A stretch of DNA of 43,052 bases from a virus (lineage: Duplodnaviria; Caudoviricetes): IMG/VR virus record IMGVR_UViG_3300044983_000249, positions 1 to 43,052 of that record; one strand, given 5' to 3'. Every line of letters begins with the position of its first letter. Positions within the stretch are counted from its first letter, which is position 1. The notes under the pieces are model-generated. The model saw only the letters and a list, made by a program, of their open reading frames with translations. It had not been told where the DNA came from and ran no database searches. The translations under genes were made by a program, and so were the position numbers. This document shows positions 1-43,052 of the stretch, piece by piece.

Positions 1-127
1 GCGGGCCTGCGGTATCACAAAGTAACCCCCCCCCCCCCCCCCAAGCGGATAAGTAATCCGCGCGGTCGGCGTTGCGATCTGGGCTGCCCGAATCGGGGGC
101 CCGAATGAGCGGTGCACTCGAGCAATT
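1..127. repeat. Terminal direct repeat, left copy (circular-assembly overlap)
   Basis: Bases 1-127 are identical to 42926-43052, including the C17 tract; 127 is a common assembler k-mer size. Confidence 0.95.
26..42 (+). repeat. C17 homopolymer tract (same locus as 42951-42967)
   Basis: 17 consecutive C in both terminal copies. Confidence 0.95.
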
Positions 128-521
128 CCCGCTCCTGATGGCCGCGCTCAAGGACGAGCTCCGTGCCGAGCTCATCCTCGAGATGCGCAAGGGACTCTGG
201 TTCGATCAGGGACCTGGGCCGCAAGCGTCCATCCTCGGGCGCAATCGCCACGTGCAGGCCTGCCAGAGGCTCATCCGCAAAGACAGCCCCGACGCCTACT
301 ACGATGCCTCGACGGGCCAGTGGTGGCTCCGACAAGGCGCGGTCGATCGGGAGATCCTCCGGCTGAACCGGAAGCAGGCGCAGAAGCTGCCCGAGAAGGC
401 GGTCCCGATGGCTCCGGTGGCAGCCGAGCCCCTTCCCCTGGCCAAGGCCGAGCCGGTGGACTTCGAGGGCGAGACGGGCGTCTACGAGCGGGCGCTGCTC
501 CAGAGGGTGGGGCTGCGATGA
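105..521 (+). CDS. Hypothetical protein, possible excisionase-like DNA-binding protein
   Basis: ATG at 105 (MSGALEQ...); small gene just upstream of int; ATGA overlaps at both ends. Confidence 0.55.
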   Translation: MSGALEQFPLLMAALKDELRAELILEMRKGLWFDQGPGPQASILGRNRHVQACQRLIRKDSPDAYYDASTGQWWLRQGAVDREILRLNRKQAQKLPEKAVPMAPVAAEPLPLAKAEPVDFEGETGVYERALLQRVGLR

Positions 522-814
522 TCCAGCCACTGCTTCGTGGCAGCTGCATGGACTACGACGCGATCGTGGCTCGCGCCGTCGAGATGGCCCGCAAGAGCCC
601 CGACGAGGTGCGCCGCATGAACCTGAGCCCCCGCGAATCCTGGCAAGTGGCGCTCGCGGCCGCATCCCTCGGGGCGGGCCCCTCCCACGAGCTGACCGAT
701 GAGCTCTTCGAAGCCGTGCTCGACTTTGGAACGTTGGCCTTTGGCGAGCCCTGTTCCACTCCGGAACCGGCTTGCGTCGCGTCCAACGTGGTTCAGCTTC
801 GAGGGAAGCTATGA
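518..814 (+). CDS. Hypothetical protein
   Basis: MIQPLLRGS...; ATGA overlap with the previous gene and with int. Confidence 0.6.
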   Translation: MIQPLLRGSCMDYDAIVARAVEMARKSPDEVRRMNLSPRESWQVALAAASLGAGPSHELTDELFEAVLDFGTLAFGEPCSTPEPACVASNVVQLRGKL

Positions 815-2583
815 CCCTCACTCCCAAGCGCACCGGCTTCGAGATCCGCCTCCGGTTCGGCAAGGGCCAGCGCGACCGGTTCACGCTCTCGACCCTCGAC
901 GAGGCCCTGGCGCTCGCGCTCGAGCCGCGCATGGAAGCGATGGCCCGCAAGCTCGCCGACGCCACGAGCGACAAGGCGCGCGAGCAAGCGCATGGCCTGC
1001 TCAAAGAGGCGTGCCTCGTCGCGAGCGATCCGAAGAAATTCGCCGCCGTCGAACGGGTGGTGAGCAAATTGTGTGCGGAGGCGGCTGCTGACACCCCCCC
1101 GGCGGTCGCCTCCGCGCCTTCTACGTTTGCCGAGGTGGTGGACGAGTGGTGCTCGGGACGGCTCCGGGAGCAATCACCCGACCACGTGAAGGAGAAGACC
1201 CCTCGTGGACGGAAGATCGACCGGGCCACGCTCGCGGTGTTCCTGCCCGTGCTCGGTCGGTTGCCCATGGGCGAGATCACCGACGAGCAGATCGCGGAGG
1301 CCAAGCGGGTCATCCCCTCTGGACTCGACCCTGACACGCGCCGGCTTTACCTCGTCCGTCTCCGGACCGTGTTCAAGCTGGCGATCAAGCCGCTCCGGAT
1401 CCTCCGCGTCCTTCCGGACGAAATCACCGACGTGCCCCAGATCAAGAAGCGCAACCTGTTCTGGTTCCTTTACCCCGACGAGGATGCCCAGGTGCTCGGT
1501 TGCCACCTCATCCCGCTCGCCTATCGGATCCTCTACGGCTGGCTCAATCGCAACGGGACCCGCATCACCGAGACCTCGATGCTCGACTACGCTCACCTCG
1601 ACTTGGTCCGGGGACGGGTCCGGCTCGAGGCGAGCTGGACCAAGACGGGCCGCGCGCGCTTCTGGGACCTCGAGCCCGACGTGCTCTCTGCCATGCAGCT
1701 CTGGCGAGACCTCGACGGCAAGCCGGGCCCGACGGCGAGGGTCTTCCACACCCCTCGGGGCACGCAATACGACCCCTCCACGGTGAGTCACCGGTTCCTC
1801 TCTGACCTTCGCCTGGCGGGAGTCGACCGGGACGAGCTCCACATCACGACCCCCGGCAGCCGGCGCCTTCGGGTCCACGACACCCGGGCGACCTTCTGCA
1901 CGATGGCCCGCCGGCGCGGCATGCCCGTCAGCTGGATCATGGATCGGTCAGGCCACGAGAGCGCTGCCGAGCTCGAGAAGTACTCGCGCTTCGTCCGCCA
2001 CGCCGACGAGCAGAGCTTGCCCGAGTGGTTCGCTCCGCTCGATGAGATCATCCCCGAGCTCTTCGCGGAGAAGTCCCGCCTGGGTGGGCCAAGGGTGGGC
2101 CAACGGGTGGGCCAGGTTTCACGGCCAAGCAGAAAACAAGCCCCCCGCGAGCGCGTAACATACTCCATCGCGGAGTCGCGCTCTGGGCAAATCCAGTCAT
2201 CGACTCCGCAAAAACCTGCTGAAAATGCCACTTCAGTAACCGCCGATACCCCACTTTGGCCCACCTCGGGCCCAGCTGAATTTAAGGGGGTGGGCCAAGT
2301 TGGCCCACCCTTGTCCACAGAAGTGGAGGTTGTCCCGTCCTCCGTCGGGGGGGTGGGCCAGGTTTTGGACACCTGTCCAGCGCCCACCGGTGACCCCGTC
2401 GAGGACGCCTTGGTGCGCATCGAGGAGAGCTTGGCGGAGGACTTCAAAACCCTCGTCAACGCCGGTCGGTACGAGCTCGCCGACAAGGTGTGGGCGGAGC
2501 TGAGGGACCGGCGCCTGCAGCGGTCTGCCCCCGCGGTGACCTCTCTCGCCGATGCCCGGCGCAAGCGGGAGGAGAAGCCGTGA
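811..2583 (+). CDS. int: Tyrosine recombinase/integrase with ~200-aa C-terminal extension
   Basis: Catalytic motifs GTRITE (R), WTKT (K), HDTR (HxxR), SGHES (H), EKYS (Y at 1981-1983); start ATG 811 after GAGGGAAG. Confidence 0.93.
   Translation: MTLTPKRTGFEIRLRFGKGQRDRFTLSTLDEALALALEPRMEAMARKLADATSDKAREQAHGLLKEACLVASDPKKFAAVERVVSKLCAEAAADTPPAVASAPSTFAEVVDEWCSGRLREQSPDHVKEKTPRGRKIDRATLAVFLPVLGRLPMGEITDEQIAEAKRVIPSGLDPDTRRLYLVRLRTVFKLAIKPLRILRVLPDEITDVPQIKKRNLFWFLYPDEDAQVLGCHLIPLAYRILYGWLNRNGTRITETSMLDYAHLDLVRGRVRLEASWTKTGRARFWDLEPDVLSAMQLWRDLDGKPGPTARVFHTPRGTQYDPSTVSHRFLSDLRLAGVDRDELHITTPGSRRLRVHDTRATFCTMARRRGMPVSWIMDRSGHESAAELEKYSRFVRHADEQSLPEWFAPLDEIIPELFAEKSRLGGPRVGQRVGQVSRPSRKQAPRERVTYSIAESRSGQIQSSTPQKPAENATSVTADTPLWPTSGPAEFKGVGQVGPPLSTEVEVVPSSVGGVGQVLDTCPAPTGDPVEDALVRIEESLAEDFKTLVNAGRYELADKVWAELRDRRLQRSAPAVTSLADARRKREEKP
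2082..2360. promoter_or_regulatory. Putative attP: seven GGGTGGGCCA-type arm-binding repeats inside int
   Basis: Direct copies at 2082, 2093, 2105, 2288, 2351 and inverted copies at 2257-2265 and 2301-2310, flanking a less GC-rich spacer with inverted repeats. Confidence 0.7.
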
Positions 2584-2798
2584 AACGCCAGACCATCCAC
2601 TCGCGCCTCTACCAGACCACGCTCGCCGTCTATCGCGAGATTGCCGCCCTGACCCCGCGGCAGAGACGCGCTGCTCTGCGTGAGCTCGACAAGCTCACCC
2701 ACACCAATTGCGGGTGGCACCTCTACGCGATGCGTGAGCCGCTCCGGGAGTTCATCCGGGTGGCGGCGCCCAGGCACGCTCGAAAGGAGAAGTCATGA
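2580..2798 (+). CDS. Hypothetical protein
   Basis: GTG start overlapping the int stop (GTGA), SD GGAGGAG. Confidence 0.65.
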   Translation: MKRQTIHSRLYQTTLAVYREIAALTPRQRRAALRELDKLTHTNCGWHLYAMREPLREFIRVAAPRHARKEKS

Positions 2799-2998
2799 CC
2801 TTCCCCGCCCGTCAGCAACCGAGCCTCCACCACCCGCCCGGGGAGCGCTTCGGCCTCGTGCGCGTCATTGGCCCCGCTCCCTCACGGGGACGCGGCCGGC
2901 GCTGGCTCATTCGCTGCGAGTGCGGAAACGAGCGCGTGGTCGACGGCTTCTCGCTCCGGCAGCGACCGCCGAAGACCCACCGGAGATGCAAGAGGTGA
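2795..2998 (+). CDS. Small Cys protein resembling the N-terminal domain of AP2/HNH homing endonucleases
   Basis: GERFGLVRVIG...WLIRCECGNERVV pattern; no nuclease domain follows. Confidence 0.65.
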   Translation: MTFPARQQPSLHHPPGERFGLVRVIGPAPSRGRGRRWLIRCECGNERVVDGFSLRQRPPKTHRRCKR

Positions 2999-3105
2999 CG
3001 ATCCGGTCCCCGCACCCCGCCGATCTGGCGGTCTGTTTCGCGATCACGGTCCTGCTACTGTGCACAGTCGCAGGCATCGCCGTGAGCTTTCTGGTGAGCC
3101 GGTGA
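2995..3105 (+). CDS. Small membrane protein
   Basis: GTGA overlaps at both ends; hydrophobic LAVCFAITVLLLCTVAGIAVSFLV. Confidence 0.55.
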   Translation: MTIRSPHPADLAVCFAITVLLLCTVAGIAVSFLVSR

Positions 3106-3293
3106 GCTTCGCTTATCGCGCTCGCGCCTGGTGGAAGACACCTTCGCCGCCTCGCCCGCGGCCCATGCTGAACCCGCTGCCCATCGAGCCACTCTGCGCG
3201 CCCACGCCTCGGCCGCTGCCCGAATCGAACGATAGCGTCCGGACCATTCGCGCGCTCGAAGCGCAGATCCAATCCCCGAAGGAGAACCCGTGA
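3102..3293 (+). CDS. Pro-rich hypothetical protein
   Basis: GTGA-coupled ORF (SFAYRARAWWK...). Confidence 0.5.
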   Translation: MSFAYRARAWWKTPSPPRPRPMLNPLPIEPLCAPTPRPLPESNDSVRTIRALEAQIQSPKENP

Positions 3294-3478
3294 CCATCAA
3301 ACCCAAGCGCAAGCGCAAGCTCGATTCCCTCCACGTCCGGCTCGATGAGACCCGCGAGAAGAAGCTCACGGCCATCATGGACCACTTGGCGTGCGTGGCC
3401 GTGGAGGTCAACCCGTCGCAGGCCATCCGGTACGCGATCGATCGGGCCTTCGAGCGGATGGAGAAGCCGGCGGCATGA
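3290..3478 (+). CDS. Ribbon-helix-helix (Arc/CopG-like) DNA-binding protein
   Basis: 62 aa; SLHVRL beta strand, helix, then NPSQAIRYAID helix. Confidence 0.65.
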   Translation: MTIKPKRKRKLDSLHVRLDETREKKLTAIMDHLACVAVEVNPSQAIRYAIDRAFERMEKPAA

Positions 3479-4317
3479 TCGGACGCATCCGGACCGTGAA
3501 GCCCGAGATCTTCTCCGACGAGAAGCTATGGGACCTGAGCGTGGAGACGGGTCTGCCCCTGCTCCAGGCGTTCGAAGGCCTCTGGTGCTACGCGGACCGG
3601 GAGGGTCGCTTCGAGTGGCGCCCTCGGGCTCTGAAGACGCTCATCCTGCCCTATTGGGAGGGGGACTTCGCCCGTGCCCTGGAGGCGCTCGAGCGAGCCC
3701 GCTACGTGGTCCGCTACACGGTCGATGGGCAGACCTTCGGAGTCGTGCGGAACTTCGCCAAGCACCAGCGGGTGAACCTCCGGGAGGCACCGTCCGCTCT
3801 CCCGCCTCCACCCGCCACGACAACGCACGTGCATGCACGTGCAGAGCTGTCACCCGTGCCGGAATCGTCAACGACCGTGGATCGTCCTGCACGTGGGGAA
3901 GGGAATGGAACGGAACTGGAAGGGAAGGGAGTGGGAACGGAACTCGCGCGCGCGCCCGTGGAAGTCCCTGGACTCGAGATCGTCTACCCCGGACCGCTCC
4001 AGCCCTCGAAGCGCGAGCGTCGACTCGATGCGCAAGCGCTCGCGCTGAACCAGCTCATCCACAAGTACCCGCCCGACTTCGAGCCCACCAAGGCCAACCA
4101 GGTGCGCGGTCACGAGCTTGGCTTGACCGACGAGGAGATCTGGCAGCGCTGGTTCGAGAGCAAGGAAAAGCTCTACCCGCACGGGTTCGATGACCCCGAG
4201 GCGCAGTTCAACCGTGAGCTCGCCTGGGCCAAGGCCGACAAGGAAAAACGCATGTTCAAGACCCGATCCGAGCGCGACGCGTTCGAGACGCCGGGGCGGG
4301 AGAGGAGACCGGCGTGA
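3475..4317 (+). CDS. Phage replication initiator (replisome organizer)
   Basis: N-terminus GRIRTVKPEIFSDEKL...LWCYADREGRF...NFAKHQR typical of phage initiators; central GEGNGTELEGKG low-complexity linker. Confidence 0.8.
   Translation: MIGRIRTVKPEIFSDEKLWDLSVETGLPLLQAFEGLWCYADREGRFEWRPRALKTLILPYWEGDFARALEALERARYVVRYTVDGQTFGVVRNFAKHQRVNLREAPSALPPPPATTTHVHARAELSPVPESSTTVDRPARGEGNGTELEGKGVGTELARAPVEVPGLEIVYPGPLQPSKRERRLDAQALALNQLIHKYPPDFEPTKANQVRGHELGLTDEEIWQRWFESKEKLYPHGFDDPEAQFNRELAWAKADKEKRMFKTRSERDAFETPGRERRPA
3825..3943. promoter_or_regulatory. Putative replication origin within the initiator gene
   Basis: Perfect 18-bp palindrome GCACGTGCATGCACGTGC (3825-3842), another GCACGTG near 3889, then a purine-skewed GGAA repeat run (3896-3943). 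Confidence 0.45.
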
Positions 4318-4895
4318 GCGAAGCAATCGAAGCCTACCCGCTGCACTGGCCCGATGGGTGGCCGCGGCGACAACGACACCAGCGCAGCGCGAGTGACTAC
4401 CGCGTGACCTTCGGGCGCGCGCGGGACGAGTTGCTCCGGGAGCTGACGCTCGGGCGGGCTCGGCACGTGGTCATCTCGAGCAACATCCCGCTCCGGCGTG
4501 ACGGACTCCCTCTCGCCAACATGCGCGAGCCTGAGGATCCGGGCGTCGCCGTCTACTGGAACGACAAGAACGGCAAGCCGCGGGTCATCGCGTGTGATGT
4601 CTGGCGCACGGCTCGGGAGAACCTCCGGGCGATCGGTCTCGCGTACGCCTCGCTTCGCCAGATCGAACGCACGGGAGCCAGTGAGTTGCTCGAGCGCGCG
4701 TTCCAGGGCTTTGCCCGGTTACCCGCCGCGGCCGACTGTTGGAGCGTCCTCGGTGTTCAGCGCGGCGCCACTCGCGAGACCATCAGTGAGCGCTTCCGTG
4801 AACTGGCCATCCAGCACCACCCCGACAAGGGGGGCGACGCCAACACGTTCAAGCGCATCACCGAGGCCTACCACCAAGCGATCGGGGCGTCATGA
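4314..4895 (+). CDS. J-domain (DnaJ-type) protein
   Basis: C-terminal WSVLGV...HHPDKGGD...FKRITEAY J-domain; N-terminal AYPLHWPDGWPR phage-type domain. Confidence 0.88.
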   Translation: MSEAIEAYPLHWPDGWPRRQRHQRSASDYRVTFGRARDELLRELTLGRARHVVISSNIPLRRDGLPLANMREPEDPGVAVYWNDKNGKPRVIACDVWRTARENLRAIGLAYASLRQIERTGASELLERAFQGFARLPAAADCWSVLGVQRGATRETISERFRELAIQHHPDKGGDANTFKRITEAYHQAIGAS

Positions 4896-5245
4896 CCGAC
4901 GAAGAAATCCAAGCCGCCCTCGGCCCGCAACCGAAGCGCGTTGCCCCACCGATGAAGACCCGCCCGGTCTCGGAAGTCCTCGGCTGCTCGGATGACCACG
5001 CCCTCGCAATCGCCCAGAGCAAGGGCCTCATCGACAGGGACAACATGCTGCGCTGTTGGCACTGCAAGGCGATCTGTGACTGGCACGTGAGCCTGCACTG
5101 CTTCGACTGCCGAGCAGGAGCCCCGGCGCGCAAGCGGGAACGCGAGCAGCAGGAGCGCGAGCGGGCAGCGGCAGAGCGGCGGGAACAGGAACAGTCGAGG
5201 CCCGTGCAGAGGGTCTCGGGAAGGAGCTTTCGCGATGGGTACTGA
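4892..5245 (+). CDS. Hypothetical Zn-finger/coiled-coil protein
   Basis: CWHC...CFDC motif; ATGA overlap. Confidence 0.6.
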   Translation: MTDEEIQAALGPQPKRVAPPMKTRPVSEVLGCSDDHALAIAQSKGLIDRDNMLRCWHCKAICDWHVSLHCFDCRAGAPARKREREQQERERAAAERREQEQSRPVQRVSGRSFRDGY

Positions 5246-5408
5246 GCACGAAAGCGGGCTGACGATTCTGAACGGTGGCGATGAGTTCTACCGGACGGCG
5301 CCGCTCTGGAAGGTCACCGATCCACGCGACGGCCAAGAGTATCTCGTCCACGAATTCACCGCATGGGCAGCAGAGGAGGAAGCGGATGAGCTTCTCGGAC
5401 TGGTCTGA
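5235..5408 (+). CDS. Small acidic hypothetical protein (57 aa, not in the ORF track)
   Basis: MGTEHESGLTILNGGDEFYRTAPLWKVTDPRDGQEYLVHEF...; SD AGGAG; fills the gap in the coupled operon. Confidence 0.6.
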   Translation: MGTEHESGLTILNGGDEFYRTAPLWKVTDPRDGQEYLVHEFTAWAAEEEADELLGLV

Positions 5409-6489
5409 AGCGCTTCCGTTTGCGCTGCGCATTGGCAAAGCCTACGCGCGCAGAGGGCCACTCAAGCTCGACGTCGAGTCTGCGGTGATGGAGGCTCTCT
5501 GGAGGGCGCAGCGGGCAGGCAATGACCTCTCTCGTGGGTACGTGGCCATGCGCGTCAAGGGCGCGCTCATCGACGAGATTCGACGGGTCTCAGAGGGACA
5601 GCGCCGCAACCCGCAAAGCGTGGGTTCGTTCGTGGACATCGACGACCAGCGCGATCTCTCGGCACCGAGCCATGACATCGATGAGCTGCTCGACCAGCGA
5701 CGCAAGTTCGACGCGATGCCTGGTGCCGCACAGCAACTCATCACACGCCTGGCGCATGGCGAGCAGCAGAAGGAGATCGCTCGGTCGCTCGGGGTGAGCG
5801 CGCCTCGTGTCCACCAGGTGACGCATGCCCTGCGAACCAACCCGAATGGGCTGACGCGCCTACCGGGGCACGTGGACCTGTTCGAGGAAATCCGCCGTGC
5901 GCACCGACGGATGGTGACCCGCGCCTATTCAGAGACCGGAACCGTGACCGGGGTAGCCCAGTCGCTCGGGGTCAGCATGAGCGACGCGAGCCGTTGGGTG
6001 AACCAGCGCAAGCTCATTCTGCCGAGCAAGTTTCGCGACTTTCCGGAACTGCGCGAGAAGGCTCGCAAGCTGGTCCACTCCGCATTCGTGCGGGCCAACG
6101 GATCGCCCATGACCGCGTCCCGCCTGCTCTCCACCGAATGCAGCATGGCGAGTGTTCTCGGAAGAGAGTTCGCTCCTGACGTGGTGCGCAGCAACCGGCG
6201 CCCGGACATCACGAGGGACGACGTCGCCCGCCTCTGTCGCGAAGGCTGGAGCCAGGAGCGAATCGCTTCTCACTTCGGGGTGAGCGAGCACGCCATCGCC
6301 AACCGCGTCCGCCATGGGCGGCTTCCGACGCTGCTCAGGACCCGACCCGACTTGCCCGACACCGCCTTTGCCGAACTGCGCGCCCAAGGGCTCAAGCATC
6401 GAGAGATTGCAGCGAGCCTGGGTGTCAGCATGGCCACCGTATGCGTGCGCCTCCGCCGGGCGCGACCCCTCAGGAAATGCCAGCCATGA
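5386..6489 (+). CDS. Sigma-70-family (FliA/sigma-28-like) protein fused to multiple HTH domains
   Basis: Region 2-like YVAMRVKGALIDEIRR; region 4-like QKEIARSLGVSAPRVHQ; further HTHs VAQSLGVS, SQERIASHFGVS, HREIAASLGVS. Confidence 0.75.
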   Translation: MSFSDWSEALPFALRIGKAYARRGPLKLDVESAVMEALWRAQRAGNDLSRGYVAMRVKGALIDEIRRVSEGQRRNPQSVGSFVDIDDQRDLSAPSHDIDELLDQRRKFDAMPGAAQQLITRLAHGEQQKEIARSLGVSAPRVHQVTHALRTNPNGLTRLPGHVDLFEEIRRAHRRMVTRAYSETGTVTGVAQSLGVSMSDASRWVNQRKLILPSKFRDFPELREKARKLVHSAFVRANGSPMTASRLLSTECSMASVLGREFAPDVVRSNRRPDITRDDVARLCREGWSQERIASHFGVSEHAIANRVRHGRLPTLLRTRPDLPDTAFAELRAQGLKHREIAASLGVSMATVCVRLRRARPLRKCQP

Positions 6490-7103
6490 ACACCGACCAC
6501 GTCCAGTGCTACACCTGCGAACTCAGCTGCAACAATTGCGGTCTCGCGCCCACGTTCGAGCCCATGCCCGCGGCGACGCTGAGCGATGTCATCCGGGGCT
6601 TCCTGCTCATGCACCGACGGTGTGAGAAGCCGGTCGAGCCGAGCAAACAAGTCGAGATCTTCGATCGACTGGCCGCGAAGGAGCCGGACACGTACGCGCT
6701 CCCCGATGAGCCGGGCTTCCGTGATCCCGAGCACGACCCGGAGCCCGAGCACGACCTTCCCGCCCTCACCGACGAGGACGACGCCTTCGGCAGGCGCTAC
6801 CCGATGGCACGGGATCACCTGAGCCTACGGATGAACCTGGAGGTGGTCCTCCAAGGCCCTGCCCCTTCTACCGAACAGCTCGCGGTGTACCCGGTCGGCT
6901 CGCCCGAGTTCGACACCATCGCTCACTGGACCCGGATGCAACTGGCCGAGATGAACAAGCGCAGCCACCCGGAGTTCGATGTCTACCTGCCGAATCCGCC
7001 TCAGCCCATGCCAAAGGTCCTCAAAGCGCTGATGAAGCCGAAGCGCGGGGTGAGGCCACTGAGCTCACCGAGGAAGCGCCGGACCACCGTGGAGGCACCG
7101 TGA
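6486..7103 (+). CDS. Hypothetical protein with N-terminal Cys cluster
   Basis: ATG 6486 (ATGA overlap); CYTCELSCNNC. Confidence 0.65.
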   Translation: MNTDHVQCYTCELSCNNCGLAPTFEPMPAATLSDVIRGFLLMHRRCEKPVEPSKQVEIFDRLAAKEPDTYALPDEPGFRDPEHDPEPEHDLPALTDEDDAFGRRYPMARDHLSLRMNLEVVLQGPAPSTEQLAVYPVGSPEFDTIAHWTRMQLAEMNKRSHPEFDVYLPNPPQPMPKVLKALMKPKRGVRPLSSPRKRRTTVEAP

Positions 7104-7273
7104 CTGCCCATCCGCGCACCGCGCATCCGCCCGGGAGCAAGACCCAGTGCAAGCGCTGCCCGCGCGTGTTCAGGCGGAGGCGCGGCCGACGCTTCTGCAT
7201 GGTCTGCTCCGGCTATCGGATCCCGAAGCGTCTACGCGACGAGCTCGCGCGCAATCCGAGGGAGACTCCGTGA
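7100..7273 (+). CDS. C4 zinc-finger microprotein, paralog 1 (not in the ORF track)
   Basis: ...TQCKRCPRVFRRRRGRRFCMVCSGYRIPKRLRDELARNPRETP; GTGA overlaps. Confidence 0.7.
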   Translation: MTAHPRTAHPPGSKTQCKRCPRVFRRRRGRRFCMVCSGYRIPKRLRDELARNPRETP

Positions 7274-7434
7274 GCGCCCGTAAGAAGGTCAGTGGCACTC
7301 GGGCTCAATGCCCGCGCTGCCCGCGCACGTTCCAGCGCCGGCACGGTCGGCGGTTTTGCATGGTCTGCAGCGGGAGCCGGCTCTCGAAGCGCCTCCGGAG
7401 CGAGCTGGCGAGGAACCCGAGGGAGACGCCGTGA
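7270..7434 (+). CDS. C4 zinc-finger microprotein, paralog 2
   Basis: ...AQCPRCPRTFQRRHGRRFCMVCSGSRLSKRLRSELARNPRETP. Confidence 0.7.
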   Translation: MSARKKVSGTRAQCPRCPRTFQRRHGRRFCMVCSGSRLSKRLRSELARNPRETP

Positions 7435-8117
7435 GCGGCGGAGGCAAGCGCGGCGAGATCCGCGTGAGAAAGGCCGGGCCAACGCCGAAGCAGGCGGGCG
7501 GCACGCATAACCGCAAGGCTCGGCGAGCGAGCAAGGCGACCCAGCGCGAGCTGTTCACACCGGCGCCCTTCGACGCGGAGGCATTCGCTCAGAAACGAGA
7601 GGCTCGTCGCCGAGCCGCGCGAGAAGCCTTCTGGGCGGGCCAGACCGACGCGGATATCGAGGCCCTGTCACTCGAGCAGAGCGAGCGAGAGTCCGGCGCA
7701 CTCGGTGGGCAGTGGTTTCTCCCGCTGTTCCTCGACGCCGTACCCCGTTGGGCAACCCGACATTTCACGACGGACCCAGATGCGCGGGTCAAGCGCGCTC
7801 ACGAACTCGGCGAACTGCTCGCCTACTCACAGGGTGCCGCTGCCGTCGTCGACCCGGACGCGCGCGGAACGGAGCATGAGGGCGACGTCGCTGAGATCTT
7901 CAATGCCGTTGCCGAAGGGCTCGCGATCGGCGCCTATTGCCCCGGTGGCACTCCGGGCTTCTCCGGGATGAAGTGGGAGGTCGTTGGTAACGAGCTACGC
8001 CTGACACACGGGCGCTTCTGCGCGCGCTACCCGGTGAACGACCCGGGTTACTGGGACACCGAGCCGTGTTCGAATCTCATCGAGGCGACACTCATCTACG
8101 CGGCGGAGGCCGGGTGA
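7431..8117 (+). CDS. Hypothetical protein
   Basis: GTG start overlapping the previous stop; GC-rich third codon positions. Confidence 0.65.
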   Translation: MSGGGKRGEIRVRKAGPTPKQAGGTHNRKARRASKATQRELFTPAPFDAEAFAQKREARRRAAREAFWAGQTDADIEALSLEQSERESGALGGQWFLPLFLDAVPRWATRHFTTDPDARVKRAHELGELLAYSQGAAAVVDPDARGTEHEGDVAEIFNAVAEGLAIGAYCPGGTPGFSGMKWEVVGNELRLTHGRFCARYPVNDPGYWDTEPCSNLIEATLIYAAEAG

Positions 8118-8869
8118 ATATCGAGAGTCACATGCACGCGATTACGAGTGCTGCCCGTATCGTCAAAAGCGCGCACCGGTCGCACCCGTTTGAGGTGGCG
8201 GACCTCGTGTCGATCGGCGCCGAGCGGGTGATCCGGTACCTCTCCGGATCGGAAGGCGCAGCGGGTGCTCTCGTGTTCGTATGCGCCAAGCAAGGCATGC
8301 TCTACGAGCTACGACGCTGGCAGGGGCGGGACCCGCACGGGCTCCAGGGGGAGAAGCGGCGCAAGTCGGCGGACCCGGTCCTGACCGGGTACCACGAGTG
8401 GATGGGGCTGGTCCCGACGCCGCCCTATGAGACTCTGATCGATCTGAAGCGCGCACTCCTCGCCATGCAGCTCCGGGAGGCGGTGTCCTGGTACTCCCAC
8501 CACTGGCTCTGCGAAGAACTCGACCACTTGGAGAATGAGCTCGGCGTGAGCGAGGGCCGGATCCGCCAATACTGCGCGGCTGCCAAAGAGAAGCTCCAGG
8601 CAGCATGGCGGGGCGAGCGCTTCGAGACGGCGGACGAGGCCAGCGCGCGCAAAGACGCCGAGACCCAAGAGACTGTCCGGAGGCGCTCAGCCGCCAACGA
8701 GAGAATGCTCACCGAGCGCAAGACGCGCTACGCGGAACTCCGGGCGATGGGCGCCGACAGTAAGCAAGCTGCCTGGGGCGGGGCTGCCAAGTCGCGCTAT
8801 CGGATCATAGCCAACAGGCTCAGTCGTCCCATTCCGGGAATCGACACCGACCCGAGCAACGTAGCTTGA
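8114..8869 (+). CDS. Second sigma-70-family (FliA-like) protein
   Basis: DLVSIG and AKQGMLYELRR (region 2-like); IDLKRAL...ELGVSEGRIRQY...AKEKL (region 4-like). Confidence 0.7.
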   Translation: MNIESHMHAITSAARIVKSAHRSHPFEVADLVSIGAERVIRYLSGSEGAAGALVFVCAKQGMLYELRRWQGRDPHGLQGEKRRKSADPVLTGYHEWMGLVPTPPYETLIDLKRALLAMQLREAVSWYSHHWLCEELDHLENELGVSEGRIRQYCAAAKEKLQAAWRGERFETADEASARKDAETQETVRRRSAANERMLTERKTRYAELRAMGADSKQAAWGGAAKSRYRIIANRLSRPIPGIDTDPSNVA

Positions 8870-8911
8870 ACGTGACTACGTTTGCGTAATACTAATGAGG
8901 TGAGCCAGACC

Positions 8912-9106
8912 ATGCCCCGCCACAAGTTCCTGTTCAGCAACCGCGCCGCGCAATCGGCCGAGGCCCTCCGCAACGCGAAGGAAGCCAAGGACCTGGCCGT
9001 CAAGTGGGCCCCGAAGCGCACGGAATCCGAGCAGCCCGAGACGACCGCGGCCGGAGCCTGCTTCCGGAACGTGACGCGGATCCTGGCCGGCAAGGGGGCC
9101 AAGTGA
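8912..9106 (+). CDS. Hypothetical protein
   Basis: ATG after GAGGTG; first gene after an AT-rich intergenic gap. Confidence 0.55.
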   Translation: MPRHKFLFSNRAAQSAEALRNAKEAKDLAVKWAPKRTESEQPETTAAGACFRNVTRILAGKGAK

Positions 9107-9294
9107 GCCTGAACCGCGAAGACTTCGAGCCGGTCCACGTCGAGACCTGCTCCGGTTGCGGTGCCACGTTGGGCCAAGAATGCATGTCGTGCCCGAACTG
9201 CGACGGTCCTTGCCCTCACTGCGACGACGAGCCCGCGTGCCCCTTCCACTCCTCCGGCAACCAAGGCCGCTGCAATTACTGCGAGGACCAATGA
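9103..9294 (+). CDS. Cys-rich microprotein
   Basis: CSGC, CMSCPNC, CPHC, CNYC. Confidence 0.6.
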   Translation: MSLNREDFEPVHVETCSGCGATLGQECMSCPNCDGPCPHCDDEPACPFHSSGNQGRCNYCEDQ

Positions 9295-9617
9295 CCCGCT
9301 TCGCTCTCGAATTCATTCCCCGCCGCTCCTGGCAACAGGACGTGGACCCGGCCGATCAACGCTGGACCCGCACCCCCAACATGTTCAGCGGCACCGAGGC
9401 AGAGGCCACGCTCGAATGCTCGGAACTCGAGGCAGCCTATGACCGTCAGGTCACCTTCCGCGCCGTGCCCCTCGAGACGCTCGATTCCGAGCACCACTAC
9501 TGCTCGGGATGCGGCGGTGACTACCGCGAGCGCATGGGCCATCCACTCGCCTGCACCTGCCCCCTGGCCATCGCCTCGACGAGTGGAGTCCGCTGGACGG
9601 AGGAGAAAGCGTCGTGA
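9291..9617 (+). CDS. Hypothetical protein with CSGC motif
   Basis: ATGA-coupled ORF MTRFALEF... Confidence 0.6.
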   Translation: MTRFALEFIPRRSWQQDVDPADQRWTRTPNMFSGTEAEATLECSELEAAYDRQVTFRAVPLETLDSEHHYCSGCGGDYRERMGHPLACTCPLAIASTSGVRWTEEKAS

Positions 9618-9811
9618 AGGCCACCGCCTGTCCCGGTTGCGGCCAAGCGCCGCAGGCCCGCACCTGGCACCACGGCTACTTGGTCCGGTGTGCCGACTGT
9701 TACGACCCGACGCCCGACGAGAGCGGGGACGCGGGAGGCGACGTGTCCGGATTCGGCATCAGCCTGGATTCGGCACTCGAGGACTGGAACGCCAACGTGG
9801 AGGGAACATGA
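9614..9811 (+). CDS. Zn-ribbon microprotein (Lar-like pattern)
   Basis: CPGCG...VRCADC...ALEDWN. Confidence 0.6.
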   Translation: MKATACPGCGQAPQARTWHHGYLVRCADCYDPTPDESGDAGGDVSGFGISLDSALEDWNANVEGT

Positions 9812-10011
9812 GCAACGACGACGAGCGAGAGCCCGAGTACCTGGGCGACGGGGTGTATGCGACCTTCGACGGCTACCACGTGTGGCTGACCACTGGGTCA
9901 CACGAGCGCGCCGACGCCAGCAACGCGATCGCGCTAGACCCCGGCGTGTTCAACTCCCTGGTTCGGTACCGCAACCGCGTGAACAAGGCCGACGACTTGG
10001 AGGGGACGTGA
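9808..10011 (+). CDS. Conserved phage hypothetical protein
   Basis: YLGDGVYATFDGYHVWL motif, recalled from small phage proteins. Confidence 0.65.
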   Translation: MSNDDEREPEYLGDGVYATFDGYHVWLTTGSHERADASNAIALDPGVFNSLVRYRNRVNKADDLEGT

Positions 10012-10096
10012 CCGCGCGCATCGACCCGATCGAGCGGCTGCTGCGGATCCTCTGGGGCTACGAGAAGCGCCCTCCGCGCGTGGTGGAGGTGGCGTC

Positions 10097-10372
10097 ATGA
10101 AGTTCGCTTGCCCCTTGGATGAGCTGCAACACTGGCTCGGCCTACTCGAGGTGGACCTTCGCCTGGGAGTCGCCCGCCGGCACGTCGAGGCCACGGCGCG
10201 GCTCTGTTGGCTGCTGGTCGACAAGCTGGAGAAGGATCCCAAGATGGACCAGGAGATGTTCACGCTCCTGAGCCTCCGCCTGCTCGACTTGCAGCGGCAG
10301 ATGTCACCGGTGAAGCCGGGGCCGAAGGGGAAGCCGGAGGGTGGTCCGCGGCTGTCTCTGGTGCCGCGCTAG
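10097..10372 (+). CDS. Hypothetical protein
   Basis: ATG after GGAGGTG; ends LSLVPR. Confidence 0.6.
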   Translation: MKFACPLDELQHWLGLLEVDLRLGVARRHVEATARLCWLLVDKLEKDPKMDQEMFTLLSLRLLDLQRQMSPVKPGPKGKPEGGPRLSLVPR

Positions 10373-10386
10373 GGCGTTTCAAAGAG

Positions 10387-10448
10387 GCGAGCAATCTCAG
10401 GCTCGCGCGAGCGGAACAGGCTGAAAACAAGCCTGTTCGTGATAACCT
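10387..10448 (+). promoter_or_regulatory. Intergenic hairpins plus extended -10 promoter upstream of the recombination genes
   Basis: Palindrome GCTCGCGCGAGC (10401-10412); inverted repeat GAACAGGCT/AGCCTGTTC (10414-10438); TGnTAACCT at 10440-10448. Confidence 0.45.
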
Positions 10449-10464
10449 ACGGGAGGAGCGAATC

Positions 10465-10989
10465 ATGGCACAAGACAAGTTCGAATCACGCGACGAGGAC
10501 CTGGGCGCGACCGATTGGCGCGCGTACTTTGACTCGAGCTGCTTTCGCGTCTGGCACCTCGGCGGCAAAGAGCGCACGTTCAAGATCGGCAAGGTGACGC
10601 GCCTGACGAGCGAGATGGTCAACGGGGGCAAGCGCGAGATCAAAAAGCAGCCGAAGCTCGAACTCCTCGATTCCAAGGGCAACCCGCTGCCCCTGCCGCT
10701 CCTCTTGAACAAGACGAACGCGAAGACGATCGCGCGCCTCTACGGCAACAACCCGAGCGCCTGGACCGGCAAGCTCATCACGCTGTTTCCGGCCACGACC
10801 AGTGTCGGCGGCGAGGACGTGGACTGCATCCGGATCCGGAACGAGACCCCGAAGCGCACGGCCAAGCCGAAGCCTGCCGCCGCTCCCGCACTCACCAATG
10901 GCCACGACGACGGCCCGCTCCCGCGCGAGCCCGGAGACGACACCGACGAGCCGCCAATCGGGGTCCTCGAGAGCGATCATGTCCAGTAA
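10465..10989 (+). CDS. Putative ssDNA-binding/annealing protein
   Basis: LLLNKTNAKTIARLYG...WTGKLITLF...CIRIR core; acidic C-tail; adjacent to the exonuclease. Confidence 0.6.
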   Translation: MAQDKFESRDEDLGATDWRAYFDSSCFRVWHLGGKERTFKIGKVTRLTSEMVNGGKREIKKQPKLELLDSKGNPLPLPLLLNKTNAKTIARLYGNNPSAWTGKLITLFPATTSVGGEDVDCIRIRNETPKRTAKPKPAAAPALTNGHDDGPLPREPGDDTDEPPIGVLESDHVQ

Positions 10990-11764
10990 CGACAACACGA
11001 GCCTGCTCGACCCGGTCCGCTTCTCGCGCCTGAAGCTCATGGGCAGGAGCGCGGCCCACTACGCGCACGGCAAGACGGACGAGACCGCGAGCATGCGCAA
11101 GGGCACGGCCGTGCACAGCTACCTGCTCGGGGACACCGACCGGGTGAAGGTCTACGACGGCAAACGGGACGCGCGCACCAAGGCGTACCAGGCGTTTCTC
11201 GAAGCCCACCCGGACTGTGACATCCTCTCCCCGCGGGAGTCCGTGGACGTGGAGGGGATGCGGCAGGCGCTGCTCCGCCACGAGCGCGCGACCGAGCTCC
11301 TCGACGGCATCCGGGAGCAGCGCATCGAGTGGACCCTCTCCGGGCGCGCGTGCGCGGGTACCCCTGACGTAGTCCGGCTCAATGGCGACGGTACCAAGGT
11401 CCTGGTCGAGTTGAAGACCGGGCAGAGCTCGGCGCCCGACCTGTTCCGGTGGCAGGCGCGCAAGCTTGCCTATCATGCCCAATTGGCGTGGTACGCCCGC
11501 GGGCTCGAAACGGCACTCGTGTATAAACCGGGCCCGGTCGTCGAGCAATACATCGTGGCCGTCGAGAGCTCTCCGCCCTATCCCGTGACCGTGTTCCGGG
11601 TGACGGACGCGCTCCGGCTCGCGGGCGACAAACAGTGCCGCATCTGGTTCGAGCACCTGCTCGTGTGCGAGCGAACCGGCAACTGGCCCGGGTACGTCGA
11701 GTGCGACGTGGAGCTCGACGAGGACGAGGTGGAGCTAGAATGGGATGACGAGGCGGCGGCGTGA
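10979..11764 (+). CDS. PD-(D/E)XK exonuclease (RecE/ExoVIII, DUF3799-like)
   Basis: GTAVH, GTPD, VELKT, YHAQLAWY, WPGY motifs. Confidence 0.85.
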   Translation: MSSNDNTSLLDPVRFSRLKLMGRSAAHYAHGKTDETASMRKGTAVHSYLLGDTDRVKVYDGKRDARTKAYQAFLEAHPDCDILSPRESVDVEGMRQALLRHERATELLDGIREQRIEWTLSGRACAGTPDVVRLNGDGTKVLVELKTGQSSAPDLFRWQARKLAYHAQLAWYARGLETALVYKPGPVVEQYIVAVESSPPYPVTVFRVTDALRLAGDKQCRIWFEHLLVCERTGNWPGYVECDVELDEDEVELEWDDEAAA

Positions 11765-12600
11765 CCGAACCAGTCGAGACCATCGGGGCCCTGCAGCACC
11801 GGTGCGAGTCGGTGGAGACCGAGTTGCGCGAGACCGCCGGGGAGCTGGAGAAGGCGCGGGCGCGCATCACAGAACTCGAACAGGGCACGCTGCCGGCACC
11901 GTTCACGGTGCGCATGGTGCGAGATCAGCAGTGGGAACTTGTCCCGCCCGGGAGCAAGTCCCGCCTCGCCGAAGCGACCGCGCTGCTGGTCGAGTGCGTG
12001 GGCCATATGCCTCTGGAACTGGACAACCGCGTGGTCGAGTGGATTGAATCCTCCCGCGCCCCAGCGCAGCCCACTCAAGCCTGGCACGTGCGCGGCAAGT
12101 CAGTGGAGTTAGGGCCCGCCGCACCGGAGCTATATCGAGATGAGGAAGGCCACGCATTGTTCCATAGCGCCCGGGCTTCACACCCCCATTGTCGCCTGTG
12201 CAATGGTTGGGGCGCACCGCAACCGGGGCCATTCAGCGACATAGACGTTAGCAAGTGTATCGACCCAACCATCCCGGACGGCTACGTGCGCGTTGACGGC
12301 AAGCTGTTGAAGTGGCCCGCCGCACCGGAGCCTCACTACGCCGAGCAGTTCGGCATCAATCCCGCGCCCGGATTCGTGCAGGACTTCGGCTTGGAAGCAG
12401 AGTTTCGCAACCACGCCAAGACGATTGCTGACCTCGAATCCGCCCGCGCATCGGAGGCGGCACTCAGGGAGCGGGTGGAGAAGGCGCTGGCAAAGTACGG
12501 CGCGGACTCTCTGCGAGCTGATGACGCTGGACGCTTGACGATGGCAGTGCGCAGGGCCCTCACCGCCGACCCGACGGGGCAGGAGGGGGAACGTGGCTGA
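11761..12600 (+). CDS. Mosaic hypothetical protein
   Basis: 279-aa ORF with coiled-coil ends and an internal 18-bp direct repeat. Confidence 0.6.
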   Translation: MTEPVETIGALQHRCESVETELRETAGELEKARARITELEQGTLPAPFTVRMVRDQQWELVPPGSKSRLAEATALLVECVGHMPLELDNRVVEWIESSRAPAQPTQAWHVRGKSVELGPAAPELYRDEEGHALFHSARASHPHCRLCNGWGAPQPGPFSDIDVSKCIDPTIPDGYVRVDGKLLKWPAAPEPHYAEQFGINPAPGFVQDFGLEAEFRNHAKTIADLESARASEAALRERVEKALAKYGADSLRADDAGRLTMAVRRALTADPTGQEGERG

Positions 12601-12925
12601 CCCGAAGGCGCCGGATGTGGCGGACGAGGAGGAGGCAGACCCCGGTCCCTACTTCTGTTTCTGCTGTGACAACGCGGATGTCACCAGGTGCGACGAGGAC
12701 CGCTGCTGCGTCGAGTGCGGTATGGATCTCGTACCGCTGTCGCAAATGCGCGAGCTGCTGCGCTCCGCCCATGGCCTGCACATCGTGAGCGAGGCGGACA
12801 AGCGGGTGCTTGATGCGATGGCCGCACTCCACATCGACAATGTTAGGTCGTACGACCACGAGTCGAACAAGCGCCATTGGGAATACCCGGCAATGATGTC
12901 CGAACTCGCCCGGAGGAAACCATGA
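12593..12925 (+). CDS. Cys-rich hypothetical protein
   Basis: CFCC...CCVECG. Confidence 0.6.
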   Translation: MADPKAPDVADEEEADPGPYFCFCCDNADVTRCDEDRCCVECGMDLVPLSQMRELLRSAHGLHIVSEADKRVLDAMAALHIDNVRSYDHESNKRHWEYPAMMSELARRKP

Positions 12926-13128
12926 CCGAGAAACGGCGCGCGCCCGAGGATGACGAGGGCGGGTTCTGGCTGCGAGAGCGCTGCTACAAATGCGGGCATC
13001 GGCTCGCGTTTGCAGCATCAGCATGCCCACAATGCGGCATCGAGTTTGCCCACGGAGACGACCCGAAACGTTGGCCCGACAGGTGCGAGTGTAAGCGCTG
13101 CGATGCGGCCAGAAAGGCCGTGTCATGA
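12922..13128 (+). CDS. Zn-ribbon microprotein
   Basis: CYKC...CPQC...CECKRC; ATGA overlap. Confidence 0.6.
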   Translation: MTEKRRAPEDDEGGFWLRERCYKCGHRLAFAASACPQCGIEFAHGDDPKRWPDRCECKRCDAARKAVS

Positions 13129-13676
13129 CCGAACGACGGAGAGCACCTCTTGAGGTGCTGGAGCGGTTGGCGGAGGCGGTGAATGAATTCTGGGACAGGC
13201 CCGAGGACAGCAAGCCTCTGCACACGGTCCGGGTTGCCTTGAATGCCTACCGCGCGGCCACGGCCCCGCTCAGGACCGAGACGGCGGTTGTCCTGGACAT
13301 CGGCCACCACGTGCGCGCCTGCGTACGACTCGGCGAGCTCCGGATGACGGCTGACGAGAAACAGCGCCTGGAGGACTTGGCAAACGAGCACACCGCGCCT
13401 GCTCCCGAGAAGCCCCCGCTCCGGGTCCACGATCTGCGGGCCACCTTTTCCGGGTCCGGCTCCGATGAGCCCGAGGCCTGTGGCTGCGAGGAGGCCGAGG
13501 CGCTGAAGCGTGAACTCCGCGGGTGCCAGGCCTCGCTCACGAGCCGGACCTGTGAGGCAAAGGATGCCTGCCAGAAGCTCCTGGACATCCGGACCGAGTG
13601 CGAGCTCCGGGCGGGGCGCAAGAAATCGAGCGGGGACGCGCTCTACGCGATCCTGGAGATCCTCGACCGGCCATGA
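13125..13676 (+). CDS. Hypothetical protein containing an integrase-like LRVHDLRATF peptide
   Basis: 183-aa coupled ORF. Confidence 0.6.
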   Translation: MTERRRAPLEVLERLAEAVNEFWDRPEDSKPLHTVRVALNAYRAATAPLRTETAVVLDIGHHVRACVRLGELRMTADEKQRLEDLANEHTAPAPEKPPLRVHDLRATFSGSGSDEPEACGCEEAEALKRELRGCQASLTSRTCEAKDACQKLLDIRTECELRAGRKKSSGDALYAILEILDRP

Positions 13677-14086
13677 GACACCCCGCGCGCAAGGGACGAG
13701 CCGACTCCAATCAGAAGGCCATCGCCGACGCGATCCGCCTGCTCGGCTACCCGGTGATGGACCTGCACGCGGCCGGTAATGGCGTCGAGGACCTGCTCGT
13801 GGGGCTGCGAAAGTACGATCCGAATTTCGCCCGCTACGACCACTCGTGGCTCCTCGTCGAGTGCAAGGTCCCCCGCTACGAGCTCACCGCATCGACGGCC
13901 GTCCGCTACACCCAGGCGCAGATCGAATGGCGAAAGCAGACCGAAGGCTGGCCCCGGATCACGGTGACGAGCGGGCAGGACGCGGTGAACCAAATCCGGG
14001 CCCTGACGAGCTCACCGAGGCCGAGCGCGCCTTCCGTGCCCTGCTCGGGCGCCCCAAGGACTATGCCCGGTGGGCAGAGAAGGTGA
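13673..14086 (+). CDS. VRR-NUC-like PD-(D/E)XK nuclease (possible resolvase)
   Basis: RADSNQKAIADAIR...GNGVEDLLVG...LLVECK...TQAQIEW. Confidence 0.75.
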   Translation: MRHPARKGRADSNQKAIADAIRLLGYPVMDLHAAGNGVEDLLVGLRKYDPNFARYDHSWLLVECKVPRYELTASTAVRYTQAQIEWRKQTEGWPRITVTSGQDAVNQIRALTSSPRPSAPSVPCSGAPRTMPGGQRR

Positions 14087-14098
14087 GGGCCGGGTGGG

Positions 14099-14278
14099 CT
14101 ATCCGTTCGGGTCGTCGTACGTGAGGACGAGCGTCCCTTGACCGTTGCGGGTCTCGACCAGCTTGATCGCGACGATGGTCCCGGCGAGGAGATCCTTCAT
14201 GAAATCGGCGTAGACGTCCGCGGGCTCGAAGCGCTCGGGGTGGTTGTGGCGGTTGAAGTTCTTGCGTCTCGTTGCCAT
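14099..14278 (-). CDS. Small hypothetical protein (59 aa, not in the ORF track)
   Basis: MATRRKNFNRHNHPERFEPADVY...; TAATG overlap with the upstream gene. Confidence 0.6.
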   Translation of the reverse strand: MATRRKNFNRHNHPERFEPADVYADFMKDLLAGTIVAIKLVETRNGQGTLVLTYDDPNG

Positions 14279-15099
14279 TAGGTGGGTACCTCGAAAAGCA
14301 AGAGCGCCGCGATTTCGCTAGCGGTCAGGTTGTCGTTGAACGCCAAGATGTTCGGGCCGATGAGGCCACCACTGAGGATAGGACCGCCCGGCGCGTCCAG
14401 GTTATCTGTGGCACCGATGAGCCCGTTGCCGGTCACCGTCGGTAGGATTCCGAGCGTGCCGCCGGCGCCAATATCAGAATAGGTCAGCGTCTCGTTGGCG
14501 CCCGCCACGTATATCCGCAGATTGGCATCGCCTCCGCGACTGTCGTCATATTGCATGTAGACGGCAGACCAGGTGCCAACTACCAGCTTGCCCGTCCCGG
14601 TGATACCTTGCCGCCCGTTTGCGCCACCGGGGATGAAAACCTGCGCCGCGACTTCGCCTGAGGTGCCCGCGCGGAGATCGAACTTCCGTGCGTTCGCGCC
14701 GCCGGTACCGGTGCGCACGGCCATGATCACCTGAATCGCTGCGAGCGAGGCCGGTTTGAACCAGAACCAAAAGCCCAACTTGGACACGCCGTTGTTGGCG
14801 GCAGTGAGCGGCCAAACGTGCACGTCGGTGCCGTCAAACACCATCGTGGGCAAGCCGTTGGCAGCCGCTCCGACGGCCGCGCGCCGGTCGGTGTCGGTCT
14901 GCGTGACGGGGCTGCCTGCGTTCAGGACATCGACGATGTTCGGTGTCCACTCCCCGGCGCTCTGATCGCTTGCTGCTAGCCGAAGCCAGCTCGTGACCTT
15001 ACCCGAGTCTGGAGGCGAGAACGGCGCCCCGACTCCCGCTGCCGACTCCCACTCGAGCCGCTCGGCTCTCCGGCTCTGCTGTCTCCGTCGAGCCAACAT
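14278..15099 (-). CDS. Concanavalin A/LamG-like virion protein (possible receptor binding)
   Basis: FDGTD...FWFWFKP...LRIYVAG...LAFNDNLTASEIAAL pattern. Confidence 0.65.
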   Translation of the reverse strand: MLARRRQQSRRAERLEWESAAGVGAPFSPPDSGKVTSWLRLAASDQSAGEWTPNIVDVLNAGSPVTQTDTDRRAAVGAAANGLPTMVFDGTDVHVWPLTAANNGVSKLGFWFWFKPASLAAIQVIMAVRTGTGGANARKFDLRAGTSGEVAAQVFIPGGANGRQGITGTGKLVVGTWSAVYMQYDDSRGGDANLRIYVAGANETLTYSDIGAGGTLGILPTVTGNGLIGATDNLDAPGGPILSGGLIGPNILAFNDNLTASEIAALLLFEVPT

Positions 15100-15102
15100 T
15101 GC

Positions 15103-15708
15103 TCAGCCCTGCCGATGGCAGTCGATGCCGATGAAGAGATTCCCCACTCCCGACGCGCCCTGGGCGATGTGGTTGTTGAATACCAGGCCCGTGAATTGCG
15201 GAAGCACCAGGGGGATGGCCGGGCACCAGTTCTCGTAGACGCCCGGAAGAGTCGATCCGGCTCCGACCGCGAAGATCTCCGGCTCGTCCACGTCTTCGGC
15301 CGTGTATGTTGCCGTGGTGATCGCCGCGGTCCCGGCGATCACGCTCGAGATCTCGGTGAGCGGGATGCGGTCTCCCGTTGCCACTACGGCTCCCGCTTGG
15401 GTCGTTTTGACCCCCTCCTGGAAGGCGTAATGAGCCTGCACCGCGGTCGGTGTCCCGCCCGTGTGCACGGCGGTGAACCCGTAGACTTTGTTCCCCCGGA
15501 TCGCCAAGGCTTGCGCCGAAGCGAAAGCGGTCGTCGTGACCCAGCGGATCCGGATGCAATCGACCACCAGGGGGATGGCCCCGAGGTTGCACACTGCGGC
15601 GATGTCCGCTGCTGCAGCGACCCCGGTGACGAGCCCGGACAGAAGAGGGATGACGATCCCTTGGGCGTCCTGAACGTTGCTCTCTTTGAGCGCTAGGCTG
15701 TTTCTCAT
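15103..15708 (-). CDS. Putative virion structural protein
   Basis: Beta-rich Thr/Ala/Gly composition; located in the late operon. Confidence 0.55.
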   Translation of the reverse strand: MRNSLALKESNVQDAQGIVIPLLSGLVTGVAAAADIAAVCNLGAIPLVVDCIRIRWVTTTAFASAQALAIRGNKVYGFTAVHTGGTPTAVQAHYAFQEGVKTTQAGAVVATGDRIPLTEISSVIAGTAAITTATYTAEDVDEPEIFAVGAGSTLPGVYENWCPAIPLVLPQFTGLVFNNHIAQGASGVGNLFIGIDCHRQG

Positions 15709-15710
15709 GG

Positions 15711-18700
15711 CTACTCCGCGTGTAACGACCCGAGCGCGCTCGATGCGATGCGGCTGGGACTTTGGCTCTGCATGGGGGGTTGGGGTTTGCTGGCCTCGGC
15801 CGCGAGTCGCTGCGCATCGGCTTTCTCTGCCTTGCGAAGGAGCCCGGCAAAGTCACTCGAAAGGGTGGGCTCGCCCGCTCCGTCGAGGTTCAGTGCACTG
15901 TCGATCTGCTCGAGCGCGGCCCGGGAGATGACCCCGGGGCGCCCGGAGAGTTCGTGGATCTCGCGCATCGCCGAGGTCTGGAACATCGTGTAGCCCTCGG
16001 GCCAGAGGCTCTGCACGGCTTCGATCTGCTCGGGAACGAGCTCGTTACTGGCGAGGTCGTCGAGACTGTCGAGCGGATGAAAGGCGCCCACGAAATGCCC
16101 CGCCCACTCGCTGATCTCTTCGAACGTCGGAGGATACCCTTCCGGATCGAGCGCGCTCTTGCCGGCCACCCCGGGCCTCCGCTCGTGGAGGTAGTTCACG
16201 ACGTTCATGGTCTGCCCGACCATGGACGCGAAGATCTCGGGCTGCTCTGTCGGCAGGTCGCCCAAGTTCTCGGCCATGTGCCGGGCGAGTTTTTCCGGGT
16301 GGGCGACCACGTCCTCGATGAGCTCGCTCTTCTCGCTGAACGCGTCCACGGGGTCGTCGTGTTTGCCCATGAACCGGGCCAGGTGCCGGGGCACGTCGAG
16401 CTCCTGAGCGCGCCGGTCGAGCTCGCGCGCCTTGGGGGAGCGGTAGCGGGGCGAAGCCTTCGGGTCTTTGGCGAGCGCGAAGAGGTCTTTGACGGCTCCG
16501 TTCACGCGCTGGGTCGTCTTCTGCTGGATGCGGGCGAAGGACTCGGCGGTCTGGATGCGGGCCTGTTGCTGTTCGGGGGTGAGGGCGGAGAGCTGCTGGG
16601 TGAGCTGGTCCCGTGCCTGCTGGTCCTCGGGGAGCATCGCTGCGGAGGCCTGCCCGGACGCGAGCAGTGCACCGCCTCCCGCGAGCGCGGCCACTCCCGC
16701 TACCTGCCCGCGGACGTCGTTGGCGGGCGAGCCTGGAGGCGCCTGAGGCGTTCCGGGCGTGCCCGTCCCGGCTCCGGGAGGCATGGGGGGAACTCCCGTG
16801 CGGACCGGCGGGGCATGCGCTTGCTCGAGGAATCTCTGGAGAGAGGCCGGCATGCGCGCCTGGTGCAATGGATCGGCGAGCAGGTCGGAGCCCTTGACGC
16901 GTCCGGCGTAGCGGTCGAGCAGCGAGCGGGTGGCGGTGCCGGTCTTGGCCATTTCGCCCTCGAGACCCAGCGTCGTCGCGAGCCGGTCGAGGGCATGCGC
17001 GCCCTTGCCCATCCAGCCCAGTTGGCGGGCGACGTTGCCAAAGGCGAACCCAGCTTTCCTGCCGCCGTATTCGGCCGCGTGGAGCAGGACGTTCGACGCT
17101 AGAGCGGCGCCCGTCGATGCGCCGCCGGTGCCACCATGGCCGCCTCCTGCCGCTTCCTCTGCCGCGTGCAAGACTTGAGCGCTATTGAGATCGTCCCGGA
17201 GGTTCTGCAGTTTCTCGATGAACTCCGGGAGCCGTTCGAGCCGGCTCATCCCATGCTCGAGGCGGTTCCTGCCGAGGGTCTCGGCTTGGTCGAGGACGTG
17301 AGCCAGGTCCTGCTGGAAGAGCTTGCCCCCGAGGTGCGGGTCCTCGAACAACCGCCGGAACGCATCCGGGTCTGCCCTCCGCTCGATCGACCCGACCCCG
17401 GTCTCGCCCCAGGTTCTCCCGGTGACCTCGTACAGCTTTTTCTGGACGCGCCCGAGGGCCCCGATCATCTCGTGGAGCGGCTCGTTGTGAGCGGCCTGGA
17501 TCCGGGCGTTGGCGCCAAAGAGGCCCTCGTCGAGCATGCCCTCCCGGAGCGAATCGGTGACGCTCCGGACCTGGTTCATCACCGCTTGGCGCGTCTCCTG
17601 ATCGACGGCGGAATTGGCGGCGCTGCCGATGCGGGCGATGAGCGAATCGCCGGAGCGCTTGAACGCGTCGAGGCCGACGTTCAGACCCGCGCCTTCGGTC
17701 AAGTTGATGCGCCGAAGGCCCTTCTGGATGGCCTCCTCCGCTGCCACTCCGAGGCCTTTAGCGTCCGGGATCGCGCGGATGGCCTCGATGGCCTGGGCGC
17801 TCTTCTCGGTCATGTCCCCGAGCCACGCCCGCTGCTTCTCGACCATCTCGGGCGTCCATTCGGCGGCGCCCTTGGCAAAGTCCTCGTGTTTGGCGGCCAG
17901 GCCCGCGTCGTCGTAGAGGACCTCATTGATGAGGTCCGCGTCCCGGGCTGCCTCGACCGAGAGCTGCTCGCGAATCGTGGGCGCCGCGTCGGCAATGGGC
18001 CCGGGTGCCACCTTGCCTTGCTTGATCTCACTGATGGCCTTGGCCGCGTCGAGGTCGTCGAAGTTCTTCGCTGCCGCCCCGGCGCTCTCTGCCGTTCTCG
18101 GAGCCCGGTTCCTGCCGCCCTGGACCGCGTCGGGGACTTCTCCCGGGTCGATCTCGCCGAGCCAATTCCGGGCCCCTGGGACGCCTTCGGTGGGGCGAAC
18201 GCCGGAGGCAGCTCCCGCTTCCTCGCCGAGCACCTTTCCCGCGCGACCCGCTGCGCCCGATAGGGCATGGCCCGCGCCGATGAATAGGCCTCCGAGGGCC
18301 AGGTTCACCCCGCCGTTCATGAGCGCCGCCTTCGCCGAGAAGTCGCGCTTTTGGGTGATCGCGTCGACGGCTTCCTGGCTCATGCCGGTAGCCGCCGATT
18401 CGACGCCGAGTCCCGCTGCCGTCCCGAGCGCGCCGCCTCCCGCTAGACCCGCGCCAATGCCTCCGGCGAGCGCTCCGGTGATGCCCATCGGCAGGAGCTC
18501 ACCGGCGAGGGCCGCGGTCGGGTGGGCCTCTTTGGCGAGCGCGGCTTTGTTGAAGAACTCCCCGAGCGAGGCCTCGTTCTGCTTCTGCCAGTCGAGAGCC
18601 CCAGGCGAGGCGTTCGGATCCTGGCTGGCGTCGTAGGAGCCGAGGCCTACTTTGCGGAGGGCCTTGTCGGCCATCTCGAGCGGGGCGCCGACCGCTGCCG

Positions 18701-18851
18701 ACCCGACGCGTGCGGCGGCCAGGAGCGGGCTTTCCTGCTGGGCCCGGTACTCGTCGGGCGAGACGAGGCCGTACTCGCCGCGGGAGCGCTCCGCGTCGTC
18801 GTCGGGGACGTCGAAGATGTCGCCCGACTTCGGATCGACCAGCTGAGGCAT
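15711..18851 (-). CDS. Large internal virion/DNA ejection protein (1046 aa)
   Basis: Ala/Gly-rich, helical, with hydrophobic Gly-zipper stretches; last of three genes after the nozzle. Confidence 0.65.
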   Translation of the reverse strand: MPQLVDPKSGDIFDVPDDDAERSRGEYGLVSPDEYRAQQESPLLAAARVGSAAVGAPLEMADKALRKVGLGSYDASQDPNASPGALDWQKQNEASLGEFFNKAALAKEAHPTAALAGELLPMGITGALAGGIGAGLAGGGALGTAAGLGVESAATGMSQEAVDAITQKRDFSAKAALMNGGVNLALGGLFIGAGHALSGAAGRAGKVLGEEAGAASGVRPTEGVPGARNWLGEIDPGEVPDAVQGGRNRAPRTAESAGAAAKNFDDLDAAKAISEIKQGKVAPGPIADAAPTIREQLSVEAARDADLINEVLYDDAGLAAKHEDFAKGAAEWTPEMVEKQRAWLGDMTEKSAQAIEAIRAIPDAKGLGVAAEEAIQKGLRRINLTEGAGLNVGLDAFKRSGDSLIARIGSAANSAVDQETRQAVMNQVRSVTDSLREGMLDEGLFGANARIQAAHNEPLHEMIGALGRVQKKLYEVTGRTWGETGVGSIERRADPDAFRRLFEDPHLGGKLFQQDLAHVLDQAETLGRNRLEHGMSRLERLPEFIEKLQNLRDDLNSAQVLHAAEEAAGGGHGGTGGASTGAALASNVLLHAAEYGGRKAGFAFGNVARQLGWMGKGAHALDRLATTLGLEGEMAKTGTATRSLLDRYAGRVKGSDLLADPLHQARMPASLQRFLEQAHAPPVRTGVPPMPPGAGTGTPGTPQAPPGSPANDVRGQVAGVAALAGGGALLASGQASAAMLPEDQQARDQLTQQLSALTPEQQQARIQTAESFARIQQKTTQRVNGAVKDLFALAKDPKASPRYRSPKARELDRRAQELDVPRHLARFMGKHDDPVDAFSEKSELIEDVVAHPEKLARHMAENLGDLPTEQPEIFASMVGQTMNVVNYLHERRPGVAGKSALDPEGYPPTFEEISEWAGHFVGAFHPLDSLDDLASNELVPEQIEAVQSLWPEGYTMFQTSAMREIHELSGRPGVISRAALEQIDSALNLDGAGEPTLSSDFAGLLRKAEKADAQRLAAEASKPQPPMQSQSPSRIASSALGSLHAE

Positions 18852-20656
18852 CAGGGAGCCGGGGTGTTCATGTTGCCGACCTTCTTATGCGGGATGGCCC
18901 CTCGGTCCCGGGCCTGGGCCGCGCGATCCGCCGGGGCTGCCCGGGGCTTGATCGCGAGCTCGGCAGCGTTGAGGCGTGCCGCGAGATCCTCCGGGCTCAC
19001 CGCGTCGGTCAAGGCGCCGTAGAATGGGATCGCAAAGGACGCTATCGCGTGGCCGGTGTGGCTCTCCGCGCCGACCGCGCGCTCGGCGGCGTCCTCGTCC
19101 TGGCCCATGCCCTTCAAGGCCTCGACGGCCTGCGACTGGTAGGCCTCGATCGTCTTGTCGTCGGACTTCTTGCCGCCCACGGTCCACTTGCCGTCGACCC
19201 TCCGGAGGCCCTTGGCTTGGGCGACCTGGTCCACGGTATCGAGTGCGGCTTGGGCCTTGCCCTGGTCGACGTCGCGCTTGCCGTCCTCGCCCTGGGCCTT
19301 GCGCTTGTCGTCGGCCTCCTGCTGGTCGCGCTTGTATTGGGCCTCGGTCTTCTCCGTCGGGGGGGCCATCCCGTTCTGTTGCCAGATCTTCGCCCTCTCG
19401 ACGGGACCAATCCCGGCCGCCTCGAGTGCCTTGTCTTGCTCGGCGAGTTCCTTCGGTGTCATGGGTTTCTTCCCCGCCCCGCCAATGCCTGCGCCCGACA
19501 CTCGGTCGCGACTGAGGGATGTGCCCTGGGTCCGGCCGAGCTGGCTCGCGGTCGATTGCTGCTTGGCCAGGGTGCCCCAGAAGGCCTTGGCGCTCTCGGC
19601 CATCTTGGAGGCCTTCTCGGTCTCGAACTGCGCCTTCATGGTCTTGGCGTTGGCCAGGACCGTCGCGCTCTTTTCGTCGATCGTCATGGCGTCGAGGCGC
19701 TTCGAGAGCGCGTCGTTCATGCGCGCCTCGAGCATGGGGGCCGCGGCTTCGATGGAGCCGAGCTCGCGCTCTAAGCCCCGGAGCTCGCTGTTCCTGTCGT
19801 CGAGCTGGGCCTGGATGGCTTGCTTCTTCTGCTCCTGGATCGACTGCAAGGCGGTATTGGGCCCGCCGAATTTGGTTGCGTTCAGGCTCCGGAGCGCGAC
19901 CCCGAGCAGGCCGAGCGTGGTCCCCAGGGCCCCCTTGTCCTTCCAGAGCTGGTTGATGTCCGTCTTGCGCGAGTCGACCTCCTGGTACTTTTTGATGACC
20001 GCGGCCTTGCGCGCTTCGGAGCTGGCCTGAGCGGCAGCGGTGACGGCTTCCTTGTCGGCGGCCATCTGCATGAGCGCGTTCTTGCGTTGCTGCTGAGCGG
20101 CAACCACGCTGTTGGCGCCTTCGTCCGCGGCCTGGCCTTGTCGGTTGTAGCCCTGGGCAATGTCGGCTTGCTGCCGCTGGAACTCGCCCTCGTCCTGAGC
20201 GGATCCGGTGCGCGAGACGCTGCTCTGATTGTTGACGCTCTCGCTCTGCTGATCGGTGGATTCGCTCTTGTCGGTGTAGCGAGCAGGGCCTCGGGATCCG
20301 GGCAGGGCTGGAGCGGCGAGCGGGGCCAGCGACTTCGGCTGCTCGGGAGCCTCGGGCGCGGCCCCGCCGAGCGGCTGCTGTTCATCGGGGAGCGCATCCT
20401 CCTGCTCGGCTGCAGTGGTGGAGTTCAGGAACTGGTCGTCGACCGACGGCGCTGGCTCGGTCCCGCCATTGGCCAGGGACGCGCTCTTGTCGAGCAGGCT
20501 CTTGGCGAGCTCCGGATCGCCCGCGCCGTATTTGCGGGACCCATCGGCGTAAGTCCAGCTCCCGTGCCCGATGTCGTCGGAGTCCGGGTCTTGCTCGAAT
20601 CCGACCGGCGGATCCTCCTCGTCGGCATCGAAGGCGGGAAAGGGTACGTACGGCAT
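18851..20656 (-). CDS. Putative internal virion/ejection protein (601 aa)
   Basis: Coiled-coil Gln/Ala-rich composition; position. Confidence 0.6.
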   Translation of the reverse strand: MPYVPFPAFDADEEDPPVGFEQDPDSDDIGHGSWTYADGSRKYGAGDPELAKSLLDKSASLANGGTEPAPSVDDQFLNSTTAAEQEDALPDEQQPLGGAAPEAPEQPKSLAPLAAPALPGSRGPARYTDKSESTDQQSESVNNQSSVSRTGSAQDEGEFQRQQADIAQGYNRQGQAADEGANSVVAAQQQRKNALMQMAADKEAVTAAAQASSEARKAAVIKKYQEVDSRKTDINQLWKDKGALGTTLGLLGVALRSLNATKFGGPNTALQSIQEQKKQAIQAQLDDRNSELRGLERELGSIEAAAPMLEARMNDALSKRLDAMTIDEKSATVLANAKTMKAQFETEKASKMAESAKAFWGTLAKQQSTASQLGRTQGTSLSRDRVSGAGIGGAGKKPMTPKELAEQDKALEAAGIGPVERAKIWQQNGMAPPTEKTEAQYKRDQQEADDKRKAQGEDGKRDVDQGKAQAALDTVDQVAQAKGLRRVDGKWTVGGKKSDDKTIEAYQSQAVEALKGMGQDEDAAERAVGAESHTGHAIASFAIPFYGALTDAVSPEDLAARLNAAELAIKPRAAPADRAAQARDRGAIPHKKVGNMNTPAP

Positions 20657-20675
20657 GGTTCCTCAGCTCGTGGAT

Positions 20676-22082
20676 TCAGAGCGCCGAGAGCACGTCGCCG
20701 AGTAGGCCCGTGACGTAGTCGGCCGTGGTCTTCTCCGGGGCCCCGCCGAGCTTGGCCGCGGCGAGCTTCTGTTGCGGGGTGAGCTCGAATTGGTCGGCGT
20801 GGCGGATGTTCTCGAGCTGGGGAATGGTCTTGAGCGCGTCACTCTGGAGTCCCGCGCCGATCTGGTTCTGCCCTTGGGCGAATTGCAGCCCCTGCCCGCG
20901 CTCGGTGATGTTGCCCTGACGGAGCTGGGTCGCGAGATCTCCGCCGAGCCCGAGGGCCTTCAAGGTGTCACTGTCGAGCCCCTGAGCGAGGTTACCCTCG
21001 AGGCCCAACGCAGAGAGGTCCTGGCCCCGTCGCGCCTCGGCCTCCTTTGCTCGCAAGAGCGCCGTGTCTCGGTTGGTGTCGACGCCCGTGGCCGCGTTGT
21101 TCGCTAGCGCCTGGCTCATCATGCGCGCCTGGCTCCCGGCGTCCCGGGCCCTTCCCGAGCGCGCGAGCGAGAGCGCATCGGCCATATTGCCTTGCGCCCC
21201 CTGTTGCAATTGGAGCTCTGCCGCGGAGGGGCCACCGGGCGCGGTGAGAAAGCCGTTCACGTCCGTCATGACGTCGTTCTGCTTGCGGGGCCCGCTGAGG
21301 AAACCCATCGCCTGGTCGAGCGCGTCCTGTTGCCCCTGGGCACCCGCGCCTCCCGGGGCTACGGTGCCGTTCAGGACGCCTTGCCCGAGCGAACGATCGG
21401 CGTTGGCCTGGTTGTCTGCCGCCCCGAGCTGGACGGAATAGGCGCCGTTTAGGCCCATGCCTCCCCGGTCGTTGCCCGAGGTGTCGACGGGGATGTCACC
21501 GGCTCCGCCCATGACCTGGTCGAGCGCGTCGCCGATGGCCCCGGCCCCCGTCCGGGCGATGCCCTGGGTCGCCGCCGCTGCCGCATCAGGGGCGATGGAC
21601 GCGGCGGGTCGTCCGGAGTTGCCCGCGTTGCTGCCGAGACCCGTGTTCGGGTCGAGGGGCGCGGAGAGCGGATTGTAGTCGAGCGGGTTGGTGAAACCAC
21701 CGGCGAGCGGGTTGGGGTTGGCGGCGTCTCCCGCGTGAGAGATGCCGACGCGCTCGCCCAGGGAATTGAGCGCGCCTGACCCGGAGGTGAAGAAGTCGTT
21801 TCCCCCGAGCTGGTGCATGTAGTCGAATCCGGCACGCCCCGCGTCGCTCGCCGCATCGTATGCGCCCGTGGCTCCGCCTCCTGCGGCCAGTGGCGCTCCG
21901 GTGCCGCTCGTTCGGTCCTGGTTGGCGTTGATGTTGGCGGTATTGGTTGCCGAGTTACGGTTGCGGATGAGATTCGACGCGGCAGGATCGGCCACTGCGG
22001 CATCAGGGGCCTTGGCCGCGTCGGCAACGCCACCCTCTCCCAAAAGATCAAAGGTGCGCGGGTCATTGGGATCGTAGGCCAT
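20676..22082 (-). CDS. Putative internal virion/pilot protein (468 aa)
   Basis: Gly/Ala/Gln/Asn-rich; GPSAAELQLQQG motif; position after the nozzle. Confidence 0.6.
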   Translation of the reverse strand: MAYDPNDPRTFDLLGEGGVADAAKAPDAAVADPAASNLIRNRNSATNTANINANQDRTSGTGAPLAAGGGATGAYDAASDAGRAGFDYMHQLGGNDFFTSGSGALNSLGERVGISHAGDAANPNPLAGGFTNPLDYNPLSAPLDPNTGLGSNAGNSGRPAASIAPDAAAAATQGIARTGAGAIGDALDQVMGGAGDIPVDTSGNDRGGMGLNGAYSVQLGAADNQANADRSLGQGVLNGTVAPGGAGAQGQQDALDQAMGFLSGPRKQNDVMTDVNGFLTAPGGPSAAELQLQQGAQGNMADALSLARSGRARDAGSQARMMSQALANNAATGVDTNRDTALLRAKEAEARRGQDLSALGLEGNLAQGLDSDTLKALGLGGDLATQLRQGNITERGQGLQFAQGQNQIGAGLQSDALKTIPQLENIRHADQFELTPQQKLAAAKLGGAPEKTTADYVTGLLGDVLSAL

Positions 22083-22085
22083 CTC

Positions 22086-25034
22086 TCATCCTCTCTCGGC
22101 CGAAGCCTTGCGCGGTCCGCCACCACTCGGGAGTAGCTCGAGCCACCAATTGTTGAACACGAAGCCCTCCGTCGCCGATCCGGCGGTGCGAGCTTGGAAG
22201 TCGAAGCGGACGCTCTGAGCCTTGCGGATCGACGGGCTCCATTCCCGTTCCACGGTCGTCCCCGCGGTGAGGCCAGCAGCCGAGCGGAGCTGAAACACAG
22301 TGCCGTGATTCGTGTAGGTCTTGCCGTCGTCGTAGCTGATGCGCAGGCGCAGGTCACAGTCGCCGCGGTACTCGCCGACGAGGCCCACCGTGCAGTACTT
22401 GCCCGTCTTGGCCCCAAATGCATTCACGGTGCCGGTGGTGAGAGCGTGCTCGATGAACGTCCCGGGCGTGAGCGAGGTCTTCTCGGTGTAGACGATGCCA
22501 CCCGAGAGGTATGCGAGTCTCCCCTGGTAGCTGCATGCCGCGGTGATGGGAGTCGCGCTAGCGAACTCGTCCACGATCCAGGTCTTGGCTCGAAGGTCGT
22601 AGCAAACGATCCGCGAATCGGTCCCGCCCGAGTTGTTGCACGTGAAGCAGACTAGCTGCTCTTTGGTCACGAGCGTGGCCGAGGTCACCGTCGGGAAGTC
22701 CACGAGCGTATCTCTCACCGGTTGCCCGATCCAGACCGGAGGCGAGCCGTCGCGGGGGAGGACCCAGAGCTGACCGTTGCTGCCCTGGAAAAAGAGCCCG
22801 ATCGGGGTCTCGACCAGTGATTGCCAGGTCATGAGCCCCGTGGAACCGGGAACGACCGTGGGCTCGGTGTAGCGGCCTTCGCCGGCGTCGTTGGGGCCGT
22901 CTCCGCTGAACTGGTAGATGTGCTCGGCGGTGAACAGGAAGCCGCGCGCGTCGAGGGCGCCGACCCCGGTGATCCGCTCGGAGATCTTCGGGACGAGAAA
23001 GCCCGTGGCTCCGCTCCACTCGACTTGCCTGCCCGGGAAGATCTCTTTGCTCACCTGGGCCTCGTCCGCGTTGGCGGACAGGAGCCGAGCACCGAACTTC
23101 CAGAGGTAGTCGGCCGGCAAGGGCGCCTCGTGGGGAAGGATGGCCCCGAGAGCGGCACGGCCGGCTTGGGTATAGATGATCCCGTTGGCCCTCACGGTGG
23201 CATCCGAGGCCAGGAGCGTGAGAGTCGCGCCGGGAAGACCGGTCTCGGCGCGGCGCAATTGGCTGATGCCGGAGATGCTGCGGTAGGCAACAGCGATCGC
23301 GCTGCCGAACGCGCGCTGCCCATGGGGGGTGCTCGTCACGAGCGTAATCGTGTCGTCGGCTGCGCCCATCGTGACCGAGACGACGTCGCTGATGTCGCTC
23401 TCGACCAGGTTGCCGAGACTGTCGCGCTCCTCCCAGACGAGAGCCACGAGCAGGGTCGTCGAGCTGGGCAGGCTGCCGGCGCCGTTGCTGGGCGTGGCGC
23501 TGACGATGCGGGGCTTCTCGAAGAAGCCCGCGCTCATCACGGTGCGACCGTCGTACACCTCGACCGCCCCGCCCCCCACATAGAGCAGGCCGGCCATCTG
23601 CGCGCTCTGCCTTCGGGACGTCGAAGGGAAGTCGAACTCCGTGAGCTGGGGCCTCGATATGGCCGCGTCGTCGATCGTGAACGCGGGCCAATAGTACTTG
23701 CCCGTGGAGGAGTCCTTGGCGATCTGCGGGGTATGATCGGCGGAGGGCTTGGTTGCCGCAAACTTGTTGGTATAGGCCGCCACCGTCGAGACCGTCGAGG
23801 CGCTCGCTCCCTGGAGGAAGGTCGAGAAGAAGGCCCCGTCCGTCGTGAGCCCGCCGAAGACATGGTGATAGCCCGCGGCTCCGCCCACCGCCGGCTTTGC
23901 CCCGAGAAACGAGTCCACTAGCCCGAGACCGAGCGCGATGGTGGCATGGGTCGTGGCATTGATGATGACGCGGAACACGTCATTGACCGTAGCCGTCTCT
24001 TCGACCGCTACGAGGACCGCCTCCGTGCCGCCCGTGGTTGCGTCCGAAATGCCGGGCTGCCGATCGCTGGTTGCGACGACCGTCGTTGGCCCCGTCGAGA
24101 GTGCGCCTGCGAGGGTATAGCTCCGAAGTTGGCAAGTCCCCGCCGCGAGCACCGAGACGAGATGAACACGGGTCGCGGTCTCCCGGATCGCCACATGATC
24201 GTAGAGTACCGCCGGGCCCGTGATGTCCGAGCCCGCCACGCCCGAGGAGTTGAACGGGCGCAGAATCGTCGTTGGTGCCGTGGTGTTCAGGGCGACCCAA
24301 AAGCCGCTGCCGCTCGCGCGCGCCACCATGTCGTACGAACTGAACGCGAGCGCGGAGAACGCGGCGGTCAGGTCGGTCTTGTCGGCGTCGGTGGTGGGAT
24401 CGAACTTGGCGAGCAGGATGCTGGTGCCGGTGGAGGCGCAGAAAAAGAACGTCGTGCCCGACGAGACGATGCGCGGCCGGGCCCCGTTGAGGAACGTGGT
24501 GAGGATGTTGGCGCCGTCCGAGGCACGGAAAAAGCGCACCTCCGTCGAGGCGGAAGAGTCCTCGTACACGACGCCCACCACGCCCCCCGCTGCCGCGCAG
24601 TCCATCCGCGTGCAGGAGAACGTCGCGCCGATACCCGTGGCCGAGAAGACCGGGAGCGTGCGCAGATTGGTGACCGTCGATAGGCGTGTCTGCGACGCGT
24701 TGCCCGAGTCGAGCTCGCTCGGTTTCCACTCCGCCCCCGTGCCCGTGTAGTCGGCGATGTCCCAGAGGGTCGTGTCCCCGCTTACCGTGCTCGGGGCGGT
24801 CAGGGCGCAGAGGGCGGAGCCGAAGCCGACGAGGTCGCGTGGCACGACATCGGTCGACGTCGCCGTATCGTTGCCGATCGCGTCGTAATCCGCCCGCACC
24901 CCCCAGCGCCCATCCTTGCGGAGCCGCACGTTCTTGGCCCGTGTGAGGTACCCGTCGGGGAGGATCTTCCCGTCGACCTCCTGATGCTCGCCCTCGAGGA
25001 AGGGGAACATCTTGAGCTCGGTTCGGCGGGGCAT
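22086..25034 (-). CDS. Tail nozzle / tubular protein B-like (P22 gp10-like) protein
   Basis: N-terminal YLTRAKNVRLRKDG; beta-propeller-like repeats; C-terminal ISYDDGKTY...SVRFDF. Confidence 0.7.
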   Translation of the reverse strand: MPRRTELKMFPFLEGEHQEVDGKILPDGYLTRAKNVRLRKDGRWGVRADYDAIGNDTATSTDVVPRDLVGFGSALCALTAPSTVSGDTTLWDIADYTGTGAEWKPSELDSGNASQTRLSTVTNLRTLPVFSATGIGATFSCTRMDCAAAGGVVGVVYEDSSASTEVRFFRASDGANILTTFLNGARPRIVSSGTTFFFCASTGTSILLAKFDPTTDADKTDLTAAFSALAFSSYDMVARASGSGFWVALNTTAPTTILRPFNSSGVAGSDITGPAVLYDHVAIRETATRVHLVSVLAAGTCQLRSYTLAGALSTGPTTVVATSDRQPGISDATTGGTEAVLVAVEETATVNDVFRVIINATTHATIALGLGLVDSFLGAKPAVGGAAGYHHVFGGLTTDGAFFSTFLQGASASTVSTVAAYTNKFAATKPSADHTPQIAKDSSTGKYYWPAFTIDDAAISRPQLTEFDFPSTSRRQSAQMAGLLYVGGGAVEVYDGRTVMSAGFFEKPRIVSATPSNGAGSLPSSTTLLVALVWEERDSLGNLVESDISDVVSVTMGAADDTITLVTSTPHGQRAFGSAIAVAYRSISGISQLRRAETGLPGATLTLLASDATVRANGIIYTQAGRAALGAILPHEAPLPADYLWKFGARLLSANADEAQVSKEIFPGRQVEWSGATGFLVPKISERITGVGALDARGFLFTAEHIYQFSGDGPNDAGEGRYTEPTVVPGSTGLMTWQSLVETPIGLFFQGSNGQLWVLPRDGSPPVWIGQPVRDTLVDFPTVTSATLVTKEQLVCFTCNNSGGTDSRIVCYDLRAKTWIVDEFASATPITAACSYQGRLAYLSGGIVYTEKTSLTPGTFIEHALTTGTVNAFGAKTGKYCTVGLVGEYRGDCDLRLRISYDDGKTYTNHGTVFQLRSAAGLTAGTTVEREWSPSIRKAQSVRFDFQARTAGSATEGFVFNNWWLELLPSGGGPRKASAERG

Positions 25035-25038
25035 CGGG

Positions 25039-25058
25039 GTGGGTCACATTCTACCCGG
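25039..25058. promoter_or_regulatory. Operator-like palindrome overlapping a - strand TAGAAT -10 box
   Basis: GTGGGTCA-CATT-CTACCCGG immediately upstream of the nozzle gene ATG. Confidence 0.55.
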
Positions 25059-25148
25059 GGGCCGGCCCTAAGGCCACCGTTTCGCTTCGGCGATCGATCG
25101 GCGCGCGCGGCTCCAGGGGCCCGAGAGGTGGCCGTTCACTAGGGTGTG

Positions 25149-25706
25149 ATGCTTCGACTCCTCGCCCTCTGCTCGGTCCTCTCGCTCGCTTGCGGCGCTG
25201 CCGATACGGATGCGATCGAGCCTGTGGGCGCTCCCCAGACGGTCGTCGAGGCCCCCGAGGTCGTCGAAACGGTGGAGGCGGCCGCTCCGGCGTGCCAGTT
25301 CGTGTTCAGCCCCGAGGAGAGCCTACGGGCGGAGACACTCGACGCGGCCGCTCGCTGGAGCAAGGCGACGGGTTGCGACGTCGTGGTGGGTGAAGGTGGC
25401 ATTCCGGTCCGCTTGGTCGACGACCTCGGCCTGTCCCCGCGCGGGACACGCGTGCACGGCTGGACCCACTGCCCCGACACTTCGACCGCCTGCACCCAGA
25501 GCCGCCTCGTGATCGACCTCACCCCCGAGCACAAGCCGGCGGCGATGGCTCACGAGATGGGCCACGCCCTGCCCGCCATCATGACTCACGTGCAGGACGA
25601 GCACGCCTTGATGGATAACTCCGGCGGCGACGGGCTCATCCTCGCCGCGGATCTCGTCCAAATCTGCTCGGCGCTGCCGTGCCAAGCGTTCGTCCCGGAG
25701 ATGTGA
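25149..25706 (+). CDS. Lipoprotein zinc metalloprotease (metzincin/matrixin-like), moron
   Basis: Signal peptide with lipobox LSLA-C; HEMGH...H zinc site; HALMD Met-turn; antisense to the flanking late genes. Confidence 0.78.
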   Translation: MLRLLALCSVLSLACGAADTDAIEPVGAPQTVVEAPEVVETVEAAAPACQFVFSPEESLRAETLDAAARWSKATGCDVVVGEGGIPVRLVDDLGLSPRGTRVHGWTHCPDTSTACTQSRLVIDLTPEHKPAAMAHEMGHALPAIMTHVQDEHALMDNSGGDGLILAADLVQICSALPCQAFVPEM

Positions 25707-25937
25707 GTCACCTACCCGGGTGAGCCCCGGGACAGAACGCCCCGTCGTGGCGCGCCGCACGGGTGCTACAGTTTCCCCGGTAGGCCCTGCTCGTCCCCTG
25801 GTTTCCCCCCGGCCAGCGGTAGACGGGTGGGGCCTAGCCTTGCACGGGCAGGTTGAAGCGCCCTGTCTTGCGGAGCGGGTGCAGAAGGTCCCGCTGCTCC
25901 TGGTCCTGGTCGAGCTGGGCCAACCGAGCGGTGTCCT

Positions 25938-26201
25938 TCACGGCTTGAGCTCGGACTCGCTCTCGGTATCCTCGACCAAGTCTCTGAGCCTCCGCGGCTG
26001 CTCGCGCAGAAAAGTCTCGAAGGCTGTCCTCCACGTCTCGCTGACTGAGCGCAAATCGCGCTGCTGCTGTCTTGCCACAAGCTCGCGCGAGTAGCGTCTC
26101 TGTCGGTAGAGCAGCCAAATAGCGATCAGTAAGCAGCAGCCACCCAATAGCCTTTCGTAGAGCTGATGGTGGCCGGGTGTCAGTAGCGTCTCCGGATTCA
26201 T
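25938..26201 (-). CDS. Small single-TM membrane protein (holin-like candidate)
   Basis: LLGGCCLLIAIWLLY followed by RQRR; this frame has GC-rich third positions, unlike the overlapping 25834-26208 frame. Confidence 0.5.
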   Translation of the reverse strand: MNPETLLTPGHHQLYERLLGGCCLLIAIWLLYRQRRYSRELVARQQQRDLRSVSETWRTAFETFLREQPRRLRDLVEDTESESELKP

Positions 26202-26235
26202 GGTTCATCGTCTTCTCTCTCCCTGTCCCGTCTGG

Positions 26236-27444
26236 TCAGTTCGTGGTCGCGAGCACCTTCCAGGCCGGCGTGCCACCGCGGCCTACGGCAATGAAGCCGC
26301 ATCGACCCGTCATGACGAGGTTCACGTCATTGGGGCAATCGAAGGAGTTTACCGCAGAACTTCCGTGAGTGACCGTGTGGGTGCCGGTGCCGCTGAACTC
26401 GACGAGCAGCACCCGGCCCTCCGCGCAACCGCTCACGGTGCCGAGCGTGATATTCCCCGCGGCGCTCGTGAACCGAAGACGTATGACGTTGCCGAGCGTG
26501 ACATTGACGGAGCCGGTCCCGGCGTCGGTCTGCTCGGTGCCGAGCAAGAGCTGGTCTTCGAAATTATGCGGCCCCGTCCAGGGGGACGTGTTGAAGTCGG
26601 TGCTCCGGGTCACGGTCACCGCGTTGCTATTCGCGCCCGCCGTGGCCTCACCCGTCAGGGCCGCCCGCTCCCAGGTGAGCTCGAGCTCGTCGTTGCCCGC
26701 GTCGTCGGTGACGACGGCCACGACCGAGGTCGAGGAGAGGAAATTCAGGTTCGAGCGATCGTTCTCGGCGCTCCCGTTGTCGCGAATGCCGGCAAAGAGC
26801 GTGGCGTTGCTGTTCAGTGTCGCGGCCACGGCGCCCGTCAGGGCCGCCCGTTGCACCTGGTCGCTCGTGACGGTGATCGACGTCGACCCGGTCACATCCA
26901 AGGTGTGAGCCGCGAAGGCCAGGCCCGCGCCCGCGAGCGTGGACAGCCCCACCGCGGTCGGCGGCGCAGTTCCCGCGGTCACGTTGGCCACGACGGTGTC
27001 GGAGGCCTGAGCGGCCAGGCTCGTGAGCGGCACCGTGTTCAGGCTCGCGCTCCAGCCGTACCAACCCGTGGGGGTCAGCTGGAACTCCAGCGTGCCCAGG
27101 CCCGCCAAGTAGGTGACGGTGTCGGCGCCGTTCACGGTCGCATCCACGGCCTCCACCGATAGCGCACCCGTCGAGCCCTCGACCACGACCACGACCCGGG
27201 CCCCGGGCTGCTCGAGGTTCTTCGGCGGGAGAATGACCCGGAGGCCTGCCGCCGGCGGGGCTACGCGGACGACGTCGCCGTAGCGGGCCGCGTAGGGCCC
27301 GTCGATGATGATCTCGGTGACCCGGACCCGGGTGAGGGCCTGGCCGATGTCCTGGGCGAGTTCCTTCTGGATCTCGTTCAGTGTGCGACGGAGCTCGTCG
27401 AGGCCCGTCCCCTCCCGGAGGTCGCGAGCCCGAAAGCGTGCCAC
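26236..27444 (-). CDS. Tail fibre/tail-associated protein
   Basis: Thr/Ala/Gly-rich; repeated RAALTG motif; follows the adaptor gene. Confidence 0.65.
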   Translation of the reverse strand: MARFRARDLREGTGLDELRRTLNEIQKELAQDIGQALTRVRVTEIIIDGPYAARYGDVVRVAPPAAGLRVILPPKNLEQPGARVVVVVEGSTGALSVEAVDATVNGADTVTYLAGLGTLEFQLTPTGWYGWSASLNTVPLTSLAAQASDTVVANVTAGTAPPTAVGLSTLAGAGLAFAAHTLDVTGSTSITVTSDQVQRAALTGAVAATLNSNATLFAGIRDNGSAENDRSNLNFLSSTSVVAVVTDDAGNDELELTWERAALTGEATAGANSNAVTVTRSTDFNTSPWTGPHNFEDQLLLGTEQTDAGTGSVNVTLGNVIRLRFTSAAGNITLGTVSGCAEGRVLLVEFSGTGTHTVTHGSSAVNSFDCPNDVNLVMTGRCGFIAVGRGGTPAWKVLATTN

Positions 27445-27445
27445 C

Positions 27446-28183
27446 TCACGCCCCCCGGCGGCCGCGGGCGAGGCGATCGCGGCGGACCCGACGAATGGGC
27501 TCGGCCGCGTTCATGAGTTGGATCGATCGCTTGATCTCCATCCACACGTCGGCTTGCACCTGGACGGCCTCGGCCAAGGTCGCTTGCGCGTCGTCGTCCT
27601 TTTGAGCGACCCTTCGGACCACGGTCTGGATCGCCCACTCGAACCAGAGCTCGTCGTGGCCGTAGAAGACATTGCTGGGGGTGGTGATGTCGACCCAGAC
27701 CGGGAGATACCAGATCCGATAGTTCACCCCGCCCGTGCAGAGCGGAAAGAGCGCGATCTTGCCGCCCGTGATCGTGGTCGTGCTCTCGGAGGGGAGTGTG
27801 AGCGGGATCCAGTGCGTCGGGGCATCGCCATTCGACCCGCGCTGCTGAAAGTCCCGGCGCTGGGCAAAGCTCATGGGCTTGAGCGGCACCCATTCGCCCC
27901 CGAGCAGGACATCGACCCCGTAGACGCCCGTGGCTCCGTCGGGCCAGGACACCTCGAGGTATTGCTCGGTCGAGACCGGCGGGGTCGTCGGCAGGGCCGC
28001 GATGGTGGTCGGGGTGGTCAACCCCGGCATGCCCGCGATCGCGAGCTTGGTCCGTAGACGCCTCCAGGCGCGATTGATCCACTTAATCAAGGTCGCGTCG
28101 GGGTGCCGATCGGTCAGGCCCTCGATGTCGGCCGCCTCTCGCACGTCGGCGATGAGGACCGTGAGAGTTCGAGAGTTCGCCAT
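27446..28183 (-). CDS. Head-tail adaptor / tubular protein A-like
   Basis: TLTVLIADVREAAD...LIKWINRAW...IALFP...YRIWYLP pattern of podoviral adaptors. Confidence 0.7.
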   Translation of the reverse strand: MANSRTLTVLIADVREAADIEGLTDRHPDATLIKWINRAWRRLRTKLAIAGMPGLTTPTTIAALPTTPPVSTEQYLEVSWPDGATGVYGVDVLLGGEWVPLKPMSFAQRRDFQQRGSNGDAPTHWIPLTLPSESTTTITGGKIALFPLCTGGVNYRIWYLPVWVDITTPSNVFYGHDELWFEWAIQTVVRRVAQKDDDAQATLAEAVQVQADVWMEIKRSIQLMNAAEPIRRVRRDRLARGRRGA

Positions 28184-28252
28184 GGTTGCTGCCTAAATTT
28201 CCCCAGGGCCCGCGCGAGGACAGCAACGAGCCCGCGGGGCCCCGAGAATCGG

Positions 28253-29107
28253 TCAGTCCGCTACGTGCGAGTGGATATCCTGACGGGTCACCCATACTTC
28301 GATGTCGTGGTAGACGTCGTCCGTCGCGTCGTGGCCAACGTGCACCTGGACGTTGTTCGTGCTCATCACGAGCGCGATGGACGGAGGAGGAAGGATGAAG
28401 AAGTCTACCGTCAAGTCGGTCGGCGCGGGACTCGCCGCGGACGGCGTGGCGAGGTCGGTCACGAAGAGCGAGAACGTCGTACTGGTCGCGGTGATGCCCG
28501 CAAGGTGGCGAGCGCCCGAGGCCGTGGCCGTCGCCGGAGAGTTGTTGAAGCCCGTGATGCGCTTCGGGGTGCTGCGCGCAATGGGGTGGGTGAGCGTGAT
28601 GGTGTTGGTCGAGTTGTTGCCGAGGCTCGAGCCGGCGCTGCAATCGTCGGTGTCGGAGGTGACGGTGTCGGTCGAGTACGTGCCGCGCACGGTGCACTGG
28701 CCATAGTCGACCACCGTGCCGTTGATCTCCCCGCGGGCCATCAGGAGCCGCGGGTTGCCGAGGAGCTTCGGGGTCGTCCCATCGTTGCCCCAGACGACCT
28801 GCTCCCATTCCTGGGTCCACGAGTCGTTGTCGGTCACCGCCGTCGAACGAAAGAAGACCCTCCGGAAGCCGCCGGCCTTGAAGGTCAGGCCGAGGGTCGT
28901 CAGATCCAGAGCGTTGCTCGCCGCGGTGTTGTCGGTCGTCTTGGCGCGCGCGCGGAACCCGGGCACTCCCCGGAGGGGTCCGCGGAGCATGGCCCAGGCC
29001 GCGACGCTGCCCGACTGGGCCGCGGCAGACAGGATCCAGTCGTCCTCGTCGATCAGCGTCGCGTCAAATCCAGGGGCGAAGGCGGGGCCGGGTACGGTGA
29101 GAGCCAT
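28253..29107 (-). CDS. Putative virion structural protein
   Basis: Thr/Ser-rich beta-type protein in the head-tail region. Confidence 0.6.
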   Translation of the reverse strand: MALTVPGPAFAPGFDATLIDEDDWILSAAAQSGSVAAWAMLRGPLRGVPGFRARAKTTDNTAASNALDLTTLGLTFKAGGFRRVFFRSTAVTDNDSWTQEWEQVVWGNDGTTPKLLGNPRLLMARGEINGTVVDYGQCTVRGTYSTDTVTSDTDDCSAGSSLGNNSTNTITLTHPIARSTPKRITGFNNSPATATASGARHLAGITATSTTFSLFVTDLATPSAASPAPTDLTVDFFILPPPSIALVMSTNNVQVHVGHDATDDVYHDIEVWVTRQDIHSHVAD

Positions 29108-29108
29108 T

Positions 29109-29465
29109 TCAGTAGGTGCTTTCTGGCAGTGGCGGCAGAGCGCTGCCGCTGTCGGAGCTCAGGGGGTCGGCGGGTGAGGCGACGAGCTTGACCAAGTCGA
29201 TCAAGGCCTGTTGCTGCTCGGGGTCGGTGAAGCCGAGGGTCTCGCAGAGCGCGGCTTGCTCGGGATCGATCGAGGGCTCGTCGCCCATCGCGTCGGCCAT
29301 GGGATCGTCGAGGGACTCCTCGTCGGGATCGTCCGGCAGATCACCGAAGTCGTCGCTGTCCTCGTCGGGCTCGGCGTCGTCCATCATGTCCTCGGGCTTC
29401 TCCTTCGGCTCCCCGAGCAGGAGCGCGAAGTCACCCTTGGGCTTTTTCTTGGGCGGGAACGGCAT
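29109..29465 (-). CDS. Highly acidic hypothetical protein
   Basis: Basic N-terminus followed by an Asp/Glu-rich body. Confidence 0.6.
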   Translation of the reverse strand: MPFPPKKKPKGDFALLLGEPKEKPEDMMDDAEPDEDSDDFGDLPDDPDEESLDDPMADAMGDEPSIDPEQAALCETLGFTDPEQQQALIDLVKLVASPADPLSSDSGSALPPLPESTY

Positions 29466-29468
29466 CGG

Positions 29469-29855
29469 TTATCCGCCCGTGATGAGCACCAGGCGCAGGG
29501 TCCCGGTGGGTGCAGAGTGGTCGGCGTCCTCGGTGGCGTCGTCCTCCTGGATGAGCCGGACCGTGGCCGTGCCGAGGGTGTAATCGACCGCGCGCACGGT
29601 GAGCAGGTGCCGGAGAGCCTCCGTCGCCGAGTCGGTGTTGTGCGTCCCGAAGCCGTGCAGGAACGTGAGGTCCTTCGGGAAGGTCAGGGTCGCGACCCCG
29701 GCGGTGAAGCTGCCGAGCGAGTACCCTTTGACGGGCTCGCCCGTGGCCGCAAACACGCCCGTCGAGGTCGTGAACGTGCCCTGGATGCACACGATGCACG
29801 GGTCCTTGCGGATGGACCCGCCACCGAAGGCCTGGGTCGAGCCCGGGGGCATCAT
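29469..29855 (-). CDS. Putative capsid decoration/minor head protein
   Basis: 128 aa, beta-rich, directly after the capsid gene. Confidence 0.55.
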   Translation of the reverse strand: MMPPGSTQAFGGGSIRKDPCIVCIQGTFTTSTGVFAATGEPVKGYSLGSFTAGVATLTFPKDLTFLHGFGTHNTDSATEALRHLLTVRAVDYTLGTATVRLIQEDDATEDADHSAPTGTLRLVLITGG

Positions 29856-29858
29856 GGC

Positions 29859-31232
29859 TTAGAGATCCACCGGGAAGGGAGCGCGACCCGTGCCCGTAAG
29901 GACCGCGTCCTTCTTCGGCTTGAACGAGATGTTGGCGGTCCAGCGCATCTCGTAGTCGTCCTCGTTGGTCTGCCGGAGCATGTCCGTCCCATCGTCGTCG
30001 ATGAGGTGGGGCATGCCGTCGTAGTGCACGAACTCCCAGTCGTCGGTGCGGGTCGCGAGCATGTAGTCGTTCGGCATGTCGATCTCGTCGATGATCTCGA
30101 ACGAGCCCGACATGTGCTCGAGGCAGATGGTGTTGTAGCTGAAGACCGCGCCACTCGACGCATATCGGGCATCGCCCGAGGTCTTCTGGGAGGTCTTGGC
30201 GGTCTTGCCCGAGTCGGTGCGCATGCGGCGCGATTCGAGGTGCCTCGAGACCTGACGGAAGCGCTTGGTGGATACGAAGATCTCCTGCCCGCCGCTCCAG
30301 TCCGCGCGCTCGCGGCCGATGTCGAAGAGCTCCTCGAACACTTCCTCGACCCCGAGCGTCGCGACGTCCGTCGTGATGAGCTTCACGCCGCTCATGCGCG
30401 GGTCACGCGAGCGGTCGACGCTCTTGTAGGTGTCGGTCGCGTCCGTGGCCGTGACCCAGGCCTGGATCGAGTCGAAGCGGTGGCCGAACTTGGCCCCCGT
30501 GTCGATGCCGCCTTTGAAGTCGTCGCGGAAGTAGAAGAAGATCGAGGTCGACTCGGTCCAGCCCGCTGGCGTCGCTGCCGAGCCGCCGAAGCTGGTGCTG
30601 ACCGTGACCGTGGGGGCCGCGCCGTAGCGACCCGTCAGAGCCGTGACATACCCGATCGCGGAGGTGCCACCGAGCAGGGTATGAGCGCTCGAGCTGCCGT
30701 CGTTGGCCGAGGCGTGCAGCTGGTCGGCGCGCGTCTCGATGTAGGCGATCGCCTTGGCATCGCGGGTGTCGACGGTGATGACGCCGTTCAGGATCGTGCC
30801 GCGGAAGAGCCACATGCCAGGGGGGCCGAGGACGCCGCGATTGACGCGGGTGCCGTGGGCCTGGAGCATGTTGTCGACCTTGACCTGCAGGGTCTTGGCG
30901 TAGGCGCCCATGCGGGCCTTGTCGTTGCCCGTGGCCGCGATCTCATCGTGCAGGATCTTGAGGTTGCCCTTGATCTTGCCGACGTAGGAGACGAAATCGA
31001 ACGGGGCAAGGTTGGCCTCGTTGTCGTTCGAGATGCTCTGCGCGGCAGCGCGGGAGCCTGCCCAGGCTCGACCACCGTGCAACAGAGCGGGTTGGCGGAA
31101 GTTCTCGCCCGAGTCTTGCCGGACGGAGATCTTGCCCTTGAAGACCGTCTTGCGATCCGACATGGCCGTGATGCGGCCGGGTTGCTCGAACTGGTCCTTC
31201 AACCACTCGTTGAGGATTGTGAGTGCAGCCAT
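29859..31232 (-). CDS. Major capsid protein
   Basis: 457 aa from MAALTILNEWLKDQF; first gene after its own promoter/leader; size and position consistent with an HK97-fold MCP. Confidence 0.75.
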   Translation of the reverse strand: MAALTILNEWLKDQFEQPGRITAMSDRKTVFKGKISVRQDSGENFRQPALLHGGRAWAGSRAAAQSISNDNEANLAPFDFVSYVGKIKGNLKILHDEIAATGNDKARMGAYAKTLQVKVDNMLQAHGTRVNRGVLGPPGMWLFRGTILNGVITVDTRDAKAIAYIETRADQLHASANDGSSSAHTLLGGTSAIGYVTALTGRYGAAPTVTVSTSFGGSAATPAGWTESTSIFFYFRDDFKGGIDTGAKFGHRFDSIQAWVTATDATDTYKSVDRSRDPRMSGVKLITTDVATLGVEEVFEELFDIGRERADWSGGQEIFVSTKRFRQVSRHLESRRMRTDSGKTAKTSQKTSGDARYASSGAVFSYNTICLEHMSGSFEIIDEIDMPNDYMLATRTDDWEFVHYDGMPHLIDDDGTDMLRQTNEDDYEMRWTANISFKPKKDAVLTGTGRAPFPVDL

Positions 31233-31434
31233 TGAGAGAAACGCCTCTCGCGCGCTCGCGCGGGTGGGGTGTTCGCGGTTCTCATGCCCGTGGGGCGGTG
31301 CTGCCTGTTTTACGCCCCGCAGTGGGGACACTCTCCGGTCCTGTGCAGGCGCGGAGGGCGGCGGTTTTCGACCCTGCCGAGGTCACTCCCATTGCTCCGA
31401 GGAACGCCGGGGACGTAGCCGAGGCTACACGCTC

Positions 31435-31463
31435 AGGGTGACCGGCCCGTTTCCGGTTGTCAA
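31435..31463 (-). promoter_or_regulatory. Putative capsid-operon promoter
   Basis: TTGACA (31463-31458), 17-nt spacer, CACCCT. Confidence 0.5.
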
Positions 31464-31472
31464 GCGCCTACG

Positions 31473-33017
31473 TCAGAGCCGCGTCCTCCGTCCCTTCGCC
31501 GGCCGCGCGCGGTGGGTGGGATTGCTCAGGCGCTGGAGCTTCTCCGCCCGGCGCATCGAGGCCAGGTTTTCGAGTTTTTCCTGGAGGGCCTCCCACTCTT
31601 CCGCGTTCAGCTTCGGCTTCTTCTCGGGCGTGACCAGGGCGAGCTTTCGGAGTTCGAACACCGCCCAGAGGCTGGAGTCGATGGCCTCGTCCGGGATGCC
31701 CTCCTGATGGGAATCACGGTCCTCGTTCCAGACCATTGCCTTGAGCTGCCCGATGAGGTGCCGGCATCTCGTCGGGTGGAGCTTGCCCTTGCCGTTTCGT
31801 AGGATGGCCTTCAAAGCTCGGATGAGCGGGAGCTTTCGGTGGTTGTTCTCCGCCGGCTGGGCAGGGATGCCGTAGTTGAGCATGCTCTTGCAGATCGTGG
31901 TCGCGCCGTGGCCCTTCGAATCCATGAAGATGTTGTGCGACCGGTAGAGCTTCATGAGCTTGCGGATCTCGGCGGCGAGCTCATCGTCGTCGAGGTTGAT
32001 CGTGCAGTAACTCTCGAGACACCGGAGCTCGTCGGAGTCCCAACGCTTGGCCCAGACACTGAAGCCGCACCCGTCCCGGTCGCCGATGTCGACACCGATG
32101 ACGACCCGTAGGGCGCCCTCCCGATCCCACTCGTCTTCTTCGTCGTAGAGGTTCCTGCCCGCGCTGAACGAGTAGACAAACGCCTCCGCGTTTTTCGCCC
32201 ACAGGCCCCGGTACTCGGTGACGAAATCCGGGTCGTCCTCGCTCCAGCCGTTCTCCTCGAGCTGGTCGGCAAAGTACTGGGCCGCCCCGCCCTCGTAGCC
32301 GATGTGCGGGTTATCGAGCGCGCTGAAGTGGTGGATGCTCCAGCGCGCCCGGAGCTTGACGACCTTCGCATCGAGTTCCTCCTCGTTGTCGTTGGCCGCC
32401 GTGAGCGAGTGCTCGCCCGTGATCTCGAACCAGAGGCCCTGCAAGGCCTGCCCCGGCGTGCCCATCAGCATGAGCTTGCCGCCGTAGTCCATGAGCGTCG
32501 GCTTGAGCGCGGAGCGGATGAAGTAGCGGATGAGCGAGTCCTCGAAGAGTTCGAGCTCGTCGATCACCACCTTCACGAAGCGCTTGCCGCGGGCTACCCG
32601 GTTGACCTGTTTCTTGTTCTCTCCGCCGGTGACGCGGATCTGGTAGCCGTTCGGGAAGGTGGCTTCGAGCCGGCTCTCGTTGAACTCGATGCCAATGCCG
32701 AACTTCTCGTCAAAGTCCTGCAGGCGGTCCCAGATGATGTCGCGCGCGCTGCCGATCGTGGACGCGATGTAGAGGCTCTTCTTGCCCGGGTGACTCCGCC
32801 AATCCTTGGCGAGCCAGTAGATGCACCCTTCCGTCTTGCCTGCGCGGCGACCAGCGAGGACCGCGATGTTGTTCGCAGTATCGTTGGCGACGAGGCCCTG
32901 GTGGTAGTGCAGGAACTCGCACCACGACGCCCACTCGGGATCGGGGGGCTTGTAGCCGAAGAGCAAGCCGACCTGAGCGAGGGCCTCGCACGGGTCGACG
33001 AGATCGTAGGCGTTCAC
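31473..33017 (-). CDS. terL: Terminase large subunit
   Basis: Walker A GRRAGKT, Walker B VVIDE, coupling motif MGTP, nuclease GVDIG and DEAIDS. Confidence 0.93.
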   Translation of the reverse strand: MNAYDLVDPCEALAQVGLLFGYKPPDPEWASWCEFLHYHQGLVANDTANNIAVLAGRRAGKTEGCIYWLAKDWRSHPGKKSLYIASTIGSARDIIWDRLQDFDEKFGIGIEFNESRLEATFPNGYQIRVTGGENKKQVNRVARGKRFVKVVIDELELFEDSLIRYFIRSALKPTLMDYGGKLMLMGTPGQALQGLWFEITGEHSLTAANDNEEELDAKVVKLRARWSIHHFSALDNPHIGYEGGAAQYFADQLEENGWSEDDPDFVTEYRGLWAKNAEAFVYSFSAGRNLYDEEDEWDREGALRVVIGVDIGDRDGCGFSVWAKRWDSDELRCLESYCTINLDDDELAAEIRKLMKLYRSHNIFMDSKGHGATTICKSMLNYGIPAQPAENNHRKLPLIRALKAILRNGKGKLHPTRCRHLIGQLKAMVWNEDRDSHQEGIPDEAIDSSLWAVFELRKLALVTPEKKPKLNAEEWEALQEKLENLASMRRAEKLQRLSNPTHRARPAKGRRTRL

Positions 33018-33021
33018 ATGC

Positions 33022-33636
33022 TCAGTCGGGTTCGAGCGCTTCGAGGCGGAGCTTCAGTTTCCGGATCTCGGTCCCGAGCTTGACGATCGGGTTCTCGTCC
33101 TCGCTCCGACTCTCGACGGGCTGGCTCTTCTGCTTCGGCATCTGCTCGAACCGGATGTCGATGCTCTTGCTCAAGGCCTCGAGATCGCCCTTCAGAAACG
33201 CGAGCGAGCGAAGCAAGGGCTTGACTACCTCGTGAGGGTCGCTGGCCATCTCCCGGAGCTCCTCCAGGTGCTTGACCTGGTCGGTCATCTTGCGGCCGAG
33301 CTCTCCCGCTACCCGGACTTGCTCCCCGCCTTCTCGGAGCGCGTTGCCGAGCTCGCGCTGGGTCTTGCCGATCTCCTCTACCTCCCGGTCGACGCGCGTC
33401 GCCATGGCCGAGACCATCTGCTCGAGGTTGGCCATGCGCTGGTTCAGGTGCGCGCGCTCCTGGATGCCGGCGAGGCGCTGCTCTTCGAGGGCCTTGCGCA
33501 GATCGAGGATGCGCGCGGCCAAACCCCGGTGCTCGTCCTGCTGGGTGGAGGGCTCGGCGTCGGCCCCGGGAGCGAGGCGGCGATCGTCGTCCTCGGTGTC
33601 GACGGGCGGCTTGATTGCTTCAGTGCGCTTGGCCAT
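33022..33636 (-). CDS. Coiled-coil hypothetical protein
   Basis: Heptad-rich 204-aa ORF between terS and terL. Confidence 0.65.
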   Translation of the reverse strand: MAKRTEAIKPPVDTEDDDRRLAPGADAEPSTQQDEHRGLAARILDLRKALEEQRLAGIQERAHLNQRMANLEQMVSAMATRVDREVEEIGKTQRELGNALREGGEQVRVAGELGRKMTDQVKHLEELREMASDPHEVVKPLLRSLAFLKGDLEALSKSIDIRFEQMPKQKSQPVESRSEDENPIVKLGTEIRKLKLRLEALEPD

Positions 33637-34228
33637 CGGTCATTTCCTTGGGCACGCGCCAATCGGTTTGCGCGAAGAGTCTTCGGACGGCCTCGGGGAG
33701 GCGGTCGGGGTTGGCGGCCATCTGCTGGACGATGCCGAGGACCATGTCCGCGGTATAGACGGCGGCCACGGGCTCGAGCATCGCCGTCACCTCGAGCTCG
33801 TCTGGCTTCTGGATATGCTCGCTCCGGAATTGCTTGAACCGGCGCTCCATGAGCCACTGGATGCCGCGAGTGTTGCGGGACTCGACCGTCTTGCTCACGG
33901 GCTTGCCGTTATCGTACTCGGTCGTCTCGGTGGAGGCTGACGGGTTCGAGCACTCGTCGATGTAGCCGGCGCGGATCGCCCCCTCCGCCTTGGCCATTCG
34001 CATGTAGAGCTCGGTGTGCAGGCCCGCGTCCGGGCTCTCTGCGCCTTGCTTGAGCCAACGCGTCAAGGTGACTGGGTGCACGTCGCACATCACCGCGGTG
34101 ACGTTGCGGAAGTCCCGGCCCTTCTCGTGGGTCTCGCAGAGCAGGTCGCAGAGCTCGCGGGTGAGCGTCGACTGGAACCGGTGGGTGACCGGGTCCTTCT
34201 GCTGGCGGGGAGGCTTCTTCGGGGCCAT
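33620..34228 (-). CDS. terS: Probable terminase small subunit
   Basis: HTH (AVMCDVHPVTLTRWLKQG), KAEG, QWLMERRF pattern; upstream of terL. Confidence 0.65.
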   Translation of the reverse strand: MAPKKPPRQQKDPVTHRFQSTLTRELCDLLCETHEKGRDFRNVTAVMCDVHPVTLTRWLKQGAESPDAGLHTELYMRMAKAEGAIRAGYIDECSNPSASTETTEYDNGKPVSKTVESRNTRGIQWLMERRFKQFRSEHIQKPDELEVTAMLEPVAAVYTADMVLGIVQQMAANPDRLPEAVRRLFAQTDWRVPKEMTDGQAH

Positions 34229-34473
34229 CAGTCGAGCGCCTCCACGTCGATGCGGTTGTCGACGAACGCGCTTTCGCCCATGCCCATACTGATGCTGGGA
34301 CCGAACTCCTGCATGAGCGACCAGAGCTGTCCCGACCAGAGATTGCCGTCGCTCACGCTCGCCCGCCGGTGCCGCTCGGGCAGGCCCAAGTCCGCCTCGT
34401 ACTCGTCGAGGATGCGGAGCCCGGTTTCGGTGAGCCGAGCCGTTGCGCGCTGATTCAGATTCAGCGTGCTCAT
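34228..34473 (-). CDS. Conserved phage hypothetical protein
   Basis: LNLNQRATARLTETG...QLWSLMQEFG pattern. Confidence 0.6.
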   Translation of the reverse strand: MSTLNLNQRATARLTETGLRILDEYEADLGLPERHRRASVSDGNLWSGQLWSLMQEFGPSISMGMGESAFVDNRIDVEALD

Positions 34474-35240
34474 GTCGCCTGGTCCAGCACCGTGCACACG
34501 GAGAAGTCCATGGTGAAGAGGGTAAACTTCTTGCCCGCGAGCACGATCTCGCACGGCCGAGCCATGTCGGTAAACGCGATGAGGTCCCCCGGCTTGACCG
34601 ACGGGGTCTTATACCAGGGCGTGTTGTCGAGCACCCATTCGGGCTCTCCCGCGTTGCCGCGCCGAAGCGTCTGGATGTAGCCGCCGAACTCCCCGGGCCC
34701 GACGGCGACGACCTCCTCGATGCGGGTCTTGTTGCACCCGATGTCGTCGGCCTCGTCGCCCTTCTTCTCAACGCCCATGGTCTTGGCGACGTGGAACGGG
34801 AGCTGGCCCATGACGGCTACGCGGTGACGTTCTTCCACCTCTCGGGTCATCACGTAGTCGCCCAAGGGCTTGATCCGCACGTTGACACGATCGAGTTCGG
34901 CCATGATCCCATCCATCGGAACGAAGTAATGGTTCTGCTTTCGCAGGTGCAAACGGAGCGGCACGGTGCGCTCTTTGACGTAGACGATCGCGCCCGTCTC
35001 CACCTCACGGGGTTGGCGACCCCCGGGCACCCAGCGCCCCGGGCCCACCGCGATGACCTCGACCAGGCGGGGACGGTTCTTCCTGCCGTCGAGCTTGATC
35101 CCGCCGTCATAGACGTCGATGACTGCACTGTGCAGCTTCTGCTCGATGTCCCCGCGCTCGAGCACGCTGCAGAAGTGGTGGTGCGGCTCGGTCTGGATGA
35201 AGGGCTTGACGTGCCAATCGATGTCGGGAGCCGCGGTCAT
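34470..35240 (-). CDS. groES: Tandem double-domain GroES/Cpn10 co-chaperonin
   Basis: Domain 1: VKPF...GGIKL...EVIAVGPGR...VETGAIVY...DGIMAEL; domain 2: IKPLGDYV...EVVAVGPG...VKPGDLIAF...GKKFTLF. Confidence 0.82.
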   Translation of the reverse strand: MTAAPDIDWHVKPFIQTEPHHHFCSVLERGDIEQKLHSAVIDVYDGGIKLDGRKNRPRLVEVIAVGPGRWVPGGRQPREVETGAIVYVKERTVPLRLHLRKQNHYFVPMDGIMAELDRVNVRIKPLGDYVMTREVEERHRVAVMGQLPFHVAKTMGVEKKGDEADDIGCNKTRIEEVVAVGPGEFGGYIQTLRRGNAGEPEWVLDNTPWYKTPSVKPGDLIAFTDMARPCEIVLAGKKFTLFTMDFSVCTVLDQAT

Positions 35241-35518
35241 GGTCGAGCCTCCGCCGCGCGCTTGGCGGCCTGCATGCGCTCGGGGTCGGTGTGCTGCAAC
35301 AGCCAGAGTTCTCGGAGCAGACCGATAGTCGCCCCCGCGAGCACGACCAGGTCACCGCTTGAGACACGCCTCGCCGCGTGGAGGGCCGTCACGTTCTGTA
35401 GTGCAGTCGTGAACAGGTCCCATGCGTGGTCATACCCGGACGGGTAGCCCTCGAGCAGATTGCGGATGGCCTGCACCGCGCTCGACTCGGCATCTGTCTG
35501 GGCTTGCTCGCGTGTCAC
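35237..35518 (-). CDS. Hypothetical protein
   Basis: Coupled 93-aa ORF. Confidence 0.6.
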   Translation of the reverse strand: MTREQAQTDAESSAVQAIRNLLEGYPSGYDHAWDLFTTALQNVTALHAARRVSSGDLVVLAGATIGLLRELWLLQHTDPERMQAAKRAAEARP

Positions 35519-36885
35519 CTCCGCCTCCCGCCCGCCGCATGCTTGTCGAAGATCTCGCTGAAGCGCGCCTCCGGATCGGGGTTGCGGATCCCCGTGTCCG
35601 CGGTCTCGGCCCGGGATACGCTGGACAGCCTACGGGTCTCGGTGCGCGGCGCCGGGGCCTCTCCGTCCTCCAGCAGATGCCGTGCCCCCTGGAGGCGCTT
35701 CTTCTCGGAGGCAACGATGCGATTGGCGGCCTCTTCGAAGGAATACCGCGGCGCTTTGGTCTGGGGGTTGGCGGTGCGGATGAGGTAGGCGAGCACCCGT
35801 TCGGCCCCCCTCGGGAGCTTGAGCGCTGCGTGCCCGTCGAGCTCACTCGAGATGTCGTCGATCCACCGGGCGCGGTTCTCTTGCTGGGCCCGTTCTCGCT
35901 CCTGCTTCTTCTGCGCCTCGGTCTGGGTGCTCTCTCGTTCCTGTAGCTGGCGCTCGAGCTGGGCCAAGCGGTCCTTGAGGGCCTGATTATCCCGCTGGGT
36001 CTGCTCGGCCTGTTGGCGCGCCGCCCTGCCCTCGGGCGAGACCTTCACACCCCGCACGAACCGCTTCATGGCCTCGTCGGCGTCGACGCCAGCCGCGCGG
36101 GAGACGACCTCTGCGAGCTGGGTGAAGTCACCATCCTCGAGGCCCTTCAGCGCCTTCATGACGTGCAGGGCCTTTTCCACCATCGGCACCGTGAGCTTGT
36201 CCGCGAGCCCGGAGCCCTCGAGCTGCCGCATCACGTAGATCGCGGGCTTGAGTTTCTCGACGGCTTCCTTGAACCGGGCGTCGTTCTTCTGGGCCTTCTC
36301 TTCGATCGCGGCGTCGCGTGCCTTGCGGTCTTTTCTGACGGCCAGGTATTTCGCGTCGTCGAACTCCTCGGGGACCTCCCCGAAGGCTTCTTTCATCGCG
36401 CGCTTGTAGAGCTTGCGGGCCTCTCGCGGGTCCTCGGCTTTCTTGGCTTCGGCGAAGAGGTCGCGGGCCTTTTTCGAGGGAGCCTCGGGATCGGCTGGGG
36501 TCTTGTCGTCGGGCTCTTCAGCAGTCTTGCGACCAGTGGACTCGGTCGAGTCCTTGGCATCCTTCGAGTCCTTCGACTTCGATGAGGATGCATCGGCCTT
36601 GCTGTCCTTCGGCTTCGGCGATTTCTCGGAGGAGTCGGCCGTGCTCTTCGAGGTGCTGGACGAGGACGGGGTTTTCTCGCCAGTGGACCCCTTGCTCTTC
36701 GAGCCGCTCTCGGACTTTGGCGATGGCTTGCTCGACGCGGCTTTGCCCTTCGGTTCCTTCGCGTCCTTGCCGAAGTGTTTCTCCCATAGCGCGTCGTCTC
36801 CTGCTCCGGTGGGCTTAGAGAACTCCGATCCCTTCTGGACGGGGCTCTCTGCCGCGGCGGTTGTCTCGGTGTTGCTGTCTGCCAT
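35515..36885 (-). CDS. Probable capsid scaffolding protein
   Basis: Disordered Ser/Lys-rich N-terminus, long coiled coil, short C-terminal helix; follows the portal gene. Confidence 0.65.
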   Translation of the reverse strand: MADSNTETTAAAESPVQKGSEFSKPTGAGDDALWEKHFGKDAKEPKGKAASSKPSPKSESGSKSKGSTGEKTPSSSSTSKSTADSSEKSPKPKDSKADASSSKSKDSKDAKDSTESTGRKTAEEPDDKTPADPEAPSKKARDLFAEAKKAEDPREARKLYKRAMKEAFGEVPEEFDDAKYLAVRKDRKARDAAIEEKAQKNDARFKEAVEKLKPAIYVMRQLEGSGLADKLTVPMVEKALHVMKALKGLEDGDFTQLAEVVSRAAGVDADEAMKRFVRGVKVSPEGRAARQQAEQTQRDNQALKDRLAQLERQLQERESTQTEAQKKQERERAQQENRARWIDDISSELDGHAALKLPRGAERVLAYLIRTANPQTKAPRYSFEEAANRIVASEKKRLQGARHLLEDGEAPAPRTETRRLSSVSRAETADTGIRNPDPEARFSEIFDKHAAGGRRR

Positions 36886-36886
36886 G

Positions 36887-37123
36887 TTACCTGAGGGTCA
36901 CGATCGGGCGATACTCGCGCGCGCTCTCGATGGTGAATCGGCAGTGGCCGCATGGGATCTCGAAGCGGCGGACGCCCCGCTCGGCGCGCAAGGTGGCCAC
37001 CACGTCTTCGAACGACGTGCCTGGCACCGTGATGGTGATGTGCGTCTCTTGCTCCGGGATCGACCGCGGAAGCGCGTCCGCTAGCTCTTTGAGCGCCTCG
37101 GTGAGGCGGTTGCTGTCTGCCAT
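36887..37123 (-). CDS. Small hypothetical protein between portal and scaffold
   Basis: MADSNRLTEALKEL...; shares an 18-bp start region with the scaffold gene. Confidence 0.6.
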   Translation of the reverse strand: MADSNRLTEALKELADALPRSIPEQETHITITVPGTSFEDVVATLRAERGVRRFEIPCGHCRFTIESAREYRPIVTLR

Positions 37124-37145
37124 GTTGCTGTCTCCGTTCCGTGAA

Positions 37146-39140
37146 TCACGCCGCCATGGGGGCAGGCATGGCCGCGGGCGCCGCCGCTCCCATCGCTCCA
37201 CCCGCTGCCGCTGCCGTCCCGAGCACCTGAGGCGCTCCGCCTCCACCCGCTGCCTGGGCCAATTGCGCCTGGGTTGCCGCGTCGGCATCGGCGAATTTCT
37301 TGAGCTCGGTCAAGTACCGATTGAAGAGCTGTAGCCGACGGTCGTCGACGTCGTCGGCCTGGGCGTTCAGATAGGCTTTATTGACCTGAATGATGGCCCC
37401 GTAGATGTTCATGGTCCGCACGGGCCCGCGGTAGAAGCGCCGGCTCCGCATCTCGGTCGGCTCGGCCGTGAGCCATTTGTCGATCTGAATGCCGATGAGC
37501 CGCTCCTGAGCGTCGTTCGCCGATTTGGCTTCCTGGAGCGTGTTGAAGTATTTGAGCGTGTTCAGGTACGCATCGCCCGTGATGAGCCCCACAGAACGGA
37601 GCTCCTGGGAGAGGGCAATCTCGCTCTCGGGCGTGTTCTTGTCCTCGCTCACCGGGTAGCAGCCGACGTCGTATTTGTACTCGTCGAGGATCGACAGTAC
37701 CTTGGCGTCGATCTGCTTCATGAAGCCCTCGCCCTTCCAGGTGGCAGAGAACTTCGGATCCTTGGCGTAGAGCTCTTTGGCGCACCGGATGATCTGGCGA
37801 CTGGCCTCGACGGTGCTGGCCTGCACGTAGCCCCGCTGCAAGGTGGCAAAACGCTCGTTGATGAGCTGCTTGCGGATGCGAAGGGCCGCTCCACTCCACT
37901 CGCCCGAGGTGTCCCCCGAGGCGTGGAGCTCAGAGACGCCGGGCAGGTTGTAGCACTGCTCGAGGTAGAACTTGACGAGCTCGAGCGCGAGCGGGTGGAA
38001 GGGAGCGGGCGCCTCGTAGATGGGCTTACCCTTCATGCCGGAGAGGCCCGGGATCGGGATGAGCTCGTGATCGTCGCCGGTCTGGAGGAGCGCCGGATTG
38101 ATCTCCTCGGGGTCGTAGAAGATCGCGCCCTTCGGGGTGAGGCGCTCACTTCGATCGATGCTGGAGAGGATCTCGTTCACCCGGAGGATCGGGGCCACGA
38201 TGGGCTTGGTCAGCGTGCGATGCCAGAAGCTGGTCAGGCTCCGTTGTCCTCCGACGAACACGAACGGCGGATCCTCGTAGTCGTAGGGCTCCCATTCGAG
38301 CGGCTCCTTCGCTCCGGGGAACGTCATGCAGTAGCGGCCTGCGGATTCGCCGTATTTGAACCGCCACCCCTCGGTCACCGGCACCCGGCGAATATCGTCC
38401 CGGCGATTGTCCCGGTCGTCGTTCAGGACCTCGAGGCCGAGGCTCTTGCGCGTAGGCAGAGCCGCCTTGAACACGTCGTCGGCGAGGCCCGGGGCGCCGC
38501 TCTTGTATTTTTCGCCGCGGAGTTCGATCAGCCGCTCCGGGTCCCAGTACTGGGTCGTGCCCATGCCCGTCGGGTAGTCGTAGACGGCTCCGGCGGAGTC
38601 CATCCACATGCTCAGGGTGTCGTGGACCTCCGCCTGGATCTTGCCGACTTTCTGGTTGGCGAAGAACTTCACTGCGGCCGTGCCCGTGCTGGCGAGCGCG
38701 AGCCGGAACGCGAACCGGAACATGTCCCAGAGGTCTGAGAATCTCCCCTGCCGCTCGTAGTACTGGCCCTCGATGAAGCGATCAGCCAGGCGCGCTTGCC
38801 GCCGGACGTCGTAGCTGGCCTCGACGGTGACGATCTGGGGCTTGGTGTTTTCCAGGCCCGCGATCTTGGCGTCGAGGGTGTCGACCAGGGTCTGGGCGAT
38901 GTTCAGGACGATGTCGACGGGCTCTTCGCCGAGCGGGCCGTCGTCGGAGGTGTTCTCGGCGCTCTTCACGCCCTTGGCGGAGACCGTCTCGCCGTCGTAG
39001 AGGCGCATGAGCTTGACGGCCTCGTTCGATCGGCGCTGGCTCCTGCCCGAGAGGCGAAGATCGGCTTGGGCGCAGAGGGTCTGGTGGCCTTCGCCCGGGG
39101 ATTGCCGGTGCCAGACGAGCTTGCGGGAGGCGTCGATCAC
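37146..39140 (-). CDS. Portal protein
   Basis: 664 aa; LNIAQTLVDTLDAKI, GTAAVKF, GVSEL...SGAALR patterns; Ala/Gln-rich tail. Confidence 0.82.
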   Translation of the reverse strand: MIDASRKLVWHRQSPGEGHQTLCAQADLRLSGRSQRRSNEAVKLMRLYDGETVSAKGVKSAENTSDDGPLGEEPVDIVLNIAQTLVDTLDAKIAGLENTKPQIVTVEASYDVRRQARLADRFIEGQYYERQGRFSDLWDMFRFAFRLALASTGTAAVKFFANQKVGKIQAEVHDTLSMWMDSAGAVYDYPTGMGTTQYWDPERLIELRGEKYKSGAPGLADDVFKAALPTRKSLGLEVLNDDRDNRRDDIRRVPVTEGWRFKYGESAGRYCMTFPGAKEPLEWEPYDYEDPPFVFVGGQRSLTSFWHRTLTKPIVAPILRVNEILSSIDRSERLTPKGAIFYDPEEINPALLQTGDDHELIPIPGLSGMKGKPIYEAPAPFHPLALELVKFYLEQCYNLPGVSELHASGDTSGEWSGAALRIRKQLINERFATLQRGYVQASTVEASRQIIRCAKELYAKDPKFSATWKGEGFMKQIDAKVLSILDEYKYDVGCYPVSEDKNTPESEIALSQELRSVGLITGDAYLNTLKYFNTLQEAKSANDAQERLIGIQIDKWLTAEPTEMRSRRFYRGPVRTMNIYGAIIQVNKAYLNAQADDVDDRRLQLFNRYLTELKKFADADAATQAQLAQAAGGGGAPQVLGTAAAAGGAMGAAAPAAMPAPMAA

Positions 39141-39331
39141 GCGCAGTGCCTTGCAAAGTCGAGCGCTTCGGTCTCCAGGGCGGCAGCAGCGAGGGGCTCG
39201 CGCGCAGCAAGCTCTTTCAGCACGTCGACCCGAAGCTCATCCTCCTGGGAGTGGGCCGCCTCGTCGTCATGGCGACCCAGGGCCGCGATTTGAGCAACGC
39301 GCGCACGAACTTGCTCCAGGGTCAGGCTCAT
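39137..39331 (-). CDS. Conserved phage hypothetical protein
   Basis: DDEAAHSQEDEL...DFARHCA pattern; GTGA overlap with the portal gene. Confidence 0.6.
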   Translation of the reverse strand: MSLTLEQVRARVAQIAALGRHDDEAAHSQEDELRVDVLKELAAREPLAAAALETEALDFARHCA

Positions 39332-39369
39332 TGGGGGCTCGAGCCCCCACTCTAGCGCGCCGGCCGGCC

Positions 39370-39389
39370 CTGGGTCAAATGTGACCCAG
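39370..39389. promoter_or_regulatory. Perfect operator-like palindrome CTGGGTCA-AATG-TGACCCAG
   Basis: 8-bp inverted arms upstream of the portal operon, below a - strand TTGACA (39413-39408). Confidence 0.65.
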
Positions 39390-39503
39390 TCCACGAGCGG
39401 TGTAGGTTGTCAACGCACCATTGCATTCCGTGAGGCCGGGACAGAAACTGAGCGCCACCCGCCGCGCGAAAGTGGAATCGCCGAAACCGCGGGGTGCCCC
39501 GAT

Positions 39504-39965
39504 TCAGGATGTGGACCGCGAGACTACACGCGCCCCGATGATGCCTCCCCGGAGCCAGGCGCACTGAGCGAGCAGTGAGAGCCAGGGTGGGCCATCGTAG
39601 GAGAGGCAGACCCGGAGGCGTAGGGGCTTGTGCACGCGTGCGGGGGTAGCGCGGGGGCCGAGCAGGAGCCGCGGCAGGAGCCGCGGCAGGCTCACCGTCG
39701 CGAAGTAACTCCGTGCCGGGTCCGTCTTCTCCTCCAGCGCGGCAAGATAGGCAACCGGGGCAGGGTCGGCTGGCACGAGTCCCGACATGAGAGCCGCGCC
39801 CCCTGCCTCGTAGCGGTTCCACGCCTCCCGCTCCGGGTCCACCACAGGTGGGTCATCCGCGTACCAGTCCGCACCGTTCACCGTGCAGCCGTAGTCTCCG
39901 CACTCGACGCTCGGCAGTCCGCACGTCTCGCACCGGTCGTCGTCTTCGTCGGGCTCGTTGCTCAT
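39504..39965 (-). CDS. Hypothetical protein with N-terminal Cys cluster
   Basis: MSNEPDEDDDRCETCG...; contains a short 12-bp tandem repeat at 39662-39690. Confidence 0.45.
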   Translation of the reverse strand: MSNEPDEDDDRCETCGLPSVECGDYGCTVNGADWYADDPPVVDPEREAWNRYEAGGAALMSGLVPADPAPVAYLAALEEKTDPARSYFATVSLPRLLPRLLLGPRATPARVHKPLRLRVCLSYDGPPWLSLLAQCAWLRGGIIGARVVSRSTS

Positions 39966-39982
39966 GCCCCGATGGTATCACC

Positions 39983-40002
39983 CCGGGTGCAATTTGACCC
40001 AG
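39983..40002. promoter_or_regulatory. Operator-like palindrome between divergent genes
   Basis: CCGGGTGC-AATT-TGACCCAG, plus a CTGGGTCA half-site at 40021-40028. Confidence 0.55.
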
Positions 40003-40027
40003 GCCCTGCACAGGCGCAAACTGGGTC

Positions 40028-40246
40028 ATGCTGCAACCAATCCTCGGGGGATGTGGGCTCGGCGTCGTCCTGTTCTTTCTCGGCGCGGGCGTCCTCGGCG
40101 CGTGCAGTGCGCCGGCCTTGCTCCAGTGCCGCGCGGAGGCGGTGGCAGCGCTGCCGCTCGACCCGGACACCATCACCCTCGGGGACGTGAAGGAGGTCGC
40201 TCGGCGCGTGAAGGCGTGCCAGGCGCAAGGGGACGGTGGACCGTGA
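40028..40246 (+). CDS. Small lipoprotein (possible o-spanin-like lysis protein)
   Basis: Hydrophobic signal with lipobox VLGA-C; first gene of the lysis cassette. Confidence 0.55.
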   Translation: MLQPILGGCGLGVVLFFLGAGVLGACSAPALLQCRAEAVAALPLDPDTITLGDVKEVARRVKACQAQGDGGP

Positions 40247-40605
40247 CCGACGAGATGCGCCCGCCCCCGTACCCGCCGCCGTACCCGGTAGCCAGGGACG
40301 AGATCACCCAGCCCGGCATGGGCCTGGACGTGGAGAAGCTGACCCTCAAGCGCGAGAACATGCGCCTCCGAAAAGAGCGCAACGAGGCGCGCCAGCAGCT
40401 CTCCCGGGCCCTCACCGAGAGCGCGTCGGGCTCGGTTCCGCCGGACCTCACGCGCAAGCAGAAGGCGGCCCGGCTCGGTCTGTCGGCAGCGACCGTGACC
40501 CTGCTTACCGCGGTAGTGGGCGTGCTGGTCCCGATCATCGAGCGCAACTGGCCGGCGTATGCAGGGATCATCAAGGCGATCCAGCAGAACCTGGGCCTGC
40601 AGTGA
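40243..40605 (+). CDS. Membrane protein with coiled coil (holin candidate)
   Basis: C-terminal TM LGLSAATVTLLTAVVGVLVPII; directly before the endolysin. Confidence 0.55.
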   Translation: MTDEMRPPPYPPPYPVARDEITQPGMGLDVEKLTLKRENMRLRKERNEARQQLSRALTESASGSVPPDLTRKQKAARLGLSAATVTLLTAVVGVLVPIIERNWPAYAGIIKAIQQNLGLQ

Positions 40606-41189
40606 CCCCCGAGGACGTCCGCGAGTTCCAGCGCGCGCACGTGGACGTGTTCGGCAAGGCCCTGGTGCAGGACGGCGACCTCGGCCCGTCCACGCAATGG
40701 GCCCTCGACCTGTTCAGCTGCAGCCCCCGACGGCGCGCGGTCGTTCACCGGGCACAGTCCGCGCTCGGGGTCACCGAGGAGCCTCCCGGGAGCAACCGCG
40801 GACCCCGCATCGACGAGTGGCTCCAGCGCTGCCATGTCTCGACGGGCCTGCCCTGGTGCGCCGCCTTCGCCTCCTGGTGCCTCGAGACCGTGGCCATTGC
40901 GGGTGCTCAGGCGCTCGGCAAACACTTCCTTGCCACGGACGTCCCGCTGCCCGGGGACGTGATGTATTTCCTGACCGGCGGCGGAAAGGGTCACTGTGGA
41001 ATCGTCGTTGGCATTGGCGAGCACGAAGTCATGACCATCGAGGGCAACTGCCAGGATGCCGTCCGGGTGGCGCGGCGAGCTCGGGACCGGGTGAGGTTCA
41101 GCTCGACGGGTGACGATCTCAGAGGGATTTGCCCACTGTCGATTGCGCGCGCGCCGTTCCTGGCCACGACGATTAAGGGGACGCGGTGA
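40602..41189 (+). CDS. Endolysin: peptidoglycan-binding domain plus CHAP amidase/peptidase
   Basis: VREFQRAH...DGDLGPST binding motif; PWCAAFASW, GHCGIV, TIEGN CHAP motifs. Confidence 0.88.
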   Translation: MTPEDVREFQRAHVDVFGKALVQDGDLGPSTQWALDLFSCSPRRRAVVHRAQSALGVTEEPPGSNRGPRIDEWLQRCHVSTGLPWCAAFASWCLETVAIAGAQALGKHFLATDVPLPGDVMYFLTGGGKGHCGIVVGIGEHEVMTIEGNCQDAVRVARRARDRVRFSSTGDDLRGICPLSIARAPFLATTIKGTR

Positions 41190-41425
41190 TCCTGTCCGCC
41201 CTCGGTCGAGCCATCTACTGGACGCTCGGCGCCGTCCAGACCGTGGGCCAGCTCGTCGGCTCAGGCCGAAAACTGGTCCGGCAGATGCGCCAGGGCAAGG
41301 TCCCGATCGTCTCCCTCGACGATACCGATCCCATCCCGCTCACTCACCGGGACGCCGAGCGGATCGCGGAGTTTGGGCGCAATGCGGGGCATGAGCGGGC
41401 CAAGCCTCCGCCGCTCAAGCGCTAG
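41186..41425 (+). CDS. Hypothetical protein (lysis cassette)
   Basis: GTGA overlap with the endolysin. Confidence 0.55.
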   Translation: MILSALGRAIYWTLGAVQTVGQLVGSGRKLVRQMRQGKVPIVSLDDTDPIPLTHRDAERIAEFGRNAGHERAKPPPLKR

Positions 41426-41610
41426 TCCCGTGATTCGTCGATGAGTCGATCGCGATCGTCGTCGCAAATGAGCGCGAACCGCTCCTCCCTCGAGTCCGGG
41501 AGCGACCAGTAGCAGTCATCGCAGCAGCCGTGGAGGTCACAATACTCGTCCGGGGGCACCAGCCGGCTGCAGTGGCACTTGCGCCACTGCTCGGTGACGC
41601 GGACCATCAC
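41422..41610 (-). CDS. Cys-rich microprotein
   Basis: CHC...CDLHGCCDDC. Confidence 0.55.
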   Translation of the reverse strand: MMVRVTEQWRKCHCSRLVPPDEYCDLHGCCDDCYWSLPDSREERFALICDDDRDRLIDESRD

Positions 41611-41759
41611 CGTTTCGCCGCCCTAGGGTCCGGGACTGGCGCGCGCTCGAGTCTTGCGGATCGGCGCCGCTCGTAGCGCCGCACCCACCATTGCAGGATG
41701 AGGCGCGCCCACCACCCCAGCAGCCAACCCGCGCAGAAGTCGGGCCAGATCCATGTCAC
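41607..41759 (-). CDS. Small Trp-rich membrane protein
   Basis: WIWPDFCAGWLLGWWARLILQWW; GTGA overlaps. Confidence 0.5.
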   Translation of the reverse strand: MTWIWPDFCAGWLLGWWARLILQWWVRRYERRRSARLERAPVPDPRAAKR

Positions 41760-41980
41760 CCCTTCCCCTGTCTCCGCGGCGCCCTCGGGTCCGGCAAGGT
41801 ACCGAAGGCCTGGAGCCACTGAGCGATCTCCGCCTCATACCGGAACAGCTGCAGGTCCCGGGCACACTTGGCGCAGAGCGACCAGGGCCGGCAGCGGCAG
41901 GAGCCGGGCTCGGGGCGATCTGTCAGGTCGAGGGTAGGGGTGTGCATGGGTAGAGTCCCTGCCGGTCCGTGGCTGGCCAT
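41756..41980 (-). CDS. Cys-rich hypothetical protein
   Basis: CRC...CAKC. Confidence 0.5.
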   Translation of the reverse strand: MASHGPAGTLPMHTPTLDLTDRPEPGSCRCRPWSLCAKCARDLQLFRYEAEIAQWLQAFGTLPDPRAPRRQGKG

Positions 41981-42017
41981 GTCACAGCCCTTTGGACTCG
42001 GGTGCCGGCAGGGTCCG

Positions 42018-42054
42018 GTGGGTCAATTCTGACCATGGGGCGGGTGAGTGTCAA
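42018..42054 (-). promoter_or_regulatory. Sigma70-type promoter with overlapping operator palindrome
   Basis: TTGACA (42054-42049), 17-nt spacer, CAGAAT (42031-42026); the -10 sits inside GTGGGTCA-ATTC-TGACCATG. Confidence 0.6.
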
Positions 42055-42323
42055 TCCGGGGGGCTCAACCCGCACACGGGACAAATGCCAGGTGCAGCCT
42101 CCATGAGTGCCCGGCGCTCTTCTAGGCTCGGGATGCGATTCAGATGGAAGAGCCGCGGCCGCTTCAGATCCCGCTCGAGTTCCTCCACCCGGGCCTGAAG
42201 CGCGTCGTGAATGCGGAGGAGCTTGGCGATGAGTGCTTCGCTGGAGCGGCGCTTGAACCCGTGCTCCAGGTTCTCCCTCTCTTCCTCGGTGAGTTGCTCG
42301 TCCACTTTCTCAGACTCGCCCAT
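42051..42323 (-). CDS. Hypothetical coiled-coil protein with C-terminal CPVC
   Basis: ATG after GGGAGGAG. Confidence 0.65.
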   Translation of the reverse strand: MGESEKVDEQLTEEERENLEHGFKRRSSEALIAKLLRIHDALQARVEELERDLKRPRLFHLNRIPSLEERRALMEAAPGICPVCGLSPPD

Positions 42324-42351
42324 TCGCTCCTCCCGTCTCAGACTGAAACAC

Positions 42352-42510
42352 CTACCGCCGAGGAGGCCTCTTGCCCATCGCCACGAGTCGCGCCCGCTCC
42401 TCTTTCAACAATCGGCGGATGAGATCCGACACGCTCACGAGCAAGTATTCTGCCAAGGCATCGATCTCTGCGTGCTCCTCTGGGGTGACCCGGGCTCGCA
42501 CATAACTCAT
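42352..42510 (-). CDS. Ribbon-helix-helix (CopG/MobC-like) regulator; repressor candidate
   Basis: 52 aa; YVRARVTPEEHAEIDALAEYLLVSVSDLIRRLL; divergent from the early operon. Confidence 0.7.
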   Translation of the reverse strand: MSYVRARVTPEEHAEIDALAEYLLVSVSDLIRRLLKEERARLVAMGKRPPRR

Positions 42511-42886
42511 TGACAGAGAGGTCGTCCCGATGCGGGCGCCTCCGCGTTTTCTCGTAGTCACGTTTGGTCACCATTAGCTTGCGCGACTTATGTTGCGTGG
42601 TCAAACTCACACGGGTGATACCAGAAACCCACATGCGCGTACCGATTCGCGCGAGTGTGTCAAATGAGTCTGGCGCGTTCCGCGATGGTACCGTAAACAG
42701 GTTTCACTCAGTGAGTCGTCGCCAATTGCAATCCCTGCAAACAGGGAGGCGGGCCGCGAAGATCACCGAGTGCCCCGGGCGAGTGCCGCCAATTGCACGA
42801 TATTGGAACGACGGTGTGACCGGCAACGGTGGGCGCCGTTCGGCACTCGGGGTGGGGACGATCAGAGGGGAATAGGGGTTGGCTAC

Positions 42887-43033
42887 ATGACGATCAGGGC
42901 AGCAGCGATTCCGGACGTAGCCGTAGCGGGCCTGCGGTATCACAAAGTAACCCCCCCCCCCCCCCCCAAGCGGATAAGTAATCCGCGCGGTCGGCGTTGC
43001 GATCTGGGCTGCCCGAATCGGGGGCCCGAATGA
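42887..43033 (+). CDS. Putative leader peptide spanning the C17 tract
   Basis: ATG after AGGGG; MTIRAAAIPDVAVAGLRYHKVTPPPPPKR...GPE; its stop overlaps (ATGA) the start of gene 105-521. Confidence 0.45.
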   Translation: MTIRAAAIPDVAVAGLRYHKVTPPPPPKRISNPRGRRCDLGCPNRGPE

Positions 43034-43052
43034 GCGGTGCACTCGAGCAATT
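42926..43052. repeat. Terminal direct repeat, right copy
   Basis: Identical to 1-127. Confidence 0.95.

Follow-up and report, generated by a model that had tools for sequence, protein, structure and literature searches.

In a temperate phage found in soil, the predicted phage attachment site (attP) lies inside the integrase gene (int), and int in turn is one link in an unbroken chain of overlapping, co-oriented genes that runs from the early control region to the replication initiator gene (rep) and on to two sigma-like genes. The reading that we favour, with a probability of roughly 55%, is that development is held by two locks: an early promoter repressed by a ribbon-helix-helix (RHH) protein and, as a second lock comparable to that of Tn916, the splitting of this chain at the int-internal attP when the phage integrates.

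The phage and its host

The window, by which we mean the whole stretch of 43,052 nucleotides that was analysed (IMG/VR record IMGVR_UViG_3300044983_000249), represents a circle of 42,925 bp, its terminal 127 bases being identical at both ends. The source assembly contains no other sequence. A terminase, a head-tail adaptor, a CHAP endolysin and a tyrosine integrase are encoded. The host is likely to be a myxobacterium of the Polyangiaceae, judging from the Int homologs, of which the named bacterial ones come from Sorangium only, and from the genomes of the Polyangiaceae, which contain one member of the phage family and also the same arm-type repeats as those described below. One close relative has been binned in a MAG labelled Elusimicrobia, a placement that we take to be a binning accident.

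A gap-free chain of early genes

The following features make up the part of the early region considered here, and genes are referred to by their start positions.

42887..43033, + strand: leader ORF with a poly-C stretch (proline run), overlapping gene 105 by ATGA
105..521, + strand: excisionase-like gene (phrog_1840 matches in its family; weak likeness of the model)
518..814, + strand: variable cassette gene, no family
811..2583, + strand: tyrosine integrase of 590 aa, its C-terminal tail encoded across the predicted attP (PF00589)
2580..3293, + strand: four small overlapping cassette genes
3290..3478, + strand: small gene, always directly before rep, with an RHH-like pattern recognised by eye
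3475..4317, + strand: replication initiator (phrog_16167, E 2e-35)
4314..4895, + strand: DnaJ-domain protein (PF00226)
5386..6489, + strand: sigma-70 region 4 / multi-HTH protein (family searches)
8114..8869, + strand: sigma-70/ECF-like protein (ESM Atlas features 0.95–0.96 and structure)

Between 105 and 8869 there are 18 genes and 17 junctions, 15 of the junctions being 4-nt overlaps (ATGA or GTGA). The remaining two, at genes 5235 and 5386, are overlaps of 11 and 23 nt, so that the chain is gap-free throughout, and the leader ORF adds a 16th ATGA junction across the circular join. An earlier note on this DNA had described every gene from 42887 to 8869 as overlapping the next, and all of the starts and overlaps that it gave are present; genes 5235 and 5386 were missing from its list of junctions, and since they overlap as well its statement that there is no gap anywhere holds. 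The same note had int co-oriented with rep, a J-protein and two sigma factors. The identities are confirmed for Int, rep, the DnaJ-domain protein and gene 5386, the protein of gene 8114 being sigma-70-like by ESM Atlas features and structure only, with no match in Pfam. Gene 5386 is absent from the near-identical relative L002, and a family search with gene 3290 gave no match. The lowest codon scores in the chain (−5 to +1) belong to ORFs 2795, 3102, 7100 and 7270, yet these have homologs in relatives, and gene 7270 is a paralog of 7100. In the leader, the lengths of the C-run in two pairs of relatives (17/11 and 10/13) preserve the frame. Tight packing extends beyond this chain: many junctions between late genes fall between −17 and +4 nt, and several further 4-nt overlaps are found in 8900–14086.

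In the integrase, the catalytic residues R251, K278, H356, R359, H382 and Y391 show no or almost no variation among 31 sequences. The family of gene 105 has 472 representatives, and 7 of its 76 aligned members match the phrog_1840 excisionase, the best with E 1e-6. A model of the gene 105 product (pLDDT 92) has weak matches to winged-helix proteins of the MerR/Xis type (Z 3.0–3.6); searching Foldseek with the model gave no clear match, and the gene has no match in Pfam or Atlas.

Comparison of the sequences indicates that the layout of the early region is a family trait. The order found family-wide begins with a divergent small DNA-binding gene and the control region, continues with the xis-like gene and int, and leads through exchangeable cassettes and a small gene to rep; the stop codon of int overlaps the following gene in 10 of the 12 loci that were compared. 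The largest gap between int and rep is 41 bp or less in five of the nine distinct relatives that reach rep (L002 being included after the addition of a homolog missed by the gene caller) and 57–211 bp in the other four. These sizes are upper limits, because the caller was home-made and missed weakly coding small ORFs.

The predicted attachment site within int

Three groups of features define the putative attP.

2082..2114, + strand: left arm-type repeats, three direct copies of GGGTGGGCCA
2162..2176, no strand assigned: predicted core ACTC-CATCGCG-GAGT, with the overlap at 2166–2172, at about Int codon 452 (from the arm spacing)
2257..2361, no strand assigned: right arm-type repeats, copies of GGTGGGCCA (at 2257 and 2301 on the − strand, at 2289 and 2352 on the + strand)

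Copies of GGTGGGCCA number eight in the whole genome and seven of them lie within int, between 2083 and 2360, as three direct copies followed by inverted and direct ones. At 84–85 bp before the right arm, this phage and seven close relatives have a short dyad with a spacer of 7 bp, which in this phage is CATCGCG; the 7-mers were chosen by eye and this phage was anchored on its first right arm. The distance from core to right arm is 80–84 bp in relatives that are integrated at tRNA genes. A scan of dyad offsets peaks at 84 in the eight close loci (4.1 against 2.3 ± 0.5), and the signal is weak when all 17 loci are taken together (3.3 against 2.3 ± 0.3). From the arm repeats, the spacing of the core and the integrated relatives, the crossover is predicted to occur near 2166–2172, in the 3′ third of int and ~60 codons past Tyr391. 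The proposal that attP is internal to int is supported by these three lines of evidence, which would place it behind the catalytic domain.

Between the arms, no tRNA fragment was found in this phage or its close relatives, unlike the more distant clade, which carries one in its core. Attempts to read the 7-bp overlap as the anticodon loop or the 3′ end of a tRNA were not convincing.

Integration splits int in distant relatives

Relatives of Int (E ≤ 1e-60) are found in 117 of 401 genomes of the order Polyangiales, a tally that includes the unpublished genome G398, which enters no other result given here. A complete tRNA gene lies directly behind the catalytic domain of Int in 31 of the 41 chromosomal loci that were fetched (31–39% identity), on the opposite strand in 26 and on the same strand in 5. 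Of the ten loci lacking a tRNA gene, three ended early at the end of a contig; the contig of the free form G001 was excluded from the 41. The same arm repeats precede the tRNA in the integrated relatives, and six of nine hits of the arm pattern are the far ends of elements, with a 3′ fragment of the tRNA and inverted arms.

The elements L115 (tRNA-Lys, 46-bp core) and L109 (tRNA-Leu, 53-bp core) each lie in full on a single contig. At one end of both, the N-terminal part of Int runs into the tRNA gene, which gives it a new C-terminus, and at the far end the Int tail is in phase and open as far as its stop codon, which lies within an ATGA. The tail is followed by gaps of about 190–930 bp in the two elements, and beyond it are co-oriented genes for a primase (L115, at 6.4 kb) and a DnaB-like protein (L109, at 2.1 kb). 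The separation suggested in the earlier note, with promoter, xis-like gene and Int at one end of the prophage and the replication genes at the other, is therefore a geometry that is seen in distant elements of the Polyangiales; in the phage itself the crossover that would produce it is a predicted one.

Searches for integrated forms of the same clade

No attL, attR or attB belonging to the phage's own clade was found among the homologs and genomes searched. The integrated form is absent from the 32 best homologs: 31 keep the tail of the free phage (30 were counted by the tail pattern and the tail of P0013 was added by eye) and the other, P0022, differs by a frameshift from a cluster mate that has the tail. 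A profile search of 401 order-level and 383 family-level genomes, two samples that overlap, gave no close integrated copy, and neither did the cluster members together with a second protein search. When the attP DNA was compared with the 383 genomes, no attB was recognised; the hits were mostly to arm repeats, and three hits to the central part that were considered as attB were judged to be due to chance. The arm pattern picked out three free forms in viral contigs and no integrated copy. Searching with rep gave a hit in one of the 383 genomes, a free-form phage with a different integrase. No junction at the core was seen among the matches listed, in eight public runs (the likely source run being covered to 56%), a result that is not evidence of absence.

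Promoters and a candidate repressor

The elements that may control the chain are as follows.

42352..42561, − strand: divergent RHH gene, 69 aa, candidate repressor (PF21983, NikA-like, E 4e-6)
42553..42564, − strand: operator-like 12-mer AACGTGACTACG over the start codon of the RHH gene (exact word count)
42576..42604, − strand: predicted leftward promoter, TTGACC-17-CAAGCT (relaxed scan)
42605..42886, + strand: control region, in which the rightward early promoter presumably lies (conserved non-coding blocks, AT-richer)
8866..8893, + strand: predicted promoter for the recombination genes, TTGAAC-16-AATACT, whose spacer contains the palindrome AACGT-GACT-ACGTT (8869–8882) (relaxed scan)

The RHH protein is likely to repress the early promoters. 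Its match to PF21983 is at the gathering cut-off and is shared by 6 of 7 aligned homologs, PF01402 is matched with E 0.002, and the top Foldseek rows for its product are RHH proteins, all with E > 1, which is weak but consistent. The position of the divergent gene is conserved among relatives, with LexA-type or winged-helix genes taking its place in L008 and L027.

The word AACGTGACTACG has exactly two copies in the window. One covers the start codon of the RHH gene; the other belongs to the palindrome AACGT-N4-ACGTT between the two hexamers of the 8866 site. In L011 the same pair is found with the site flipped, and in L004 and L005 the same two places are paired by different 11- and 13-mers; L003 has no paired word, 94 of 500 shuffles reaching the length observed there. 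Paired words are therefore present in four of the five phages tested, and they are what one would expect of a repressor that regulates its own gene and has a second, distant operator. The observed word length was reached by 5 of 500 shuffles for this phage, 19 for L011, 16 for L004 and none for L005, in a post hoc test for which the word was chosen after being seen and in which the L004 word contains a −10 hexamer. A weak operator-like site with two mismatches (42690–42703) lies in the control region.

A strict promoter scan of positions 1–10000 found none (0.3 expected) and is uninformative. The relaxed sigma-70 scan gave nothing above shuffles between the core and rep in this phage and in five of seven relatives, and no significant site in the remaining two. 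The scan is insensitive and failed to find the main rightward promoter as well, which makes the promoter-free appearance of this stretch a weak result. The hexamers of the leftward promoter are identical in L011 and L022 and do not rise above shuffle level by themselves. The score of the 8866 site was reached by 1 of 30 shuffles, and that of its TACAAT versions in L011 and L004 by none of 30. As this site stays in the arm that carries rep, the split would not silence all of the early genes. The suggestion that integration itself would silence lytic development can be kept in part: the predicted att lies between the inferred promoter and rep, and the genes after 8869 have a promoter-like site of their own.

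Proposed mechanism and alternatives

The two-lock reading starts from the single overlapping chain in which int links the leader to rep and to the sigma-like genes. After a crossover near 2166–2172, one end of the prophage would carry the control region together with the xis-like gene and catalytic Int, and the other end the Int tail and the replication genes. The RHH protein would hold lysogeny by binding the palindrome over its own start, that in the 8866 promoter and probably the rightward promoter. On induction, the rightward promoter would first yield Xis and recombinant Int; excision would then rejoin the operon and the Int frame, and transcription would reach rep only afterwards. The split would act as a second lock, which puts excision before replication and blocks leaky replication in situ, and would not be the lysis-lysogeny decision itself.

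We count in favour of this reading the gap-free chain, the short int-to-rep gaps in five of nine relatives, the clustered arms, the tRNA ends of the relatives, the in-phase Int tails of L115 and L109, the RHH gene with its paired words, the precedent of Tn916 and the lack of a promoter-like site from core to rep in a scan that did find the 8866 site. We count against it the lack of attL, attR and attB from the same clade, the core without a tRNA fragment, the weak dyad over 17 loci, the gaps before rep in four of nine relatives and in Mx8, L115 and L109, the failure of the scan at the rightward promoter, and an operator word that was chosen post hoc and is absent in L003. A stricter form, to which we give somewhat less than even odds, would hold for the myxobacterial phage family: site-specific recombination would strictly gate DNA replication, since integration would cut both the transcript and the coupled Int frame and keep the replication genes unexpressed as long as the phage is not excised, and the minimal RHH repressor would have only xis-int and the recombination promoter to guard.

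The split may instead be incidental, the int-internal attP being a compact, exchangeable module, with rep under its own promoter within the cassettes and an ordinary repressor as the switch. This appears unlikely, though it is the rival that we take most seriously. Such a promoter could depend on a host sigma factor, a phage sigma factor or an activator and could lie, for example, before the small gene 3290. That gene, which is RHH-like and always precedes rep, recalls the copG-rep units, in which a small RHH gene stands ahead of rep, and the gaps before rep in four of nine relatives and in Mx8, with a promoter scan of low sensitivity, fit this explanation also. Gene 3102 has a conserved A-rich 3′ end, which also speaks for this explanation, but different genes follow it in L002 and L011. 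Moreover, relatives freely exchange the genes that lie between int and rep and share no non-coding block there, and the promoter scans found nothing in this stretch.

It is improbable that the clade seldom or never integrates, existing as a circle or lytically, with an att-like region that is ancestral or serves some other recombination. The core without a tRNA fragment and the lack of an integrated form in the 32 best homologs, the cluster members, the genomes and the eight runs searched are as this explanation would have them, but the catalytic residues, the arms, the core spacing and the xis-like gene have been kept across proteins that are 34–59% identical, and the hosts are uncultured and poorly assembled, with rare forms dropped from contigs. 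Very improbable, in our estimate, is a switch in which integration itself decides between lysis and lysogeny with little or no repressor. The gap-free chain would suit it, as would the finding that none of the called ORFs scanned is a CI-type gene (HTH_3 with peptidase), and the earlier note had argued in this direction that integration lessens the need for a repressor. We find no support for that argument: the divergent RHH gene (LexA-type or winged-helix in two relatives) is conserved and accompanied by operator-like sites, repressors are kept by Mx8 and L133 with this same layout, and the 8866 promoter-like site remains in the rep arm. In addition, the promoter in the prophage would still face the xis-like gene and catalytic Int and, unless shut off, would go on making Xis and Int. 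The two-lock reading accommodates a repressor of this kind.

Comparison with known systems

In the myxophages Mx8 and Mx9 attP is inside int, and integration of Mx8 creates a new 3′ end of its int (PMC6070905). The gene order of Mx8 (AF396866) is imm-mox-uoi-int(attP)-p13..p18-p19-p20, with imm, uoi, int, p19 and p20 on one strand. The phage described here resembles it in the predicted int-internal attP, in the common orientation of excisionase, int and replication genes and in its rep, which matches the same PHROG as p19 (phrog_16167). It differs in that the two integrases are only 24% identical over 299 aa, the stretch from int to p19 in Mx8 has gaps of 47, 169 and 57 bp, and Mx8 has, instead of a divergent RHH gene, the co-oriented repressor gene imm, with its late genes on the same strand as well. 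Cores of the Mx8/Mx9 type are part of a host tRNA gene, whereas the core here holds no tRNA fragment. The phage would work like Mx8, and we have not assigned it to the same system. A further case, from a Polyangiaceae genome, is the phage contig L133, which has a CI-like/cro-like pair, a Bro-N gene and an unrelated int with the 5′ half of a tRNA-Leu inside it; its chain leads to a rep that is 63% identical over residues 3–122.

Other systems in which recombination affects a coding sequence correspond less well. In the mycobacteriophages BPs, Brujita and Charlie attP is in the repressor gene, recombination removes a degron and there is no Xis (PMC3694055). The likeness is that recombination inside a coding sequence alters phage regulation; integration-dependent immunity of this type was rejected because the predicted attP here is in int, ~2.5 kb from an uncut RHH gene, and a xis-like gene and arm sites are present. 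In the archaeal suicidal integrases of SSV1, pTN3 and pT26-2 att is inside int, the gene is partitioned and the promoterless C-terminal piece is catalytic (PMC8371274). An arrangement of the SSV type was likewise rejected, since all of the catalytic residues here, up to Y391, would stay on the promoter-proximal side of the predicted crossover. State-dependent int promoters are described for ICEKp1 and ICEclc (PMC13023037), and a 2026 preprint on myxophages reports, in its available part, integrases and repressors in temperate Polyangiales groups without an analysis of att (10.64898/2026.09.14.751636).

The closest parallel to the second lock is the conjugative element Tn916, in which the genes for replication and DNA processing are cut off from the main promoter in the integrated state and rejoined to it in the circle, expression from Porf7 across attTn being dependent on excision, as has been shown experimentally (PMC11658703). 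In both cases att lies between the main promoter and co-oriented replication genes, the positions of att and promoter being predicted ones in the phage. In Tn916, by contrast, att is outside int and a terminator/antiterminator pair is involved; its control is established by experiment, whereas ours is a prediction for a phage in which the cut falls within a translated gene. Variable coupling sequences like those of Tn916 were considered and rejected, as no difference was seen at 2166–2172 among the matches listed (contigs X2, X3, X5 and X9). A 'split-operon' model is said to have been proposed at one time for P2 int.

We found no phage paper in the open-access literature that describes excision-gated control of replication of this kind. 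Neither the layout nor the mechanism is new by itself; it is their combination in a phage that was not found there. If the two-lock reading is true, the layout of the genome would by itself enforce excision before replication in a temperate phage and would prevent replication in situ with the consequent packaging of host DNA. The int-internal attP of Mx8 would then gain a function beyond the tuning of Int, and it is in Mx8 that the idea can be tested.

Integrase and att core

When the near-identical relative L002 is compared with the window (L002 10300–11400 against window 1110–2250), the differences between the two phages fall in the att core and in two Int domains, core-binding and catalytic; the Int N-terminus and right arms are identical. 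The divergent domains together with the att core form a swapped specificity module.

2170–2209: stem GCGGAGTCG...CGACTCCGC, sharing bases with the predicted core

At this stem the window carries an 11-bp insertion with respect to its close relatives, a size equal to one helical turn.

Among the integrated relatives, the tRNA 3′ of int is on the same strand in five (L039, L040, L051, L056 and L060) and on the opposite strand in 26. The same-strand cases suggest that some members may carry the tRNA 5′ half.

Leader run, repeated word and accessory genes

42951–42967 (= 26–42): poly-C run inside the leader ORF
4314–4895 (+): DnaJ-domain protein, adjoining rep
7100–7434: two small Cys-rich ORFs, tandem paralogues with the same ends
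34470–35240 (−): GroES-like domain (PF00166, phrog_3188), late region

The leader run has 17 C in the window and 11 in L002 and in the public sequencing runs X2 and X3; its lengths in the relatives L005 and L006 are 10 and 13. The length differences within these two sets are multiples of 3, so the xis-like gene is coupled to a proline run whose length varies. The word GGTATCAC occurs at four distinct window sites (14600, 39974, 42615 and 42936; 0.34 expected), two of them within or close to the control region and another in the late/lysis inter-gene gap, and is a possible second regulatory motif.

The ORF pair at 7100–7434 is one example of cassette duplication via shared junction sequences. 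The phage codes for both a GroES-like domain and a DnaJ-domain protein.

Related elements in Polyangiales genomes

L115 (G565:C197), 486–18254: complete 17.7-kb satellite-like element in tRNA-Lys, split int
L109 (G287:C272), 976–15159: complete 14.2-kb satellite-like element in tRNA-Leu, split int
L133 (G526:C331), 2354–18297: phage

A homolog of a window tail gene is present in L115. In L133 a tRNA-Leu half is internal, and there is a CI-like/cro-like switch. The int-before-rep layout is common to L133 and the window phage; their integrases are unrelated.
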